Below are positions 1 through 64,000 of a stretch of 64,000 nucleotides of DNA, piece by piece; the first letter of the stretch is position 1, and each line of letters begins with the position of its first letter. This DNA is from Phycisphaerae bacterium (lineage in GTDB: Bacteria > Planctomycetota > Phycisphaerae > UBA1845 > Fen-1342). The position numbers and the translations under genes are program-made. Under the pieces are notes generated by a model. The model was given only the letters and a program-made list of their open reading frames with translations. It did no database searches and had not been told where the DNA came from. Where the stretch lies: the NCBI GenBank assembly GCA_050115495.1, contig JASFQK010000006.1, positions 64,001 through 128,000 of the forward strand, read 5' to 3'.

Positions 1-1257
1 CGCGGCGGCCAGCGGCGAATCCGGATGCTGCTCCGCCAGCGTCAGCCACGTCTCCTCCGACTGCACGTGCGAGAAGTCGCTGTACAGCTCGCGCTGGATC
101 GTCGCCCCGTCGGCGAGGATGCGCGGCGCGCCCAGCCGCAGATCGAGCGCCCAGCCCTGGATGTACAGAACGTTCGGCACGTAGCGGCTGTGGCGGTAGT
201 CGGCGATGAAGTCCTTGCACTCCTCGTAGACCTCGCGCTGATCGGTGAGCAGATCGCGCAGGAGCCAGCGGAACATCTGCCGGCTGACGGCCGCCTGGAT
301 CTCCGGCTGACCGAACAGCAACCCGACGAGCGGCTCGCCGGTCGGCTCACTCAGGCGGGCCCGTACGATTTCGAGGCAGTCCTCGGTCACGTCCAGCCGC
401 CAGCGCTGCGCCCGCGGCCCATACTCCGCCTCGAGCACGCGATAGCTGACCTCATCGACGCCGACGTACTTGGTGAAGATGATGGCCGGAGCCACGAACA
501 TCACCGCCATCACCGGACCGACCGCACCCGGCCGGTAGTTCACGATCCGCGAGATCAGCAGGATCACCGCCAGCATCACGACGGCGGCGATGATCGCCAG
601 GACCCACGGCGCCGTCAGCAGCAGCTTCTGGTCCGGCGAGGCGTACGTGCCGATCTGCGCCGGCGTACCCCGCGTCGCCAGGTACAGGTAGAGAATCACC
701 GGCAGCATGCCCACCAGGGCCGCCCCGAAGCGAAACGACAGCCGAAACGGTTTCACCGCCGCCAGCACGCAACAGGCCACCAGCGTCAACGCCATCCAGG
801 GCATGTGGGCGAAAACCAGCACGGCGCCGGCGAACGGCAGGGCAAACGGAAAGCGGTACAGAATCGACACCGAAATCGGTACCGCCACGATCGACGCCAC
901 CAGCAGCCCCAAAACGACACCATGCATCGGGTTCTGCTCGACGCTGACCGGGTACAGCACAAAGTCGTTGAGGTTCTGCGTCTGCTCGCCCCAGAAACGC
1001 ATTGGGGCCAGATAACTACTCAGCGAGAAGTCGAACGGGCGGTCGAAGTGCAGCCAATGGATGAAGACGCACAGCCCGCAAAACAGGGCGAAATTCATGG
1101 CCAGAAGCACGATGGCCCGCACACGGTACTTCCGCTCGCTACGGGACCACACCGTGTCGTAGGCGATCGTCGCCGGCGGCGCAGCCTCCGGGGAGGGCGC
1201 CGCACCCGGGGACGGCGTGCCGTCGTCCGGCTTCCTGGAATCCTCAAGCTCGGCCAT
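1..1257 (-). CDS. Multi-pass membrane protein with soluble, possibly TPR-like C-terminal region; runs off the left edge
   Basis: Not in the ORF track because it has no stop in the window. The in-register antisense of ORF 25..1272 reads MAELEDSRKPDDG...RAIVLLAMNFALFCGLCVFIHWLHF...VVLGLLVASIVAVPISVSILYR, with several hydrophobic helices. Confidence 0.75.
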   Translation of the reverse strand, partial: MAELEDSRKPDDGTPSPGAAPSPEAAPPATIAYDTVWSRSERKYRVRAIVLLAMNFALFCGLCVFIHWLHFDRPFDFSLSSYLAPMRFWGEQTQNLNDFVLYPVSVEQNPMHGVVLGLLVASIVAVPISVSILYRFPFALPFAGAVLVFAHMPWMALTLVACCVLAAVKPFRLSFRFGAALVGMLPVILYLYLATRGTPAQIGTYASPDQKLLLTAPWVLAIIAAVVMLAVILLISRIVNYRPGAVGPVMAVMFVAPAIIFTKYVGVDEVSYRVLEAEYGPRAQRWRLDVTEDCLEIVRARLSEPTGEPLVGLLFGQPEIQAAVSRQMFRWLLRDLLTDQREVYEECKDFIADYRHSRYVPNVLYIQGWALDLRLGAPRILADGATIQRELYSDFSHVQSEETWLTLAEQHPDSPLAAA

Positions 1258-1369
1258 GAGCCCCCATGCTAATCCGCTGGCGGAGGGATGCAATCGGCCA
1301 GTCGCCGGCGCAGACCGTCCGGCCGTTCAGAACAGACGGGGGAACGCACCGGCTTGCCGGCGGAGAGGA

Positions 1370-1443
1370 CGTCCCGGGCGGGATTCGAACCCACAACCTT
1401 TGGCTCCGGAGGCCAACGCTCTGTCCAATTGAGCTACCGGGAC
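1370..1443 (-). tRNA. tRNA-Arg (anticodon CCG), CCA not encoded
   Basis: Minus strand GTCCCGGTAGCTCAATTGGACAGAGCGTTGGCCTCCGGAGCCAAAGGTTGTGGGTTCGAATCCCGCCCGGGAC: acceptor stem, D-arm, anticodon arm TTGGC-CT-CCG-GA-GCCAA, T-loop GTTCGAATC. Confidence 0.97.
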
Positions 1444-1581
1444 TTCAACGCCCTAAGCGGAGCCTTAGCAGTCTACTCCGCCGGGCAGGCCAGTCAAGCT
1501 GGCCCGGCACGCGCCTACCGGCCATAAGTGGATTATACTGCACGGCCAGCGCGGCGGGGCGCCGCGCACGAAGGAGCCAAG

Positions 1582-2229
1582 ATGGCGTTCGGCTGGGAAG
1601 ACCTCGCCCGGCTGCTGGCCGCCTGCATCGCCGGGGCCGCGATCGGCCTCGAGCGCGAATTGAGCGACAAGCCGGCGGGATTGCGCACGAACGTGATGAT
1701 CTGTCTGGGGGCCGCCGTCTTCACCCTGCTGTCCTCGCGCTTGGGGGTGGGCGACAGGACCAGCGACCCGGCACGGGTCGCCGCCCAGGTCGTGACCGGC
1801 GTCGGCTTCCTGGGTGCCGGGGCCATTCTGCACGCCCGGGGCAACGTGATCGGCCTGACGACGGCGGCGACCATCTGGATCGTGGCCAGCGTGGGCATGG
1901 CTTTCGGCTCGGGGGCCTTCGTCCTGGGCGCGGTAGCCACCGTGCTGACCGCGGGCGTGCTGTTCGGGCTGGCCGTCGTCGAGGCGCGGATCGCCGCCTG
2001 GCGCACGACCGCGAAATTCCTCATCGAGATGAAGCCCGAGCCCGAAGTGCGGCAGGTCGTCAAACGCCGCGTCCGCGAGCTCGGCCTGCAACGCCGCGAG
2101 TGGCGCGTCAGCAAGACGCCCGACGGCTTCACTGGCTTCCTGGAAGTCACCGGTCCCGAATCGCGGCTGGATCGGTTATACAAGACGATCATGGCCGAAG
2201 AGGGCGTCGAGTCCCTCGAACGGCTGTGA
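1582..2229 (+). CDS. MgtC/SapB family membrane protein
   Basis: Motifs IGLERE...KPAGLRT, DPARVAAQVVTGVGFLGAGAI and GLTTAATIW; RBS AAGGAG at 1571-1576 favours ATG 1582. Confidence 0.93.
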   Translation: MAFGWEDLARLLAACIAGAAIGLERELSDKPAGLRTNVMICLGAAVFTLLSSRLGVGDRTSDPARVAAQVVTGVGFLGAGAILHARGNVIGLTTAATIWIVASVGMAFGSGAFVLGAVATVLTAGVLFGLAVVEARIAAWRTTAKFLIEMKPEPEVRQVVKRRVRELGLQRREWRVSKTPDGFTGFLEVTGPESRLDRLYKTIMAEEGVESLERL

Positions 2230-2302
2230 GCACCTGGCGAATCCCGCGCGCGGCCCCCGGCGGCCGCAGCGCGACGTAGGCCCCGGCCCAAGGAGCCCTT
2301 CG

Positions 2303-2392
2303 ATGATGTTCTCCGAGCTGTTCTACTCGCTCTTCATTCAGTTGCTGGGCTATCTGCTCAACCTCTTCCTCGCCCAGTTGACCGGCGCATAG
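2303..2392 (+). CDS. 29-aa hydrophobic microprotein MMFSELFYSLFIQLLGYLLNLFLAQLTGA
   Basis: AAGGAG at 2290-2295, ATG 2303, TAG 2390-2392; GC3-rich codons; single TM-like segment; below the ORF-track length cutoff. Confidence 0.6.
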   Translation: MMFSELFYSLFIQLLGYLLNLFLAQLTGA

Positions 2393-2463
2393 ACAACGGG
2401 CCCGTCACGCCAAGCAGCGCGACGGACCCGGTCGTACGTTGTCCTCTCGAAAGACCGCTGCGG

Positions 2464-3276
2464 TCAGCGCCGGCGGATAAGCAGGGTTGCGCCCAGGAGC
2501 AGGCACACCGCGGCCACCGGCTCCGGCACGCTGGTTTGCGACACACCCTCCACGACCGCCTGCGTGTCCAGCAACACGTCGCCGCCCGCGAAGAGCTGCC
2601 CGGTGACCCGCGAGTTCCAGCCGACGACGGCCGGACCGCCGGCGAGCAGGCTCGTGTCCCAGACGCCCTCCGTACCGCCGGTGAAGGCGCCGCCGACACT
2701 GAGCAGCGCACCACCGTCGCCCTCGCGTGCGATGGCCGTCTTCCAGGCCAGGTTGGCGTCGCCGGCGACGAAGATGAGCACGTCTCCGCCGGAGGTATCC
2801 AGCGCGATCGTCGACTCATCGCCGAGAGTCAGGCTGTCAAAGATGTACGTGCCGGCAACGAGTTGCAGGTGCCCGCGCCAGGCCGTGGAAACGTCGCCGT
2901 ACGTGCCGGGCGCCAAGGACAGCGTCTCCTTGGACGCGGCCTGCACCGCGTCACCGCCACTCGCGTCGGCGTTGAACACCGGCACGCCGATGTCCTTGAA
3001 GGGACCGCTGCCCAGGTGGTCGTACGCCGCACCGAACGTGGACTTCCAGCCGGTGGTGATGGCGCCGCCGGCGTAGAGGTCACCCTGTACGGTCGCCTGG
3101 TCGCCGATAGCCATCAGGCCGCCGGCGGCCATGCTCCCGCCGACCGATCCGTGCCACCCGACGGACACGTTACTGTCCGAATACACCGCCAGGCTTGTCC
3201 AGTCTGTGATGAAGTCCGCGCGCAATCCCTGCGCCGCGAGGAGAAGCGTTCCCATAACAACCATACATCTGCGCAT
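2464..3276 (-). CDS. PEP-CTERM surface protein with Gly-rich beta-solenoid-like body
   Basis: Signal peptide (TLLLAAQGLRA); C-terminus VPEPVAAVCLLLGATLLIRRR; LAPGTYG...AGTYIFDSLTL segments. Confidence 0.85.
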   Translation of the reverse strand: MRRCMVVMGTLLLAAQGLRADFITDWTSLAVYSDSNVSVGWHGSVGGSMAAGGLMAIGDQATVQGDLYAGGAITTGWKSTFGAAYDHLGSGPFKDIGVPVFNADASGGDAVQAASKETLSLAPGTYGDVSTAWRGHLQLVAGTYIFDSLTLGDESTIALDTSGGDVLIFVAGDANLAWKTAIAREGDGGALLSVGGAFTGGTEGVWDTSLLAGGPAVVGWNSRVTGQLFAGGDVLLDTQAVVEGVSQTSVPEPVAAVCLLLGATLLIRRR

Positions 3277-3424
3277 CGCGTGTGCTCCGTGTGGACAGCG
3301 CGCGAGCCGGCACCGCGACCGGCCGTCATAGAGAAGTATTCAATACTGCAGCGGACGGAGGCGCCCGGTTCCCCCCGGCGCCGTTATCGGGATGATTTGG
3401 GTATGCGGATGTTCACGGAAGGTC

Positions 3425-4546
3425 CTACGGCGCCCCCTCTTGCCGCCGGGCCCGGATCCACTCCTGGAACGCCTGTTGATCCGGATCGACGGCAGACGGC
3501 GTCTCGTCAACCACATCACGCTGCAGCGGGATCAACCCCGCCTCTGCCTCGCGGAGCGCCCGGCCGCCGCCAGCGCGGCTCAGCATTAAGTGAATATTGA
3601 GCCCTGTCGGACTGGACAACACGAGGGTCTCATAGCGGCAGATGGGGATCTGCGTATTGTTGTTGAACCGACGATCCGGCCCGCCCTTCTTGTTGACGTA
3701 CCGCCACGTGTGGCCCACAACGTCGGCGTCGCCGGGAACAGCGTCGGTCTCACGGAATTCACTGTACTCCACGCCGATACGGAGGGAGTCGTAGGCCACG
3801 GCACCGACGCGTGTTCCCTCGTATACGAGCACCTGGTTGGGAAAGAAATAGAGCGTCTGCGCGCCACAGACGAGGGAGTAGGGCCGCAGGTTGCTGTCGA
3901 GGTAGCGCGGCGCCTTCCGTGTGAAGAACACCGCCCTGCGCGTCACGAGGCTGCCAGCGCCAGCATTGCGTTTCCAGTCGCTGATTGCCTCGCGCGTCGT
4001 GACGCGCCAGACGCGATGGCACGACGCGGCCATCCCCAGAGCGTCCTCGAAGCCCTGGAAGCGCGCGCCCGCATCGCCCTGCAAATCAAACCACAGATGG
4101 ACCGTCTTGACCCGCATATCCCGGCGGTGGCCCGCGATGCCGCCCCAAATCGTCCCGGCCGCTGCGGGGACAACTGCAAACAGCCAGGCCCAGTGGTGCA
4201 CAGCGAAGAAGATGAGGACCGTCAGCGTGACAGCCATGCCTAACGCTATAGTAGCCGGTGCGAATGCGGGGATCTGAAGCGTGCGGTTGATCTCGCGCAC
4301 GAGGCCTTCGTTGCTCACGTCAACCAGCGCTGCCGCACCAGCAGTGTGGATCGTGTCTTCCTCCCCGCGTACCCCGCTGTCGCTTGACTGCGACGAGGCG
4401 GCAGTCGGACTGCCAAGGCGCTGGCGCAAGTACAGCCCACCGTAGCCGACATGCGAGCGAGAGCCACCAGATCCCGCGCCAACACCGAGGTCGGACACGC
4501 CAGCCGAGGCACCGAGCCGAGACGACCTGTGCAGATGTAGGCCCAT
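3425..4546 (-). CDS. DUF4236-like membrane protein
   Basis: N-terminus MGLHLHRS...HVGYGGLYLRQRL; two TM helices; conserved-looking TWRYVNKKGGPDRRFNNN. Confidence 0.7.
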   Translation of the reverse strand: MGLHLHRSSRLGASAGVSDLGVGAGSGGSRSHVGYGGLYLRQRLGSPTAASSQSSDSGVRGEEDTIHTAGAAALVDVSNEGLVREINRTLQIPAFAPATIALGMAVTLTVLIFFAVHHWAWLFAVVPAAAGTIWGGIAGHRRDMRVKTVHLWFDLQGDAGARFQGFEDALGMAASCHRVWRVTTREAISDWKRNAGAGSLVTRRAVFFTRKAPRYLDSNLRPYSLVCGAQTLYFFPNQVLVYEGTRVGAVAYDSLRIGVEYSEFRETDAVPGDADVVGHTWRYVNKKGGPDRRFNNNTQIPICRYETLVLSSPTGLNIHLMLSRAGGGRALREAEAGLIPLQRDVVDETPSAVDPDQQAFQEWIRARRQEGAP

Positions 4547-4868
4547 ACTGCGAATCCTCCTCTATCACGACAATGCCGCCACTTCCCCCGCCAGTAGCCG
4601 CGCACGTACGTTCTGGCCGTCCGCCGAGTCTCTCGCTCGTCATTCAGATGCGCGACACCGGCCGCCCCGGCGGTGGCGACAGGCGTAGGCGCGACTCTCG
4701 GTACAATGAGTCTCACGATGTGCTCGCCCTCGTAGCGCCAGAGATGCACCACACTGGCCGTCGAATCCGCGGCGCTGCACTACGGCCCGGTCGTTGAGGG
4801 GATTGGAGCTTCCTCGTGCTCCAACGCCGCCCATTCTCTCACTTGTCTTGTGCCACGGCAAGACGTTT

Positions 4869-6191
4869 TCAGCGGCCAGACTGGTCGCCCTCGCCCCGCT
4901 GGCCCGGAAGATGCGCCTCCGGCAGCGCGCCTCCAGACGCTACCCGCAACGGTTGCCAGCGCCAGTAGGTCAGGCTACGCCAGAGCCATTCCAGCGGGCC
5001 GAAGCGGAAGTACCACAACCACAGCGGCGACAGGACAAGCTGCACCGCCGACACGGCTAACACCACAGCGAGCTGCCCCGTCCGCCCGACGTAGCCGTAG
5101 AGGCCGAGGCCGTGACCGTAGAACAACGTGGTGCAGATCACTGTCTGCAACAGGTAGTTCGTCAGCGCCATCCGCCCCACCGCAGCCAGCACGCGGCGCG
5201 CACCGGCCAGCACGCCGGCGCGGCAGACCAGCATAACCGCCCCCACCCAGCCAAGACTGACGGGCAGGCTCGCCCAGTAGTTGAACTGCGCCCCAAGGAA
5301 AAAGCAGTAGCGTACGTCCCAGCCGACGGCCGTGTTCCAATACACGCCGTAGACGGTCAGCGGCAGGCCAATCAGCAAGGCGACCGCGACGAAGAACCAG
5401 TACGTGCGCGCGGAGGCCCGGGCGCTGAACGTCCCCAGCTTGTACAACGCCATGCCCGCCAGCATGAGCCCCAGCGCCCGCCACAGAAAGAGCAACGGCA
5501 GCATGGTCAGTTGCATGCTGCGGGCAGCGGCGAACCGGTAGGGCATCTGCGCCAGGTAACCGCCGCGGTACTCCGCCAGCTCACCGGCCACGACGTCGGC
5601 CGACGGCTGCCAGGTGTGATCGTTCAGATAGGCGAGGCTCTCCGCCGGCCAGTACGGCAACGACGACTGCCACAGCACCCGGATCGCCGACGGTATGGTG
5701 ATTCCCAGCACAGCGAACACCAACAGCGTTCGCAGCCGCCAGCGACGACACAGATACGCGAACAACCCGCACGCGCCGTACAGGAACAGAACATCGCCGA
5801 ACCACAACAGGTAGGCGTGCATGAGACCGATCACCATCAACCAGAACATCCGGCGATAGTGCACGGCCGCCGTGCGGCAACCGGCCGCGGCGCGACGTTC
5901 GGTCATGAGCACGATCCCCGCCCCGAAGAGCACGCTGAAGATCGTCATGAACTTGCGGTCGGCAAAAACGTGCCCCAGCAACCAGATGATGTAGTCCGCC
6001 CCGCGCAGTTCGCCGAGGGCCATCGGGTTCATGTACGCCGCCCCGATCATCGCGAACGACTGTACGTTCATCACCAGGATGCCGAGCACCGCCACGCCGC
6101 GCAGTACGTCGATGGCTTCGATGCGCTCCGCCGGACGTATGGGACCGGCCGGCGGCGCGATGACGGGAACAGCCGTCGTGTCTACAGACAT
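4869..6191 (-). CDS. DUF418 (YeiB-like) membrane protein
   Basis: ERIEAIDVLRGVAVLGILVMN, KFMTIFSVLFGAG, GRMALTNYLLQT and FRFGPLEWLWRSLTY motifs; start moved to ATG 6191 behind GAGAAGG. Confidence 0.9.
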   Translation of the reverse strand: MSVDTTAVPVIAPPAGPIRPAERIEAIDVLRGVAVLGILVMNVQSFAMIGAAYMNPMALGELRGADYIIWLLGHVFADRKFMTIFSVLFGAGIVLMTERRAAAGCRTAAVHYRRMFWLMVIGLMHAYLLWFGDVLFLYGACGLFAYLCRRWRLRTLLVFAVLGITIPSAIRVLWQSSLPYWPAESLAYLNDHTWQPSADVVAGELAEYRGGYLAQMPYRFAAARSMQLTMLPLLFLWRALGLMLAGMALYKLGTFSARASARTYWFFVAVALLIGLPLTVYGVYWNTAVGWDVRYCFFLGAQFNYWASLPVSLGWVGAVMLVCRAGVLAGARRVLAAVGRMALTNYLLQTVICTTLFYGHGLGLYGYVGRTGQLAVVLAVSAVQLVLSPLWLWYFRFGPLEWLWRSLTYWRWQPLRVASGGALPEAHLPGQRGEGDQSGR

Positions 6192-6392
6192 CGCCTTCTC
6201 CCACGGCTCGCGCGGGCCCATGACCCGCGCGTCCGCGACATCCTAGCCGCCGCGCCGCGCTGCCGACAATGCGCCGCGCGCCTATTCCCTTCCGTTGCAC
6301 GACGGTATGCTGCGCAGCGGTCGCGTCGCGGCGGCGGGCCCGGGGCGGCGACAGCCTCGATGATCCACTCGCCCTTCTGGAGCGCAAACGCC

Positions 6393-7550
6393 ATGCCGAG
6401 AAGCACCATTCCACACGCGTCGTCGCCAGTGACGTCGAATCGATCCATCCGCGGCATTCGCCTGGCGGCAGCCATGCTCGCCTCGGTCATGCTGTTCGGC
6501 GGCCGCCCCTGCCTGGCCCAGCCCGAGGCCGGCGCCACGAGCCAAGAGGTCACGTTCACCAGCGGCGACGCCACGCTCGCCGGCACGCTCACCCTCCCGC
6601 CGGGCAAGGGCCCCCATCCGGCGGCGATCCTGCTCAGCGGCAACGGCCCCCACGATCGCGACGGTGCCCTGCAGGTCGTCCCCGATTATCGACCGTTCGC
6701 CGTCATCGCCGAGCACCTGGCCAAGAGCGGGTTCGCCGTGCTGCGTTGCGACGACCGCGGCGTGGGCAAGTCCACCGGCGACTACCTGGCCGCGGGAGAG
6801 GAGGACTTCTTCAAGGACGCCGAAGCGGCGCTGCAATTCATGTTGAAGCGTGAGGACATCGCGGCGAAGCGCATCGGCCTGATCGGGCACAGCGAAGGGG
6901 CGATGATCGCCGCGGTCGTCGCCGGCCGGCGGCCGGAAGTGGCGTTCGTGGTCAACCTGGCCGGCGGGGCGACGAAGGGCTATGACCTGCTCGTGCGGCA
7001 GACGGAGCGGGCGATCACCGCCGAGGGCAAGCCGTCGAGCCAGGTCGCCGAGGCCGTGGCCAATCAGCGCCGCATGCTCGACCTGGTCCTCGCCCAGGAT
7101 TGGGACAAGCTTCAGGAGATCGTGCGGGAGGTGTCGCTCAAGCGGTTGAGGGAGCTGCCCCCGCAAACCCGGGCCCGCATCGGCGACCTGGAGGCCGCCG
7201 CCATCCGCCACGCCGAGCAGAGCATGCAGACGCTGAAGCACCCTCGATATCGGTTCATGATCGAGCATGATTTCGGTGCGGACTGGACGAAAGTAAAGGT
7301 CCCCGTGCTGGCGATTTTCGGCGGGCTGGACGTGCAATGCGACGCCGCGCAGAACCAGGAAGGCCTCGAGCGCGCCCTGCGTGAGGCCGGGAACAAGAAC
7401 GTGAAGACGGTGATCATCCGCGGCGCTAACCACCTGCTCATCCCGGCCCGCGCCGGCGCAATGAGCGAGTACGCCACGCTGCCCAAAGACTTCGCCCCCG
7501 GCGTGCTCGACACCCTCTCCACCTGGCTGACCGAACAGGCCAAGCCCTAG
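6393..7550 (+). CDS. Secreted alpha/beta hydrolase
   Basis: C-terminal part of ORF 5112..7550: LAGTLTLP, LRCDDRGVGKS, nucleophile GHSEG, GGLDVQ, ANHL. The upstream part of that ORF is antisense shadow of the DUF418 gene. Confidence 0.88.
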   Translation: MPRSTIPHASSPVTSNRSIRGIRLAAAMLASVMLFGGRPCLAQPEAGATSQEVTFTSGDATLAGTLTLPPGKGPHPAAILLSGNGPHDRDGALQVVPDYRPFAVIAEHLAKSGFAVLRCDDRGVGKSTGDYLAAGEEDFFKDAEAALQFMLKREDIAAKRIGLIGHSEGAMIAAVVAGRRPEVAFVVNLAGGATKGYDLLVRQTERAITAEGKPSSQVAEAVANQRRMLDLVLAQDWDKLQEIVREVSLKRLRELPPQTRARIGDLEAAAIRHAEQSMQTLKHPRYRFMIEHDFGADWTKVKVPVLAIFGGLDVQCDAAQNQEGLERALREAGNKNVKTVIIRGANHLLIPARAGAMSEYATLPKDFAPGVLDTLSTWLTEQAKP

Positions 7551-7766
7551 CCGCAGCCGGTAGCGCGAGGCATGCCACACTCTCGCCGTATTCACCCCAG
7601 GGCCCCGTGCAATCTGAACTTTCGATGTTCAATCTGCATGGCCGCACGACTTGGTCCCCGGCCAAGTCGCGCCACAAGTGGATGTCCGGCTCGCCGCCGC
7701 GGGTGGCCTGTGTGACCAAGTCCGCCGGGCTCTGGACCAGCAAACCGGCTTTGGGATGGGCTCCCG

Positions 7767-9023
7767 TCAGGACGCGCTCGCCTCAGACCGCTCGGGTAAC
7801 GTGAAGCAGATAGCGGTGGTTGATGGCAGCATGGGATACGCCACTCGGCAGCGGTAGACCTTGAATCGCTCGCCGTCCCAACCCAGCCGGTTGAACACGT
7901 ACTCAGCCACCTCCCCGTAGCGAGGCACCTCGGGCGTACGCAGCGCCTTCGCCCCATTACCGAGACAGGTTGCCGCGGCCTTGAACTCCAGGCGCTGAAG
8001 CGATCGCGGTCGCGCAGGAAAGGGCCCTTCGTCTATCGATTCCGGATACATGACCGCCGTTGGTGCATCGGACGCGTACATCCCATCCAGCACCACCACG
8101 TCGTGAATCAGCAACTCGCACGGGATTCTCGTCCGCGCGCAGAACCCAGCAAAGCGGTTGTCTGACGTGCGACAGGTCTTCACCGCGTGACGGTCGATCC
8201 AGCCGGCAATGTAGTCGACAGCCGCCGTATCGCCGACGTCGCTGAGCACCAGATCGCCGTGGATCTGGCCCCCGCTGGCCTCGATCGTTCGAAACTGAGG
8301 CAACGGTTGGCTACAGAAATCGGGCAGCAGCGCAATGCCATGTTCGGTCTGGGCCGCCGGGTCCAGCGGTTCACGTTTCTCCCACCCGATTGGTGAACCA
8401 TCATCGTTCGCGAAGCTGGCGTGCGAAATCACCACGGGCGCCCCGTGGCGGGATTGGCGCAACCCGATGTAGCCCATCAGTGTCACGAAGTCCGCGAACT
8501 CCGGATCAGCCGACCGGTGCACGAACGTGCAGGTCACGCGTGTTCGCACCTGGACACCCCACAGGTGCCGCAACCCTCGAAAGACGGATCGACGCTGTTG
8601 GCGATCGATCGTCTCAGCCTCATCGTCGCCGGCGATGGCGCTGACCATCGAGTCAAACATGGCTCGATCGCCGGCGTGACGGGCCACCGTATCCTCGAAG
8701 TCCTTTGCAGCCCCAACCGCGGCGGCGATCAACTCGGCGGAGATGCCGTGCTTGGCCGCCGCCCGAAAGAACGTCTTCAGGTGCATCGGCCGGGGGACGT
8801 ACGGCCCCGCGCGCAGCCCATCCGTGGTCGTGGCCACGTTGTAGATGGCCCAACTGAGCCGACGATCGATGCCGAGCGCGTGGTGCAGGTCGGCGGCCTT
8901 CATTATCGGTCTATTGGTTGCAGCGATCATGTCGCCGAGCGCGGCACGCAGCCGATCCAGCACCGACTTGGCCTCGCTCGCGAACGGTTGTCCAGAAGTG
9001 TCGCGAACCCGTTCCTCAGTCAT
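7767..9023 (-). CDS. Uncharacterised 418-aa protein with N-terminal HTH-like segment; putative transcription regulator
   Basis: KAADLHHALGIDRRLSWAIY resembles a helix-turn-helix; divergent from the 9475 operon; no signal peptide or TM helix. Confidence 0.6.
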   Translation of the reverse strand: MTEERVRDTSGQPFASEAKSVLDRLRAALGDMIAATNRPIMKAADLHHALGIDRRLSWAIYNVATTTDGLRAGPYVPRPMHLKTFFRAAAKHGISAELIAAAVGAAKDFEDTVARHAGDRAMFDSMVSAIAGDDEAETIDRQQRRSVFRGLRHLWGVQVRTRVTCTFVHRSADPEFADFVTLMGYIGLRQSRHGAPVVISHASFANDDGSPIGWEKREPLDPAAQTEHGIALLPDFCSQPLPQFRTIEASGGQIHGDLVLSDVGDTAAVDYIAGWIDRHAVKTCRTSDNRFAGFCARTRIPCELLIHDVVVLDGMYASDAPTAVMYPESIDEGPFPARPRSLQRLEFKAAATCLGNGAKALRTPEVPRYGEVAEYVFNRLGWDGERFKVYRCRVAYPMLPSTTAICFTLPERSEASAS

Positions 9024-9029
9024 AGCAGT

Positions 9030-9144
9030 AACTTACCGCCTCGCCGGGCACCGCGTCAAGCAATATGTCGCGATACCAGGAAGATTACCAGGATTGTTAC
9101 TAGTAATTTTTTCATTGACACGCACATCCGCCAATCGGTACACT
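9030..9144. promoter_or_regulatory. Back-to-back sigma70-like promoters flanking three 12-bp-phased repeats
   Basis: Plus: TTGACA 9115-9120, N18, TACACT 9139-9144. Minus: TTGACG 9059-9054, N18, TAAGTT 9035-9030. Repeats TACCAGGA 9074, TACCAGGA 9086, TACTAGTA 9098. Confidence 0.7.
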
Positions 9145-9474
9145 CGCGCACGTTGGATCGGCCCAGTCGTTCGCCTATCCATGCGTGAGGTGCGTTCTTG
9201 ACGAAAAGGGGTCTTTGGCGCTGCGGGCTGCGAACGCCGGGACACCCGCCGGCCGCGCGGATGCCGACCGTCGCCCTCGTTGCAGGGGCGCAGCGTGGGA
9301 GAGTGGTTCGCCCCACCGCGCACGGGTCTGCCCCTCCCCGATCCGCTGCCCCAACATCAACCGCCCTCACCCAATCGTGTTGTCGGGATCGTCTTCGATC
9401 CGCTTGTCTTTTCACGTCGGGAGCATGTGCCCCCACACGAATGGGGTTGATTCCCCAACAGGAGGAAACGCATC

Positions 9475-12400
9475 ATGAGAAGAGGAAGCATACTGCTGCT
9501 GTCCGTGGTTCTTCTGTGTGCGGGGCCGTTCGCGGCGTCCGCCCTGGCTGCGCCGCCCGAGCCTCCGGCCATCTCGCCAGCCGCCGTGCAGCCGGCGACG
9601 AACGCTCCTCCGTCGCTCACCGTCATTTCGGCAGAGACACACGATGCCGAGATGAACTCACGGGAAACGTGTCAGCATAGCGTCGTTCTTGACGAGAGTT
9701 TCTGGTGGCCAGACAGATTTGGTTGGCGCGGCAGCCAGCTCGACCTGTATGTCAATGATACGCTCGTCTTGTCCGGGATGACGTTGCCGACATACACGGA
9801 TGAAGTCGCTTACTACTTCGATGCCTCCGACGGCGACACGATTACCACGGTTTTCCGCGGGAGCGGGGTTCCCTCATTCCAGCGTTACAACCAGTACCGC
9901 ATCTACGATGGAGTGGGTGGTCTGATCGCTCGTGAAGGTGGAGGCTGGACGGGCGCGCCGCCCGAGGGTCTTACCGTAACCGCCAATTGCACGGTAGGTT
10001 CTACCGGTGCTTGTTGCTACGACAACGGCGGTTGCGAGATGGTCGAGAGCGCCGAGGATTGCATCGACGGTCAATTCCTGGGCTTGGGACATACTTGTCT
10101 GGAATGCGAACATATGCTCGAGCGTCCCGCGGACGCCGTATCCGAGGATGAGGACTGCTACGAGGGACTCAACGAAGGTTGCCAGCCTGCAGAAGAAGGC
10201 GGATTCACTCTGCTGAACTGCAATGATACTTTCTATGGCACCTATGGATATGACGGACACGGATTGAGCGATTTTGATTATGATTGGTATAGTGTCGAGA
10301 CCACTGAAACGTCGGTGCTATCGTTGACGATCGAGTCGGAATGGGTCGTGTATTTCGGCATCTACTCCAAGGGACTGGGTGGCGATTGCAGCAATTGGAA
10401 TGTGGCTCCCCACGTCGTTGGTTCGGCGGGTGCCTACGAGCCCGTGACGATCAGTACCGAATGCTTGCCGCCGGGCGAATACCTCATCTACGTATCACTG
10501 TTCTATGAAAGCAGAACCTTTAGCGGGCCATGTCCGATTTATTACGTGGGTACGCTGGAATGTACGCCTGGCTGTGAACCCGCGTTGGGGGCTTGCTGTG
10601 CCGGAGAGTTCCTCGAAAATTGCGTGTCCGACATAACGGAGCCCTGGTGCACGGGCCTTGGTGGGGAATGGCAGGGCGAAGGCAGCAATTGTGACGACAA
10701 TCCCTGCTCGCCACAATACTGTGAAGCATGGGACGATTTCTGCGGCGACGATGAAACCGTATGGGGGCCATATATCTCTCGCGTCCAATTGGGAACGCTG
10801 GACAATTCATCAAGTTGGGAAGATGGCTGTTATTCTGACTACACCGAACCGAATGAGGGCGCGGCGACCGATTTGTTCGTGGGCGAAACACAGGAGATGC
10901 TTGTCACTGACGGCTTACCGTCCGGGCCAAATGCCGACGGCTGGGAGTGCTTCTACGAAGACGTGTGCGCAGTGTGGATTGACTGGAACCAGGACGCGGA
11001 TTTCGATGACGATGGTGAACTGGTGGGATTCGTCTGCGGTGGCGGGCTGTTGCCTTTCAGTATCATGGTTACGCCGCCGGTCGATGCAGTAACGGGCGAG
11101 ACGGGAATGCGTATCCGCTTGTGGTTTACATGGGACGGCGATAACGATAATCCGACACCATGCGGTGGAGCGAATGCCGGCGGCGATGACCTGGCCCAGG
11201 GGGAGGTCGAGGATTACACCGTCAATATTGTGGCCGTGGCCGGCGCGTGCTGTCGGATGGATGATATGCAGGAATGCATCATCGCTACGCCGGCGGAATG
11301 CGAGGCAATTCCCGGTGTCTATCTGGGGCCGTATACGACTTGTTCCGGGAACGATTGCAACGAGAATGGTTATGATGACGCTTGCGACATTGCCGGTTGC
11401 TATGGAACGGCCAGCGAGGACTGCAACCTCAACGGCATACCGGATGAGTGCGAGGAACTCATCGACTGCAACAACAACGGCGTAATGGATGAGTGCGACA
11501 TTATCGCCGGCACGTCGGCGGACTGCGACGGCAACGGCATACCGGACGAGTGCGATATCGCCGATTGTCCCGCCGGCGATCTGTCGTGTGCGGACTGCAA
11601 CCTGAATGGCGTTCTCGACGGCTGCGAGGTCGCTGCGAAGGACAGGGGCCACGCTTACCAGCATGACGACGGCGAAGCCGAGCTGAACGTCGGCCTCGGC
11701 GCCGGGGACACCGTGGCCTGGTTGAACCACTTCACCGTCGACGCCAACGCGACGCGGATCCGCTACGTGCACCTTGCCTATGCCTCGGTCGCGGAAGGCA
11801 CGCCCGTCACCGTGTATCTCTGGAATGACCCGGACCAGGACGGTTATCCGGGCGACGCTCAGGTGATCGCATCCGCGCACACTGTCGTGACCAACCCCGG
11901 CACCAATACGTTCGACGTGGTCGCCATTCCTTACACGGACATCGGCCCGGCCGGAACGCACTTCTTCGTCGGAGCGGTCCTGACGCAGGCGGCGGACGAG
12001 CACCCGGTACCGGTCGACCACACCGCCTCCGCCGGTCAGAGTTGGATCGCCGGTGGCACGGTGTTCGATCCCAACTTCCTGGAGCGAGCCCAGTTACCGG
12101 TTTCCCGGCTCGACGACCTCGGCTACCCGGGCAACTGCCTGATCCGCGCCGAAGCGCAGGGCGGCGACTGCAATGGCAACGGCATTCCCGACGACTGCGA
12201 CATCATGGACGGCACCAGCAGGGACTGCAACGGCGACATGATCCCGGACGAGTGTCAGCTCGATGGCAATGACTGCAACGGCAACGGCCTTCTCGACGAA
12301 TGCGACATCCTCTCGGGTTACAGCGAAGACTGCAACGAGAACGGCCAGCCGGACGAATGTGACGTCAGCGATGGCACCAGCGAGGACTGCCAGCCGGATG

Positions 12401-13350
12401 GTATCCCCGACGAATGCCAACTCTGGACTGACGGTCGCAATGCCGGACTCGCCGGTACGGAAACGCTGGCCTGGGATGACGGGTCCGCCGAGACCGCGCT
12501 CGGTCTTACCACGGGCGGCGAGATGGTGTGGGTTCAGGAGTTCATTGCCGAAGAACCGGCTACCGTCCAGGCTGTGCAAACGTGCTTCGGCGCGGCGTTC
12601 AATCCGGGTGGCTCGGGCGTTTCGGCCGGCGATTCCTTCCGCGTGTTCATCTGGAGTGATCCGAACCAGGACAGCTACCCCTTCGACGCGGTGCTCCTGG
12701 CTGAGGCGACCGGTACCGTCGATGCGGCCAGCATAGACACCGACGTTCTCCAGACCTTGCCCATTTCGGCCCAGGTCGACGGTCGCTTCTTCGTGGGGGC
12801 TTCCGTGGTCCACGCCGCCGGCATGCACCCGGCGCCCGTGGACAGAGACGACCCGCACGGACACGCCTGGGTGACGTCCAACGAACTCCCGTACAATCCC
12901 AATTACTGGACGGACCAGACGTACACTCTGGAGGGCGTTGGCCGGCCCGGCAATCTGCTGTTGCGGGTGGAGATCGAATACGACACACCGTCAAACGACT
13001 GCAACCTCAACGGTATTCCGGATGAGTGTGATCTGTGTGGCGACCTCGATCTGGACGGTGACGTGGACTATGACGACTACGTGATCTTCCTGAGCACCTT
13101 CGGCGGTGAGACCGATGGAACACCGCCGCAGGATTGGTGCTGTGACTATGACCACAGCGGCGCCGTCGGTATGGCCGACTACGCAGCGTGGCTGGATTGC
13201 TATCGCGCGTATATCGGCAAACTGGAAGCCCCGCCGCCGGCCGGTCCGCTCGCGCCGCCCCCCGACTTGCTCCGGCGGAAGGCGGAAGGCCTGGTCACGC
13301 AGCAGTCGCCGACCAATGCCCCCGTGCCGAGCGAGACGCCGGCTCCGTGA
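9475..13350 (+). CDS. Large secreted acidic, Cys-rich protein: GEVED domain, GACC repeats, DCNxNG Ca-binding-type repeats, two copies of a ~160-aa domain, C-terminal dockerin-like domain
   Basis: RBS AGGAGG; signal peptide; VWIDWNQDADFDDDGE...QGEVEDYTVNI; many DCNxNGxPDxC repeats; GDLDLDGDVDYDDY...CDYDHSGAVGMADY. Confidence 0.88.
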   Translation: MRRGSILLLSVVLLCAGPFAASALAAPPEPPAISPAAVQPATNAPPSLTVISAETHDAEMNSRETCQHSVVLDESFWWPDRFGWRGSQLDLYVNDTLVLSGMTLPTYTDEVAYYFDASDGDTITTVFRGSGVPSFQRYNQYRIYDGVGGLIAREGGGWTGAPPEGLTVTANCTVGSTGACCYDNGGCEMVESAEDCIDGQFLGLGHTCLECEHMLERPADAVSEDEDCYEGLNEGCQPAEEGGFTLLNCNDTFYGTYGYDGHGLSDFDYDWYSVETTETSVLSLTIESEWVVYFGIYSKGLGGDCSNWNVAPHVVGSAGAYEPVTISTECLPPGEYLIYVSLFYESRTFSGPCPIYYVGTLECTPGCEPALGACCAGEFLENCVSDITEPWCTGLGGEWQGEGSNCDDNPCSPQYCEAWDDFCGDDETVWGPYISRVQLGTLDNSSSWEDGCYSDYTEPNEGAATDLFVGETQEMLVTDGLPSGPNADGWECFYEDVCAVWIDWNQDADFDDDGELVGFVCGGGLLPFSIMVTPPVDAVTGETGMRIRLWFTWDGDNDNPTPCGGANAGGDDLAQGEVEDYTVNIVAVAGACCRMDDMQECIIATPAECEAIPGVYLGPYTTCSGNDCNENGYDDACDIAGCYGTASEDCNLNGIPDECEELIDCNNNGVMDECDIIAGTSADCDGNGIPDECDIADCPAGDLSCADCNLNGVLDGCEVAAKDRGHAYQHDDGEAELNVGLGAGDTVAWLNHFTVDANATRIRYVHLAYASVAEGTPVTVYLWNDPDQDGYPGDAQVIASAHTVVTNPGTNTFDVVAIPYTDIGPAGTHFFVGAVLTQAADEHPVPVDHTASAGQSWIAGGTVFDPNFLERAQLPVSRLDDLGYPGNCLIRAEAQGGDCNGNGIPDDCDIMDGTSRDCNGDMIPDECQLDGNDCNGNGLLDECDILSGYSEDCNENGQPDECDVSDGTSEDCQPDGIPDECQLWTDGRNAGLAGTETLAWDDGSAETALGLTTGGEMVWVQEFIAEEPATVQAVQTCFGAAFNPGGSGVSAGDSFRVFIWSDPNQDSYPFDAVLLAEATGTVDAASIDTDVLQTLPISAQVDGRFFVGASVVHAAGMHPAPVDRDDPHGHAWVTSNELPYNPNYWTDQTYTLEGVGRPGNLLLRVEIEYDTPSNDCNLNGIPDECDLCGDLDLDGDVDYDDYVIFLSTFGGETDGTPPQDWCCDYDHSGAVGMADYAAWLDCYRAYIGKLEAPPPAGPLAPPPDLLRRKAEGLVTQQSPTNAPVPSETPAP

Positions 13351-13357
13351 CCAATCT

Positions 13358-13494
13358 CCGGTGGCGACGACCGGCCGTGGGCTGACCTCGGCCGGCGTTG
13401 CCACCGGCGCACTACCCTAGTAATGAAGAGAACGACCTGGATATCCATGAATCCCCGAGCCCATTGGTGACCGCGTTTCGACCATGGCTCGGGG
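13358..13494 (+). other. Two intergenic GC-rich stem-loops without U-tracts
   Basis: CCGGTGGCGACG-A-CCGGCCG...CGGCCGG-CGTTGCCACCGG (13358-13407) and CCCCGAGCCCATTGGT...ACCATGGCTCGGGG (13453-13494). Confidence 0.65.
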
Positions 13495-13514
13495 CACTGT
13501 GAGGAGGATGAGGA

Positions 13515-14042
13515 ATGACTACTCCACGAAGTCTGATCTGTACCGCCGTCTTGGCGGGGCTGTTCTGCGTGATGCCGGCGTCGGCGGACGTGATCGTACG
13601 GCTCGAACCGGCTCATCCTGTTGTCGTCGTCGGCGAGTCCGTGAGCGTTGACATCATGGCAACGTTCGACGAACCCGTGACGGCCTGGGGCCTCGATCTA
13701 ACGAACGCTGAGCCAACGTACGCCGCCTGGACCGCGACCAGCATCGGCGATGATTGGGACAAACCGCTGGAGACGCTCGATGGTGACGGTCTCGCGGGGC
13801 TGCGCTTCCCGTCTGGCATCAGTGGCGACGTGTTGTTGGCGACCCTGACCTTCGAGGGACTCACAGAAGGCGAAACACTGCTTACGCTGAGTAGCGGCCC
13901 GGAAGAAGATGAAGGCATCCTGCTTGCGTCCGGCAGCATGGCGGACGTTCAGTTCACGTCGGCAACGTTGACCGTCGTGCCGGAACCCGCCACCGCTTCG
14001 CTGCTTCTCTCGGCTCTGTTCCTCCTCCCCCGCCGCCGCTAG
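13515..14042 (+). CDS. Cohesin-like domain protein with PEP-CTERM anchor
   Basis: Signal peptide; VVVGESVSVDI...VTAWGLDL...LLATLTFEGLTEGETLLTLS pattern typical of cohesin beta-sandwiches; ends VPEPATASLLLSALFLLPRRR. Confidence 0.78.
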   Translation: MTTPRSLICTAVLAGLFCVMPASADVIVRLEPAHPVVVVGESVSVDIMATFDEPVTAWGLDLTNAEPTYAAWTATSIGDDWDKPLETLDGDGLAGLRFPSGISGDVLLATLTFEGLTEGETLLTLSSGPEEDEGILLASGSMADVQFTSATLTVVPEPATASLLLSALFLLPRRR

Positions 14043-14232
14043 AGCGACCTTTCACCAGCGCGCGGTGCAGCAACCGGGCACCATCGGGCCGTCCCAACCC
14101 GGTGGTGCCCTCTCTCTGCGCGAAAGAGACGAAGCTCTGCGCCGAATCGACCTGAAGGGGTCCTCTGATCCTCGGCGCAATTAACCGGCCGGAGTGTCAG
14201 CGCATCCGCTAATCCCCCGGGGCGAAGCGTGG

Positions 14233-15180
14233 TTAGGCAGGCAGGGCGCGGACAAAGCCGCGGATGAGCGTGTTCTGCCGCTGGTTGTAGCCCATGCACA
14301 CCAGCGGATACAGCGTCTTGCCGAGGCGGCCGAAGGCGCGGCAGAACATGCGATCCCAGTAGCTCGTCGCCTCCGCCATGTGCCGTTCGATGTTCTTCTG
14401 GAGCACCAGCCACACGTCCTCGCGGAGCTTCTCGGCGGTGCCGAAGGCACCCGCCGGCGTGGCCTCGCCGGCGAGGATGTTCGCCAGCAATTCGTCCCGC
14501 GTGCGACCGGCGCTGACCGTGTACGTCGTGCCGACACGATGCGTATGCGAGTCGCTGCCGCCGACGAGCGTCTTGTGGTGGCCCTGCGTCGCCGCCCAGG
14601 CGAAAGCGTTGTGGGCGTAGCTGCGGGCCCCGTTGATACCCTCGAAGGTGTCGAACAGATCGAGCATGATCTCGATCTGGGCCGGGGTCAACACGCGATG
14701 CTGCGCCGTCCAGGTCATGTGGTTCAGCACGAACAGCTTGCCCTGGCTCCGGACGTAGCCGCAGAAGTCGTAGATGTTGTCGCGGAGGCGCTGAATCTCG
14801 GCGTGCTGGACCTCGTCGATGTCGAAGACGTTGACGTGGACGATCGTCCCATCCTCGGGGAAGGTCACCGAGACCTCTTCGCCGAAGATGAAGTCCGTCG
14901 GGTTGTTGCGACGCTCGACCAGGGCCTTGCAGCCGTCGATGGTGTCGTGATCGGTGATGGTCACGAAATCCATCCCGCGGGCCTTGGCCTGGTCGTAGAC
15001 TTCCTCAGGCTCGGCGTAGGGGTGATAGACGATCCCGGGCAGCCAGCGGAGGGTCTCGTCAGAGAAGGTGCTGTGGCAGTGCAGGTCGATGCGCGCCCCC
15101 GGGCGACGCTGCCAGGGGTCGGTTGATCCGCCGCTCTCGCGCCCCGTGTATTCCAGCAGTGTGTTCAACAAATCGCTCAT
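14233..15180 (-). CDS. PHP-domain metal-dependent phosphoesterase
   Basis: IDLHCHSTFSD, FVTITDHDTIDG, GEEVS, NH and GGSDSH motifs. Confidence 0.9.
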   Translation of the reverse strand: MSDLLNTLLEYTGRESGGSTDPWQRRPGARIDLHCHSTFSDETLRWLPGIVYHPYAEPEEVYDQAKARGMDFVTITDHDTIDGCKALVERRNNPTDFIFGEEVSVTFPEDGTIVHVNVFDIDEVQHAEIQRLRDNIYDFCGYVRSQGKLFVLNHMTWTAQHRVLTPAQIEIMLDLFDTFEGINGARSYAHNAFAWAATQGHHKTLVGGSDSHTHRVGTTYTVSAGRTRDELLANILAGEATPAGAFGTAEKLREDVWLVLQKNIERHMAEATSYWDRMFCRAFGRLGKTLYPLVCMGYNQRQNTLIRGFVRALPA

Positions 15181-15337
15181 ACCACCTAAGCCATTTGCAC
15201 CGCGTCTGAATTATTGCACGCCCGCGTTATATTCGCGTCGGGCCCGCGCGAAAAATCCGTAAGCGCGGGTAATTCCTGTCAGCAAGCGGGGGCGATAATC
15301 AACCAGTGACCACGCCGGCGGACCGGCCACCGACGGC

Positions 15338-18300
15338 TCACCCGCCGACAATGGCCAACCGCACCTCGTACGATTCTATCTTCACCGTCCGCACTTGGCT
15401 CGTCCCGGACACCGAGAACTCGATCCGCTCGGCGAGACATTCCCGGCGGATCGTATCGGCATAGCGGTCCAGCACGTCGCGCAGGGCCGCCGGCGCGTCA
15501 ATTTCGAGGGCGATCCGTGCCTCGTAGGCCAGATTTCCGTCCTTCCGCAGGGCCTGCACGTGGTGGATCGCCTCGCGAACCAACCCCTCGTCCTTCAGCT
15601 CGGGCGTCAGCTCGGTCTTGACCACGACCACGCCCGCCCGGCCCTGGGCCGCCGACCAGCCCGGCTTGGCTTCCAGGCGAATCTCCAGGTCCTCGGTCGC
15701 CAGCCGGACGCTCTGCCCGCCGACGTCGAGCGCCAGCTCGCCCGTGGTGGCCAGCGTCTTCCGAGCGTCGGCGGCGTCGACCCCGCCCAGCGCCTTGGCG
15801 ATCTGCGGGGCCAGCTTGCCGAACTTCGGCCCGATCGTCTGGAAGTTCGGCTTCACCTGGTACGTCACGTAATGCTCGGCCTCGGTCGTGAACTCCACCG
15901 CCTTGATGTTGAGCTCCTCGGCAATGAGCTCGCTGTGGGCGGCCAGCCACTCGGTATGCTCGCCGTGCACCAGGATGATCTCGGCCAGCGCCAGCGGCTG
16001 CCGCACCTTGAGCTTCGCCCCGGTCCGGGCCGCCCGCCCGAGCGAGACAACCTGCCGCACCAGGTCCATCTCCTGGGCCAGCGCCTCGTCGATCAGGGCC
16101 TCGTCCACCACGGGGTAGTCACACAGGTGCACGCTCACCGGCGGTCCCCCGGTGTCGCCCGTCTCCTGCATGGTCTGCTCGCCGCGGACGAGGTTCTGGT
16201 ACATCGTTTCGGCGAAGAACGGCGTGAACGGGGCGACCAGCTTGCTGAGCGCAACCAGGCACTCGTACAGCGTGTGGTAGGCGTCCCACTTGTCCTGGTT
16301 CTTCTCGCTTCGCCAGAAGCGTTCCCGCGACCGCCGGACGTACCAGTTCGACAGGGCGTCGACGAACTCGTTGAGCCGACCGGCGGCGGGGTAGTTCTCG
16401 AAGCGATCGAGGCTGGCCCGCACGTCGCGGATCGTGCCATGCAGCATGCTGAGGATCCAGCGGTCGAGCTCGCAGCGCTCGGCGGCGGGCCGCAGTTCGG
16501 CGGCGGCCGGGTCGAAGCCGTCGATGTTGGCGTAGATGTTGAAGAAGCTGAAGACGTTGTACAAGCGCAGGAGGAACTCGCGCTGGGCGTCGCGGATGGG
16601 CGCCTCCTGGAAGCGGACGCTCGTCCAGGGCACTTGCCCGCTGAAGAAGTACCAGCGCATCGCGTCGGCGCCGTAGTGGTCGAAGATGAAGTCGGGTTCC
16701 TTGTAGTTCTTGGTCCGCTTCGACATCTTCAGCCCGTCCTCGCCCATGACGTGGCCGAGGACGATGCAGGTCTTGTAGGGATGCGGATAGTCCCGAGCGG
16801 GCCCGGTGTCTCCCCCACCACCGCTATCCTTCCTGAACAGCAGCGTGCTGATCGCCGCCAGGCCGTAGAACCAGCCGCGGGTCTGGTCGATCGCCTCGCT
16901 GATGAAGTCGGCGGGGAAACGCTCGTCGAACGTCCGCACGCTGTTCGGCGTGTGCGGGAAGCCCCACTGCGCAAACGGCATGCTGCCGGCGTCCCACCAG
17001 CAATCGATCACTTCCGGCACCCGTCGCATGCGGGCCCCCTTGGCGAACGGGCTGTCGTACGTAACCGCGTCGATATACGGCTTGTGGACCCGCAGGTGGT
17101 CGGGGATGGTCGGGTCTTCGGCCTTCTTCGTGGCCCACATGCCCTGCGGATAGTCGGGCGTGCGATCGGTCACGCCGGGCTTTTCCATCAACTCCGCCAG
17201 CGAGCCAATCGCCTCCATCTTGCCGGTCTGCTCACAAACCCAGATCGGCAGCGGCGTGCCCCAGTACCGCTCGCGCGACAGCGCCCAGTCGACATTGTTC
17301 CGCAGGAAGTCGCCGAAGCGGCCTTCCTTGATATGCTCGGGTAGCCAGTTGATCTGGTCGTTGTTCGCCAGGAAGTCGTCCTTGAACTGGCTGGTGCGGA
17401 CGAACCAGCTCTTGCGGGCGTACTGGATGAGAGCGTCATCCTCAGCTCGCGGGCAGAACGGGTACTCGTGCCGGTAGATCTCCTGGTGGTACAGGATGCC
17501 ACGCCGGTTCAGCTCGCGGATGATGTCCTTGTCGCATTCCTTGACCCAGCGCCCGCGATAGGGCTCGGGCGCCTCATCGTTGAACTTGCCGTCGGGGTTG
17601 ACGGCGTTGATCAGCGGAATGCCGTTTAGCTCGTCTTCGAAACGCCGCCGCTCGCCCTGAAGCAGCTCGAAGTCCACCTCACCATAAGCCGGAGCCTCGT
17701 GCACCAGCCCCGAGCCGGAGTCCAGCGTGACGAAGTCGGCCAACGTCACGCGCCAGCCGATGTAGTCCTGCCCACCCGCCGGCTCGCGCAGTGCCGCCGT
17801 CGCCTCGCCCATCGGCTTGCCGCCGACGGGGCGCTGGTAGTACGACTCCGGGAACGGCGGGACGTACCGCCGGCCGACGAGGTCCGTACCCTTGCAGTTC
17901 GCCACAGACTCGAGCTCGTGCTGGACCTTCGCCGCGGTCGTGATGACGAGGGCGGTGGCGATGTAGAGGTACTCGCCGGTGGTCTTGTCGAGCACGAGCG
18001 AATAGTCGATGTCCGGCCCGACGGCGGCAAAGTGGTTGCTGATGAGCGTCCACGGCGTCGTCGTCCAGACCAGCAGGCTGACCTTGGCGTCCGCCGGCAG
18101 CTCATCGTGGGGACAACGTCGACCACGGGGGGCCGACACTGCATCGGCCACCGCCTTCGCCGGCTCGTCGCCTGTGCGGAGCAGCGGAAAGCGGATGTAC
18201 ACGCTCGGATCGTCGACGGTCCGATATCCTTCGCCGACCTCCCCCGCCGACAGGGCCGTCCCACCCTGCGCCCACCACCAGACGACCTTGTGCCCCTGGT

Positions 18301-18817
18301 ACAGCAGACCTCGCTCGAACAGCGTCTTCAGGCTCCACCAGACGCTCTCCACGTAGCTCTGGTGGAACGTGACGTAGGCCTCTTCGAGGTTGACCCAGAA
18401 GCCCAGCCGGCGGGTCATCTGCTCCCATTCGCGGGTATAGCGGAAGACGCTCTCGATGCACCGGCGGACGAACTTCTCGACGCCGTAGGTCTCAATCTCC
18501 TCCTTCGTATGGATGCCGAGCTGCTTGCAGACCTCGACTTCGACCGGCAAACCGTGCGTGTCCCAGCCGGCCTTGCGCTCGACCAGCCGCCCGCACATCG
18601 TCTGGTAGCGGGGAAACAGATCCTTGATCGCCCGGGTCAGGCAGTGACCGGGGTGCGGCAGACCGTTGGCCGTCGGCGGCCCTTCGTAGAACACGAAGCG
18701 CGGCGCCCCCTGGCGAATCTCCAGCGACTTGCCGAACACATCGAGCTTCTGCCAGAACTCCAGTACGCGCAGCTCGCTCTCGGGAAAGCTGAACCTGGCC
18801 GGAAGGGGCGCAAACAT
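15338..18817 (-). CDS. ileS: Isoleucine--tRNA ligase, type 2
   Basis: FYEGPPTANGLPHPGH, GWDTHGLPVE, DWALSRERYWGTPLP, EAIDQTRGWFY, KMSKR, LSNWYVRRSRERFW; IleRS2-type C-terminus; RBS GGAGG before ATG 18817. Confidence 0.97.
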   Translation of the reverse strand: MFAPLPARFSFPESELRVLEFWQKLDVFGKSLEIRQGAPRFVFYEGPPTANGLPHPGHCLTRAIKDLFPRYQTMCGRLVERKAGWDTHGLPVEVEVCKQLGIHTKEEIETYGVEKFVRRCIESVFRYTREWEQMTRRLGFWVNLEEAYVTFHQSYVESVWWSLKTLFERGLLYQGHKVVWWWAQGGTALSAGEVGEGYRTVDDPSVYIRFPLLRTGDEPAKAVADAVSAPRGRRCPHDELPADAKVSLLVWTTTPWTLISNHFAAVGPDIDYSLVLDKTTGEYLYIATALVITTAAKVQHELESVANCKGTDLVGRRYVPPFPESYYQRPVGGKPMGEATAALREPAGGQDYIGWRVTLADFVTLDSGSGLVHEAPAYGEVDFELLQGERRRFEDELNGIPLINAVNPDGKFNDEAPEPYRGRWVKECDKDIIRELNRRGILYHQEIYRHEYPFCPRAEDDALIQYARKSWFVRTSQFKDDFLANNDQINWLPEHIKEGRFGDFLRNNVDWALSRERYWGTPLPIWVCEQTGKMEAIGSLAELMEKPGVTDRTPDYPQGMWATKKAEDPTIPDHLRVHKPYIDAVTYDSPFAKGARMRRVPEVIDCWWDAGSMPFAQWGFPHTPNSVRTFDERFPADFISEAIDQTRGWFYGLAAISTLLFRKDSGGGGDTGPARDYPHPYKTCIVLGHVMGEDGLKMSKRTKNYKEPDFIFDHYGADAMRWYFFSGQVPWTSVRFQEAPIRDAQREFLLRLYNVFSFFNIYANIDGFDPAAAELRPAAERCELDRWILSMLHGTIRDVRASLDRFENYPAAGRLNEFVDALSNWYVRRSRERFWRSEKNQDKWDAYHTLYECLVALSKLVAPFTPFFAETMYQNLVRGEQTMQETGDTGGPPVSVHLCDYPVVDEALIDEALAQEMDLVRQVVSLGRAARTGAKLKVRQPLALAEIILVHGEHTEWLAAHSELIAEELNIKAVEFTTEAEHYVTYQVKPNFQTIGPKFGKLAPQIAKALGGVDAADARKTLATTGELALDVGGQSVRLATEDLEIRLEAKPGWSAAQGRAGVVVVKTELTPELKDEGLVREAIHHVQALRKDGNLAYEARIALEIDAPAALRDVLDRYADTIRRECLAERIEFSVSGTSQVRTVKIESYEVRLAIVGG

Positions 18818-18869
18818 CAATTCCTCCGTGGCTCGGCGGCCCCCCGCACCGCCGAAAAGGCACAAGATA

Positions 18870-20354
18870 CTACTCGGGCCCGGCGCTGGCTACTCCGTCC
18901 GCCCCGACCGCTACCGCCTCCTCTTCGCCGGCGTCGCCGTCCGGCGGGCCAGCCTCCGCCGCCGGCCGCTCGCGGAACAGGCGAATCTGCCGCCACGGTC
19001 CGGCCGTCCAGCGCCACCGCATCAGCAGACCCAGGATGATGATGTACACGGCGCACACCACCCACGGCCCCAGCAGGCCGACCCACGGGAGCAACCGGCT
19101 GACTAGCACGCCCCCGCCGACGAAGATGCCCCAGCAGCAGCAGAACACCGCCACCGCCGGCCAGCGCGTGTCGCCCGCCCCGCGCAGGGCGTTCATGTAC
19201 GTGATGCACATGGCGTCGAAAACCTGGAAGACGGCGGCCCCGATCAAGACCAGCACGCCGCGCTCGATCACCGCCGGATTGTCGGACATCAACCACATCA
19301 ACGGATAGCCAGCGCACACGAAGAGCACGCCGATCCCGCCCATGTACCCGCCGGTCAGCCGCATCGCCAGCCGGGCCCGCTCGACGGCACGTTCGGGCTG
19401 CCCCTCGCCGATGGCGAAGCCCACTTGCGAGCACAGGGCAATGCCCAGGCCCACCGCCGGCATGAACGACATGTGCATGTATTGCAGCGCCACGTTGCTG
19501 GCCGCGATGGCGGCCACCCCGTAGGGCGGCACGATCACGACCAGAAAGACCACCCACGAACCGATGTCGATCAGCCATTGCACGGACGTCGGCGCACCAA
19601 TCCGCAGCAGATCCCGCAGCCGGGTCAGGCTCGGCCCCATCGACCGCCGCGTGTTGTACCGCTTGTCGAACCCACCCAGCAGCATCGCCGCGGCGAGCAC
19701 GGTGCTCCGCGCCGCCCAGCCGATGACCGTGGCCAGGGCCGCGCCGGCGATGCCCATCTCGGGGAAGCCGAACTTCCCGAAGATCAGGCAGTAGTTCCCG
19801 GTGGCGTTGACGACCAGCGACAGCACGACCGCGAACAGCGAGATACGCGGCCGCTGGATCCCCAGGAAGAAGCCGTCCAGCCCAACGCTGGCCGCCGTAA
19901 ACGGCACGGACCACACCGCGATCTGCGCGTAGGCGATCTCCAGGCGGGCCATCTCGGGATCGTGCCCGGCCACCGTGGCAATCCAGCCATACCAGATCGG
20001 CGTCGTCGCCGACACCGGCCAGGCCACCAGCGCCGCGAAGGCGGAAACGTACAGAATCTGCCACGCGTACGGACCGGCCTCGCGCGGCTCCCCACGGCCG
20101 TCGGCCTGAGAGACGAACGTCTGCACGGCCTGGCCCACGCCCATGCCCAGGCAGGCGACGGTGAAAACCAGGAGCACGGCCGGCGAAATGGCCGCTTGCG
20201 CGAAGGTCCCCAGTTGCGAGACCATCACGAAATCGATGAAGCCCATCAGCATCCGGGATACCATCATGGCGATGATGGGCATGGCCAGTATCAGCAGCTC
20301 GCGGAGCGGGCTGCCGGCCGGCTTCAGCTTGTCGGGGGCGGATAAGGCAGTCAT
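18870..20354 (-). CDS. MATE family efflux transporter
   Basis: About 12 TM helices; DFVMVSQLG, LIFGKFGFPEMGIAGAALAT and ALRGAGDTRWP motifs. Confidence 0.93.
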   Translation of the reverse strand: MTALSAPDKLKPAGSPLRELLILAMPIIAMMVSRMLMGFIDFVMVSQLGTFAQAAISPAVLLVFTVACLGMGVGQAVQTFVSQADGRGEPREAGPYAWQILYVSAFAALVAWPVSATTPIWYGWIATVAGHDPEMARLEIAYAQIAVWSVPFTAASVGLDGFFLGIQRPRISLFAVVLSLVVNATGNYCLIFGKFGFPEMGIAGAALATVIGWAARSTVLAAAMLLGGFDKRYNTRRSMGPSLTRLRDLLRIGAPTSVQWLIDIGSWVVFLVVIVPPYGVAAIAASNVALQYMHMSFMPAVGLGIALCSQVGFAIGEGQPERAVERARLAMRLTGGYMGGIGVLFVCAGYPLMWLMSDNPAVIERGVLVLIGAAVFQVFDAMCITYMNALRGAGDTRWPAVAVFCCCWGIFVGGGVLVSRLLPWVGLLGPWVVCAVYIIILGLLMRWRWTAGPWRQIRLFRERPAAEAGPPDGDAGEEEAVAVGADGVASAGPE

Positions 20355-20390
20355 GGCTCGCTCATCGCCGGCCGCAGCCGGCTCAACAGC

Positions 20391-20433
20391 AAAAGGAAAG
20401 GACCCTGGGAGTTTCGTACTCGCCAGGGTCCTT
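20391..20433 (-). terminator. Intrinsic terminator in the MATE-ileS leader (attenuator)
   Basis: Minus strand AAGGACCCTGG-CGAGTACGAAACTC-CCAGGGTCCTT followed by TCCTTTT, about 37 nt upstream of the MATE start. Confidence 0.8.
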
Positions 20434-20460
20434 GTCGTCCGAATTCGCTTCTGCGCTGCA

Positions 20461-20532
20461 TCAGGAGGGTGGACAAGGCCCCGGCCGGGTTGCCGGAACG
20501 ATAATCGGGTTGTCCCAGCCGATCGGGGTCAT
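20461..20532 (-). CDS. Putative attenuation leader peptide MTPIGWDNPIIVPATRPGPCPPS (23 aa)
   Basis: GAAGGTG upstream of the ATG; Ile-Ile-Val run; lies between a promoter and a terminator. Confidence 0.6.
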   Translation of the reverse strand: MTPIGWDNPIIVPATRPGPCPPS

Positions 20533-20598
20533 CCACGCACCTTCGCCTGATTGGTTGCTCGCACGCGCACCTACTGCACCTGCGGAGCGTAAACGAGT

Positions 20599-20627
20599 AT
20601 TATGCCGCCTGCCTCCCGGCTCGTCAA
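20599..20627 (-). promoter_or_regulatory. Sigma70-like promoter of the leader-MATE-ileS transcript
   Basis: TTGACG (20627-20622), N17, CATAAT (20604-20599). Confidence 0.65.
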
Positions 20628-20746
20628 GCAAACCGGGCGGCCCCGCGGGTTCGAACATTCGCTGCCTCTTGTAAGCGCTCGCGGCGTAAACTTAATGTGG
20701 GGCCGGCCGCCCGGGCAAACCGGGACCGGCCGGGAAACGTAGAGGG

Positions 20747-23185
20747 ATGCGGGAGACCATGAGGTACTGGACCGGACTGACGCTACTGCTGGGCTTGCTG
20801 AGCGGCGCGACCGTGCGCGCCCAACCGGTGACCGGCACCGTCACCGAGATCGGCTTCCGCGCCGCCAACACGAACATGGCCAGCGCCGTGGCTCGCTCGG
20901 GCCAATGGATCCCCATCCAGGTCCAGCTCCAGGTGCAGGGCAGCCAGCCCTTCGAGGGCGTGCTGCAATTCGAAGCCCCCGACATCGACGGGGACCTCGT
21001 CTCCTACGAAGCCCCGGTGACGGTCAACCCCGAGGCCAATCGGCGAGCCTGGTGCTACGCCATCTGGCTCAGCGACGCCTTCAGCAGCGGGGCGATGCCC
21101 ATGCTCGACGTGGTCAGCAGCGACGGTCTGCTGATCAACCGCCTGACCGTGCCTCAGGTCGAGCTGATCCGCGATGACACGATGCTGATCCTCGACGTCA
21201 GCGCCAACCGTCTCACCCAGCTCCGCGGCCAACTGGAGACCCCCGCCTGGGACCCGGGCTATCCCGGCTATGGCAAGCGACCCTACTACCGGGACATCGT
21301 CGTGGCGGCCATGCCGGCCACCGACCTCCCGGACCGCTGGTTCGGTCTCGAAGCAATCGACGTCATCATCTGGGACCGCCCCGACCCGCAGCGCGTCAGC
21401 ATCCCGCAGATCAAGGCCCTGCGCCGCTGGATCGAGGATGGCGGGCGGCTCATCGTCGGCCTCGGCGATAGCTGGCCCAACCTCGCCGGCAGCGAGCTCG
21501 CCGACCTGCTCCCGGTGCAGCCGATCGCCGCTGGCGGCGGACAGCGCACTACGCGCGAAGTGCGGCAGTTGGACGGCTTCTTCGGCCACTTCGTGCAGGA
21601 CATCTATCAGCGCGAAACGCCGGCGAGATCCCGGACGTTTAAGGAGGACGTCAGCATCGCCATGGTCGAGGCCCGGCCCGGCGCCCTGCGGGCCGTTCGC
21701 ACACTGATGGCCGAGGGCGACGTGACCGATCTGCTCACCGCCCACTGGCTCGGCTCCGGCCGCGTAGTGGCCGTGGCGGCCAGCCTCGGCGATCTGCTCT
21801 CCGTGCCAGTCAACGAGTCCTTCTACGCCCGGCTGTTCGACCTCAACCCGACCACCGACAACTTCCGCAAGAGCGAAAGCGAGTCGATCCAGTTCACGCT
21901 GGGCACCGGCGCCCGCGAGCTCTACGGCTCGATCGTCAGCCCGACCAGCAAGACCGGCTGGTCCAGCGTGCTCGTCCTCGCCGCGTTCGCCTTCGTCGTG
22001 GCTTACGTCGGCGTGGCCACGCTGGCCACCTGGTTCTGGCTCGACCGCTACAAGCTCCGCCAACTGAGCTGGACCGTCTTCGCCGTCTTCGCCATCGTCG
22101 CCAGCCTGCTCAGCCTGGGCACGGTCGGCGTGCTCCGCGGCGTTTCCCGCGGCGTGGACATGTTCAGCTTCATCGACCTCGAGGCCGGTGCCAGCCAGGC
22201 CCGCGCCCGCTGCTACTTCGGCTATAGCAGCCCCAGCCGCCTGCCGCTCGATCTCGCCCTGACGACCGAGAGCGGCTTCCTCCGACCGTTGACCCGCGGC
22301 CCGGGCAACTCCAGCGAATACGCCACACCTGCTCGCTACAGCGCCCAGCCCGCCCAGCGCCGACTGGTGGACGCGCCCCGCCGGGCCACCCTCAAGCAGT
22401 TCGAGGGCTCCTGGACGGGCGAGCTCACCGGCAACGTGCGGGCCCAGTTGGTCGCCGACCGCCGAACCGGCCAGATCACCGCCGGCAGTTGGCTGCAAAA
22501 CGACCTGTACATCGACTTCACCGGCGGCTACCTGCTGTACCTCGATCCCCGCTTGCGCGATCCGGAGTACAACGCCGCCGGCCAGACCGCGAATTACTGG
22601 GGGCGCAAGGTGCCGCCGGGCATGAACGTGCTGGCGTTGCGCGTGCCGCCCCTGCGTGCCGGCGCGAAGCTCCAGAGCATCGGTGCCGAGCAATACGCCT
22701 GGACGCAGAATGAACAGCAGCGCTGGCAGGGCCGCGGTGGCGGCAAACCCGAGGACATGCCCGACCTGCCGACGTTATGGCAGGAGCAGCAGGGCTGGGC
22801 CGGCGTACCCATCCGGGCCTTCACGAAGTCGCGCCACGGCCTGGACCACGTGGCCACCGCCGCTCTGCTGGCCTCCACGCGCAACTTCTACCTCCACTGC
22901 CAGGAGGATTTCGACAAGGCCTCCAGTGCCCCCCTGAACATCGAGGGGCTGATGGGCTGCGACGTGTCGTCCTGGCTCGCCGAGGGACGCGTCAAGGCAA
23001 TCGACAGCCGGCAGGACGACGCCCTGGTCGGCCAGGCCGTGTTGCTGCTGATGGCGGATGACCCCGGGCCCGCGCGGCTGCTGGGCGGGAAGAATGAGTT
23101 GGGTCCCGTGCACGGACGAAGTTTGTACCGGCTGCGCGTGCCGCTCGCCCTCGAGGGTGCGCCGCCGCGGGGGCTTGAACCATGA
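20747..23185 (+). CDS. ABC-system-associated membrane protein with GATase1-like domain
   Basis: Signal peptide; LPDRWFGLEAIDVIIWD...ALRRWIEDGGRLIV; two internal TM helices; ATGA overlap with the ABC ATPase. Confidence 0.75.
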   Translation: MRETMRYWTGLTLLLGLLSGATVRAQPVTGTVTEIGFRAANTNMASAVARSGQWIPIQVQLQVQGSQPFEGVLQFEAPDIDGDLVSYEAPVTVNPEANRRAWCYAIWLSDAFSSGAMPMLDVVSSDGLLINRLTVPQVELIRDDTMLILDVSANRLTQLRGQLETPAWDPGYPGYGKRPYYRDIVVAAMPATDLPDRWFGLEAIDVIIWDRPDPQRVSIPQIKALRRWIEDGGRLIVGLGDSWPNLAGSELADLLPVQPIAAGGGQRTTREVRQLDGFFGHFVQDIYQRETPARSRTFKEDVSIAMVEARPGALRAVRTLMAEGDVTDLLTAHWLGSGRVVAVAASLGDLLSVPVNESFYARLFDLNPTTDNFRKSESESIQFTLGTGARELYGSIVSPTSKTGWSSVLVLAAFAFVVAYVGVATLATWFWLDRYKLRQLSWTVFAVFAIVASLLSLGTVGVLRGVSRGVDMFSFIDLEAGASQARARCYFGYSSPSRLPLDLALTTESGFLRPLTRGPGNSSEYATPARYSAQPAQRRLVDAPRRATLKQFEGSWTGELTGNVRAQLVADRRTGQITAGSWLQNDLYIDFTGGYLLYLDPRLRDPEYNAAGQTANYWGRKVPPGMNVLALRVPPLRAGAKLQSIGAEQYAWTQNEQQRWQGRGGGKPEDMPDLPTLWQEQQGWAGVPIRAFTKSRHGLDHVATAALLASTRNFYLHCQEDFDKASSAPLNIEGLMGCDVSSWLAEGRVKAIDSRQDDALVGQAVLLLMADDPGPARLLGGKNELGPVHGRSLYRLRVPLALEGAPPRGLEP

Positions 23186-24111
23186 TCATCCAGACAATCA
23201 ACCTGACCAAGCGATACGGCAAGCTGGTGGCCCTAAACAACCTGCACCTCAACATCGAGGAAGGTGAGTGCTTCGGCTACATCGGGCCGAACGGGGCGGG
23301 CAAAACGACGACGATCCGCATCCTGGCCACGCTGCTCCAGCCGACCTGGGGCGAAGCGCGGGTCTGCGGGCACGTGGTCGGCTATGAATCACGCAAGATC
23401 CGCCCGATGATCGGCTACGTCCCCGACTTCTTCGGCGCCTACGAGGACATGGTCGTTCAGGAATACCTCGAGTTCTTCGCCGCCGCCTACGGCATCGCCG
23501 GCAAGAAGCGGACGCAGATCGTCGGCGACGTGCTCGAGCTGACCGACCTGAGCTACAAGCGGGACGGCCTGGTGGATTCGCTCTCCCGCGGCATGAAACA
23601 GCGGCTGAGCATCGCCCGCGTCCTGCTGCACGACCCGCAGGTGTTGCTGCTCGACGAGCCGGCCAGCGGTCTCGACCCGCGGGCCCGCATCGAGATCCGC
23701 GAATTGCTCAAAGAGCTGCACCGCATGGGCAAGACCATTCTGATCAGCTCCCACATCCTGCCGGAGCTCGCCGACCTGTGCACGACGATCGGCATCCTCG
23801 AGCAGGGCGAGATGATCTACCAGGGCTCGGTCGCCGAGGCCCTGCGCCGGGCCCGCGTGGGCAGCGTGGTCCACGTCGTCACCCCCGACGACCAGGAGCG
23901 TGCCCGCCAGGTCCTGGAGAAGCTCCCCGGCGTGCAGGCCGTCCACGTCCGCAACGGCCAGGTCGTCCTGAATCTCGACGCCGACACGGCGGACTTCAGC
24001 TTCATCGCCCAGGCCATGCTCCAGAGCAACCTGCGCATCAGCGAAATCAAGCAGGAAGAAGTAAACCTCGAAACAGCGTTCATGCGACTGACGAAGGGCA
24101 TCGTCCAATAG
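23182..24111 (+). CDS. ABC transporter ATP-binding protein (ABC-2 type)
   Basis: GPNGAGKTT, LSRGMKQR, LLLDEP, SSHIL. Confidence 0.96.
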   Translation: MIIQTINLTKRYGKLVALNNLHLNIEEGECFGYIGPNGAGKTTTIRILATLLQPTWGEARVCGHVVGYESRKIRPMIGYVPDFFGAYEDMVVQEYLEFFAAAYGIAGKKRTQIVGDVLELTDLSYKRDGLVDSLSRGMKQRLSIARVLLHDPQVLLLDEPASGLDPRARIEIRELLKELHRMGKTILISSHILPELADLCTTIGILEQGEMIYQGSVAEALRRARVGSVVHVVTPDDQERARQVLEKLPGVQAVHVRNGQVVLNLDADTADFSFIAQAMLQSNLRISEIKQEEVNLETAFMRLTKGIVQ

Positions 24112-24129
24112 AGGGGCGCGCACGCGACA

Positions 24130-25989
24130 ATGGGTATTCTGCGCGATATTGCGAAGTGGCTTTGGCGGCTCCTGCCCGGTAACCCGATCCTCGTTCGCGT
24201 TGTCGCCATGGGCAGCAAGCGCACGCGGCACCTCTGGGCGCGGCTGATCTACCTCGTCGCCCTGTTCGTCGTCCTGCTCGTGGCCGGCACCGGCATGCTG
24301 CAAAGCGCCCAGGGCCGCTCGCTCGCCGAATTGGCCAAGAACTCCACCCAGACCTTCATCTGGGTCAGCCTCGTGCAGCTCTTCCTGATGTGCTTCATCG
24401 CCCCGGTCTTCTGCGCCGGCGCCATCACGCAGGAGAAAGACGCCAACACATTCCACATCCTGCTCACCACGCCAATGACCAACGGGCAGATCGTCCTCGG
24501 CTCGCTGCTCAGCCGCATCTACTTCGTCTGGGTGCTCCTGCTGGCCGGCCTGCCCATCTTCTGTATTACCATGATCTACGGCGGCGTCACCACCTCCGAG
24601 ATCTTCCAGAGCTTCGGCCTCGCCGCCTGCACCGGTCTGCTCACCGGCTCCATCGCCATCACCATCAGCTTCCTGCGCATCGGCACCCGGCGGACCATCT
24701 TCGCCTTCTTCGCCGGCATTGCCGTCTACCTCCTGGCCCTGGCCGCCATCGGCCTGAGCCCTTACGGCCAACTAACCGAAGGAACGCCCGGCACGAACTT
24801 CCTCGGCACCGGCCTCCAGCGCCGAATGAGCTGGCTGGCCCCCGTGCACCCGTTCCTCGCCCTCTTCGCCGTCACCGGGCAGACCCCCGCGCCGTCCGCC
24901 GCCGACGTCTACCACTACGGCTGGCCCTGGCGCTGGCTGCTGGCCCAGCCGCAATACGGCTACATGGCGGTCACCACGCTCGCCTCGATCATCATGGTCG
25001 TCCTCAGCCTCGTCTTCGTCCGCGGCGGCGCCCGCGAAGGCGAAACGACCTTCTTCACCCGCATCCGCGACTTCTTCGTCCGCCGCCGCAACGGCGGCGA
25101 GCTGCGCCGCCGTCCGCGCCGCGTCTGGCACAACCCGATCGCCTGGCGCGAGGCCGCCACCCGGGCCTCGGCCGGCGGCCAATCGCTGGTCCGCTGGGTC
25201 TTCATCATCGGCGGCACGGCCATGGGCGTCGTCCTGGCCATCGCCCATTACTGGAGCTGGGCCCCCTTCACCGCCACCAACCCCACCACCGCCCGCGAGT
25301 GGCTCACCGTCCTCGTCTGGATCGAATTGGCCGTGGTCCTGTTGGTCGTGACCAACACGGCGGCCACCACGCTCACGCGCGAGAAAGAGTCGCTCACCAT
25401 CGAGCTCCTCCTCTCCACGCCGCTGACGAGCCAGTACATCATCGCCGGCATGCTGCGCGGCCTGGTGAGCTTCGCCCTGCCGCTGATCGCCGTACCGACC
25501 GCCACGCTGACGATCTTCGCCGTGAGCGGACTGATAACGACGGGCCGTTACCCGGAAGTGATCACACCGGAATCCTGCCTACTGGCCCCGCTGCTGATGG
25601 TGGCTTACACCGCGATGGCGGCCATGGTGGGCCTGCAATTCTCGCTGATGTCGAAGAAGACGGTGCAAGCCGTGATGAGCAGCACCGCGGTCGTCATGGG
25701 CGCCGCGGGCCTGCTGTGGGCCTGCGGGCTGGCGATCATGCAGGCCGGCCCCGTCACCGCCGCCGTCATTCTGCCCTTCACGCCCTTCCCGGCGATGCTG
25801 ACCCTGACCGATTTCGAGCGTGCCTTCGACCCCCTCAGCCAGGCCAGCACGCACGTGCTCGCCTCGGCCCGCGTGACGCGCGTGCTCTTCAGCCTAGCCT
25901 CAGCCGGCGTCTACCTGGCCATCACGTACGCTGTGTACAAGAGCATGGTGCGCGGCTTCGACATGACCGTCCGCCGCCAGTCGGCGTAG
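24130..25989 (+). CDS. ABC-2 type permease with two repeated membrane domains
   Basis: AGAITQEKDANTFHILLTTP and ATTLTREKESLTIELLLSTP repeats; many TM helices. Confidence 0.9.
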   Translation: MGILRDIAKWLWRLLPGNPILVRVVAMGSKRTRHLWARLIYLVALFVVLLVAGTGMLQSAQGRSLAELAKNSTQTFIWVSLVQLFLMCFIAPVFCAGAITQEKDANTFHILLTTPMTNGQIVLGSLLSRIYFVWVLLLAGLPIFCITMIYGGVTTSEIFQSFGLAACTGLLTGSIAITISFLRIGTRRTIFAFFAGIAVYLLALAAIGLSPYGQLTEGTPGTNFLGTGLQRRMSWLAPVHPFLALFAVTGQTPAPSAADVYHYGWPWRWLLAQPQYGYMAVTTLASIIMVVLSLVFVRGGAREGETTFFTRIRDFFVRRRNGGELRRRPRRVWHNPIAWREAATRASAGGQSLVRWVFIIGGTAMGVVLAIAHYWSWAPFTATNPTTAREWLTVLVWIELAVVLLVVTNTAATTLTREKESLTIELLLSTPLTSQYIIAGMLRGLVSFALPLIAVPTATLTIFAVSGLITTGRYPEVITPESCLLAPLLMVAYTAMAAMVGLQFSLMSKKTVQAVMSSTAVVMGAAGLLWACGLAIMQAGPVTAAVILPFTPFPAMLTLTDFERAFDPLSQASTHVLASARVTRVLFSLASAGVYLAITYAVYKSMVRGFDMTVRRQSA

Positions 25990-26002
25990 CGCCGGCGCAG
26001 CG

Positions 26003-26608
26003 TCAGCGCATCGGGTAGCGGAACACACCGTCGCGGACGGCCGTGGTCATCTTCGCCGACTGGATCCGGTCGCGCGTGCCCGCCGCCTCCCACTGCTCGA
26101 CACCACCGAGCGTGTTGAAGTAGAAGAAGCGCAGCGTCCACGTCTGGCCATCCTCGGCGACGACCAGCTCCGGATCCTCGCAGTTCTTGGCGAAGGCGGC
26201 GCGCTCCGCCGGCGTGTCGCGCTTCAGCCACGACGGCAGGTAGGGCGTGTGCTTGTCCAGGAACGCCTGACAGCCGACATAGCCCCGCGGCTCGACGGTC
26301 AGCTTGCGGATCGCCTCGGCCAGCTCCGTCGCCGACACGCACATCGGCAGCGGCCCCGCCTGCTCCAACAGCAGCAGCGAGAGCGCGCGGAACTCGTCCC
26401 CGCCATTCAGCCGCCGGGGCTCGGCACCGGAAATGACCCAGAACAGCGCCGGTCGAAAATCGACCGTCCGCGCCCAGATGATCTCCCCAAACTTGATCCA
26501 GGGGAACGCGCTCTCGATCCCCGCAAAGATGAGCTCTTCCGCGGGCAGGCCCAGCGCCTGGGCGGCCTGCTCGGTCACCAGCTTCGTGCTGTCCACCTGG
26601 TCGGGCAT
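26003..26608 (-). CDS. Hypothetical protein, candidate immunity protein for the PAAR-peptidase
   Basis: 201-aa ORF directly downstream of the PAAR effector; last gene of the vgrG run. The role is inferred from position only. Confidence 0.6.
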   Translation of the reverse strand: MPDQVDSTKLVTEQAAQALGLPAEELIFAGIESAFPWIKFGEIIWARTVDFRPALFWVISGAEPRRLNGGDEFRALSLLLLEQAGPLPMCVSATELAEAIRKLTVEPRGYVGCQAFLDKHTPYLPSWLKRDTPAERAAFAKNCEDPELVVAEDGQTWTLRFFYFNTLGGVEQWEAAGTRDRIQSAKMTTAVRDGVFRYPMR

Positions 26609-26696
26609 GTCGTCTTCCCGCCGGCACCGCCGGCTGACTCAGGGAGCGGCGTCACCGCTGCTCAGGAAACGGAATCCTCTCTGCGCCGCACCGCGA

Positions 26697-28019
26697 TCAT
26701 TCCGGGAACGAGATCATCACCGGGTTGGCCCCGGCCGCGGCCACGCGGTTGTTCCATTCAGCGGAGTTCGTATTGATTTCGCGGCAGCCACCGCGGCCCG
26801 GTATGCCCGGATCGCGAAGCAGCACCGACTGTGAGCCGTCCCGGTTGTCGCGCACGCCGTCGGCAATCACCCAGTGCCCTGGATTGCCCAGGCCGATCAT
26901 GGCCGACCGGCCGCCGCTGGTGGCGTTGCGGATGTCCTCCACGCTCGGATTGTACTGCAACCCGTTGTTGGCCACGCCGTGATCGTTAAGCATCGTCACC
27001 ACGTCGCCATCGTTCGTACCGTTGACCGGGTCGTAGCCGGGCGGATGGCCGCGCGCCGCTGACTCGTTACGCAGCGTCTCTTCACTCACCTCGGTACCCG
27101 TTCGGTCGCGGATGATCATGCTGGTGGTCGCCTGGGCACAGGACATGCCCCGTTCCTGCTGTCGCAGCACGTGGCCGTGGCAGCGCCCCCGGAAGTAGCG
27201 ATAGGCGGCGTAGACCGCCCCCGCCACGAGGCCCGCACCAATGATGGCGAGCCCCACACCGAAGCCACGCCCGTCCTGCTCACCAGCAGCGCCGGCTGCG
27301 GCCCCCTGACTGGCGGCAGCGCCTGCGGCGCCACCACCGGCACCGCCCCCTCCTCCACCGCCCCCGCCGCCGGAGTCGCCGATGTCCACCGTCGCACAAC
27401 CCATCGTAATCGGGTCGGCCCCGCCGCAGGCTTCCATGACCTTGTCGCCCTGCCGTGCAGCCGGCAGCTTGTTGATGAAGACGGAGCTGCTGCCCTGCGT
27501 AACCATGCCGGGTCCGTGCGGCGGAATGGGCACCGGGACCGGGCAGACGTGCATGTCGGCGAGGGCGCCAATGGCGGTCATGGTGGCGATGGCCGCCGTC
27601 GCCGCGACCGCCTTGATCCCCTCGGTATAGGCGTTGTTGGCAGCCGGCTGGCCCCCGGGAACCGCCGATGCGGAAGTCCAGGCGGTGGTCAGCGCAGTGT
27701 TGGTGGAGTTGATCACGGTTGCCTGAGCACTGGCCATGTCGGCTGCCGTCGGTACTCCGGCCGCCGCCGCCACCACCCCGCCCATAACCAGACACGCCGA
27801 GATCTGGGCGACATTCACCGCCGCATTCGCCGGCGTCATCACCGGCGTCTTCATGAACGAGTCCATCGAGTTCGTAATGCCCTCGACCGCGGTCCCCACC
27901 GACGACGGTAGCGCCCGCCAGGCCGGCATGAAGCCGATCGTCACGTCCAGGCTGCCCGGACCAGGATTCAGCGGTGTACCATGACTCGTCGGGTCCGTGA
28001 CACGAGCTGCGAAAGGCAT
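26697..28019 (-). CDS. PAAR-domain protein with TM segment and C-terminal C39-like (papain-fold) peptidase
   Basis: FAARVTDPTSHG...PAWR...GSSSVFINKLPAARQGD; Gly linker; GLAIIGAGLVAGAVYAAY; QQERGMSC, GHWVIADG, LRDPG triad pattern. Confidence 0.85.
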   Translation of the reverse strand: MPFAARVTDPTSHGTPLNPGPGSLDVTIGFMPAWRALPSSVGTAVEGITNSMDSFMKTPVMTPANAAVNVAQISACLVMGGVVAAAAGVPTAADMASAQATVINSTNTALTTAWTSASAVPGGQPAANNAYTEGIKAVAATAAIATMTAIGALADMHVCPVPVPIPPHGPGMVTQGSSSVFINKLPAARQGDKVMEACGGADPITMGCATVDIGDSGGGGGGGGGGAGGGAAGAAASQGAAAGAAGEQDGRGFGVGLAIIGAGLVAGAVYAAYRYFRGRCHGHVLRQQERGMSCAQATTSMIIRDRTGTEVSEETLRNESAARGHPPGYDPVNGTNDGDVVTMLNDHGVANNGLQYNPSVEDIRNATSGGRSAMIGLGNPGHWVIADGVRDNRDGSQSVLLRDPGIPGRGGCREINTNSAEWNNRVAAAGANPVMISFPE

Positions 28020-28061
28020 GACGGTAACACTCCTCGGCGGGCGAGCCACCCGCCAGCGATA

Positions 28062-28973
28062 TCAGGGTCCAGCCGTCGGCGCCGGGGTCGGAGCCGGCGT
28101 CGGGGTCGTCGGCGCTGCCGCCGGCAGAATGTACTGATGCCGCGTCTGGTAGATCCTCTGGGCCATCAGGTCGATGTTCCGCTGGGTATGCGTGTCGTTC
28201 CAGCCCAGGTTGCCCCGTGCCAAACCGCCGCCGCCACTGCTATGCAGATCCCAGCCTTCACCCTGAAACGGATCGATCTTGTCGTGCATCGCCTCATGAT
28301 AGGCCATGCCCGCCAGCCCGAACCCGTAACGCGTCCGCAGCAACTCGCTGCGGTTCGCGGCCTGATCGATTGACGGCATCGCTCTCAGCATGATATCCGT
28401 GAAGACCTCGCTCACCGAGGTCCCGTTGTTGACCGGCGGCGTGTTGTCCGTATCGGCTACGCAAAGACCGCCCTCGCTCGGCGTAGACCGGCTGGTGATG
28501 TGGACTCGCCGGAGTTCCTGATAGATCTGGCGCAGGTCACCCGTGGTCTGCCGGGCTCGCTCCTGGAGGTAGCGATTGACCACGCCGCGGCTGCTGGGCG
28601 TGGTGCCGCCCCGCGTCGTGTACCAGTCCGAGAAGTAAATGACGATGTCGCGTGTCCCCACCGGCTCGCTCGAGATATCCAGTGTCCAGATCACCTGGAT
28701 CGCGTTGGGCTGACCGGGCCGCGCCGCCACCAGGTCGAAAATGCTCTGCAAGCGGGTCTGGATGCCCTCGGCCATGCCGTTGGCGTCGTTGCAGTCCGGG
28801 GACAGCGGGTCCACCGCCTGGAGCCAGACCTTCAGGGCGTGGGTGTTCAGCGTGGCTCGCGTCGTACCGGGAGCCGTGCAGCGGGCCGGTTGCGCCGGCT
28901 GCGGGACAGGTACCGCCGGGCCGCCACCCGTGCCGCCGCCCCCACCCGCTCCCGGTGAACCGTTCCAACTCAT
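28062..28973 (-). CDS. Putative zinc metallopeptidase-like effector
   Basis: LAGMAYHEAMHDKID (HExxH, nt 28284-28298); Gly/Pro-rich termini. Confidence 0.6.
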   Translation of the reverse strand: MSWNGSPGAGGGGGTGGGPAVPVPQPAQPARCTAPGTTRATLNTHALKVWLQAVDPLSPDCNDANGMAEGIQTRLQSIFDLVAARPGQPNAIQVIWTLDISSEPVGTRDIVIYFSDWYTTRGGTTPSSRGVVNRYLQERARQTTGDLRQIYQELRRVHITSRSTPSEGGLCVADTDNTPPVNNGTSVSEVFTDIMLRAMPSIDQAANRSELLRTRYGFGLAGMAYHEAMHDKIDPFQGEGWDLHSSGGGGLARGNLGWNDTHTQRNIDLMAQRIYQTRHQYILPAAAPTTPTPAPTPAPTAGP

Positions 28974-29015
28974 CCGCACTGCGCTCCCGCGCGCCGCCGG
29001 GCGGCGCGCTCAACG

Positions 29016-29825
29016 TCAACTCCCGTGCACGTCACGCAGACGATCCCGCGTCTGCTGGTCCGCCTCGCCGGTCTGGTCCAGATTCTCGCGCTGCTGAAAC
29101 TCGCGCAGCGCCGCCCGCGTCCGCTCACCCAGCACACCATCCACGCGCCCCACGTCGAAACCCAAATGCGCCAGCCGGGCCTGGATCCCGCCAGCGCTGT
29201 CGACCGGATCGAGCTGCCCCAGCTCCAGTTCGTACACCTCCCGGTCTGACGCGTCGCTCCGCCCAACCGATAACCGGACCTGCCGGGCGTTGCCGGGAAT
29301 GGGCTCATCCAGCTTGCCGTCGGCGTCGGTCGTGCCCTCGCGACGCTGCCCGTCGAATTCCAGCACGTACGGCTGGTTGGCCCGCGCTTCGTCGTTGCGC
29401 ATCAGCCGCAGCCGCAGCATCGACGGCTCGCCCCGCCGAACGAAACGGTGCCGCATCTCCGACTCGCCGCTCTCCTGCTTCGGCTCCAGCTCCGGCACCT
29501 CAACCTGGTCACCGGGCAGCAGCACGTTTGGATTCTGCCGCGTTTCCTTCAGCTCGGCGTTGGCCGCGTGATCCCAGATCCGCTGCCAGAAATGCCCCGT
29601 ATCCCTGGCGATGCTCGATATGCACTCACCCTGGCGAACCACGCGCTCACCCTGACCGACCGGCTCGGCCGCAGCCGGCGCCTGCTGGCTCTCGCTTTGC
29701 GGCGCCGTCGTCCCGCTGCCGCCAGCAGACGGCTCCGAGCTGGTCCGGGCCTGCTCCAGCCGCCGGCTGAACTCATCGCCGCCCGCAGGGGCCGCTCCGG
29801 ATGGACTGGAATTCGGCGGAGTCAC
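29016..29825 (-). CDS. LysM-like + transthyretin-like + peptidoglycan-binding-domain protein (paralog 3)
   Basis: VVRQGECISSIA...NPNVLLPGDQVEVP; ANQPYVLEFDG...GTTDADG; IQARLAHLGFDVGRVDGVLGERTRAALREFQ. Confidence 0.85.
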   Translation of the reverse strand: MTPPNSSPSGAAPAGGDEFSRRLEQARTSSEPSAGGSGTTAPQSESQQAPAAAEPVGQGERVVRQGECISSIARDTGHFWQRIWDHAANAELKETRQNPNVLLPGDQVEVPELEPKQESGESEMRHRFVRRGEPSMLRLRLMRNDEARANQPYVLEFDGQRREGTTDADGKLDEPIPGNARQVRLSVGRSDASDREVYELELGQLDPVDSAGGIQARLAHLGFDVGRVDGVLGERTRAALREFQQRENLDQTGEADQQTRDRLRDVHGS

Positions 29826-29894
29826 TTGCTGTCCTCTCCGACAAAGCCGGCTGCCGCAGACGTTCGCAGACAGACGTACGTATTACTCAGCATT

Positions 29895-31670
29895 CTACGC
29901 CAACAAGTCTCGATAGCTCTGGGACGGATCCGAGCCGCCGGGCGTCGGATGCACCGGAGGATGCTGCACCTTCTCCCGGGCAGCCTGAATCAGCGCCTGG
30001 ACGCCGGCCTTGGTCATGAACTTGCCACTGGCCTCGTTCATGGTTGGCAGCGGAACGGCCCGCTCGGCATAAAGGTCGCTCCAACTGCTGACGACCAGGC
30101 CGCCGTCCTTGTCAAACACCACGAGCGGTTTCATGTTCCGCGTCGCGCTCGTGGCGTTGGTGATGGCGTCGTCCGTCGTAGTGTACAGCCTGTCGAGGTC
30201 ATCCGGAAACACGTCGTCGGTGGGACCGACCTGCTCAAAGTGAAAGCGCTGCACGCCGAAGACGCTGTATTCCAGCCGGCTGTTGACGTAGCGCCAGCGG
30301 CCCAGGGGGCCGGTGGCTTCGAACGTGTACAACTGGCCCGAAGTCGTGTTCGCTGCCGACTCCTCGACGTACGCCGCACCGTCGAGGGGGTTATAACCCG
30401 TTAGATAACCCTGCCGGGGCATCTGCTCCGAGTTCATCAGCTTGGCCGCCGGGAAGAGCCGAACGATGGCCTCCTCGTGAGAGGCGCGGGACAGGACCGT
30501 GACGTCCGCACCGGCGACGACAGCCCGCGGATCGGCCGGCGCCGCCGGACCGCCGCGGACGCCGTAGCGTTTGACGAAGTGGCTGTGCAGGTCGTTCTGC
30601 CGCCCGTCGACGACGGTGGCGACGCCGTTGGCTCCGTACGGACTGCGGACCTCGAACAGGTAGTGCGTCAGGAAGATCGTGCTGGGGCTGCATGCCCAGG
30701 CCGACGTCAGCATGTGGCTGTCTTGCAGCCGATTCAGGCTGCGCGGCCCCGGAATGTTCTGAGCATGGCCCAACCCCCACGGCCAGTCCTCCGCACTGGG
30801 CAGCGGGTCGGGCAGCTCCGCCGGCGGCGGACCGGCCGTCGTGCCACAGCCCCATCCGTTCGTGCAGATCGCCCAGACGTCGTCGTCACCAGCCCGCTGC
30901 CGCAAATGCCGCGCCATGGGGTTGGCGAATGACCCACCGTAGATCATGCTCCGCGACGCAATCGCGGTCCCGTCCGGACTGGACGAGAAACCCACGCCGA
31001 GCGGCGCGCCGGTCGAGTAGTAGATCCCCACGGCCAGATCCAGCAGAAGCTGGAACTTCATCCCCATCAGGTTGTCGTGCAACTGGTGGTCGCTGGACGG
31101 CGCCCGCCCCGCCTCCTCGAGCGACGTCCCCAGCAGATAGCTGCCCTCACCGTTGAAGTTCAGGTCGGCCAGATCCTCGCGCCCGCAGAGCCGCAGGAAC
31201 TTGAACAGCGGAAACTCGAGCACGTCCCCGGCCACGAAATCGGTCTGCCCCTCCGGATCGACCACTTCCTTGCGCTCATTCAGATTGATCGGCCGGCGCG
31301 CCGTCTGCGACGCTTGGAGCACGCGGAGCGGTCCCTTCCACAACCGCACGTAGTAGAAACCGCTGGCGGCATCGACCGTGTCGTGAATGGGATTCTCGTC
31401 GGTCGACGTGTATGTGATACGAGCCTCGAGGGCGACCGGATGCTCCTCGTCGTAGTCGAACACGGTGGGCCACTGCCCCAGGCGGTGCAGCTCCTCGTCG
31501 TACAGCACGTCTTCCACGTTGTACCACGCGATCATCTTCTGCTTGTACGGCTCGTGACCCAGGCACTGCCGCCAGGCGTCCATCGCCACCCGGTAGTTAA
31601 CCTGGCTGGTCACCACCGCCCGCCGGCAGGGGACGATCCAGTTCAGGTGCTGTTCCCAGGGTTGCGGCAT
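29895..31670 (-). CDS. Hypothetical 591-aa protein, putative effector
   Basis: RBS AGGAG; follows paralog 2; possible C/H/E triad (AWACSP, SHEE, YTFEATG); family not recognised. Confidence 0.65.
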   Translation of the reverse strand: MPQPWEQHLNWIVPCRRAVVTSQVNYRVAMDAWRQCLGHEPYKQKMIAWYNVEDVLYDEELHRLGQWPTVFDYDEEHPVALEARITYTSTDENPIHDTVDAASGFYYVRLWKGPLRVLQASQTARRPINLNERKEVVDPEGQTDFVAGDVLEFPLFKFLRLCGREDLADLNFNGEGSYLLGTSLEEAGRAPSSDHQLHDNLMGMKFQLLLDLAVGIYYSTGAPLGVGFSSSPDGTAIASRSMIYGGSFANPMARHLRQRAGDDDVWAICTNGWGCGTTAGPPPAELPDPLPSAEDWPWGLGHAQNIPGPRSLNRLQDSHMLTSAWACSPSTIFLTHYLFEVRSPYGANGVATVVDGRQNDLHSHFVKRYGVRGGPAAPADPRAVVAGADVTVLSRASHEEAIVRLFPAAKLMNSEQMPRQGYLTGYNPLDGAAYVEESAANTTSGQLYTFEATGPLGRWRYVNSRLEYSVFGVQRFHFEQVGPTDDVFPDDLDRLYTTTDDAITNATSATRNMKPLVVFDKDGGLVVSSWSDLYAERAVPLPTMNEASGKFMTKAGVQALIQAAREKVQHPPVHPTPGGSDPSQSYRDLLA

Positions 31671-31681
31671 CGTCGCTTCTC

Positions 31682-32476
31682 CTAGCGCCCGTACGCATCG
31701 CGCAAGCGATTACGCGTTGCCTCGTCCGGCTCGCCCGTCTGCTCGATCTCCTCGCGAGCCTGAAACGCCGTGATCGCTCGGCGCGTCCGAGGCCCCAAAT
31801 CACCATCCGCCGGCCCGCAGTCGAACCCCAGATTGCTCAGCCGCTGCTGCACGCCCTGCACCGCGCTGAGCGGATCGAGATGCCGGAAGCCGAGCCGGTA
31901 CGTGCGCTGGTTGTTCCCCTCACCCACGCGCACGCGAGCCTCACGAACCCGCGGCGACACCGGGAACTCCAGCTTGCCCTCCGCGTCCGTCGTGCCGCTG
32001 CGCTCCGCCTGCCCGTCGATCTCGGCCGTCCACGGCTCATTCGCCCGCGGTTCACCATTCTCCAGCACGCGCAGCCGGAAGTTCGTCGGCTCACCCCGCC
32101 GGACGAAGCGATGCCGCATCTCCGACTCACCGCTCTCCTGCTTGGGCCGAATCTCGGGAACGGTGACCCGGTCGCCCGGCAGGAGCACGTTGGGATCCTC
32201 GCGAGCCTCTCTCAGCTCCGCGTTGGCCCCCTCGTTCCAGATCGTCTCCCAGAAATGCCCCGTCTCGTTGGCAATGCTCGATATGCACTCACCCTCACGA
32301 ACCACGCGGTTACCCTGGCCGACCGGCTCGGCCGCGGCCGGCGCCCGTTGACTCTCGGCCTGCTGCGCCGTCGTTCCGCTGTTGCCGGCGGACATCCGCG
32401 TGCGCAGTCGCTCCGAGAAATCGTCGCCTCCCCCAGCAGAAACCGGCGTATCCGAACTCTGCGGCGCGTCGCTCAT
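31682..32476 (-). CDS. LysM-like + transthyretin-like + peptidoglycan-binding-domain protein (paralog 2)
   Basis: VVREGECISSIA...DPNVLLPGDRVTVP; ANEPWTAEIDG...GTTDAEG; VQQRLSNLGFDCGPADGDLGPRTRRAITAFQ. Confidence 0.85.
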   Translation of the reverse strand: MSDAPQSSDTPVSAGGGDDFSERLRTRMSAGNSGTTAQQAESQRAPAAAEPVGQGNRVVREGECISSIANETGHFWETIWNEGANAELREAREDPNVLLPGDRVTVPEIRPKQESGESEMRHRFVRRGEPTNFRLRVLENGEPRANEPWTAEIDGQAERSGTTDAEGKLEFPVSPRVREARVRVGEGNNQRTYRLGFRHLDPLSAVQGVQQRLSNLGFDCGPADGDLGPRTRRAITAFQAREEIEQTGEPDEATRNRLRDAYGR

Positions 32477-33165
32477 TGCAGCTTCACCGTAAGCTCGGCG
32501 ATCCCCACCACGTTCTGTCGATTCGACATCATGACCCCGAACGTATCCTCACGTTTGTCCGTCGGCGCGTAATAGACGAGTAGCAGCTTGGGCTTGTCCT
32601 GAATGATCACATGCTCGACCAACCCGGCGACCAACAGCCCTGGCGGCTCGGCCCCGCTGACCTCGACGTCCACCTCGACGCGCTGGCCGGGAGAGATGCT
32701 GTCCGGCCAGTCACACTTGGACAGCTTTGGGGGCTGAACGACTGCCCCGCGGCGCACGCCGGTGCCCGGTCCGGTCAGGATGTCGTCGAGCCAGCGGGCC
32801 CAGCTCAGCAGCTCATCCAGCGGCGGGTCACCGCTCAAGCTGATCACGACATTGTCGCGGCGGAATAGCAGCGTGCCCATCTCCGGCGGCTCGACGCGCC
32901 ATACGCACAGGTCGTCGCCGATCGAATGTTCCTCCGGCGAGCCTCCAATCGTGACGCCGTCGACATGACGATCAAAGAGCTCCTCTGCGCAGGCAACGTC
33001 CTTGACGACGCTCAGTTCCAGGCATACCTCACGCTCATCGGCGAGCCGGATCGTGTAAACGTTCCCAGAGCAATTCAGGTCACGTTCGCAGATGTGAGCA
33101 TCTGGGTGGCGCAGGCGCAAGGCCGTCGGCAGGTCCACGCCGGTCACAAGGTCGTTCGAGGCCAT
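32473..33165 (-). CDS. Hypothetical protein, candidate immunity protein for the transglutaminase-like effector
   Basis: RBS AAGGAGG; acidic; directly downstream of the basic 33239..34678 gene; ATGA overlap with paralog 2. Confidence 0.62.
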   Translation of the reverse strand: MASNDLVTGVDLPTALRLRHPDAHICERDLNCSGNVYTIRLADEREVCLELSVVKDVACAEELFDRHVDGVTIGGSPEEHSIGDDLCVWRVEPPEMGTLLFRRDNVVISLSGDPPLDELLSWARWLDDILTGPGTGVRRGAVVQPPKLSKCDWPDSISPGQRVEVDVEVSGAEPPGLLVAGLVEHVIIQDKPKLLLVYYAPTDKREDTFGVMMSNRQNVVGIAELTVKLQ

Positions 33166-33238
33166 CAATGCTGCCTCCTTGTCCCGAAGCAGCCCGGCCC
33201 CGCGGTCAGCAGCAGACCGGGCAACGCCGCCAACGGCT

Positions 33239-34678
33239 TCAGTGCGGGCATGACCAAGTCAGCTCCATGGTGTCGCTCCCGTAGAGCCAGTCATTCCTCC
33301 CTCCAAATTGCGCGCTGGCGCTCGGAGCGTGGCAGGTAATGGTTCGGCTGCTCACTTTGCCGTACGTAGGGTCATACGTCGTCCCTCCATACTTCGTCAT
33401 CGCGTGGAACTTGAAGTGCGGGTCCTTCTGCGCAGCTCCGTTCTTCGGCGCAGTGACCTGAAACGTGCAGCCATATTTGAGGATGTGCGGCTTAGTGATC
33501 GTGACTCCGAGATTGACCCATTTCTTCCGTTTGGTACGCGTAAGGTAGAATGCGCAATTCGTTGGCCCCGTGCCGCCCCACATGTACACTAGAGACGAAA
33601 CCAACCCGACGCTGCGGCACAAGTAGTGCATTAGCTTGGCATAATCCGTGCATTGGCACTTCTTTTTGCCATAGGTTGACAACACCTTGGACAGTTTCAG
33701 GTCGGCGCCGGGGACGTAGCGCGGCGTCTGCTTGTCGGCCCGCAATCCCTTGTTGATGAAGCCGGCCACGTCGGTCTGGCCGTTCACGTAGCCGCAGGCT
33801 TTCTCCAGAGCCTTCGTGTACAGCGGATTCTCGAGCGGCGTGTCGGCGACCTGGTAGATCTTGTGCGGTCCGGTCGTGAACATCCGGTACCACGTCTTCT
33901 TGTCGTGCGAGTAGGACCAGCGCAGCACGACCTCGCTGATCAGCACCCGGTCGGACAGACGGCCCTTCACGAGCGTGATGTCGTTCACGTCGAAGCTGGG
34001 AGTCGTCACAGTGACGTTGTCCTTCTCGAAGATCAGCGGCGCCGAAAGCCCCCTGAGCTTCTTCGGGTTGCCCCGTTTCGGTCGCGTCAGCCCGACCGCC
34101 CGCAGCGTGATCGGCTTGTCCGTCTCCCCGGAGACCACTTTCACCTTGACCTGGAGCTTGAGCCCGTTCGAGTTCTTCTTGTAGCAGACGGGCAGGTTTC
34201 GTTTCGGAGCGCTCTTCCACACCGGCCCCGTGATCAGCGACTTGCCGATCCACCTGGTCAATTCGCAATCGTCGTGAAACGACAGCTCGATCACCTTGAG
34301 CTTCATCGGCCCAGCGCTGACCGTGGCCCGTTTCTTGCTCGTCGGCGGCTTCCGCGGCACGCGGCTCACCGACGGCTTGGCGGTAGCCGAGGGCAGGAAG
34401 ATCACGCCGGGGGAGTCGGTCGCCGCCATCGGGTGATTGTAACCCTTCTTGGTCACCGGATGGCAGCCAACGAAATAATGCAGATACCACGCCACCTCGG
34501 CCAAATTGATCGTGCCCCAGTTGAAGCGCGCCAATTGCAGCCACGTCCAGCCAACCGTCTTGGCCAGCGACACCAGCGTCTCGCCGTCGTTGACCTGGTG
34601 CGCCGTGAACGCCGCGCGCGAGAGGGCGCCGTGCGGTAGACCGCAGGGGCAGATCGTCTTGGGCTCCTTCTCAACCAT
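33239..34678 (-). CDS. Lys-rich protein with N-terminal LysM-like and C-terminal transglutaminase-like domain; putative effector
   Basis: HQVNDGETLVSLAKTVGWTWLQLARFN; CQCTDYAKLMHYLCRSVG...FHAMTKYGGTTYDPTYG (C-H-D). Confidence 0.72.
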   Translation of the reverse strand: MVEKEPKTICPCGLPHGALSRAAFTAHQVNDGETLVSLAKTVGWTWLQLARFNWGTINLAEVAWYLHYFVGCHPVTKKGYNHPMAATDSPGVIFLPSATAKPSVSRVPRKPPTSKKRATVSAGPMKLKVIELSFHDDCELTRWIGKSLITGPVWKSAPKRNLPVCYKKNSNGLKLQVKVKVVSGETDKPITLRAVGLTRPKRGNPKKLRGLSAPLIFEKDNVTVTTPSFDVNDITLVKGRLSDRVLISEVVLRWSYSHDKKTWYRMFTTGPHKIYQVADTPLENPLYTKALEKACGYVNGQTDVAGFINKGLRADKQTPRYVPGADLKLSKVLSTYGKKKCQCTDYAKLMHYLCRSVGLVSSLVYMWGGTGPTNCAFYLTRTKRKKWVNLGVTITKPHILKYGCTFQVTAPKNGAAQKDPHFKFHAMTKYGGTTYDPTYGKVSSRTITCHAPSASAQFGGRNDWLYGSDTMELTWSCPH

Positions 34679-34714
34679 CGTACGCGCACCTCTCCGCAAT
34701 CACCGTCGGCGGGC

Positions 34715-35494
34715 TCACGAACCGTGCACCTCCAACAGCTTGTCCCGCGTTGCCTCGTCGGGTCGGCCGGTTACCTCCAACTGCTGCGCCTCCTGAAAGG
34801 CAGCCAGGGCGGCCCGCGTCTTCGGACCGAGCATGCCGTCCACCGCGCCGCAGGCGAACCCGAGATTGTTCAACCGCCCCTGCACGCCCGACACCTCGGC
34901 AATCGGCTCGAGCTCGCCCAGGGCCAACGCATACTCATCCTCCTCCTCGCCCACGAACAGCCGCCCGTGCCGCGCGTCGCCGGGGATCGGGTGTTCGAGC
35001 TTGCCCTCGGCGTCGGTCGTCCCCTGGTACGTGCGGCCGGCCACTTCGAGACGATAGGGCTCATTGGCCCGCGGCTGCCCGCCCTCGACGACCTGGATGG
35101 CCACGGCTTGCGGCTCGCCCCGGCGCACGAAACGGTGCCGCATCTCGCTCGCCCCGGACTCCGTCTTCGGCTCGATTTCGCGGATGGACACCCGGTCGCC
35201 GGGCAAGAGAATGTTCTGGTCCCCGCGCGCGCTGCGCAACTCTTCGTTGTTGGGGTCGTTCCAGATCGTCTCCCAGAACAGGCCGTGTTCCTTGGCGATC
35301 GACGCGATGCAGTCGCCGCGGCGCACGATGTGGTCGCCCTGGCCGACGGGGCCGCGTGACTCTGTGTCGACCTCAGCCTCCTGGGCAGCCTGAGCGGCTG
35401 CGGCCGTTAGTGCAGCCTCTTCCGTCTGGCGAGCCCGGGCCTGCGCTTCGACCAACCGTCTGCTGAACTCATCGGCAGCGTCTATAGGGCTCAT
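34715..35494 (-). CDS. LysM-like + transthyretin-like + peptidoglycan-binding-domain protein (paralog 1)
   Basis: True start ATG 35494 after AGGAG; HIVRRGDCIASIA...DQNILLPGDRVSI; ANEPYRLEVAG...GTTDAEG; VQGRLNNLGFACGAVDGMLGPKTRAALAAFQ. Confidence 0.85.
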   Translation of the reverse strand: MSPIDAADEFSRRLVEAQARARQTEEAALTAAAAQAAQEAEVDTESRGPVGQGDHIVRRGDCIASIAKEHGLFWETIWNDPNNEELRSARGDQNILLPGDRVSIREIEPKTESGASEMRHRFVRRGEPQAVAIQVVEGGQPRANEPYRLEVAGRTYQGTTDAEGKLEHPIPGDARHGRLFVGEEEDEYALALGELEPIAEVSGVQGRLNNLGFACGAVDGMLGPKTRAALAAFQEAQQLEVTGRPDEATRDKLLEVHGS

Positions 35495-35540
35495 CGACGT
35501 TTCTCCTGGCGACCCGTCCGCCGGTTGCCAGACAGGTTCG

Positions 35541-37991
35541 CTACTCGTGGTCATCCGCGTCGCCGGAATCACTCGCGGAAGCATCGGGACCGCCGGCAGT
35601 CTGCTCGTCGCCATCGCCGTCCGATGCGCTGGGCTGTGAAGAGGCTTGGCCTTGGTCGTCGCTGTCCGCAGAGCGTTCGTCGACCGCGCCGGCAGCGGCG
35701 CTGGCCGCCGACTGCCCGCCGGCCCGCTCCCACGCCTCGGCATCGAGCCGCGGGAAGCTGATCTGGCACGTGCCCGGCTCGGGCAGACCCACGTGGGCCT
35801 GACCGTTCCGGTCCAACGAACCGCGCCGCACCTCGCCATCCGGACGCGTGATCTCGTAACGCTCGCCCGCCACCGGCTGCCCCGCCTCGTCCACCAGTTC
35901 GATCTCGATCCACGACGTCTGCTGCTCTTCCTCCTCCGCCTCCGCCGGCGCGGCCTCCATCTGCTCGAGCTCCAGCGCCTCCGGCGGCGCGGCTTCCGCC
36001 TGGTACGTCGTATCGTGTCCGGGCACCGCGCCATCCGCGTCCACGGTCGCCTCCGGCGCCGTCAGCGATGCCGCCGAGCCACTGCCCCCCGATCCGCCAC
36101 TGTTGATCTTCACCTGCGCACCGAGGATGGTGACGCCGCTCGCGTCAATCTTGACGAAGTTACCGCCCGCCTTGAGCGTCAACCCGGCACCGGCCTCGAT
36201 AACGATGTTCGCCCCCGCCTTCAGGTAGATGTCACTTGCCGTGTTCTCGCTGTGCTTGCCGCCGATCTCCACAGCGACGTCACCCACGACCTCCAGCGAC
36301 TGGTTGCCACCGATCTTCTCGTTGAAATCGAGCGCAACCTCGCTGTGCTTCTTCTGCTTGACCAGCTCGAACTTCTGTTCCTTGACGGTCAGGTAGTGGT
36401 TATGCCCAACGTTCTCGACACGGTCGCTGTTGACGCGCACGTGCAGATCCTTCTGCGCATACAGCAGGATCTGCTCGCTGCCCACCTTGTCCTCGAACCG
36501 CAGCTCGTTCGTCCCGTCGCCGCCCTTCGAGCTGTTCGTCTTGATGCAGCTCTTCGTCTTTTCATCCGGAAGCGTGTACGGCGGCATCTGGTCGTTGTTG
36601 TAGACCCGCCCCGTGACGATCGGCCGGTCCGGATCGCCCTCCAGGAAATCGACGATCACCTCCTGCCCCACCCGCGGCAGGAACATGATGCCATACTGCC
36701 CACCCGCCAACCCCTGGCTCACCCGCACCCAGAACGAACTGTTCTCGTCGTACACGCCCTCCTGGTCCCAGTGGAACTGCACCTTCACCCGGCCGTACTC
36801 GTCGGTGTAGATCTCTTCGCCCGACGGCCCCACCACGATCGCCGTCTGGCTGCCGCGCACCGTGGGTCGCGGCGTTGTCCGCGGCGCTCGGTAGGGCACG
36901 TCCGACGGAATCGCCGTAATCTCGACCTCGTACCGCAGACCCTGCTCGCCGGCCTCCTCCGCCGCGCTCTGCGGCTGCGTCGCACGGTGCGTCAGGCCGG
37001 TCACCAGGTACTCGCGGTTCAGCGCCTCACTCGGATGCTCGATCAACGTGAACTTGTACCCGGACAGCAACCCCCGCGCCGTCGCGCTCATGTACTGCGT
37101 GTGCCGCGCCGCCTGAAACTCCTGCAGCCGCAGTTGCACGTAGTGCTCGCCGACCGTGCGATCTACGTAGTTGCCGGGGTAATCCACATAATCCAGTGAC
37201 GAGAACACATCCGCCGCCAGGTTCGCCCGCAACTGCGTCTTCGGCTGCTGGAAGTTGAAGGCGTCCAACGTCACCGCCCCCGTCCGAATCTCCTCCCGGT
37301 CCCGCAACCGGTAGACCGCCTCGTGTTCCTGGTCCGGCACCAGACCCTGCGGCGGCCGGAACGGATACTCCGCCTCGTTCGGCGTAGCCACGTGCGCCAC
37401 GTCACTGTCGGCGATCACCATCTTGTGACCGTCGGTGGTGTGCTCGAAGAAGTAGAAGATCCCCTCGTGCTCCATCAGCCGCGAGATGAACGCCAGCTCC
37501 GACTCGCGGTACTGCACCACCATCTCACGCGCCGCGTACGTCTCTTGGAGAGCAAACCGATAGCTGTCCTCCGGGATACCGGCGTCGGCGAACACCTTCC
37601 GGATGATCCCCGGCACCGACATGTCCGAGCAGTTCGTCTCCAGGAACAGCCGGGAGCGGTACCGGTTCGCTAACAACCAGTGAACAGGCACGACTTCCGC
37701 CGCATAGTACGTCAGGCTCGAACCCTCCCCCGTCCGCTCGAACCCTCGCACAATACCGCTCACACACCGCAGCCCGCTGGGCCCGGAGATCTCCAGCAGG
37801 GCCGGCTTGCCGACCACGTCGGCCAGCGCGATGTTCGCCTCGTCCGAGCAGAGCGACACCCGAAAGTGAAACAGCTCGCTCAGACCCTCGCGACCCTCGA
37901 ACGCGGTGACCTTCAGGACGTCGGGCGTTAGCTCACCCGCCCGAAAGGTGAAATCCGCTGTATGCCCCGGGCGGGCGGGAGATGCCGCCAT
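35541..37991 (-). CDS. vgrG: Type VI secretion spike protein VgrG with C-terminal transthyretin-like extension and acidic tail
   Basis: FEGREGLSELF, VQYRESELAFISRLMEHEGIFYFFEH, EEIYTDEYGRVKVQFHWD, FLPRVGQEVIVDFLEGDPDRPIVTGRVYN, NELRFEDK; RBS GGAGGTG before ATG 37991. Confidence 0.97.
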   Translation of the reverse strand: MAASPARPGHTADFTFRAGELTPDVLKVTAFEGREGLSELFHFRVSLCSDEANIALADVVGKPALLEISGPSGLRCVSGIVRGFERTGEGSSLTYYAAEVVPVHWLLANRYRSRLFLETNCSDMSVPGIIRKVFADAGIPEDSYRFALQETYAAREMVVQYRESELAFISRLMEHEGIFYFFEHTTDGHKMVIADSDVAHVATPNEAEYPFRPPQGLVPDQEHEAVYRLRDREEIRTGAVTLDAFNFQQPKTQLRANLAADVFSSLDYVDYPGNYVDRTVGEHYVQLRLQEFQAARHTQYMSATARGLLSGYKFTLIEHPSEALNREYLVTGLTHRATQPQSAAEEAGEQGLRYEVEITAIPSDVPYRAPRTTPRPTVRGSQTAIVVGPSGEEIYTDEYGRVKVQFHWDQEGVYDENSSFWVRVSQGLAGGQYGIMFLPRVGQEVIVDFLEGDPDRPIVTGRVYNNDQMPPYTLPDEKTKSCIKTNSSKGGDGTNELRFEDKVGSEQILLYAQKDLHVRVNSDRVENVGHNHYLTVKEQKFELVKQKKHSEVALDFNEKIGGNQSLEVVGDVAVEIGGKHSENTASDIYLKAGANIVIEAGAGLTLKAGGNFVKIDASGVTILGAQVKINSGGSGGSGSAASLTAPEATVDADGAVPGHDTTYQAEAAPPEALELEQMEAAPAEAEEEEQQTSWIEIELVDEAGQPVAGERYEITRPDGEVRRGSLDRNGQAHVGLPEPGTCQISFPRLDAEAWERAGGQSAASAAAGAVDERSADSDDQGQASSQPSASDGDGDEQTAGGPDASASDSGDADDHE

Positions 37992-38060
37992 GTCGTTCAC
38001 CTCCGATTTCGTCCTGCGCAATGAGACCTGATGCCGGCAAAAAATGAAGAGACACTGCCC

Positions 38061-38113
38061 GGCGAAAGGTAGGAGCCCGTACAAGTTGTATGCCTTTCGC
38101 CCGATAGTGTCAA
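38061..38113 (-). promoter_or_regulatory. Candidate vgrG promoter overlapped by inverted repeats
   Basis: TTGACA (38113-38108), N17, TACAAC; IR GGCGAAAGG (38061-38069)/CCTTTCGCC (38093-38101); TACAA-G-TTGTA (38080-38090). Confidence 0.45.
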
Positions 38114-38234
38114 TGATTTGTACCTGCCCCGACCGCTCATCAAAGCAGGGTATAGACACCTCGCGACGCGCGCTTCCGCGAGTCCCCCCCCCGACCGTCG
38201 AGCGCGGACCCCCACCCCTCTTCCAGGCAGCTCC

Positions 38235-39425
38235 CTAGCGCCGCAGGAAGTACTCCATAAGGTCGCACCCGCGGTCCAGGTGCATCTCCCCATCCGCCGC
38301 CGTCGCCTCGTCGAACGCCTCCCCGCGACTCGACCCGATCCCCGTCCCCGCCATCAGGAAGACCGTCGGACCGGCCAGGTGCCGCCGCTCGATTACCGAC
38401 GTGCCGTGATCCGGCATCACCAGCAAACGGTACTGCGACTCCGCCCGCAGCCGGACATACAGCGGCGCAACCACGTCGCGGTCGAGCGCTTCCAGCAGCG
38501 CCACCTTCCGCTGCACCTCGCCGGCGTGCGACAGCTCATCCGCTGCCTCGACGTGAACGCAGACCACGTCGTGCTGGTCCAGGGCCCGCACCGCAGCTCG
38601 GCCCTTCGCCCCCAAATCGGTGTCGGGCAGGCCGGTCGCCCCCGGCACATCGAGCACGTCCCAGCCAACCGCCCGGGCCAGGCCCCGCACCCGATCCACC
38701 CCCGCCACCATCGCCCCGCGCACGCCAAACCGCTCGGCGAACGCCGGCAGCTCCGCCTGCGGCCCCTGCCCGTACACCCAGACGGCGTTGGCTGGGTTCT
38801 CGCCCAGGTCCTGCCGCACCGCATTGATGTCGTGCTCGGCCAGCCGGTGCTGCGCCCAGTGAAACATCCGTACCAGCGGCTCGGAGCCCGCCCCCGCCGG
38901 CAGGTGCCGCTTCACCGCCTGGTCCACCAGCCCCTGCGGATCCGTCGTCCGCAGCCGCGGCAGCGGTCCCGCGTCACGCCAGAAGAACAGCCCCCGGTAC
39001 GACCGGCCGGCGTGAAACGAGACACTTCGATCTTCCAATGCTTCGTTTAGGTCCGCCAGCAACTGCCCCGCCTGCACTGTATCAATGTAGCCGGCTGCCA
39101 GGTCCAGCAGCCGCCCGTCCATCACCGTCACCAAGTTGCAGCGGAAAACCAGATCGTTCTCCCCCACCGGCAGCCCGCGGGCCAGCGCTTCCAGCGGGCC
39201 TCGCGCCACCGCGTGACTCCGCGGATCGTAGCCCAGCACGCTAAGCACCGTTAACTCGCCGCACGGCGCCATCCCCGTGGGCACCGTCCGCGCCGTGCCC
39301 GTGCGGCCGATGGCGGCCAACTCGTCGAGCGTGGGCAGCGCCGCAGCCTCCAGCGGGGTACGCCCGTCCAGTTCCTCCAGGGCTTCACCGGCGGCGCCAG
39401 AAGGGATGATGATGGCGTGCTTCAT
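38235..39425 (-). CDS. ApgM-like (cofactor-independent phosphoglycerate mutase family) protein with altered active site
   Basis: GRTPLEAA, SVLGYDP, RGPLEA, FRCNLVT, HVEAADELSH, MPDHGT. Confidence 0.85.
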   Translation of the reverse strand: MKHAIIIPSGAAGEALEELDGRTPLEAAALPTLDELAAIGRTGTARTVPTGMAPCGELTVLSVLGYDPRSHAVARGPLEALARGLPVGENDLVFRCNLVTVMDGRLLDLAAGYIDTVQAGQLLADLNEALEDRSVSFHAGRSYRGLFFWRDAGPLPRLRTTDPQGLVDQAVKRHLPAGAGSEPLVRMFHWAQHRLAEHDINAVRQDLGENPANAVWVYGQGPQAELPAFAERFGVRGAMVAGVDRVRGLARAVGWDVLDVPGATGLPDTDLGAKGRAAVRALDQHDVVCVHVEAADELSHAGEVQRKVALLEALDRDVVAPLYVRLRAESQYRLLVMPDHGTSVIERRHLAGPTVFLMAGTGIGSSRGEAFDEATAADGEMHLDRGCDLMEYFLRR

Positions 39426-39535
39426 CGCGGTGGGACCTTGCCGAAGACGACCGCGCCTTCAGCCGCGGTCAAGCGCAACATGATATCGCCCAACCACGAG
39501 TTTGCACGCTCGGAAGACTGACTTCCCCCGCCCGA

Positions 39536-40222
39536 TTACGCCGGCTGGTACGCCAGATCCGGGGCCGCCTCGGCGACGAAACGCCCCTCCCGGGCCGCAC
39601 ACAGTTCCGCCGGCACGCCCCCGACCACCGTCTCCGGCGCTACGTCGCGGATCACCACCGCGCCCGGCTCAACGTGCGCCCCGCGGCCGATCCTGCGCCC
39701 CGGGATCACACAGCAGCCGATGCCCAGCGTGGCCATCTCGTCGATGAACACGGTCCCCGCCAACCGCACCGCCGGATACAGGAAAACCCCGCGACCGATG
39801 ATGTTGTCGTGCTCGATGATCGAGCCGGGGCTCAGGACAGCGTGGGCCCCGATCCGGGCGTGCACGCAGATGCACACGCGTGCCCCGATGATCAGGTGCT
39901 CGCCCAGCACCGCTGTCGGCGAGATGCTGGCCAACGGATGAACCGCCGACACCAGGCTCAGGCCGCGCCGTTGCAGCTCACCGGCCAGCGCCAAACGCGT
40001 CGCATTGTCGCCAACCGCCACCACGGCGCCGGCGATGCCCGTGCGCGCCAGCCGGCCGGCCTGCTCGATTCCTCCCAACACCGGCAGCCCGTCCACCAGC
40101 GCCCCGTGCAGCGCGCGGTTCGAGTCCAGGAACGCCACCGGACGATGACGATTTCCCTGGCGCAGAATGTCCAGGACCATCCGCCCCAGTCCCCCGACTC
40201 CAAGAATCGCAACATCGCCCAT
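39536..40222 (-). CDS. NeuD/PglD-family sugar acetyltransferase
   Basis: ILGVGGLGR, VAVGDNATR, VHP, IIEHD, hexapeptide repeats, VGGVPA. Confidence 0.9.
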   Translation of the reverse strand: MGDVAILGVGGLGRMVLDILRQGNRHRPVAFLDSNRALHGALVDGLPVLGGIEQAGRLARTGIAGAVVAVGDNATRLALAGELQRRGLSLVSAVHPLASISPTAVLGEHLIIGARVCICVHARIGAHAVLSPGSIIEHDNIIGRGVFLYPAVRLAGTVFIDEMATLGIGCCVIPGRRIGRGAHVEPGAVVIRDVAPETVVGGVPAELCAAREGRFVAEAAPDLAYQPA

Positions 40223-40355
40223 GCCAGGACTCCCCCCACTCTATCGGTGCATTCCGACCGCTTCCTCCCTTGACCTCCGTCCCTCCTTTTTGTGGTACGA
40301 TGATTGCACTGTCTTCATCACCCTCGCGGCCTGACCTCGACGGGAGCGCAGACCC

Positions 40356-40913
40356 ATGCAGCGTTTGATCATCAGCAGCGTGATCCTGGCGGCGGCGCTC
40401 GGCGCCGCTTTCCCCGTCGGCGACGACCAGTCGCTTGCCCAGCAGCCCCCTCAGGCAACCTCCCAACCCACGGATACCCAGCCCGCCGCCGGCAACCAGG
40501 GCGTCCGGCCACCCGCACAGGTCGAGATTATCGAGAACCTGCTTCGCGATCGCGACCGATCCACCCTCATCCTCCCCCAGGACCCCGAGTCCATCGCCCG
40601 CGATGCCCGGCCGGCAACCGGCTCCGGCGGCCAGCTCCTGGCCGAGGGGACCATGCTCGTCGAACGCCCCGGACGCTTCGTCGTCCAGGACGGCAAGCCG
40701 ACCTTCATCTTCCACAGCATCGAAGCCGGCCCCGCCCTGCGGCAAATGGAGCTCCTGCCCAACGGCTTCCTCGAGGCCCTGGAGGGCGAGGCGGAGCGCG
40801 TCGACAACCCCGAGTTCGTGATCTCAGGAGAGGTCACCTGCTACCGAGGGCGCAATTACCTGCTTCTGACGAAGATTCTGCGCCGCAGCAGCCACGGAAA
40901 TCTGGCCCCTTAG
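40356..40913 (+). CDS. Hypothetical secreted protein
   Basis: Signal peptide; ATSQP linker; LLAEGTMLVERPGR...ELLPN...FVISGEVTCYRGRNYLL. Confidence 0.75.
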   Translation: MQRLIISSVILAAALGAAFPVGDDQSLAQQPPQATSQPTDTQPAAGNQGVRPPAQVEIIENLLRDRDRSTLILPQDPESIARDARPATGSGGQLLAEGTMLVERPGRFVVQDGKPTFIFHSIEAGPALRQMELLPNGFLEALEGEAERVDNPEFVISGEVTCYRGRNYLLLTKILRRSSHGNLAP

Positions 40914-41144
40914 AATGGGTGGTCCAGGTAAAATAGTAAAAATCTGCCCGACACCCCAACCTATTTCATCCAGACTGAAACCATTTCACTGGGCCCAGAT
41001 CTAGTGGCCCCACGTCATCGGCTTTCCCTATTTCGTTGGTTGTCAACTATGTCAACAGCCATTCTCCGATTCCCCCTGCTCAAATGGTAAAACAGGCAAC
41101 CTTTTTCAGGACCCACTACGGCAAAATCGTGGTATGCTTCATCT

Positions 41145-41464
41145 GTTAGCCGGTCAAACTGGGTAATACCAGGTGACTACCGAAACCGGAGAGCTGGCGA
41201 TAACAGAAGGGTATTGTGGATCCCGGTCGCAGAGCTGCTCACGGAAGGGCTGCAGACGACCAACCGCATCGGCACGGAACGGACGCCATGTCGATGCACT
41301 TATTCGCCGGGGGCCCTCGGCGATGCTTAGACGCCGGGTGGAATAGCTGACGCAGACGTCCTTAGGCCATCAACAGGACTCGTACCATACTCCGTGCTTG
41401 ATGGCCCCCTCGCTCAAACCCAACCCTCCTGAGGACGTCGGTTGGCTACCCACCCGTCTTTTTT
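41145..41464 (+). ncRNA. Putative structured non-coding RNA ending in a long hairpin and T6 tract
   Basis: Extended -10 TGGTATGCT at 41130-41138; several hairpins; ~135-nt stem 41329-41459 with C-rich bulge; TTTTTT at 41459-41464; no long ORF. Confidence 0.5.
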
Positions 41465-41483
41465 GCGCTCACACCGGGAGCGG

Positions 41484-44426
41484 TTACGGCGACGCCGCCC
41501 GCCCCAGCCGAACCCAGCAGAACAGCTCCGCCGACCGCTGACCCTCCAACCCACGCCCCCACAGCAGCGGCACACGCGGGAAACCGTCGGCATCATCATC
41601 CACGTAACGAGCCGCGAGGCGTAGCTGCAGCCCCGGCTCCAGCCGCCCGCCCAGGGTCCCGCCCGGGATCGTCAGGTGGTATACGCGGATCTTGCCGTCG
41701 CTCCCGGGCTCGACCGCACAGCTCCACCGCTTGATGCGGGCGTCGTCCAGGGCCGCGTAGGCCGCCGACAGAACCGGTCGCTTGGCCGCCGGATCCAGCC
41801 GCACCTCGTAGTGACCGGGCGCATCCCGCACGGCGAGCCCCAGCACGAGGTCGTCCCCCGCCATCACCACATCCTGCTCCAGCGTCGCCGGCACGTAGCG
41901 CTCATCGCTCACCCGCACCGCCAGGTGCAGCTCCTTCTCGTCATACGCCGCGTAGACCTCGGCCTCGGCGGTTGCCCGCTGCCCCTCCTGCGGCGCCAGC
42001 CGGCCGATCAAGTTCTCTGCCCGGGTCAGGTGCTCTCCCGGACGTGACCGCTGCGGAATGTCCACGATCGGCCGCACTTCCACCGGCACATCCGCCCGAC
42101 GATCCGGCAGGCGAACCCGCAGCGTCAACTCGGACCGCTCGAACGACCGCCCCGCCACCGGCGTCACTTCCACCGACCGCTCCACGGTCTGCCCGGCCGA
42201 CGCCGTGAACGACTGCTGACTCGGCGTGGCGTTGAACGGAGCATCTTCCGGCAGGATCACCTGCAGCGAGCCGCGCGTCCCATCGGTCAGCGCATCGATC
42301 GCCACTGGCGCGGACTCGCCCGGTGCGCAGAAAACGACTGTCGGAACGCGCACCCATGGCCGGACCAGCGCGATCTGCGGCTCAGGCTGGGCGCTATCCA
42401 GCCGCAAAACAATAAAAATCGGCCGGGGCATCGTCGCGACCAGCGGCACCGTCGCCGTCCCCCGCACCGGCTGCCGACGGCGCTCGAAATCCCACGCCTC
42501 CAGGCTGCCCGGGACACCCTGGATCGGGGCGAGGACGGCGTTGGGGATCGTGTTCGGGCGCGGCAGCAGCACCGCCACGTGCCGATCGCTGCCGATGAAC
42601 AAAGCCGACTCGTATTCCGGAGGCGTACCGAGCAGCGGCCCACGGCATCCCGCCCCGGTGAGCATGCCCACTGCCGCCCCATAACCCAGCAGGCTCGCCT
42701 TCGGCGAGAAGTCGCGCCGGGCCAGACCTCGCAAACCGGCGGGGTGAGCCGGGTCGTTGTCGTTGTCACGCAGGTCGTCCCAAATCACGCCCGCCACGCC
42801 GGCCAGGGCTGCATGCACGTAGTGCCGCAGCACGGCCTCGGCATCGACCGCATACGTCGGACCATAGAGCGGCTGGGCCTCGTGCTCCCACCAGTGGTTC
42901 GACCGCCAGCCCGCCGGCGACGTGGCGCTCATGCCCTCCAGCGCCGCCACGGCCGTACCGGTCGACCCGGTGCTGCCGAAGCACCAGTCAATGTCGCCCG
43001 TCTCAACGGCCAGCGCCGCCGCCGAGTTCGCCCCGGCCGGCAGGGGCGGCGACAGCACGTGCACGCCGCCACGAACGGCCCCGACGCGCTCGCGGAGCTG
43101 ACGCATGTCAGCGGTCAGCGCGGCCACGTCCGTCGTCGGCAGCACGTCGCCTTCAACCTGGTAGTGCGCGACCTTCGGCCCATAGTGCCGCGTGAACTGC
43201 ACGAGCAGGTCGCCAAGCCGCGTCGTTCGTTCCGGCCCGGCGCGGCTCCACGCCGGCGGCTCGCTGACGATGATCAGCGGGGCGATGTCGACGCCCTTGC
43301 GCACCAGCGCGTCGACGACCGGATCGAGCACGCTGAAGTCATACGACCCCGGCGCCGGCTCGATCAGCCGCCACGGTGTCACCACCGCCAGCAACTGCAC
43401 ACCGACCGCCCGCGCAATGCCGATCTCGCGAAGCTGATCCGTCCGCGGCTCACGCAGCAGGTCGGTCCGCACGCCGAAGAACGTCGACCGCCCCCTCGGC
43501 AGAAACCGGTTCGACGGCGTCACCGCCACCGACGTGCGCGCGATGTACGGTGCACTCCAGTCGGCGGATTGCGCCCGGGCCACCAACTGATACAGACCCG
43601 GTTCGTCGATGCGCCGCGAGAAATCCACCGCCTGACGCGACCGGAAGTCCCGGCCGCTCGCCGGCAGCGTCATCACCGCCCGCCCCGTCTCCAGCACCGA
43701 CCCATCCGGCCGCATCCACGCCAACTCGATCGACAGGCGCAGCCCCTGGTCGCGCGAACGGTTCTCGATCTCAACCTGGGCCCCGACCGTCGCCCCTGGC
43801 GAATACAGCCGCGTCGGCTCGTCGAGCACGAACCGGCCGTGGATCATGTCCTCGCGGGCCACGCGGTGCTCGACGTGCAGATCGTCCAGGTAGAGCATCT
43901 GCCGCCCGAGCCGCTCCGACGTAACCCGCACGCCCTGGATCTCGATCGGCCAGGTGAGCGGACCGCCACCCGTCTTGCGTTGCAGCTTCGCCGGATCCAG
44001 GTCCACCGCCACCGGCACCCAGCGGTTGTACGTCTTGATCTGCTGCAAAGGCGTTTCGAAGAGCTGGTCACGCGCGTCGCGGATGCGGAAGGCTAGGCCG
44101 TACTCCCCCTCCTTCAGCCAGTAGAACATCGCCACGCGCCCTGCGCTGGCGAACCGCTCCGGTTCGCGCAACTGCAGATCGCACGCCAATGATACTCCCC
44201 GCCGCGTCGCCCCGATGTCCAGGGCCAGGCAAAATTGCCCACGGGCCGGCACCGCCCGCCGCGCCGTCGAACACTCCGTCGGCAGGATGTTCCGCAGCTC
44301 ACCGAACTCCGCGGCGACTGAGTCGTCCTCGAAGTCGGCCAGCACTGTGATAACCGGCACATCGGCCAGCGCCCCGCCGCCCAGCAGCGACAGCACAGCC
44401 AGCACCGCCGCCAGCACCGACGGCAT
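41484..44426 (-). CDS. Secreted 980-aa protein with CBM-like N-terminus, degenerate GH-A-like barrel and CBM9-like C-terminus
   Basis: Signal peptide from ATG 44426; WRLIEPAPGSYDFSVLDPVVD; AAYDEKELHLAVRVSDE; TGATG coupling with the upstream gene. Confidence 0.75.
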   Translation of the reverse strand: MPSVLAAVLAVLSLLGGGALADVPVITVLADFEDDSVAAEFGELRNILPTECSTARRAVPARGQFCLALDIGATRRGVSLACDLQLREPERFASAGRVAMFYWLKEGEYGLAFRIRDARDQLFETPLQQIKTYNRWVPVAVDLDPAKLQRKTGGGPLTWPIEIQGVRVTSERLGRQMLYLDDLHVEHRVAREDMIHGRFVLDEPTRLYSPGATVGAQVEIENRSRDQGLRLSIELAWMRPDGSVLETGRAVMTLPASGRDFRSRQAVDFSRRIDEPGLYQLVARAQSADWSAPYIARTSVAVTPSNRFLPRGRSTFFGVRTDLLREPRTDQLREIGIARAVGVQLLAVVTPWRLIEPAPGSYDFSVLDPVVDALVRKGVDIAPLIIVSEPPAWSRAGPERTTRLGDLLVQFTRHYGPKVAHYQVEGDVLPTTDVAALTADMRQLRERVGAVRGGVHVLSPPLPAGANSAAALAVETGDIDWCFGSTGSTGTAVAALEGMSATSPAGWRSNHWWEHEAQPLYGPTYAVDAEAVLRHYVHAALAGVAGVIWDDLRDNDNDPAHPAGLRGLARRDFSPKASLLGYGAAVGMLTGAGCRGPLLGTPPEYESALFIGSDRHVAVLLPRPNTIPNAVLAPIQGVPGSLEAWDFERRRQPVRGTATVPLVATMPRPIFIVLRLDSAQPEPQIALVRPWVRVPTVVFCAPGESAPVAIDALTDGTRGSLQVILPEDAPFNATPSQQSFTASAGQTVERSVEVTPVAGRSFERSELTLRVRLPDRRADVPVEVRPIVDIPQRSRPGEHLTRAENLIGRLAPQEGQRATAEAEVYAAYDEKELHLAVRVSDERYVPATLEQDVVMAGDDLVLGLAVRDAPGHYEVRLDPAAKRPVLSAAYAALDDARIKRWSCAVEPGSDGKIRVYHLTIPGGTLGGRLEPGLQLRLAARYVDDDADGFPRVPLLWGRGLEGQRSAELFCWVRLGRAASP

Positions 44427-46243
44427 CAGGCTGAACCGTCCGCGTTCTGCACGACGGCCCGCAACGCCTCCAGTCGCTGAGCGTAGCTGTGATGCTTGCG
44501 CAGATGCCGGCGCGTCCGGTCGGCACGCCGGTCGGTCGTCCGCGGCTCCTGCTGCAACGCCGCGCTCAGGTCGTTCAAACCGGCAAACGGCAAGTAATGT
44601 TGTTGTGGTTCGAGAATGCCCCCCAGCGCCGCGGTGCGCGACTGTCCGCCCGGGCTGTGCAGCAGCAACGGCCAGCCGCTCGCCCCGGCATGCAACAGCG
44701 CCGGCGTGAGCGGGTCCGTGCCGCCGGCGAAGATCGCCGCCATCGGCCGACGTCCTGCGGGCACATCGAATGCGCTGCGCGCTAATACCTCTATCTCCTT
44801 GCCCGGCCGGCGAGCCCACCCATTGCCGATGACCTGCACCGTGCCGAGCGACGCGGCGATCGCCTGTCCGATTCTTTCCAGTATGGCGACCGGGATCAAG
44901 GCCAGCTCGATGCGCTCGATGAATCGAGCCCGCAAAGCGGCGTCGCCCAGGCCCGCACCGGCCTGCCGCTCGGCGTGCGCCAACAGCCCCGCCGGATGCA
45001 GCACATCCCGAGTGTCCCATACACGGGCCGCCTGTTGCTGAAGCCGCGTCCAAAGCTGCTGATGCGAGGGTTGTCCCGCGCCGCACGCCGCCGCGCTGTC
45101 ATCTGGATAATCGGCGATCAGCCATACTTCGCGTACCGGCGGCGACAAATCAGCGTCGGCTTGCGCGGCGCAACCCCAATACCACTCGCCTACGCGGATC
45201 CCCTCCGGGGCGGCCGCACGCAAAGCCGTCGCGATTCGTGGCGACGCCGCCAACCGCAGCACGCCGTCCGCCGGCAACCGCGCCGGCACATCCCGGCAAT
45301 CCTGCACCCATTCGCACACCACACCCGGCAACGGCACAGGCAGTCGCCCCGGCACCTGCCGCACGCACAGGGTCACATCCGGCGTGAACTCCGCCAACGC
45401 CTCGTAGTGCGGCAACATCCCCACGTCGACCGGCCCCGTCAGCGCCCGCCGCAATACAGGCCATCCAAGACCCTTCGTAGCTTGCTCAACCGCAACAGCG
45501 GTGGCGCGGGCCGTCGAATCCGGTGTGAGCGCGAGAACAGCCACCCGCGGCCGCTCCGGCAACGCTCCCGCCGCGCCAGCAGCCGGCACAGCCAGCTCCT
45601 TCATCCGCGCCGAGCGCCCGCCGGAAACCTCCTGCGCCAAACGCTCGCACACCGCGCGAACCTGCTCCAGCCGCGCCGCCGCCACCCCCGGCAGCACCAC
45701 GATATTCCCCGGCGGCAGAAGCCCGGTGTGCTCACTCAGCAACCGGCTCAGCGAGGCGTGTTCTGCGCCCGGCTGCGCCAGAATGCACCGCATCGACGCC
45801 ACGGCCTCCGCCACCCGCACCACGCGCAACACCGCCGCCAGAACAGCGAGATCCGGCTCAAACACATACACAGCGCGGTAATACGGCAATCGTTCGAGCA
45901 GCGACCCCAACTCCGCCCCGACCAGCAGCGCCGGAATCGACAGGTTCAGCTCCCCCAGCTGGAAGCCCGTCAGGAGGGCCTCAGCCCGAGCCGTGGGCAC
46001 CGCCGACCCGGACAGCCAGGCGGCGGGATTGCCGGGCCGTTCGGTCCGATAAGTTGGCCACCCATCGAGCGCGCGCACGGGCCGCCAGTCGGCGGGGACG
46101 GCGGTACACTCGACCGCCACCGCCAACTCCGGTTGCTGTTTCCGCAAGGCGGCGAGGTTATCGGCCCATATGTCAGGATCGGGAACCAGCGGCTCGACCG
46201 CGTCGAGGCGGGACAGGTCGATCGCCGGCGTATCCGCGCTCAT
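44426..46243 (-). CDS. Putative glycosyltransferase-like protein (Maf-like N-terminus, CgeB/GT-B-like C-terminus)
   Basis: WADNLAALRKQQPELA...VYVFEPDLAVL; LEPQQHYLPF...RRHLRKHHSYAQRLEAL. Confidence 0.6.
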   Translation of the reverse strand: MSADTPAIDLSRLDAVEPLVPDPDIWADNLAALRKQQPELAVAVECTAVPADWRPVRALDGWPTYRTERPGNPAAWLSGSAVPTARAEALLTGFQLGELNLSIPALLVGAELGSLLERLPYYRAVYVFEPDLAVLAAVLRVVRVAEAVASMRCILAQPGAEHASLSRLLSEHTGLLPPGNIVVLPGVAAARLEQVRAVCERLAQEVSGGRSARMKELAVPAAGAAGALPERPRVAVLALTPDSTARATAVAVEQATKGLGWPVLRRALTGPVDVGMLPHYEALAEFTPDVTLCVRQVPGRLPVPLPGVVCEWVQDCRDVPARLPADGVLRLAASPRIATALRAAAPEGIRVGEWYWGCAAQADADLSPPVREVWLIADYPDDSAAACGAGQPSHQQLWTRLQQQAARVWDTRDVLHPAGLLAHAERQAGAGLGDAALRARFIERIELALIPVAILERIGQAIAASLGTVQVIGNGWARRPGKEIEVLARSAFDVPAGRRPMAAIFAGGTDPLTPALLHAGASGWPLLLHSPGGQSRTAALGGILEPQQHYLPFAGLNDLSAALQQEPRTTDRRADRTRRHLRKHHSYAQRLEALRAVVQNADGSA

Positions 46244-46401
46244 ACCCAATAGAACTCGCGCACGGCCAGCACGAGCAGGAAGACGAACCACCCCACACAC
46301 AGAACGATCCACACGTACAACGGCACGCGAGATCGTGGCACACCGGCACCAAACGGCGCAGGATTCGTCTCAGCGGGCGCAGGCGGCTTCTTCTTGCTCA
46401 T
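46240..46401 (-). CDS. 53-aa single-pass membrane microprotein
   Basis: MSKKKPPAPAETNPAPFGAGVPRSRVPLYVWIVLCVGWFVFLLVLAVREFYWV; ATGA overlaps with both neighbours. Confidence 0.75.
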   Translation of the reverse strand: MSKKKPPAPAETNPAPFGAGVPRSRVPLYVWIVLCVGWFVFLLVLAVREFYWV

Positions 46402-47576
46402 GGGCTCGATTTCCCATCGGTATCGGTTCCGGCCGCGGCCGGCGGTTCACTGGGTGGCTCATCGGGCGGCGGCGAGCCAGGCGGTCCCGTCGCCAGCCGC
46501 CGCACTTCCGGCAGCAGGTATTCCGCGCCGAGCACCTTCACCGTGCTGGTCACCGGAATAGCCAGCAGCATACCCAGCAGGCCGGCCCAATGCGCCCCGA
46601 TCAGCAGGACCAGCACGGTCGTCAGCGGATGCAGGCCGGAGGATTGTGACTCGATAATCGGGCTCAGCACGAACGACTCGAGCGCCTGGGCCGCCATGTA
46701 CACCACCATGACCAGGATCACCGGCATGGCCCAGTTTCCGCTCGGGGCGGTCTGGAAATACGTGACCACCAGGGCCGGAGGCAGGGCCAGGACGGACATG
46801 AACGGCACGAGGTTCAGCACGCCGGCCAGCCCGCCCAGCGGCAACCCGTACGGCACGCCGACCAGCGTCCAGCCCAGGCCGGTCGCCAGACCGACGAGGA
46901 AGCAGACGATCAGGCGGCCGCGGAAGAAGTTGGCGACGGCCCGGTCGGCCGTGCAGGTCACGTGCACGATCACCGGGCGGTAGGCCGCTGGCAGGTGATC
47001 GCGAATCGTACTGATGATCGCGTCAAACCGCCACAGGAAGAAGAACGTATACACCGGAATCAGCACGAACACCGACACCCAGTTGAGCACGTTGGTGAAC
47101 AGCTTCGTCAGGAACCCGAGTGTGGCGTTGGCCACGTCCACACCGTGCTGCGTAATGAGCGGGCCGATTTCCTGCCACCAGTCCGCGGCCGGCATGGTGG
47201 TCGTCGGCTGGCCGGTGCCGTGGTGCGCCGTAGCCAGCCATTGCTTGGCGGACTGCACGTACGTGCCGATGTTCGCCCGCAGCTCCACGGCCTGCTCGAC
47301 CGTCTTGAGCGTCACGAACAGCCCCACGATCAGCAGCAGGGCGAGCCCCACGCCGAACAGCACGCTCACCGCGAAGAGCCGCTGCACGCCGCGCTGTTCG
47401 AGCCGGGCCACCACCGGATTGAGGATGTAGGCCAGCACCGCGGCGACGAGCAGCGGCGTGAGCACCGGGCGCAGATCGAACAGCACCCAGCACACCAGCA
47501 GCAGCGCCGCCAGCACACCCGCCAGCCGCAACCAGCGTGCGGCGCCCTCCGATATTCGCGGCAGGTAGCGATCCAT
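46398..47576 (-). CDS. AI-2E family transporter
   Basis: PLLVAAVLAYILNPVV, FFRGRLIV, GVLNLVPF, LESFVLSP...GLHP...GLLGMLLAIP. Confidence 0.92.
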   Translation of the reverse strand: MDRYLPRISEGAARWLRLAGVLAALLLVCWVLFDLRPVLTPLLVAAVLAYILNPVVARLEQRGVQRLFAVSVLFGVGLALLLIVGLFVTLKTVEQAVELRANIGTYVQSAKQWLATAHHGTGQPTTTMPAADWWQEIGPLITQHGVDVANATLGFLTKLFTNVLNWVSVFVLIPVYTFFFLWRFDAIISTIRDHLPAAYRPVIVHVTCTADRAVANFFRGRLIVCFLVGLATGLGWTLVGVPYGLPLGGLAGVLNLVPFMSVLALPPALVVTYFQTAPSGNWAMPVILVMVVYMAAQALESFVLSPIIESQSSGLHPLTTVLVLLIGAHWAGLLGMLLAIPVTSTVKVLGAEYLLPEVRRLATGPPGSPPPDEPPSEPPAAAGTDTDGKSSP

Positions 47577-47591
47577 AGACTGGATTGTCGG

Positions 47592-48029
47592 CTATTCGTC
47601 CTCGGCGTCCAGAGGGATCATGTAGGAATCGAACGCCTCGTCGAAGTCGAACACTTCGTCGAAGTCCGCAATCGTGTCCGACTCCTGCGTCGCCATCTGG
47701 TCGAACTCCACGAGGAAATAGACGATCTCACCGAAGTCGCGCGTGCCACGGATGTTCCACTGGTTGAGCACTGCTCGGGCCAGCATGCCCCAGCGGCGCA
47801 GGGCCAGCTCCCGTAGACCCTCGCACAGTTCGCGGCCGGTGACGTGTCGCGGCGGGGGCCGGTCCGGCGAATCCACCATCTTGTTCGTGAATTCCAACCC
47901 GTCCTGGACGAAGATATACGCCCCCGGCGGATAGCGGCCGTCGTCGTAGATAGCCCGCAGGAGTTTGTCGCGACGGTCTTCTTCCATGACCGCGTGCACC
48001 TCGGCGTCGGTCAGGTTAGGCGCTGGCAT
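47592..48029 (-). CDS. Minf_1886-type conserved PVC protein
   Basis: DGRYPPGAYIFVQDGL...HVTGRELC...WGMLARAVLNQW...TRDFGEIVY...DFDEVFDF; start is 48029 or 47987. Confidence 0.85.
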   Translation of the reverse strand: MPAPNLTDAEVHAVMEEDRRDKLLRAIYDDGRYPPGAYIFVQDGLEFTNKMVDSPDRPPPRHVTGRELCEGLRELALRRWGMLARAVLNQWNIRGTRDFGEIVYFLVEFDQMATQESDTIADFDEVFDFDEAFDSYMIPLDAEDE

Positions 48030-49332
48030 CGGCCGGCGGACCACCGGCGTCATCCCGCCGCGGCCGGCGCCGGCGACGACCGCGCCGCCGACTCGATCGT
48101 GGGCGCGGCGCCGTCTCCCCGCCCTCTGTCCCGCCCTGCGGTCCTGCCTCTGGCGCCCGTGGCGGCGCCTCGCCGGAAACGGACGGCCCCTCGGCCGGCG
48201 CGGATGGCGCCGTATCCGGCACCGCTTCGTCCGGACGCCGCCCCGACCGTGGACGCGACCCCCGGCGCGAACGCCGACGACCGCGGCTCGCTCGCTCATC
48301 CTCGGCCGCCGCGGGCTCACTCGGCGCCGGCGGTCGTGGCGGTGGCGCCGGCGGTGCTGGCGTTTCGCCCTCGCGCGGCGGTGGCGGCGGCTTCGGCAGA
48401 TCGAACGCCGTGATCTCCTCGTACGCCACCGTGAATATCTTGCCGTCGTCCCCACGCAGACTCACCAACTGCGTCAGCACCTGGTGATCCACGACCGTCC
48501 CTTCGCCCCCGGCAGTGGCCACGCGTGTACCTCGGCGCGGCAGCCGGGTGGCCAGCTCCTGGTACCCCTCGTTCTCGTACCGCAGGCAGCAGCGCAGCCG
48601 ACCGCAGCGCCCCGAGACCTTCGCCGGATCGAGCGTCGACTTCTGCAACTTGGCCATCTTCATGTTCACCGGGCGGAGCGACTTGAGGAAATTGCGGCAG
48701 CAGCACTCGCGGCCGCAGACCTCCCAGTCGGCCACCAGCCGGGCTTCGTCGCGGGCCCCCACCTGCCGCATCTCGATACGCGTGCGGTAGCGGTGGGCCA
48801 GATCCTTGACCAGGTCGCGAAAGTCGATGCGTCCCTCGGCCCGGAAGTAGAAGACGATCCGCTCGCCACCCAGCAGGTGCTCGGCCACCACCACCTTCAT
48901 GTCGAGGCGGTGCTCGGCGGCCACCTGCGCACACAGGCGGATGTCCTCCTGTGTGTGGGCGTTGAGCCGGCGATGCTCGTCGACGTCCTGTGACGTCGCC
49001 TCGCGCAGAATGCGGCCGGCGTTCGGGCGGCAGAAATCCTGCCCGCTGACACCGATGTACTTCTGCCGCTGCTCACGCGTGACGGCCTGCGGGTGATCGT
49101 CGCAGCACAGGTCAAGCTGCTGGCCAAGCTCGATGCCGCGATCGGTTTGCACCACGACGTATACGCCGCAGCGGCTGAGCGTCCCCGGCCGGCAGGTGAA
49201 CTCGCCTACCCAGTTCATGGCGCTGTACCGCACGACCGTGGTCGTCGGGCGGCGCCGGTTCTCGCGCGGCTCGGTTCGGTTGGAACCGTTCCGGGCTGGT
49301 TCGGGTCGCTGCGGTTCGGGGGCGTCACTCAT
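48016..49332 (-). CDS. PSP1-domain RicT/YaaT-like Fe-S regulatory protein
   Basis: FYFRAEGRIDFRDLVKDL, RIEMRQVGARDEA, CGRECCC, MKMAKLQ, KVSGRCGRLRCCLRYE. Confidence 0.92.
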   Translation of the reverse strand: MSDAPEPQRPEPARNGSNRTEPRENRRRPTTTVVRYSAMNWVGEFTCRPGTLSRCGVYVVVQTDRGIELGQQLDLCCDDHPQAVTREQRQKYIGVSGQDFCRPNAGRILREATSQDVDEHRRLNAHTQEDIRLCAQVAAEHRLDMKVVVAEHLLGGERIVFYFRAEGRIDFRDLVKDLAHRYRTRIEMRQVGARDEARLVADWEVCGRECCCRNFLKSLRPVNMKMAKLQKSTLDPAKVSGRCGRLRCCLRYENEGYQELATRLPRRGTRVATAGGEGTVVDHQVLTQLVSLRGDDGKIFTVAYEEITAFDLPKPPPPPREGETPAPPAPPPRPPAPSEPAAAEDERASRGRRRSRRGSRPRSGRRPDEAVPDTAPSAPAEGPSVSGEAPPRAPEAGPQGGTEGGETAPRPRSSRRRGRRRRRPRRDDAGGPPADASA

Positions 49333-49435
49333 GCATCACTCTCGGCCGGGCGGCTCGTCCACCATGGCCCCCGGACCGGCCGCGAGGCACGGTGCCGGCC
49401 GCCACCTCGGGCCACGGCACGCGCTCATTCTGGTC

Positions 49436-52162
49436 TCAGGTGGGGATTTCGACAAGTTGATCGAGGCTGCGTGGCCCGCGGATCTCGCGTACCCCGACGC
49501 GCAGCACGCCGCCGGCCAGCTTGCGAGCCCGCGGCAGGACGTAGCGGCACGTCTGGCGTTCGTTGGGCCGCACGTCGAGGAAGGTCTGTTCGAGCTGCGC
49601 CCGTCCCGGCGCCTGGCAGAAGGCACTGAAACTGACGGTTACGGCCGATGTGTTGGCCAGCGACTGGTCGACGATCAGGTCGTCGCCGTCCCACCGGGCC
49701 CGCGTCTGGACGTCGATGTCGCGTATCCGCACCGACAGTGGGGCCGCCAGTTCGAGCACCACGCCCACCGGGCTGCGCAGCTCGACCTGCACGCCCAGCA
49801 GTCGCTCCATGGCGATTTCCCGTGGCGGCAGCTCCAGGTCGAGCGGGTGGGTCAGCTCCTCCTCGGGAGCCAGGTCGAAATGGACGTCACGCGGCTCCAG
49901 GCGCCAGTCCGGCGGCAGCGAGCAGGTGGCCGTGCCGCGCAACCGCTCGCTGTAATAATTCCGCAGGTGCAGCACGGGACGCGGCTCCGCCACGTGCAAC
50001 TGGAGCCAGTCGGGCCGCACCCGGAAGCTCGCCTGCAACAGCGCCAGCGGCGCGTCAATCTGCTCGATGATAAACGGTTCCGGCGACAGGTGGACCTGCG
50101 CCCGGTGCTCCCGCACCTCCAGCGGCACACGCCGGCCGGTGAGATCCACGGCCACCGGGGCGTCGCCGAGATACAGCTCCACCGGCGCTGTCTGTACTTC
50201 CGCCCGCCACGTCCACAGCACGACACAGGACGACAGCTCGTCGCTGAAGAAGACCGCCAGGCCGTCCTGGTCGGGCAGGGGCATGGCGGCCACGGCCTGC
50301 TTGCCGCCGATGTAGTGGAACAGCGTGCGCAGGGCGATGTACGCCTCGGTCGGCTGCCAGGCCAGACTCCCGCCGCCGCCCGAGATCTCGAACGGCGCGG
50401 GTACGAAGACACGCTCGGCGCCGAGGGCCTTGGCCAGCACCAGCCGGCGGGCCCCTTCGAGGATGCGTTGGTCGTACGCCAGCTCCGCCCGCGGTTGATC
50501 CAGCAGCAGCCACACCGTGGGCAGCCCCACCGGACCGAGCCCGAGCGTATCGGGGGCAGTGTCCGGCGACACGCCGGCCAGCGCGGCCAACTGCGCGGGG
50601 AGTGACCGGGTCGGCCATTCAGACGGCACGGCGATCGAGACCGTGCGCGAGCCGCCGGTCGCCATGGGCGTTTCCGCCGGCTTCAGCGCCGTCACCGTGG
50701 CGGGGATCACGAGTTCCGCGGCGGTGACGAAGCGTTGCAGGTGCCCACGCAGGGTGGTCAGCGTCGGCCCGTCCCACGCATCGGCCCAGGCAGCGTCGGT
50801 CGTCTCGGCTCCCAACTGCCACGTGGTCACCAATCCGCCCAGATACGCCATCATCGGGGCCAAGTGCTGCTGGAAGCCCGTCACGCTGGTGAGGTACGGA
50901 TACGTCGCCCGAGTGTCGAGCTGCTGCGAAGCAGCCTCCGGCGGGAGGAGCACGCCCGCCACGTCGACGTAGCCGGCCACCAGCGTCCGAAAGACGTCGC
51001 GAACCTGGTCGACGTAGGCGACCTTGGAGGGGGTGTCCAACTCGTCCAGCATCGGCACGCCCAGCTTGACGGCGCCGCAGCGCAGCTCGTGAACCAGTTC
51101 ATCCAGGCCTTCGACGCCCGCCATCCGCCAGAGACCGACGTCCACGCCGAGGTCCGCCGATGCGCGCGGCTTGGCCGGCAGATCGGGCAGCACCGCAAAC
51201 CGGACGGTGCGGCACAGCAACGCCGTCTCATCACGACGGAGGTACAGCTCGGCCTCGTACAGGCCGGGGTCCAGCGACGGCAGAGGAATCTCGAGCGGCC
51301 GCACCGACTCGCCCGGCACGTCGTACTGCTCGCGGTGCACCTGCTGCCCTTCAACGTCCGTGATCCGCAATTCCGTGGTCAGCGGGGCCGTCGAAGCGTT
51401 GCGCAAGTCGCAGACAACCCGCACCGTCTCGCCGGGACGAACGAGCCCCGCCGGATCGGACAGGGCCAGGCGCACGCGCGGCAACTGGTAGACGGTGATG
51501 TCGTCGAACCAGACGGTCGCGTCGACCTCCTGGCGGATGATGGGGTCGAGGTGGGCGGGCGACGGCGGGTTCCAGAGCTCGCCCTGGAGGACGTACAGGC
51601 CCAGCCGCAACGCCGTGGCCGTCGGGTAGTCGCCCGAGATCGTCAGCTCGACACGCTGCCAGGGCTCATCGCCACCGGCTGAACCGTCGGAAGTGACGAG
51701 GCGCGTCACGCGGTCGCTGCCGCCGACGTGCCCGCCGGTCGCATCGACCAGGCAGGCATGCACGAAAGCCTGGGCGTAGTGCAGGCTGCGGGCCCTGATG
51801 TAGCCCACGACGAGGTAGTCCGCCCCGAGGACCACCGGCAGGTCGGCGTCGCGGTACTCGTAGGCCACGCTGCCGCCGTTCACCTCGAAGACGAACGACG
51901 GCGGCGCGTCGTGACCGTCCTGGTCATCGAAGCGCCCGGAGGTGTAGCGGGGGAAACCGTCGCCGACCAGACGCTCCCAGTACATGGGAACTTCCTCGTA
52001 GTTCCCCAGCGGGCGTTCGTCGAAGTCGAAGCATTTGACGACCTGGAACAGGCCGGCCCCCACCTCGCTGGCTGGCGAATCCGGGGGCGCGGACGGGTCG
52101 GCCCCGCTCAGGGCCGCCGCCGACAGCAGCGTCGAAATGAGCGCGCAATACCACCGCGACAT
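49436..52162 (-). CDS. Large secreted hypothetical protein (CBM-like, GH-like barrel remnant, Ig-like domains)
   Basis: Signal peptide; FDFDER...VWFDDITV; TWQLGAE; LPPDWRLEP. Confidence 0.75.
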   Translation of the reverse strand: MSRWYCALISTLLSAAALSGADPSAPPDSPASEVGAGLFQVVKCFDFDERPLGNYEEVPMYWERLVGDGFPRYTSGRFDDQDGHDAPPSFVFEVNGGSVAYEYRDADLPVVLGADYLVVGYIRARSLHYAQAFVHACLVDATGGHVGGSDRVTRLVTSDGSAGGDEPWQRVELTISGDYPTATALRLGLYVLQGELWNPPSPAHLDPIIRQEVDATVWFDDITVYQLPRVRLALSDPAGLVRPGETVRVVCDLRNASTAPLTTELRITDVEGQQVHREQYDVPGESVRPLEIPLPSLDPGLYEAELYLRRDETALLCRTVRFAVLPDLPAKPRASADLGVDVGLWRMAGVEGLDELVHELRCGAVKLGVPMLDELDTPSKVAYVDQVRDVFRTLVAGYVDVAGVLLPPEAASQQLDTRATYPYLTSVTGFQQHLAPMMAYLGGLVTTWQLGAETTDAAWADAWDGPTLTTLRGHLQRFVTAAELVIPATVTALKPAETPMATGGSRTVSIAVPSEWPTRSLPAQLAALAGVSPDTAPDTLGLGPVGLPTVWLLLDQPRAELAYDQRILEGARRLVLAKALGAERVFVPAPFEISGGGGSLAWQPTEAYIALRTLFHYIGGKQAVAAMPLPDQDGLAVFFSDELSSCVVLWTWRAEVQTAPVELYLGDAPVAVDLTGRRVPLEVREHRAQVHLSPEPFIIEQIDAPLALLQASFRVRPDWLQLHVAEPRPVLHLRNYYSERLRGTATCSLPPDWRLEPRDVHFDLAPEEELTHPLDLELPPREIAMERLLGVQVELRSPVGVVLELAAPLSVRIRDIDVQTRARWDGDDLIVDQSLANTSAVTVSFSAFCQAPGRAQLEQTFLDVRPNERQTCRYVLPRARKLAGGVLRVGVREIRGPRSLDQLVEIPT

Positions 52163-52249
52163 AGCGCTCTTAGCTATCGGTCGTTCCGGGGGACTGGGCT
52201 AAGCGCCAGCGGCCGCCAGATGGGTTTATCGGTCGTGCCGGCCCGCCAC

Positions 52250-52738
52250 CTAGAACAGCGGCTTGCGGCCGAGCTTTCGCCGAATGGGGACAAACTGGCC
52301 CGCGTGCATCAGCTCGTGCGCGCCAATCATCATGTAGACCGCCCCGATTGTGGCGGCGAAGGCCCGCATGGATTCGGGAGCCGGCTTGTCGAAATCGGCC
52401 TCGGGTCGGGCCGCCAGCGCCGCCAACGTTCCCGCCCGCATCTTCTCCATCAGGGCCAGATACCCGTCCTTCGCCAGGAACTTCGCCGGGTCGTCCGACG
52501 TAGCAGATTCGGGACTGTGGGCCTCGGCGAAGCCCTCGGGGAGAGCCGGCATCTCGTCGCCGATGGCGGCGATCATGTGCTGCTCGGACGTGATCAGGTG
52601 GCCGAGCTGCCAGGCGATGTGGTTCGTACCGGGCACCGAGCGGACGAGCAGCTCGGCGTCGGTCAGGTTGTCCAGGTAGCTGATCGTAACGTGGTGGCAG
52701 AACTCGATCGTGCTGCGGGTGGCTTCTTTCGCGGTCAT
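52250..52738 (-). CDS. DinB family protein
   Basis: NHIAWQLGHL and HELMHAGQ motifs; start at ATG 52738. Confidence 0.88.
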   Translation of the reverse strand: MTAKEATRSTIEFCHHVTISYLDNLTDAELLVRSVPGTNHIAWQLGHLITSEQHMIAAIGDEMPALPEGFAEAHSPESATSDDPAKFLAKDGYLALMEKMRAGTLAALAARPEADFDKPAPESMRAFAATIGAVYMMIGAHELMHAGQFVPIRRKLGRKPLF

Positions 52739-52850
52739 GGTGGTCGCTCCGTTCGAGGGTGGCCCGGGCGGGCCGGCTCGCGCAGATCGGAAACTCGGGT
52801 AACATGATCCCGCGCCGGCATGCGTTTGGAAAGCACGCCCGGAATCGAAC

Positions 52851-53660
52851 ATGACACGGATCCTCGGCATCCTGAACATCACGCGCGACTCGTTTTCCGA
52901 CGGCGGCCGTTACCTGACGCCCGACGCGGCCTGGCAGCACGCGCAGCGGCTCATCGCTGACGGTGCCGACGCCATCGACATCGGGGCCGAATCGACCCAT
53001 CCCGACGCCGAGGACGTGGACGCCGACGAGGAGCTGGCCCGGCTCACGCCCGTGCTGACGCAATTGAAGGTGGCCGGTGTAGCCGTTTCAGTGGACACCT
53101 GCAAGCCGGCGGTGATGCGCGGCGTGCTGAAGCTCGGCGCCGACTACATCAACGACGTCGCCGGCCTCGGCACGCTGGAAGCGGTGGATGCCGTGCGCGA
53201 CAGCGACGCCCGGCTTATCCTGATGCACTCGACGGCCCGCGGCACACGCGCCGAGCGCGTAGCCGTCGACCCCGCCACGATCGTCGAACGCATCGTCGCC
53301 TTCTTCGCCGACCGGCTGGAGAGTCTGGAGCGGGCCAGCATCGACCGCCGCCGCGTGATTCTCGATCCCGGCATGGGCTTCTTCCTCGGCGATCGCCCGG
53401 AAGCCAGCCTCGCCGTGCTATGCGACATCGACCGGCTGAAATCGCTCGGCTGCCCGGTGCTGATCTCCACGTCGCGCAAATCGTTCATCGGCGCGCTGCT
53501 CGGCACCGACGACCAGCCACGACCGGTGGCCGAGCGCGGCGCCGGCACGCTGGCGACCGAACTCTGGGCCGCGGCTCACGGCGCCGACTACCTGCGAACT
53601 CACAACGTGCGCGCCCTCCGCGACGCGCTGGCCATCTGGCAGGCTCTCGAAAGGAGCTAG
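52851..53660 (+). CDS. folP: Dihydropteroate synthase, Sul-like
   Basis: GILNITRDSFSDGG, IDIGAEST, INDV, ILMH, LDPGMGFFLG, SRKSF, LRTHNV. Confidence 0.95.
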   Translation: MTRILGILNITRDSFSDGGRYLTPDAAWQHAQRLIADGADAIDIGAESTHPDAEDVDADEELARLTPVLTQLKVAGVAVSVDTCKPAVMRGVLKLGADYINDVAGLGTLEAVDAVRDSDARLILMHSTARGTRAERVAVDPATIVERIVAFFADRLESLERASIDRRRVILDPGMGFFLGDRPEASLAVLCDIDRLKSLGCPVLISTSRKSFIGALLGTDDQPRPVAERGAGTLATELWAAAHGADYLRTHNVRALRDALAIWQALERS

Positions 53661-53663
53661 ATC

Positions 53664-54542
53664 ATGAATCCGTTCCGCGGCACGCTCACCGCCCTGGTCA
53701 CGCCCTTTCGCGACGGACAGCTCGACCTCGACGCCCTCGACGCCCACGTCCAACGCCAGATCGACGCCGGCGTGGACGGCCTCGTCCCCTGCGGCACCAC
53801 AGGTGAATCGCCCACGCTCTCGGTGGAGGAGTATGCCCAGGTCATCCAGCACGTGGTTCGCACGACCGCCGGCCGCGTGCCCGTCCTCGCCGGCGCCGGC
53901 ACCAACAGCACTTCGCGCACGTTGACGCTCGCGCAGACGGCGACGGAATGCGGCGCGACCGGCCTGCTCCTCGTCGCCCCCTACTACAACAAGCCGCCAC
54001 AGGAAGGGCTCTACCAACACTTCTCGACCGTCGCCCGCAGCACCCCCCTGCCGATCGTGCTCTACAACATCCCCGGTCGTTGCGGCGTCGAGATCGCCAT
54101 CGACACGCTCCGCCGGCTCTTCGACGACCACGAGAACATCGTCGTGGTCAAGCACGCCACTGGCAACGTCGCCAGCGCAGCCGACCTGCGAGCAACGTGC
54201 GGGATCGACGTTCTCTCCGGCGACGATCCGCTCACGCTGCCGCTCATGAGCGTCGGCGCCGTCGGCGTCATCAGCGTGCTCTCGAACATATTTCCGACCG
54301 CGGTCAAACGACTAACGACGGCCGCCCTCGCCGGCGACTACGCCGCCGCCCTGGCCGCGCACCGGGCAACGTACCGTCTCGCCTGGGCCCTGCTCTCGCT
54401 CGAAACGAACCCGATCCCGATCAAAACCGCGATGGCCCTACGTGGCTGGTGCCGTAACGAATTCCGCCTGCCACTGTGCCCGCTGTCCGCCGCGCAGCGT
54501 GAACGGTTGGAGGCGTTGCTCGCCGAAAGCGACCTGAGCTGA
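53664..54542 (+). CDS. dapA: 4-hydroxy-tetrahydrodipicolinate synthase
   Basis: TALVTPF, CGTTGES, PYYNKP, LYNIPGR, Schiff-base Lys in VVKHATG, SGDD, NPIPIK. Confidence 0.95.
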   Translation: MNPFRGTLTALVTPFRDGQLDLDALDAHVQRQIDAGVDGLVPCGTTGESPTLSVEEYAQVIQHVVRTTAGRVPVLAGAGTNSTSRTLTLAQTATECGATGLLLVAPYYNKPPQEGLYQHFSTVARSTPLPIVLYNIPGRCGVEIAIDTLRRLFDDHENIVVVKHATGNVASAADLRATCGIDVLSGDDPLTLPLMSVGAVGVISVLSNIFPTAVKRLTTAALAGDYAAALAAHRATYRLAWALLSLETNPIPIKTAMALRGWCRNEFRLPLCPLSAAQRERLEALLAESDLS

Positions 54543-54585
54543 GCGCGCTGCGGCCGCACCACGACATCGTCTATAATGGACACGT

Positions 54586-55926
54586 ATGGACCTGTTCGCC
54601 GAACAGCGTAGGGCGGCTCTCGAACGCGTGCAGCCGCTGGCCGTGCGGATGCGACCGCGGACACTGGCCGAGTTCGCCGGCCAGGAGCACTTCCTTGGTG
54701 AGGGCAAGCTGCTCCGCCGGCTGCTCCAGGCCGACCGCCTGAGCAGCGCGATCTTCTACGGCCCGCCGGGGTGCGGCAAGACGACACTCGCGCAGGTCAT
54801 CGCCGGCCACACCCGCGCCGCCTTCGAAACGCTGCACGCTGCCGAAGCCGGCGTGAAAGACGTCCGCCGCGTGCTCGACGCCGCTCATCGGCGACTCGCC
54901 GGCGACGGGCAGCGAACGGTCCTCTTCCTCGACGAGATCCACCGCTTCAACCGCGCCCAGCAGGACGTCCTGCTGAACGACGTCGAATCGGGCGTGTTGA
55001 CGCTAATCGGGGCAACGACCGAAAACCCCTTCTTCTCGGTCAACAGCCCGCTCGTCTCGCGCAGCCAGGTCTTCCACTTCGAGCCGCTGGGTGGCGAGCA
55101 GATCATTGCCCTGTTGTGCCGCGCCCTGACCGACAAGGAGCGCGGCCTCGGCAAGACCGGTGCCCGCGCCGATGACGACGCCCTGGCTCTCATCGCCGAA
55201 TGGGCTGACGGCGACGCCCGCCGCGCCCTCAACGCGCTCGAAGTCGCGGTGCTGTCGGCCGACGGTGGCACGCCGCACGTCACCCGCGCCGTGGCCGCTG
55301 ACTCGATGCAGCGCAAGGCTGTTCTCTATGACGCCAGTGGCGACACGCATTACGACGTGGCCTCGGCGCTGATCAAGAGCATGCGCGGCAGTGATCCGGA
55401 CGCCGCGCTGTATTGGCTGGCCCGCATGCTCGAAGGTGGTGAGGACCCGCGCTTCATCGCCCGCCGCATCGCCATCTGCGCCGCGGAGGACATCGGCAAC
55501 GCCGACCCGCAGGCGCTGATCGTCGCCGCGGCGGCGGTGCAGATCACCGAGCTCGTCGGCCTGCCCGAAGCCGAATACCCGCTGGCCCAGGCCGCCGTGT
55601 ACCTGGCCTGCGCGCCGAAATCGAACGCCGTAACGATGGCGATCCACGCCGCCCGGGAAGAGGTGCGTCAGGGACCGACGCTGCCGGTGCCGCCGCACCT
55701 GCGCGATGCGAGTTATCGGGGCGCCGCCCGGCTGGGACACGGCGAGGGCTACGCGTATCCGCACGACTTTCCGGGCGGAATCGCGCCGCAGGACTACCTC
55801 CCCGAGCCGCGCAGCTATTACAATCCCACCGACCGGGGGCACGAGGCCCGCATCGCCTCCTGGCTGCGTGAGCGGCGGAAGGCCCGCGCAGCCCGGCCAG
55901 ATCAGGCGGCACCGAGACAGCCGTGA
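54586..55926 (+). CDS. rarA: Replication-associated recombination protein A (AAA+ ATPase)
   Basis: PLAVRMRP, GPPGCGKTT, DEIHRFNRAQQD, GATTENP, SALIKSMRGSDPDAA, EDIGNADP. Confidence 0.96.
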   Translation: MDLFAEQRRAALERVQPLAVRMRPRTLAEFAGQEHFLGEGKLLRRLLQADRLSSAIFYGPPGCGKTTLAQVIAGHTRAAFETLHAAEAGVKDVRRVLDAAHRRLAGDGQRTVLFLDEIHRFNRAQQDVLLNDVESGVLTLIGATTENPFFSVNSPLVSRSQVFHFEPLGGEQIIALLCRALTDKERGLGKTGARADDDALALIAEWADGDARRALNALEVAVLSADGGTPHVTRAVAADSMQRKAVLYDASGDTHYDVASALIKSMRGSDPDAALYWLARMLEGGEDPRFIARRIAICAAEDIGNADPQALIVAAAAVQITELVGLPEAEYPLAQAAVYLACAPKSNAVTMAIHAAREEVRQGPTLPVPPHLRDASYRGAARLGHGEGYAYPHDFPGGIAPQDYLPEPRSYYNPTDRGHEARIASWLRERRKARAARPDQAAPRQP

Positions 55927-56495
55927 ACAAGCGGGAATTGCGTCAGGAGCTGCGTCGGCGGCTGGCGGCCATCACGCCAACCGAGCTGCAGCGCCGCAGC
56001 GCGCAGGCCACCGACAGGCTCTGCGCCCTCGAAGGCTGCGAGCCGATGGACGTGGTCATGATTTTCCTGTCGATGCCCTACGAGATCGACACGGCACCGA
56101 TCGCCCTGCACGCCTGGAGCCGCGGCAAGCGCGTGCTGGCCCCGCGCGTCTCGTGGGAACAGCGGCGCATGCTGCCGATCGAAATCCACTCGCTCGACAC
56201 CGACGTGCAGCCGGGGCTCATGGGGCTGCGCGAGCCGGTCGAGGGCATGCCCGTGCCCGTCTCGGACATCGACCTGGTGGTCGTCCCCGGGCTGGGCTTC
56301 GACGAACAGGGGAATCGGCTGGGGCGCGGGCGCGGCTTCTACGACCGCTTCCTGTCGCACCGGGACTTTCGGGGCTTGAGTTGCGCGCTGGCCTTTGAAG
56401 AGCAGGTCGTGGAGTGCGTACCCGTTGGCGAAGCGGATGTACGCGTCGACATGCTCGTGACCGACGTGCGGGTTCGACAGTTTTCACGCCAGTAA
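55923..56495 (+). CDS. 5-formyltetrahydrofolate cyclo-ligase
   Basis: KRELR, DLVVVPGLGFDEQGNRLGRGRGFYDRFL; GTGA overlap with rarA. Confidence 0.95.
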   Translation: MNKRELRQELRRRLAAITPTELQRRSAQATDRLCALEGCEPMDVVMIFLSMPYEIDTAPIALHAWSRGKRVLAPRVSWEQRRMLPIEIHSLDTDVQPGLMGLREPVEGMPVPVSDIDLVVVPGLGFDEQGNRLGRGRGFYDRFLSHRDFRGLSCALAFEEQVVECVPVGEADVRVDMLVTDVRVRQFSRQ

Positions 56496-56504
56496 TCACC
56501 GCTC

Positions 56505-58169
56505 ATGAGCACAACCATTATCCGTCGGCGTTACCTGACCAACTTCCAGCATCACCGCCTGCCCCACCTGTTCACCGACACGCTCGTGCTCGGTACCGGC
56601 GTGGCCGGCCTGACCGCCGCCCTCGAAGCCGCCGAAGGCGGCGAGGTGCTGCTGGTCACCAAGGAGCACGCCGAGCAGTCGGCGACGGTCTACGCCCAGG
56701 GCGGCATCGCCGCCGCCGCCACCGACGCCGGCGACAGCCCCGCCCGCCACGCCGCCGACACGATCACCGCGGCGTGCGGCCTCGGTCACGAGGACATCAT
56801 CAACCTGGTCGTCGGCGCCGCCCCCGCCTGCATCGAACTACTGAGCCACTGGGGCGCCCGCTTCGACCAGGAGAACGGCCACCTCGCTCGCGGGCAGGAG
56901 GGCGGGCACACCACTCGCCGCATCGTCCACGCCAGCGACGCCACCGGCCGGGAGATCGTCCGCGTCCTGCTCGAACGGGTCCGCCGCCATCCGCGCATCC
57001 GCCTGTTCGACGGCTGCTTCGCCATCGACCTGCTGACGCACGAGGCGGGCGTCGTCGGTGCCGTCACGTTCCATCCGAAGTACGGCCACCAGATGCTGCG
57101 GGCCACTACAACCATCCTCGCCTCGGGCGGCGCCGGCCGCATCTACCGCGAGACGACGAACCCCGCGGTGGCCACCGCCGACGGGCTGGCCATGGCCCTG
57201 CGAGCCGGAGCCGTGCTGCGCGACGTCGAGATGGTCCAGTTCCATCCGACCACGCTGTACATCGCCGGTGCGGCGCGTGCCCTCATCAGCGAAGCGGTCC
57301 GCGGTGAAGGCGGCCTCCTGGTCAATCGCGCCGGCCAGCGCTTCATGCCGGATTACGACGAGCGCGCCGAACTCGCCCCGCGCGACGTCGTCAGCCAGGC
57401 GATGCTGACCGAGATGCGGCGCGACCAGGCCGCCTGCGTCTACCTCGATGTGCGGCACTTCCCGCCGGGGCGCTTCGCCGAGCGCTTCCCCAACATCGCC
57501 CGCCTCTGCATCGATTTCGACATTCGCCCGGAACGCGACCTGATCCCCGTGCGGCCCGCTGCGCACTACATGGTCGGCGGCGTGGTCGTGGACACGCAGG
57601 GCCGGACCAGCCTGCCCGGCCTGCTCGCCTGCGGCGAGGTTTCCTGCACCGGCCTGCACGGGGCCAACCGGCTCGCCAGCAACTCGCTGCTCGAAGGCCT
57701 CGTCTACGGGCAGCGCGCCGGACGTCTGGCCGCCGAACGTGCCGGCAGCAACGGCCGCGTCTTCCAGTCGCCGGCCATCAGCCACGTCCTGCCGCAGTCG
57801 CCGCGCTCGGCACTCGACCTCGAGGACGTGCTCAGCAGTCTGCGCAGCCTGATGTCCCGCCGCGTCGGCGTACAGCGCGATGCCGGCGAGCTCGACGAAG
57901 CCCGCGAGTTGATCCAGTTCTGGGGCCGCTACGTGATGGACAAGGTCTTCGACGAGCCGATGGCCTGGGAAACGCAGAACATGCTCACCGTCGCCCTCTG
58001 CGTCGCCACGGCCGCCCTCGAACGCCGGGAGTCGCGCGGCGTGCATTATCGCACCGACTTTCCGCAGACCGATCCGGCGTGGCAGCGGCACATCGACCTC
58101 GCCCTCGTGGCCGAGCAGCTCGAGGTTTCGACATCCCCTGTCGGTAAATCCGCAGACGGCGTCCGATAG
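56505..58169 (+). CDS. nadB: L-aspartate oxidase
   Basis: GTGVAGL, AQGGIA, EGGH...RIVH, QFHPT, LISEAVRGEG, ELAPRDVV, GLHGANRLASNSLLE, ESRGVHYR. Confidence 0.96.
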   Translation: MSTTIIRRRYLTNFQHHRLPHLFTDTLVLGTGVAGLTAALEAAEGGEVLLVTKEHAEQSATVYAQGGIAAAATDAGDSPARHAADTITAACGLGHEDIINLVVGAAPACIELLSHWGARFDQENGHLARGQEGGHTTRRIVHASDATGREIVRVLLERVRRHPRIRLFDGCFAIDLLTHEAGVVGAVTFHPKYGHQMLRATTTILASGGAGRIYRETTNPAVATADGLAMALRAGAVLRDVEMVQFHPTTLYIAGAARALISEAVRGEGGLLVNRAGQRFMPDYDERAELAPRDVVSQAMLTEMRRDQAACVYLDVRHFPPGRFAERFPNIARLCIDFDIRPERDLIPVRPAAHYMVGGVVVDTQGRTSLPGLLACGEVSCTGLHGANRLASNSLLEGLVYGQRAGRLAAERAGSNGRVFQSPAISHVLPQSPRSALDLEDVLSSLRSLMSRRVGVQRDAGELDEARELIQFWGRYVMDKVFDEPMAWETQNMLTVALCVATAALERRESRGVHYRTDFPQTDPAWQRHIDLALVAEQLEVSTSPVGKSADGVR

Positions 58170-58423
58170 ACGGGCCGCCCGTCGGCCGCATTGAGACTCG
58201 CGCAGCGCCGCCGCGGGCGGCGCGTGCGCAAACCGTTGCCCTTGTTGCGGTTAATCGGCTATAGTGTGGCAGGGTGGCGGGCCCGCCGATCCGGGCCGCT
58301 TGTTCCCCTTCAGTTCCCGGCGGCCGGAGGGTAGTCAGCAACCTGCGGCCAGACACAGCGTGGTGTGCGCTGCCCGCCAGCGCTCGCCACGCCGCGGCGA
58401 ACCTCGAGTAAGGAGCGCGTAAG

Positions 58424-60742
58424 ATGGCCCTGAACAGACTGATCGTGACCGCCGGCCTGAGCCTGGTGCTGGCTTATGCCGCAACCGCCGGCGCCCAGAC
58501 CTGGTCGATCACGACCGTGGACAGCGGTAAGGTCGGCGACTATCCCAGCCTCGCCCTGCAGCCCAGCGGCTACCCGGCCATCAGCTACGCCGACGGCAAG
58601 TTCCAGACCCTCAAGTACGCGTGGTTCGACGGCAAGGCCTGGCAAACCGCCACCGCCGTCAACGACGAGACTCCGGTGGCTTACACCAGCCTGGCCTTCG
58701 TCAACGGCGAGCCGGCCATCAGCTACTACGAGCCGTTCGACGGCCTGGGCTACGCATGGTTCGTCGACGGGGAATGGCAGTCTACGATCGTGCACTCCGC
58801 TGTTGAGGTGGAGAGCGCGGGCTTGTACTCGAGCCTGGCCGTGCTGCCCGACGGCAATCCGGCCATCAGCTACATGTACTCGATCTACGAGGGGAAGAGC
58901 CTCACCGACGCCGATCTCATGTACGCCTGGTTCGACGGCACCCAGTGGCAGCGGACCACCGTCGATACCGGTGGGGCCGAAGTGAACGTCGGTGAGTTCA
59001 CCAGCCTGGCGGTGCTGCCTTCCGGCTATCCGGCCATCAGCTACGTGGACGCCACGAACCACACGCTCAAGTACGCCTGGTACAACGGCAGTCTCTGGCA
59101 CAGCGCGGTGGTGGACAGCTCTGCGCTGGTCACCGGGTTCACCAGCCTGGCCATCGTCGGCGGCGAACCCGCGATCAGCTACGGCATCGGCTCCCCGACG
59201 CCGGAGGTGCGCTACGCCGAGTTCGCCGGCGGCGAGTGGCACATCGCCACGGTCGACAGCGGCGACGGGCAACTCGGTAGTTGCACGAGCCTCGCAGTGC
59301 TCCCCAACGGCGAGCCGGCCATGGCGTACGGCGACGCGGGATCGGGCGAGCTGCATTACGCCTGGCGCGGCTACGGCGCGTGGCACTCGTCACTCATCAG
59401 CAGCAGCGGCGCCGGCAATTGCAGCCTGGCCTTCGTGGCGGGCACCGTGCCGGTCATCGCCTTCCACAACATGGAAATGGGCTCGCTGAACCTGGCGGCC
59501 TTGATCGAGGACTGCAACGAAAACGGCATTCCGGACATCGAAGACCTGGCCTACTGCCAGGGCGCTCCGTGGTGCAGTGACTGCAACGGCAACGGCATCC
59601 TCGACCAGTGTGACATCTCCTTCTGCTATTACGATCCGGCCTGTGGCGACTGCGACCTCGACGGCGTGCCCGACGGCTGCCAGTATGAGATCACCGACTG
59701 CAACGAGAACGGCTTCGCCGACGGCTGCGAGATCGCCATGGACCCGTCGCTCGACTGCAACGAGAACGGCATTCTCGACGAGTGTGACCGCTGGGGCTGC
59801 GACGGTGAGCCCTGGTGCCGCGACTGCAACGAGAACGGCATCCTCGACGTGTGCGACCAGGACGACTGCGCCGGTGAGCCCTGGTGCGACGATTGCAACG
59901 GCAACGGCTTCCTCGACGAGTGCGACGTCATGTACGGCGTCAGCCTGGACATCAACGTCAACGACGTCCCGGACGAGTGCGAACCCGACTGCAACGAGAA
60001 CAGCATCCCCGACGACTGGGACATCTCCGCCGAGTACAGCGCCGACTGCAACGCCAACGGCATCCCGGATGAATGCGACATCGCCGACGGCACCAGCGAG
60101 GACTGCAACGGCAACGGCGTCCCGGATGAGTGCGACCTCGCCAACGGCGACAGCGAAGACTGCGACGTCAACGGCGTGCCCGACGAGTGCCAGACCGACA
60201 CCGACGACGACGGTGTCATCGACGCGTGCGACGGCTGCCCGCAGGACCCCGCCAAGCTGGCCCCCGGCACGTGCGGCTGCGGCGAGGCCGACACCGACAC
60301 GGACGGCGACGGGTTCGCGGATTGTGTCGATAATTGTCCGGACGTCTTCAACCCCGACCAGGCCGACAGCGACGGCAACGGCCTGGGCGACGCCTGCGAC
60401 GAGGCCGCCCGCCCGGTGCCAACCGACGCCTGCTTCTTCCGCTGCCTGATCCAGTTGATGTCCGGGAAACCCCTGGACGGCCCCGAGGTCGGCGACTGCA
60501 ACTGCGACGACTTCCTCGACGAGCTGGTCGCCTACGCCGACGAGCACGCCGGTGAGTACCCGACGGACGGCGACGGCACGACCGAGCCGACCGGCACGGA
60601 CAACCTCACCGAGGAAGAGCGCGAGCTGCTCGGCCGCCTGACCGCCGGCGCCGGAATCTGCCCGCTCTCGTGCGTGCTGCTGGTCACGATATCGCTGGTC
60701 GGCCTGCTCCTGACGCGTCCGCGCGGCGCCTCGCGGCCATAG
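58424..60742 (+). CDS. Secreted protein: 7-bladed beta-propeller, DCNxNG and TSP3-like repeats, Cys-containing C-terminal membrane anchor
   Basis: RBS AAGGAG; signal peptide; seven SLA...G.PAISY...YAW-type repeats; DNCPDVFNPDQADSDGNGLGDACD; GAGICPLSCVLLVTISLVGLLLTRPR. Confidence 0.87.
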   Translation: MALNRLIVTAGLSLVLAYAATAGAQTWSITTVDSGKVGDYPSLALQPSGYPAISYADGKFQTLKYAWFDGKAWQTATAVNDETPVAYTSLAFVNGEPAISYYEPFDGLGYAWFVDGEWQSTIVHSAVEVESAGLYSSLAVLPDGNPAISYMYSIYEGKSLTDADLMYAWFDGTQWQRTTVDTGGAEVNVGEFTSLAVLPSGYPAISYVDATNHTLKYAWYNGSLWHSAVVDSSALVTGFTSLAIVGGEPAISYGIGSPTPEVRYAEFAGGEWHIATVDSGDGQLGSCTSLAVLPNGEPAMAYGDAGSGELHYAWRGYGAWHSSLISSSGAGNCSLAFVAGTVPVIAFHNMEMGSLNLAALIEDCNENGIPDIEDLAYCQGAPWCSDCNGNGILDQCDISFCYYDPACGDCDLDGVPDGCQYEITDCNENGFADGCEIAMDPSLDCNENGILDECDRWGCDGEPWCRDCNENGILDVCDQDDCAGEPWCDDCNGNGFLDECDVMYGVSLDINVNDVPDECEPDCNENSIPDDWDISAEYSADCNANGIPDECDIADGTSEDCNGNGVPDECDLANGDSEDCDVNGVPDECQTDTDDDGVIDACDGCPQDPAKLAPGTCGCGEADTDTDGDGFADCVDNCPDVFNPDQADSDGNGLGDACDEAARPVPTDACFFRCLIQLMSGKPLDGPEVGDCNCDDFLDELVAYADEHAGEYPTDGDGTTEPTGTDNLTEEERELLGRLTAGAGICPLSCVLLVTISLVGLLLTRPRGASRP

Positions 60743-60902
60743 CCGCCCCGGTACGTACGATCACGCATCGCTGCCGTTCGCGCCGTTCCGGCGCCGCTTC
60801 GGCCGGTTTGCGTCCGCCCACTTTGTTTGACCCCCACTTGTGGCGGCTTCTAGAATCTCATGGACCTGGATGGCCCGACCAACCGGAACGGAGCCTGGGT
60901 GG

Positions 60903-61757
60903 ATGCTCAATCGCTGGATCGGAATTCTCTGCACGCTCTTCATGCTGAGCGCCAACACGACGCTCTTCGTCCGCGATATCCTGCCCGGCCTGCTGGCCGG
61001 TGACCCGCCGGAGCTGGACGACCTCTCCCTCGAAGCCGGCACGACCCGGCGGATCCAGACCGGCGTCTTCAACGCCCGCGACGAGAATATCGGTCGAAGC
61101 TGGACCGTCAGCTTCATGCAGGCCGGACTGCTCAACGTCACCTCCTGCACGCGCCTCAACCCGATCACCCTGCCCAACGGCCTGACCACGCCCGGCGCCC
61201 GCATCGACACCGAGCTCCGCTATCGGGTCGACGACGGCCTCCTGGACAGCATGAGCATGTCCATTCGCGGCCTGCCGGTCGGCGTCACCATGCACGGCGA
61301 CTTCATCCCGCCGGACGAGTTCGCCTGCTGCTGGCGGTTGGGGAAGGTGCAGCGCGGCACGTTCCGGCTCAGCGCCGACGCGACCCGCGCCCTGGGCGAC
61401 GTGCTGCGACCCTTCACGCGCCTGCCGGGCCTGTACGTGGGCCGCACCTGGCGGCTGCATCTGCTCGACCCGCTGGCCCAGGTCGTGCCCGGCCTGCGCA
61501 ACAATGATCTGTTGGCCGAGCCCATACTCGTGCGCGTCACCGGTACGGAAATGATCGAGCACCGCGGGCAGCAGCTCGAGGTGTTCGTCGTGGAGGCCCG
61601 CCGCACGCGGGCCTGGGTGGATCAGCAGGGCAACGTGCTGCGGCAGGAAATCGACGTGCCGCTGCTCGGCCGCCTGACGCTGCGTGACGAACCGTTTGAT
61701 GACGAGGTGTTCCAGGAAGCCCGCGTCTGGTCGCCGGACGCCTCGGAAGAGGAGTAG
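60903..61757 (+). CDS. Hypothetical membrane-anchored protein of an ABC operon
   Basis: N-terminal hydrophobic segment; AWVDQQGNVLRQEI; abuts the ABC ATPase. Confidence 0.72.
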   Translation: MLNRWIGILCTLFMLSANTTLFVRDILPGLLAGDPPELDDLSLEAGTTRRIQTGVFNARDENIGRSWTVSFMQAGLLNVTSCTRLNPITLPNGLTTPGARIDTELRYRVDDGLLDSMSMSIRGLPVGVTMHGDFIPPDEFACCWRLGKVQRGTFRLSADATRALGDVLRPFTRLPGLYVGRTWRLHLLDPLAQVVPGLRNNDLLAEPILVRVTGTEMIEHRGQQLEVFVVEARRTRAWVDQQGNVLRQEIDVPLLGRLTLRDEPFDDEVFQEARVWSPDASEEE

Positions 61758-62576
<819 letters not shown>

Positions 62577-62640
62577 CCGTGCCCACCCCGCTTCGTCACT
62601 GGTGCGCCCTCACCCCGGCCACGGCGGAGGTGACCGGCTC

Positions 62641-64000
62641 ATGACTCCGGACACCGGCGACAACCCGCCCCGCCGCGCTGCCAACATGGAAATGTTCGTC
62701 CTGGCCCGTTATCGGGCGATGCAGTTGCGCAACGCCGTCGACCAGCAGTTGCGCGACGCTCCCATGCGCACGTTCGTCGTGCTCGTGCTCCTGTGCGTCA
62801 TCTGGGTGGCCCTGTACCTGCTGCTCAAGGCCGTCTTCCAGCAGGTCAACCGCTGGGAACTGGTGGCCGTCGTCGCCAACAAGCACATTTTCATCCACTT
62901 CTTCCTCGTGCTGGCGGTCATGCTCACCGTCTCCAACGCCGTGCTGGCCTTCACCAGCCTGTTCGGACGCCACGAGGCAGCGCACCTATTGAGTATGCCC
63001 GTACACCCACGACAGGTGCTCTGCGTGAAGTGGCTCGAAGGCATGCTGCTGTCCAGTTGGTCGTTCATGCTGCTGGGCGTGCCGCTCATGCTCGCCGTGG
63101 CGCACAACACATCGGTGGCATGGTACTACTACCCGCTGTTCATCGGGCATTTCCTGGGGTTCGTGCTGATCCCGGCGACGTTCGGTCTGCTCGTCGCCTG
63201 GTTCATCGCCATGTGGATCCCCCGCCGCCCGCTGCTGCTGATCCTGTGGACCGCCATCGGCGCCCTCGCCGTCGGCGCGTATTACTTGTGGAACCTCTCG
63301 CACCGGGCCCTCCAGGCCGAGCAGTGGCTGCCCCTGCTGTTCCGCGAGATCGGCATCACCAAAAACCAGTTGCTGCCCAGCACCTGGACCGCCGAGGGCA
63401 TCGTCGCCGCCATCGAACTACGCGTCGGCGACAGCCTCGTGTACCTGCTGGTCGTCCTCGGCAACGCGGCGTTCTTCTCGTGGCTGACGATTAACATCCT
63501 CGGCGGCACGTGGTCCGAGGCCTACAACCGCGCCCGTCGCGGACAGGCCCGCGGGGAAATCCGCAACGGCTGGCTCACCGCCGGCGTGTGTACCGTGCTC
63601 TTCTGTTACCTGCCCTCGCGCGCCCGTCAGATCATGCTCAAGGACCTGCGCGGCTTCACGCGCGACCCCGCCCAGTGGACGCAGATGGCCATCATGATGG
63701 GCCTGCTCGTGATCTACGCGCTCAACCTGAAGCGCCTGCCGATGGACCTGAACCGCGCGGAAACGCAGACCCTCATCGCCTTCCTCAACCTGGTCGTTAT
63801 CAGCCTGATATTGGCGACGTTCACGAGCCGATTTGTCTACCCCCTGCTCTCCCTCGAGAGCCAACAGCTCTGGCTCCTCGGCCTGCTGCCCACCCGCCGC
63901 AGCACCCTGCTCGGCATTAAGTTTGTGTTTGCCTTGACAGTTACCGGACTATCCGGGCTCGGCGTCATGTTCCTGGCCGTGGTCATGCTCGGCCTCCCAC
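62641..64000 (+). CDS. Putative ABC-2 permease; runs off the right edge
   Basis: Open frame MTPDTGDNPP...FFLVLAVMLTVSNAVLAFTSLF...LLSMPV...MLKDLRGFTRDPAQWTQ...RFVYPLLSLE; many TM helices; no stop in the window. Confidence 0.85.
   Translation, partial: MTPDTGDNPPRRAANMEMFVLARYRAMQLRNAVDQQLRDAPMRTFVVLVLLCVIWVALYLLLKAVFQQVNRWELVAVVANKHIFIHFFLVLAVMLTVSNAVLAFTSLFGRHEAAHLLSMPVHPRQVLCVKWLEGMLLSSWSFMLLGVPLMLAVAHNTSVAWYYYPLFIGHFLGFVLIPATFGLLVAWFIAMWIPRRPLLLILWTAIGALAVGAYYLWNLSHRALQAEQWLPLLFREIGITKNQLLPSTWTAEGIVAAIELRVGDSLVYLLVVLGNAAFFSWLTINILGGTWSEAYNRARRGQARGEIRNGWLTAGVCTVLFCYLPSRARQIMLKDLRGFTRDPAQWTQMAIMMGLLVIYALNLKRLPMDLNRAETQTLIAFLNLVVISLILATFTSRFVYPLLSLESQQLWLLGLLPTRRSTLLGIKFVFALTVTGLSGLGVMFLAVVMLGLP

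Follow-up and report, generated by a model that had tools for sequence, protein, structure and literature searches.

A vgrG-PAAR island of a Phycisphaerae bacterium with three paralogous tri-domain proteins as proposed tethers of type VI secretion cargo

Introduction

How the spike of a type VI secretion system (T6SS) recognises very different effectors is only partly understood, and to our knowledge nearly all work on this question comes from Proteobacteria. In EAEC VgrG1, the C-terminal TTR domain (PDB 6sjl) binds the effector Tle1. Contractile-tailed phages and extracellular contractile injection systems (eCIS) have LysM baseplate proteins of the P2 gpX type.

Adaptors of the DUF4123 (Tap-1/Tec), DUF1795 (Eag) and DUF2169 families are described as staying in the producer cell, according to the available parts of two papers (PMC10673891; PMC11582642). 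Wang et al. 2023 (Commun Biol, PMC10673891) named LysM and PG_binding_1 among six domain families in vgrG loci, stand-alone or fused, and the accessible part of that paper reports a co-immunoprecipitation in E. coli in which the binding of an effector to its VgrG required a stand-alone LysM protein. In this same part of the text, PG_binding_1 in vgrG loci is reported for gamma-proteobacterial families only and Planctomycetes are not mentioned. Another LysM protein is TsxE (MXAN_5572) of Myxococcus xanthus, which the available section of PMC5801462 describes as an effector that joins LysM to amidohydrolase-2 and is encoded downstream of vgrG2. Here we analysed a vgrG island of a Phycisphaerae bacterium, in which three paralogs with LysM-like and PG_binding_1 domains are each followed by a different gene.

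Results

The island is made up of ten close-set genes, all on the minus strand, that span positions 26003-37991 of the window (the whole stretch of 64,000 nucleotides analysed) with intergenic gaps of -4 to 88 nt, and it is flanked by housekeeping genes. The gene order is vgrG; paralog 1, cargo 1 and a candidate immunity gene; paralog 2 and cargo 2; paralog 3 and cargo 3; and finally a putative PAAR toxin gene with its candidate immunity gene. The initial annotation had listed ten minus-strand genes with three paralogs, each directly before an unrelated cargo gene. All ten are present, and clustering revealed no mutual similarity among the cargos. The 243-nt intergenic region 5' of vgrG (37992..38234, minus strand) contains, as read from the sequence, a TTGACA-17 nt-TACAAC stretch as a possible vgrG promoter; since a consensus promoter scan upstream of vgrG did not call this stretch, a promoter is only inferred here. 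A Shine-Dalgarno-like GGAGGTG is located 5' of the vgrG ATG at 37991.

vgrG (35541..37991, minus strand) encodes an 816-aa spike protein that scored 587.9 bits on TIGR03361 (cut-off 186.35) and matched the Pfam models Phage_GPD (264.8 bits), Gp5_trimer_C (95 bits) and Phage_base_V (58.8 bits), all above cut-off. Judged by these profile matches, it is a bona fide T6SS VgrG (TssI).

Paralog 1 (259 aa, 34715..35494), paralog 2 (264 aa, 31682..32476) and paralog 3 (269 aa, GTG start, 29016..29825), all on the minus strand, are 50-61% identical as proteins (1 vs 2, 54%; 1 vs 3, 50%; 2 vs 3, 61%) and are visible in the DNA as a 300-nt repeat family with 61-76% identity. Paralog 1 scored 385 bits on the profile of the family. 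The layout begins with a short helix at the N-terminus, after which come a LysM-like domain, the conserved linker RHRFxRRG, a TTR-like beta-sandwich and a C-terminal PG_binding_1 domain (PF01471), the last being the only part named by Pfam (55.8, 52.7 and 57 bits for paralogs 1, 2 and 3, against a cut-off of 23). An AF2 model of paralog 2 (pLDDT 81.6) together with fold searches placed the LysM-like domain at residues 56-108, the beta-sandwich at 127-200 and PG_binding_1 at 204-263, which supports the domain make-up first suggested for these proteins, with Pfam adding support for PG_binding_1 only.

The PG_binding_1 part of the model aligned with CtpB (Z 11.0) and SleB (Z 10.5) at an rmsd of 1.2-1.4. 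The LysM-like part shows a strand-helices-strand order at residues 57-104 and has a middling best fold match, the needle chain of phage phiCD508 (Z 6.5, rmsd 1.6, 51 residues). By sequence, the family profile reached E 0.099 with the MltD LysM (1e0g), and Pfam LysM (PF01476) gave no match to paralog 2 at E<=1. Of 22 family members, 11 were matched at this threshold (best 1.1e-9), and three of these 11 owe the match to an extra canonical LysM. The middle beta-sandwich aligned with residues 778-834 of 6sjl_A (Z 6.8, rmsd 2.4, 56 residues) and with macroglobulin-type sandwiches (Z 8.1), and the Foldseek list for paralog 2 includes transthyretins at E of about 0.03-0.08, all of which is in the range of a common fold. 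The models for DUF4123, DUF1795 and DUF2169 (PF13503, PF08786-type Eag and DUF2169) matched none of the three paralogs at E<=0.01, in agreement with the earlier impression that none could be recognised here, and these adaptor families are also absent from the 16 families listed for the 22 family members scanned at E<=1. Neither a signal peptide nor a transmembrane segment was seen in the three paralogs, and a strongly hydrophobic window occurred in only one of 99 family copies.

Cargo 1 (486 aa, 33239..34699, minus strand; alternative start ATG at 34678) is a putative transglutaminase/papain-like effector. Its match to Transglut_core (E 9.6e-4) reached 19.8 bits where the cut-off is 23, and it has a weak N-terminal LysM-like stretch (LysM E 0.0078). 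Its structural neighbours in the Atlas include transglutaminase clusters at a low TM of 0.22-0.29, and a PDB sequence search found no relative. Cargo 2 (591 aa, 29895..31670, minus strand) has no recognisable family, as it gave no match in Pfam, NCBIfam or PDB and Atlas leads that were all sub-threshold, and it was a singleton in the survey clustering. Cargo 3 (305 aa, 28062..28979, minus strand) did not match Pfam and carries an invariant HEAMHxKxDP motif, in which H228, E229, H232 and D236 were the same across 10 homologues. The top folds for its AF2 model (pTM 0.75) were archaemetzincins (Z 8.4, rmsd 3.3-3.6, 138-146 residues). ADAMs, MMPs and snapalysin came next (Z 5.2-6.6), and Foldseek returned nothing at E<=0.001. 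From motif and model, cargo 3 is a putative zinc metallopeptidase (HExxH) with a metzincin-like predicted fold. Homologues of it are found after family copies in two other loci (L015 and L021).

The PAAR protein (450 aa, 26697..28049, minus strand) scored 46.6 bits on PAAR_motif (PF05488, cut-off 27), for which it is the sole match in the source genome (G000), and matched PDB 4jiw_D at E 4.8e-8. It has hydrophobic windows at about 76-104, 145-163 and 261-284 and a linker rich in Gly, and its C-terminus is a putative toxin of papain-like type, where the papain-like matches are weak (C70 E 0.037, below threshold). Two further genes are candidate immunity genes by their position: a 231-aa gene after cargo 1 (32473..33168, minus strand), which shares 4 nt with the start of paralog 2, and a 201-aa gene after the PAAR gene (26003..26608, minus strand), which may alternatively encode a chaperone. 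Neither gene has a family in Pfam or NCBIfam, and the 231-aa protein is without a hydrophobic N-terminus. No signal peptide was seen in the candidate immunity proteins, and cargos 2 and 3 have no adjacent immunity gene, a combination that fits poorly with cargo acting on the cell wall in the periplasm.

Sheath, tube or baseplate genes were not found in the 64-kb window, as had been noted at the outset for core tss genes, and TssC, TssF and TssK, the three core families searched, were not found on the contig of the island. The core T6SS proved to be encoded on other contigs of the source genome, with tssB-tssC-hcp on C1, TssF on C46 and TssK on C2; a search of this genome, which is 92% complete, gave no match to the IcmF-related N domain (PF06761). 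Behind the only other vgrG of the genome (contig C10) come the genes of a family member, of a C92-like protein of 689 aa and of a HEAT-repeat protein. Contig C55 of the genome has a DUF4123 gene (70.7 bits) directly after the gene of a LysM-like protein.

To see the paralogs in a wider context, we surveyed 71 public loci with 95 full-length family copies. vgrG lay upstream on the same strand for 53 of the 77 copies with at least 3 kb of upstream sequence, and within 1 kb upstream in 36 of 60 arrays. In 23 of the 60 arrays, mostly outside Planctomycetota, there was no upstream vgrG and the neighbours were housekeeping genes. Two to three family copies were present in 15 arrays, one of which (L022) repeats the arrangement of vgrG and then three cassettes. 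The downstream genes, called with a custom ORF heuristic, turned out to be hypervariable as had been supposed, with 94 proteins in 54 BLASTP clusters. Pfam named 28 of the 82 downstream proteins scanned, among them Metallophos (8) and Amidohydro_2 (5), single cases of PLD, PAD, M23+Tlde1, polysaccharide deacetylase, Exo_endo_phos and Het-C, and two Hcp-fused proteins.

The family is large. At E<=1e-10 it numbers 9,887 cluster representatives and at E<=1e-30 it numbers 3,332, with PG_binding_1 repeat proteins among them, and it ranges over Planctomycetota, Acidobacteriota, Hydrogenedentales and Thermodesulfobacteriota. In a class sample of 151 genomes, full-length members were present in 9 of 20 TssC-positive and in 0 of 131 TssC-negative genomes. 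The stand-alone form predominates, and the module (residues about 50-264) was also found as a C-terminal fusion behind PAAR (12 clusters) or Hcp (three clusters); fusion of the whole module to VgrG or to a toxin was not seen within the length ranges searched. In one relative (G113), a PAAR::module gene lies inside the core T6SS cluster.

Accessory proteins appear to track their cargo across loci. The nearest-neighbour accessory shared the cargo in 36 of 53 cases (2.3 expected by chance), and for the same cargo in different loci the likeness was 0.51 in the TTR domain and 0.58 in the linker, vs 0.39 and 0.41 for different cargo in the same locus, these covariation statistics being inflated by genome kinship. 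When same-cargo and different-cargo identities were compared, no single domain stood out as a specificity determinant. The window's own paralogs are not nearest to same-cargo accessories; the same-cargo partner of paralog 3 ranks 4th, at 58%.

The C-terminus of VgrG may provide the counterpart on the spike. A beta-domain at aa 693-754 (35730..35915, minus strand), followed by an acidic tail, is our proposed docking domain. In a single phmmer pass, 37 of 41 near-full vgrG ORFs had such a domain on the C-terminal side of their core and the other four had it as a small separate ORF, and it stood ahead of the first family copy in all 41 contexts. It is 49% identical to a domain that on contig C55 is fused to the LysM-like module in one polypeptide, its profile extends, once iterated, into the beta-sandwich of the paralogs themselves, and a similar stretch, recognised by eye only, is located between PAAR and module in P0122. 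Domain fusion would thus link the beta-domain of VgrG with the accessory module.

Discussion

We propose that each paralog is a secreted tether ('co-effector' or secreted adaptor), and we hold this to be probable, though well short of certain. The same degree of belief goes to the explanation as a whole, where the island is one operon and a T6SS effector island consisting of VgrG, three accessory-plus-cargo cassettes and a PAAR-tipped toxin. That the module rides the expelled spike and tethers cargo is the most likely interpretation because of the linkage to vgrG, the variable downstream gene, the occurrence with TssC only and the fusions to PAAR and Hcp. The accessory would dock on the spike, most likely at the TTR-like beta-domain at the VgrG C-terminus, hold the protein encoded just downstream and leave the producer cell together with the spike, and its two peptidoglycan-binding domains could act only once in a periplasm. 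From sequence we infer the binding of VgrG and cargo, the secretion of the accessory and its peptidoglycan binding in the target, as well as the simultaneous loading of one trimeric spike by three cassettes. Further points in favour of the tether proposal are the second vgrG of the genome with its own family member, the lack of signal peptides in the paralogs, the tracking of cargo across loci and the published co-immunoprecipitation as a precedent. Against it count the 23 arrays that have no upstream vgrG, the window's own paralogs with their imperfect pairing to cargo, the lack of one domain that stands out for specificity, the candidate immunity proteins without signal peptides and the two cargos without an immunity gene, the missing Pfam LysM match of paralog 2, and the middling fold matches of the LysM-like and TTR-like parts. 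More tentatively, and here we are rather in doubt, the tri-domain protein may represent a large cross-phylum family of secreted cargo tethers, acting in trans on the TTR-like C-terminus of VgrG or covalently on PAAR/Hcp, in which divergent arrays load one trimeric spike with up to three enzymes and a PAAR toxin per shot and the wall-binding domains pin the payload to the peptidoglycan of the victim.

The paralogs could instead be classical cytoplasmic adaptors or chaperones of the DUF4123/Tap-1 or Eag type, which load the effector on VgrG and stay in the producer. They do sit in the genome where known adaptors sit, with vgrG on one side and a variable effector on the other, and the LysM-like gene of contig C55 adjoins a DUF4123 gene, which suggests that both kinds of helper can act next to each other. 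A protein that remains in the cytoplasm is, however, difficult to combine with a module that occurs in fusion with PAAR and Hcp, two proteins that are expelled, and with two domains of peptidoglycan-binding type that have no substrate there. The lack of any DUF4123, DUF1795 or DUF2169 signal in the paralogs points in the same direction, and we find a role of this kind improbable.

Next in order, and likewise improbable, the paralogs may be secreted yet independent peptidoglycan-binding factors, for instance aiding the spike across or onto the target wall, with the cargo loaded in some other way. PG_binding_1 and the LysM-like domain are the best-conserved recognisable parts, the PAAR/Hcp fusions indicate that no separate partner is needed for the module to travel, and the paralogs in the window show no clear pairing to cargo type. 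Independence would nevertheless leave unexplained why nearly every copy directly precedes a variable gene, with one copy per cargo in arrays, and why accessories group by cargo cluster far above the chance expectation.

Peptidoglycan-binding accessory proteins that anchor the T6SS of the producer to its own wall (TagL/TagN/TagP type) are known from the available part of PMC13584744, and the paralogs might be such structural accessories or remodel that wall. We regard this as very unlikely, as they are without signal peptide or membrane segment, occur in up to three divergent copies per operon, each beside a different gene, are found in vgrG islands and not beside membrane-complex genes, and have a module that is fused to PAAR and Hcp. 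That the locus belongs to a contractile injection system of phage-like or extracellular type, with the LysM protein as a core baseplate part, to which the phiCD508 match could be taken to point, can practically be dismissed given the 588 bits of VgrG on a T6SS-specific model, the canonical TssB, TssC, Hcp, TssF and TssK of the genome, the window free of sheath, tube and baseplate genes, and the restriction of the family to TssC-positive genomes of the sample.

Two thirds of the family's length is without any family model, and the family points to putative effector families, dozens of them and unannotated, in Planctomycetota, Acidobacteriota and further phyla that have been little studied. If the paralogs are indeed secreted tethers, the family would be a genomic handle for effector discovery, by searching immediately downstream, and a natural example of modular multi-cargo spike loading. 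The adaptor itself would then be delivered and may act on the target wall, and the single co-immunoprecipitation result in the accessible part of Wang et al. 2023 would become a general mechanism.

Compared with the DUF4123, DUF1795 and DUF2169 adaptors, the paralogs have the same position between spike gene and cognate effector and the same presumed loading role, but they show no sequence match to them, and the module is fused to expelled parts and contains wall-binding domains. The sandwich of the paralogs aligns with the TTR domain of EAEC VgrG1 in 6sjl, although at Z 6.8 this is within the common Ig-like/TTR-like range, and the window's VgrG ends in a related beta-domain; in contrast to EAEC VgrG1, the sandwich is here also present on a separate protein. 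With the P2 gpX type the family shares a small LysM-type fold tied to a gpD/gp27-gp5-like spike and a best match to a phage needle chain, whereas it does not belong to the core of the machine and is multi-copy, with extra TTR-like and PG_binding_1 domains and variable cargo. TsxE, as described in the available section of PMC5801462, likewise brings LysM and toxin together behind an orphan vgrG, and Amidohydro_2 is one of the cargo clusters of our family (5 of 82), yet LysM and toxin form one polypeptide in TsxE, while the wall-binding module is a separate gene here.

The closest likeness is to Kalk_10460, a stand-alone LysM protein of Ketobacter alkanivorans, whose gene comes directly after vgrG and before a variable toxin and which has a proposed role as effector-VgrG linker in the accessible part of PMC10673891. 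As with the proteins described there, our family occurs both stand-alone and fused to T6SS parts. The initial annotation had called the paralogs an undescribed class of adaptor or co-effector, which was overstated, since LysM/PG_binding_1 proteins of vgrG loci are already reported in that part of the paper; what stands is the novelty of the tri-domain family. Its three domains are fixed and its RHRF linker is invariant, which sets it apart from the Kalk_10460 kind by description and not by sequence, and, as far as the accessible text goes, it differs further in that Pfam LysM misses the window's copies, in that its fusions are behind PAAR/Hcp and not at the VgrG C-terminus or toxin N-terminus, in its arrays of two to three cassettes, and in its occurrence in Planctomycetota, Acidobacteriota, Hydrogenedentales and Thermodesulfobacteriota. 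We therefore consider the tri-domain family, its range in Planctomycetota/Acidobacteriota, the PAAR/Hcp fusions and the cassette arrays to be new.

A probable T6SS effector island with three cassettes

A T6SS effector island accounts well for the minus-strand genes between 26003 and 37991. Gene layout, domain matches and paralog identity confirmed the ten genes recognised in the initial annotation, which are spaced by -4 to 88 nt and flanked by genes for an ABC transporter, a phosphoglycerate-mutase-like protein, IleRS and a MatE transporter. The first gene, vgrG (35541-37991, minus strand), encodes an 816-aa protein matching TIGR03361 (587.9 bits), Phage_GPD, Phage_base_V and Gp5_trimer_C, and its ATG at 37991 is preceded by a Shine-Dalgarno-like GGAGGTG. 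An intergenic region of 243 nt lies upstream of vgrG, and a promoter/terminator scan gave no signal above shuffled expectation. Three paralogous genes (34715-35494, 31682-32476 and 29016-29825, all minus strand) encode proteins of 259-269 aa that are 50-61% identical, and they are also visible in the DNA as a 300-nt repeat with 61-76% identity. Each paralog is followed, 11-36 nt away, by a different gene, here called cargo 1, 2 and 3. Elsewhere in the window the sole stretch of lower G+C content (0.58-0.64 vs about 0.67-0.70) contains an ORF of 1291 aa (9475-13350, plus strand) that has a GEVED domain (61.6 bits).

The ninth gene (26697-28049, minus strand) encodes a 450-aa PAAR protein (PAAR 46.6 bits; PDB 4jiw, E 4.8e-8). 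Its product has three hydrophobic segments and, at the C-terminus, weak papain-like matches. Near its N-terminus the sequence AARVTDPTSH resembles the 'prePAAR' motif found in PAAR effectors with TMDs. Since no Eag/DUF1795 chaperone was recognisable in the island, the 201-aa gene downstream of the PAAR gene could be a chaperone instead of an immunity protein. Calling this gene and the 231-aa gene after cargo 1 (both minus strand) candidate immunity genes is a guess from position alone, and searches of their products with Pfam, NCBIfam and sequence scans found no family, signal peptide or membrane segment. There is no room for an immunity gene after cargo 2 (69-nt gap, 29826-29894) or cargo 3 (12-nt gap, 28050-28061). 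Immunity-less cassettes recur among the surveyed loci, as in L022, where a Metallophos cargo runs directly into the next family copy.

Core T6SS genes, of which the initial annotation saw none in the window, are present elsewhere in the 5.97-Mb genome assembly, of which the window represents part of contig C6. The tssB-tssC-hcp genes are on C1, tssF (589 bits) on C46 and tssK (227 bits) on C2, so that the core is scattered over at least three contigs; the tssB-tssC-hcp unit is surrounded by unrelated genes. A search of the assembly, which is 92% complete, did not detect the IcmF-related N domain of TssM (PF06761). The genome has one hcp and two vgrG genes, one in the island and one on contig C10, where the genes after vgrG encode, in order, a family member (43% identical), a 689-aa protein matching C92 amidases and a HEAT-repeat protein. 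No PAAR gene other than that of the window was detected in the genome; the island thus holds its only recognisable spike tip and is not a dispensable extra. Contig C17 encodes a 593-aa protein (L002 880-2661, equal to L087 11208-12989) with weak TssB (VipA, 37.9 bits) and TssC (VipB, 129 bits) matches, separate from the canonical tssBC.

Distribution of the family and variability of the downstream gene

A word-based search returned 475 near-length homologues of the paralogs, with source names mostly from Phycisphaerae or Planctomycetota. In an exhaustive profile search the count was 9,887 cluster representatives at E<=1e-10, falling to 3,332 at E<=1e-30; PG_binding_1 repeat proteins make up part of these. 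In a scan limited to a single genome for each species, 259 loci were confirmed, and the 71 that were kept contain 95 full-length family copies from Planctomycetota, Acidobacteriota, Hydrogenedentales and Thermodesulfobacteriota, together with single Nitrospira and Gammaproteobacteria MAGs. Linkage to vgrG and a hypervariable downstream gene, on which the adaptor proposal of the initial annotation depended, were both borne out by these loci. A same-strand vgrG lies upstream of 53 of the 77 copies for which 3 kb or more of the upstream region is available, and within 1 kb of the array (a run of one or more copies in one locus) in 36/60 arrays. Arrays that lack vgrG (23/60, about 38%) are mostly non-planctomycete and lie beside unrelated housekeeping genes. 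Two copies were found in 13 arrays and three copies in 2, and locus L022 repeats the pattern of the window, with vgrG and three cassettes. The maximum of three cassettes was not taken as evidence of a link to the VgrG trimer, since flanks of 10 kb would not reveal longer arrays.

The 94 downstream proteins, including the three of the window and the one on C10, fall into 54 BLASTP clusters. Among the 82 that were scanned, 28 have a Pfam match and the other 54 have none. The families found are Metallophos (8), Amidohydro_2 (5) and, once each, PLD, arginine deiminase, M23 plus Tlde1, polysaccharide deacetylase, Exo_endo_phos and Het-C; in addition there are two Hcp-fused, five small PG_binding_1-only and one LysM-only protein. 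In L036 (10930-12819) and L057 (10736-12625) the gene after the family member has an Hcp N-terminus, in one case with a weak Peptidase_C39_2 match, which indicates that the accessory protein can precede an Hcp-borne toxin.

Linkage to the T6SS was also seen in 151 genomes drawn evenly from the same class, of which 20 have TssC. A full-length family match was present in nine genomes, all TssC-positive, and in 0/131 of the TssC-negative ones, where the sole match covers only the PG_binding_1 part. This co-occurrence should be read as a pattern without statistical weight, because related genomes are not independent. Nine genomes of the sample have a second, weaker sheath-like match, and 8 of these also have the family.

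Architecture of the paralogs

Pfam recognises PG_binding_1 at the C-terminus of the three paralogs and nothing else; a further division was obtained from an AF2 model of paralog 2 (22-sequence alignment, pLDDT 81.6), with domain assignments based on VIA-align rows and Pfam. The model predicts an N-terminus that is disordered apart from one helix (residues 19-30) bearing a conserved DEFSxRL motif, which is kept in 3/3 window paralogs, followed by a compact strand-helices-strand unit (residues 56-108), a beta-sandwich (residues 127-200) and a domain of three helices (residues 204-263). A nearly invariant linker, EMRHRFVRRGEP (residues 117-128), precedes the sandwich and was modelled with low confidence. 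In a fold search the three-helix domain strongly resembled PG_binding_1 domains (CtpB, Z 11.0; SleB, Z 10.5). For the sandwich the matches were macroglobulin- and TTR-type sandwiches (Z 8.1), among them the EAEC VgrG TTR domain that binds Tle1 (6sjl, Z 6.8), and for residues 56-108 the match was a phiCD508 phage needle chain (Z 6.5, rmsd 1.6); both resemblances may just reflect a common arrangement. With Foldseek neither this model nor that of cargo 3 gave a match at E<=0.001.

The label 'LysM-like' has partial backing from sequence. Pfam LysM matched 11/22 family members at E<=1, three of them via an extra canonical LysM, paralog 2 had no such match at this threshold, and the family profile matched the MltD LysM at E 0.099.

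Cargo proteins of the window

Cargo 1 (486 aa) has a sub-threshold transglutaminase-core match (19.8 bits vs a cut-off of 23), weak transglutaminase-like rows in the ESM Atlas and a weakly LysM-like N-terminus, and it matched nothing among PDB sequences at E<=1. Cargo 2 (591 aa) has no recognisable family in Pfam, NCBIfam, PDB or the ESM Atlas, and viral-capsid leads (ESM Atlas features sub-0.85, structural rows TM<0.3) were treated as noise. Cargo 3 (305 aa) carries an invariant HEAMHxKxDP motif, and its AF2 model (pTM 0.75) is nearest to archaemetzincins (Z 8.4), followed by ADAMs and MMPs. Against PDB sequences cargos 2 and 3 gave chance-level or low-complexity matches only. A shared N-terminal loading domain was not supported, as about 180 N-terminal residues are common to some clusters only (e.g. 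L017/cluster 0) and are absent from all cargos of the window.

Relation between accessory proteins and cargo

To relate accessory proteins to cargo, we compared 106 pairs with the same cargo in other loci and 30 pairs with different cargo in the same locus against a background of other-locus pairs with different cargo. Identities in these three groups were 0.63, 0.56 and 0.53 for the LysM-like part, 0.58, 0.41 and 0.40 for the linker, 0.51, 0.39 and 0.38 for the sandwich, and 0.53, 0.42 and 0.41 for PG_binding_1. All four parts were thus raised by about 0.10-0.17 in same-cargo pairs, and a single cargo-specificity domain was not singled out. The nearest neighbour in another locus had the same cargo cluster for 36/53 accessory proteins, vs 2.3 by chance, a signal that is inflated by kinship. 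Judged from these alignments, the pattern fits inheritance of cassettes rather than local duplication. The window paralogs have no clear cargo-matched neighbour, the same-cargo partner of paralog 3 ranking fourth, at 58%. Complex prediction for paralog 3 and cargo 3, entered as alignments, scored 0.00 against a mark of 0.32 ('no answer'), which is neutral on binding.

Fusions and the VgrG beta-domain

The module, residues about 50-264, is fused C-terminal to PAAR in 12 clusters from a search of longer proteins and C-terminal to Hcp in one cluster from this search and two from the first, the domain order being confirmed via Pfam and BLASTP. In one relative (G113) the core cluster reads tssA-B-C-hcp-F-G-clpV-vgrG, followed by four genes that match no family and then a PAAR::module gene; a second sheath-like gene lies two genes past it. 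In one PAAR fusion (P0122) the stretch between PAAR and the module resembles, by eye and without a scored match, the end of the VgrG beta-domain.

This beta-domain (aa 693-754) lies C-terminal to the core in 37/41 near-full vgrG ORFs, and in the remaining 4 it forms a separate ORF of 133-154 aa between vgrG and the family gene, so that it precedes the first family copy in 41/41 cases. When iterated, the beta-domain profile also recruits the paralogs' own sandwich (66 family ORFs), suggesting kinship between the two beta-domains. On contig C55 (locus L009, 6633-8221 and 8245-9591) a 326-aa protein combines a beta-domain like that at the VgrG C-terminus (49% identity, 63 aa) with a LysM-like-plus-RHRF segment (40%, 86 aa); next come a DUF4123 adaptor gene and then small ORFs. 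As no vgrG is near this mosaic gene, the locus may be an orphan adaptor-effector locus.

Proposed mechanism

The most economical reading, which we hold to be moderately probable, is that the paralogs act as a secreted tether. No signal peptide is present in the module, which nevertheless contains two peptidoglycan-binding-type domains. In the class sample full-length copies are confined to T6SS-bearing genomes, the family is encoded adjacent to vgrG, and in relatives the module is fused to PAAR or Hcp, both expelled components. Those fusions replace only the first ~50 residues, which are therefore the best candidate for docking in trans, with the beta-domain at the end of VgrG as the most plausible site. 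The RHRF linker and the sandwich are candidate cargo holders, as the TTR domain of VgrG is for Tle1. Three different cassettes might together load one VgrG trimer. The secreted tether fits poorly with the arrays that lack vgrG and with candidate immunity proteins without signal peptides, and the two cargos without an immunity gene make a purely wall-directed payload doubtful.

Comparison with known systems

Wang et al. (2023) scanned 130,825 vgrG loci and named six domain families encoded there either alone or as fusions; LysM and PG_binding_1 are two of the six, and PG_binding_1 is reported in gamma-proteobacterial families only (PMC10673891). In E. coli co-immunoprecipitation an effector bound VgrG only with a stand-alone LysM protein present, and for a LysM-NlpC/P60 effector the LysM domain was required for VgrG binding (PMC10673891); the peer reviewers remarked on the lack of secretion data. 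Literature searches for the family, whether among Planctomycetes or as an accessory of the T6SS, found that paper only; the word Planctomycetes is absent from its available text, and its large supplementary tables may list such loci. 'LysM' is likewise absent from the available text of a 2026 review of accessory factors (PMC13584744) and of a DUF4123 paper (PMC11582642).

What is new is the fixed LysM-like/TTR-like sandwich/PG_binding_1 architecture, the PAAR and Hcp fusions, the cross-phylum range and the repeated cassettes. The main use of the family is as a guide to effectors in little-studied phyla and as a testable model of modular spike loading. One cargo type seen with the family has a likeness in M. 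xanthus TsxE, a LysM-amidohydrolase effector encoded after vgrG2 (PMC5801462), which resembles a fused version of it. The initial annotation had called the paralogs an undescribed class, and this is overstated: their very large tri-domain family is unnamed and has features of its own, but, likened by description only and as far as the available text extends, it behaves like the LysM-type accessories already proposed (PMC10673891).

Follow-up and report, generated by a model that had tools for sequence, protein, structure and literature searches.

A chromosomal folP gene that encodes a Sul-type dihydropteroate synthase (DHPS) was identified in the window, the whole stretch of 64,000 nucleotides of Phycisphaerae bacterium DNA that was analysed. 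It is likely that this gene is the single working folP of its host, that it has been inherited vertically across the family, and that the enzyme, as predicted from its Sul-type sequence, is insensitive to sulfonamides. Genes for sulfonamide resistance rank among the most widespread of all resistance genes, and the inheritance of the present gene throughout a family, as a normal housekeeping gene, makes that family a natural reservoir of the Sul enzyme type.

The folP gene and its neighbours

The folP reading frame is open throughout, and its product matched the TIGR01496 profile for DHPS over residues 4-266 (274.4 bits against a cut-off of 162.6) and the PF00809 Pterin_bind profile (226.3 bits against a cut-off of 25.5). 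A phmmer search of the PDB returned Sul3 (237.6 bits), Sul2 (233.2 bits) and Sul1 (191 bits), with the best canonical DHPS at 182.4 bits. Sequence identity was 46-50% to Sul2 and Sul3, 41% to Sul1, and 35-36% to E. coli FolP. When scored against the NCBIfam profiles for the individual resistance enzymes, the protein remained below the cut-off in each case, with 192 bits against 600 for NF000294 (Sul1), 245 against 575 for NF000295 (Sul2), 241 against 475 for NF000296 (Sul3), and 130 against 600 for NF033502 (Sul4, likewise a sulfonamide-resistant DHPS). The preliminary description of this DNA had remarked that the protein echoes Sul2 and Sul3. That held in so far as Sul3 and Sul2 are the best matches; the identity to the Sul enzymes is only 41-50% and the NCBIfam scores are far under the cut-offs, and by these sequence measures the product is not a sul1-4 allele.

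An AlphaFold2 model of the protein, made with 46 homologues, had a pLDDT of 92.6 and a pTM of 0.90. The top Foldseek match of the model was Sul3 (8scd; TM 0.94/0.96, rmsd 1.4 Å), and ranks 1-4 were all Sul3 or Sul2. At least 500 matches were obtained at E ≤ 0.001, and those listed were all DHPS or Sul chains with query-normalised TM scores of 0.83-0.94. The modelled fold is a TIM barrel resembling that of solved DHPS structures.

The host genome is a 5.97-Mb draft in 85 contigs that is 92% complete. A second, canonical folP was sought in this draft using TIGR01496 and Pterin_bind, and none was found: the only TIGR01496 match was the folP of the window, and the only other Pterin_bind match lay within a 1245-aa frame, presumably MetH, methionine synthase. 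There is a slight chance that a further folP lies on DNA missing from the draft. HPPK, FolC and two PabB/TrpE-like genes are present in the genome. Since folP is the sole DHPS match alongside these genes, its product is predicted to be the working DHPS of the host. Its single copy, the conservation of its pterin and PPi residues and the presence of the other folate-pathway genes suggest that the protein catalyses the formation of 7,8-dihydropteroate from pABA and DHPP.

The gene is carried on a 183.8-kb chromosomal contig amid housekeeping genes (Table 1). A gap of 3 nt separates the folP stop codon from the dapA reading frame and, judging from this spacing, the two genes are probably co-transcribed. 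On the other side of folP, the listed GTG start of the divergent DinB_2-family gene overlaps folP by 32 nt. The matches of DinB_2 homologues in the loci of the family start at query residues 1 to 69, mostly at 30-49, and the true start of the gene probably lies further inside than the listed GTG. The flavoprotein gene is one that we take to be nadB. A VgrG-like gene is also present in the window, ~ 15 kb upstream of folP. The GC content of folP (0.68-0.70) is ordinary when set against that of its flanks (0.67-0.71).

Table 1. Positions of folP, its alpha6 motif and the neighbouring genes in the window.
Feature	Position (nt)	Strand	Basis
folP, Sul-type dihydropteroate synthase, 269 aa	52851..53660	+	TIGR01496, PF00809, AF2 model
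DPGMGFFLG, alpha6 segment with two-residue insert, D172 to G180	53364..53390	+	Alignment
dapA, 4-hydroxy-tetrahydrodipicolinate synthase family (DHDPS)	53664..54542	+	PF00701, 289 bits
DinB_2-family gene, divergent, upstream of folP	52250..52882	-	PF12867, 66 bits
rarA/mgsA-type AAA+ ATPase, housekeeping	54586..55926	+	PF12002, 230 bits
5-formyltetrahydrofolate cyclo-ligase, folate metabolism	55923..56495	+	PF01812, 138 bits
FAD-binding L-aspartate oxidase / succinate dehydrogenase-type flavoprotein, housekeeping	56505..58169	+	PF00890, 322 bits

What the preliminary description had read from the locus was borne out. Residues D172 to G180 map exactly to nucleotides 53364-53390, where it had located DPGMGFFLG, and the other peptide strings that it had quoted (DSFSDGGRYLTPDAA at residues 13-27, IVAFFADR, PEASLAVL and GTLATEL, besides the longer LDPGMGFFLG) are all present in the translation. 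It had also noted the 3-nt distance to dapA, seen here between the stop at 53660 and the start at 53664, and a housekeeping setting, which agrees with the Pfam assignments of the dapA, rarA/mgsA-type, cyclo-ligase and flavoprotein genes and with the vertical inheritance described below. Its statement that no mobile element is nearby holds for the stretch from 36 to 64 kb of the window, where no ORF of 230 aa or more matched a transposase or integrase Pfam family.

Distribution of Sul-type folP

Matches to the protein were found in 65 of the 71 other genomes of the family, all at 50-72% identity, and the six genomes without any match are 70-92% complete. A DHPS copy in the canonical range was found in none of the 71. 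The two-residue insert was present in all 22 family loci that were read; a DinB_2 homologue adjoins folP in 17 of these loci and a dapA homologue follows it in nine. Neither gene was found beside folP in six canonical loci of the same order or in 29 loci of the phylum. The conserved DinB_2 and dapA neighbours support vertical inheritance within the family and, taken with the presence of the gene in most family genomes, this context is that of a vertically inherited housekeeping folP. Recent mobile acquisition and contamination of the contig were considered, and both were ruled out by synteny, family-wide presence and composition.

In different families of the same order, all 16 genomes contained a match at 37-44% identity, and the motif was DPGIGFGK, with no insert, in all six loci read from them. 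One genome from a different family of the order (G039) had an additional Sul-type copy on a 4.5-kb contig bearing the neighbours found in the present family, which is probably a case of mis-binning. A sample of 300 genomes was taken from the phylum, none of them from the family itself, and the Sul type was detected in six genomes of three families (215-240 bits by tblastn). The insert was absent from 23 of the 29 phylum loci read, the 23 loci ranked next after the six Sul-type ones being canonical. The source names of the close homologues were those of Phycisphaerae and Planctomycetota MAGs. The position of the gene was also compared with that of canonical folP, which lies beside ftsH, as in E. 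coli, in three of seven canonical Planctomycetota loci with scanned flanks. In the host genome, the gene next after ftsH is a convergent GGDEF gene and there is no folP at that place, so the Sul-type gene is absent from the ftsH site.

The spread of the motif was explored by scanning one genome per species for back-translated DPGMGFFL, which gave at least 120 stretches; 116 of those listed were DHPS genes. The exact motif was required and the list is drawn from at least 120 stretches, so the scan gives presence and not frequencies. Among the matches listed, 37 of the 116 shared 95% identity or more with Sul1 or Sul2, i.e. mobile copies, and the other 79 were divergent chromosomal Sul-type genes. 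Seven phyla accounted for 75 of these divergent genes among the matches listed, namely Pseudomonadota (41, mostly Alphaproteobacteria), Planctomycetota (11), Spirochaetota (11), Myxococcota (6), Bacteroidota (3), Bacillota (2) and Binatota (1), with four left unclassified. Five genomes were searched for further copies. Only the Sul-type copy was found in three of them, from Leptospiraceae, Parvibaculum and Myxococcota; in Lewinella sp. W8 a canonical DHPS is accompanied by a Sul3-like copy, and in Corynebacterium propinquum sul1 is accompanied by two canonical copies.

It could be that a recently acquired mobile sul gene, whether one of the sul1-4 alleles or a mobile sul of a new kind, had landed in the chromosome. 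The best plasmid matches of the protein by tblastn are indeed sul2 and sul3, and Sul-type genes do cross phyla, as the pair of copies in Lewinella sp. W8 illustrates. Sul1 is integron-borne, and ISAba1, ISVsa3 and IS26 adjoin sul2 and sul3 on plasmids. Such a recent arrival is nevertheless highly improbable here, given the 46-50% identity to Sul2 and Sul3, NCBIfam scores that fall so far under their cut-offs, a type that is family-wide with conserved neighbours, its place as the sole folP of the genome, an ordinary GC content and the lack of a transposase or integrase in the ORFs scanned. Unlike the plasmid-borne Sul2 and Sul3 genes, the folP of the window is chromosomal and non-mobile.

Chromosomal FolP proteins with the Sul motif have been described before, with Rhodobiaceae and Leptospiraceae named as holders and an origin in Leptospiraceae proposed in the text of that report (Sanchez-Osuna et al. 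2019, PMC6335563). Full-text literature searches, supplements aside, found no description of a Sul-type folP in Planctomycetota, and neither Planctomycetota nor Phycisphaerae is mentioned in PMC6335563 or PMC10328974, again leaving supplements aside. The lineage thus appears to be unreported as a holder, of a kind already known from Rhodobiaceae and Leptospiraceae. To the two bacterial families named in print as natural holders, the Phycisphaerae family adds a third that is well sampled (65/71), and the genes of this type are far wider spread, with at least 79 divergent chromosomal genes among the matches listed, 75 of them assigned to seven phyla. Depending on the cut-off, chromosomal Sul-type genes can be miscounted as 'sul' in metagenomic surveys or missed. 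The text of a 2024 study notes that Phycisphaeraceae are enriched on sulfonamide-containing micropollutants; homologues of sul1-4 at more than 50% identity were not detected in that family, and the authors sought a mechanism elsewhere (PMC11380404). A Sul-type folP at 41-50% identity would just miss that 50% threshold and could, if the same family is concerned, be an overlooked explanation.

The alpha6 insert and predicted sulfonamide insensitivity

When the protein was aligned with Sul1-3, E. coli FolP and one canonical FolP of the same order, two extra residues relative to the two canonical proteins were found after DPGMG, the segment reading GMGFFLG where canonical enzymes have GIGF--GK or GFGF--GK. 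All nine residues of DPGMGFFLG are identical in Sul2 (PDB 7S2J/7S2K) and Sul3 (7S2L/7S2M/8SCD; Venkatesan et al. 2023, PMC10328974), the best matches in both sequence and fold, and Sul1, which belongs to the same clade, has the same insert and ends in FFLS (GMGFFLS). The motif recurs in Sul2 and Sul3 and every one of the 22 family loci has the insert, and on this sequence evidence the motif is not a chance occurrence.

Within the motif, Met175, Phe177 and Leu179 align with Met177, Phe179 and Leu181 of Sul2, with Phe177 at the position of F178 in Sul1, F179 in Sul2 and F177 in Sul3. Leu179 takes the place of the canonical Lys and Met175 that of the canonical Phe or Ile, and the model is helical at residues 176-178. 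Elsewhere in the protein, N101, D172 and K210 align with the Sul1 pterin ligands Asn101, Asp173 and Lys212 and are invariant in 46 homologues, and N9, S14, F15 and S48 of loop 1/2 align with Asn12, Ser17, Phe18 and Ser52 of Sul2. A loop at residues 219-223 (TDDQP) is five residues longer than in Sul1-3. The canonical FolP proteins of E. coli and of the other families of the order share the TIGR01496 profile, the fold and the pterin and PPi ligands with the window protein, but they have DPG[IF]GFGK without the insert, are 35-44% identical to it and form a separate clade.

The structural basis of resistance in the Sul enzymes has been set out in the text of PMC10328974. The Phe of alpha6 is close to the carboxylate of pABA, at a point where a drug would clash through its sulfonamide group and the substituent on that group; replacement of this Phe by Gly, or its deletion, abolishes resistance; and Leu in place of the canonical Lys adds to it. 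When E. coli DHPS was evolved under sulfanilamide, a Phe-Gly insertion at the same site raised resistance (PMC10328974). The insert of that variant (insFG) has the same position and length in alpha6, though insFG is a canonical enzyme plus a duplication, reading DPGFGFGFGK as deduced from the description in the text of that paper, whereas the window protein is wholly of the Sul lineage and has Leu for the canonical Lys. The insert by itself may fall short of full Sul-level resistance. The same text reports Gly-Phe-Phe in hundreds of database DHPS sequences (PMC10328974), which may include Planctomycetota entries.

The likely interpretation of these data is that the short alpha6 helix beside the pABA site is two residues longer than in canonical DHPS, such that the binding of pABA would be retained while sulfonamides would be kept out sterically. 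Steric exclusion of this kind would give the bacterium an intrinsic insensitivity to sulfonamides. The folP of the family is no recent acquisition; it takes the place of the canonical folP of the sister families and sits in the DinB_2 / folP / dapA setting described above.

It is also conceivable that a Sul-like sequence accompanies an ordinary function, the enzyme still being inhibited by sulfonamides and the insert serving pABA affinity, loop dynamics or the discrimination of natural pABA analogues. This is considered unlikely, although several observations agree with it. The residue after GMG is Phe in 15 of the 22 family loci, Leu in six and Met in one, the key Phe being replaced in seven of 22, and it is the second Phe (F178) alone that stays constant across 46 close homologues. 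With such variation at the key position, selection for the insert has not acted strictly on that Phe. Sulfonamides are synthetic compounds. The Sul insert has been argued, in the text of PMC6335563, to long predate them, and drug resistance therefore cannot be the trait that was selected.

Against an ordinary function stand the assays reported in the same text, where the chromosomal motif-bearing FolP proteins of Parvibaculum and Leptospira, both about as distant from Sul1-3 as the window protein is, brought the MIC of sulfamethoxazole for E. coli up from 8 to at least 512 and motif-less FolP proteins gave no rise (PMC6335563). The three alpha6 residues that matter are also all present in the window protein, and the model superposes on Sul3 at 1.4 Å. 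The identity of the protein to the assayed enzymes, however, is only 41-50%. Those two FolP proteins are known by MIC assay, and sulfonamide insensitivity of the host would be expected by analogy with them.

Phylogeny and root of the Sul clade

The relationship between the family's gene and the Sul enzymes was studied using trees in which each row was the tblastn-aligned part of a locus, with the motif columns and the three columns following them removed; Sul1, Sul2 and Sul3 were included and Sul4 was not. Two quick trees (105 and 145 rows, LG+G4) placed every insert-bearing row in one clade, with an SH-aLRT of 99 in both. A more careful tree was computed under LG+C20+F+G4 PMSF from 106 rows and 250 columns after 39 near-duplicate or redundant rows had been dropped; its bootstrap was not fully settled (correlation 0.966) and many of its rows have a deviant amino-acid composition. 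In this tree all 68 insert-bearing rows formed the Sul-type clade (UFBoot/SH-aLRT 100/100). The window protein fell inside this clade with Sul1-3 and was separated from canonical FolP sequences, both those of its own order and those of four other phyla. Together with its sole copy and its vertical inheritance, this placement supports the proposal of the preliminary description that the gene is an additional intrinsic reservoir or relative of the sul genes.

Within the Sul-type clade of the careful tree, one sequence of the family (G021) was sister to the remaining rows (92/93). The main family clade, which includes the window sequence, was recovered at 88/85, a Leptospiraceae clade with one unclassified MAG at 98/95, and a group of the Planctomycetota family f58 plus a 'crown' at 85/82. 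The crown itself (100/100) contained Sul1, Sul2 and Sul3 with sequences from Alphaproteobacteria, Myxococcota, Spirochaetia, Bacteroidota and the Planctomycetota family f34. Sequences of the present family formed a basal grade in all three trees. The canonical FolP of the order formed a separate clade (100/98) to which the Sul clade was not sister, the backbone among the canonical groups being unresolved. This placement and the absence of the gene from the ftsH site speak neither for nor against an origin in place from the order's own canonical folP. In the 145-row tree the canonical rows nearest to the Sul clade were those of Planctomycetota, with weak support (SH-aLRT 88).

The root of the Sul clade was explored by attaching the outgroup to 50 branches of the Sul subtree, with topologies fixed to the careful tree, and comparing them by the AU test under LG+F+G4. 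The outcome of the scan depends on an ingroup backbone that is weakly resolved, and there were no Chlamydiota or Verrucomicrobiota among its outgroups, and under these terms eight of the 50 root branches fell in the 95% set. The best (ML) root was the terminal branch of the family member G021 (p-AU 0.985). Also not rejected were a root splitting the family plus its allies (28 rows) from the rest (p-AU 0.17), a root splitting 33 rows from f58 plus the crown (p-AU 0.167), a root on the Leptospiraceae stem (p-AU 0.14) and four further roots among the basal family sequences or the family-plus-allies group (p-AU 0.05-0.07). Roots on the crown stem (p-AU 0.017) and on the f58 stem (p-AU 0.019) were rejected, as were all tested branches inside the crown or inside the Leptospiraceae clade (p-AU < 0.05). 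In constrained fast searches the p-AU was 0.036-0.050 with Leptospiraceae placed as sister to all other rows, 0.052-0.070 with the crown in that position and 0.21-0.22 with the Planctomycetota Sul type held monophyletic; note, however, that a looser constraint fell 39 lnL units short of a special case of itself, and the searches are thus poorly optimised and unreliable. What can safely be said is that the gene of the family branches deeply and descends neither from the mobile genes nor from the alphaproteobacterial group.

Two histories of the gene before the family arose were weighed. An ancient lateral transfer into the ancestor of the family, from Leptospiraceae or an unknown donor and followed by loss of the canonical gene, would make the family a recipient, and this has close to an even chance of being correct. 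It would fit a locus that differs from that of canonical folP, which has the ftsH neighbour in three of seven Planctomycetota loci, as well as the lack of a sister relationship between the Sul clade and the order's canonical clade, and a Leptospiraceae-stem root that is not rejected. The ML root on the branch of a family member, the basal position of the family in three trees and, weakly, the Planctomycetota rows nearest to the Sul clade in the 145-row tree all speak against such a transfer. Tentatively, the Sul-type DHPS may instead have arisen in Planctomycetota, with the Phycisphaerae family as its earliest branches and Leptospiraceae and the crown reached by outward transfers, a scenario that is possible but somewhat doubtful. 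If true, it would revise the published scenario of a Leptospiraceae origin and explain why, in the 2019 tree as given in the text of that report (PMC6335563), the closest of the canonical relatives were Chlamydiae, another PVC phylum. The rooting result offers a testable alternative for the birthplace of the Sul enzyme type.

The added interest of the window folP lies in the basal position of its family, which branches at or near the base of the Sul clade. In several respects the gene is like the known chromosomal ones. The FolP proteins of Parvibaculum lavamentivorans and Leptospira interrogans are likewise the products of a sole chromosomal housekeeping folP and carry the two-residue insert, and those of Rhodobiaceae and Leptospiraceae fall in the Sul1-3 clade without the motif columns and are, by the account in the text of PMC6335563, ancient and ameliorated to host composition. 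The present gene differs from them in belonging to the phylum Planctomycetota, class Phycisphaerae. Its product is 49% identical to the enzyme of a Parvibaculum MAG (MAFFT) and 32-39% identical by tblastn, or 38% by MAFFT, to those of Leptospiraceae MAGs. The neighbours of the Rhodobiaceae and Leptospiraceae genes are glmM, or lipoprotein and TPR genes, whereas those of the window folP are the DinB_2-family gene and dapA.

Natural variation at the key Phe position

The motif was read locus by locus in 22 folP loci from the Phycisphaerae family to which the window belongs, and the equivalent of the key Sul Phe (Phe177 in the window) was found to be replaced by Leu or Met in seven of them. Leu occupies this position in L008, L014, L017, L018, L019, and L021, while Met is present in L026, and the second Phe of the motif is invariant despite this variation. 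The Leu/Met loci are natural variants able to test the strictness of the Phe requirement. Outside this family, the motif of one of L163 and L165, two loci from Planctomycetota family f34, reads DPGMGYFLG, with Tyr at the key Phe position.

In three family members (G010:C227, G436:C29, and G468:C18, given as genome:contig), the folP match comes in two pieces within a single open frame of 323-353 aa, and may reflect an internal insertion. Genome G039, from another family of the same order, contains a canonical folP together with a Sul-type copy (L011) on a 4.5-kb contig, C160. On this contig folP has DinB_2 and dapA as neighbours, an arrangement characteristic of the family to which the window belongs, and the contig is probably mis-binned.

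Relatives of Sul2 and Sul3, and family f34

In the 106-row tree built with the motif columns removed, the sister of Sul2 was L113, from a Parvibaculum sp. MAG (UFBoot/SH-aLRT support 100/99; 76.6% identity over 261 aa). The DHPS at L131 (Parvibaculum sp. MAG, JAUSLL010000003.1) displayed 91.7% identity to Sul2 over the 193 aa available; L131 and L113 are close, chromosomal-looking sul2 relatives within Parvibaculum MAGs. The sister of Sul3 was L103, from a Paludibacteraceae MAG (support 100/98; 71.9% identity). Lewinella sp. W8 has two DHPS (L049/L196), one canonical and one Sul3-like with 59% identity to Sul3, which suggests that Bacteroidota acquired Sul3-like genes. L112 (Treponema MAG) was noted together with L103 and L049/L196.

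The Sul-type genes L163 and L165 were placed inside the crown, the clade holding Sul1, Sul2, and Sul3, beside Myxococcota and Deltaproteobacteria sequences and apart from other Planctomycetota. This placement suggests a separate acquisition by family f34.

Genes around folP in the window

The cyclo-ligase gene lies on the same strand as folP, so that two folate-related genes fall within one short same-strand run. The VgrG-like protein is a component of a type VI or contractile-injection system; its gene is ~15 kb from folP, on the upstream side.

Features surrounding folP (window coordinates)
Feature	Position	Strand	Remarks
VgrG-like protein, 872 aa	35541-38159	-	Phage_GPD (265 bits); gp5 C-terminal trimerisation and OB domains
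ORF, 908 aa	49436-52162	-	No Pfam match at E <= 1e-4; between PSP1-domain and DinB_2 genes
5-formyltetrahydrofolate cyclo-ligase	55923-56495	+	2.3 kb downstream of folP
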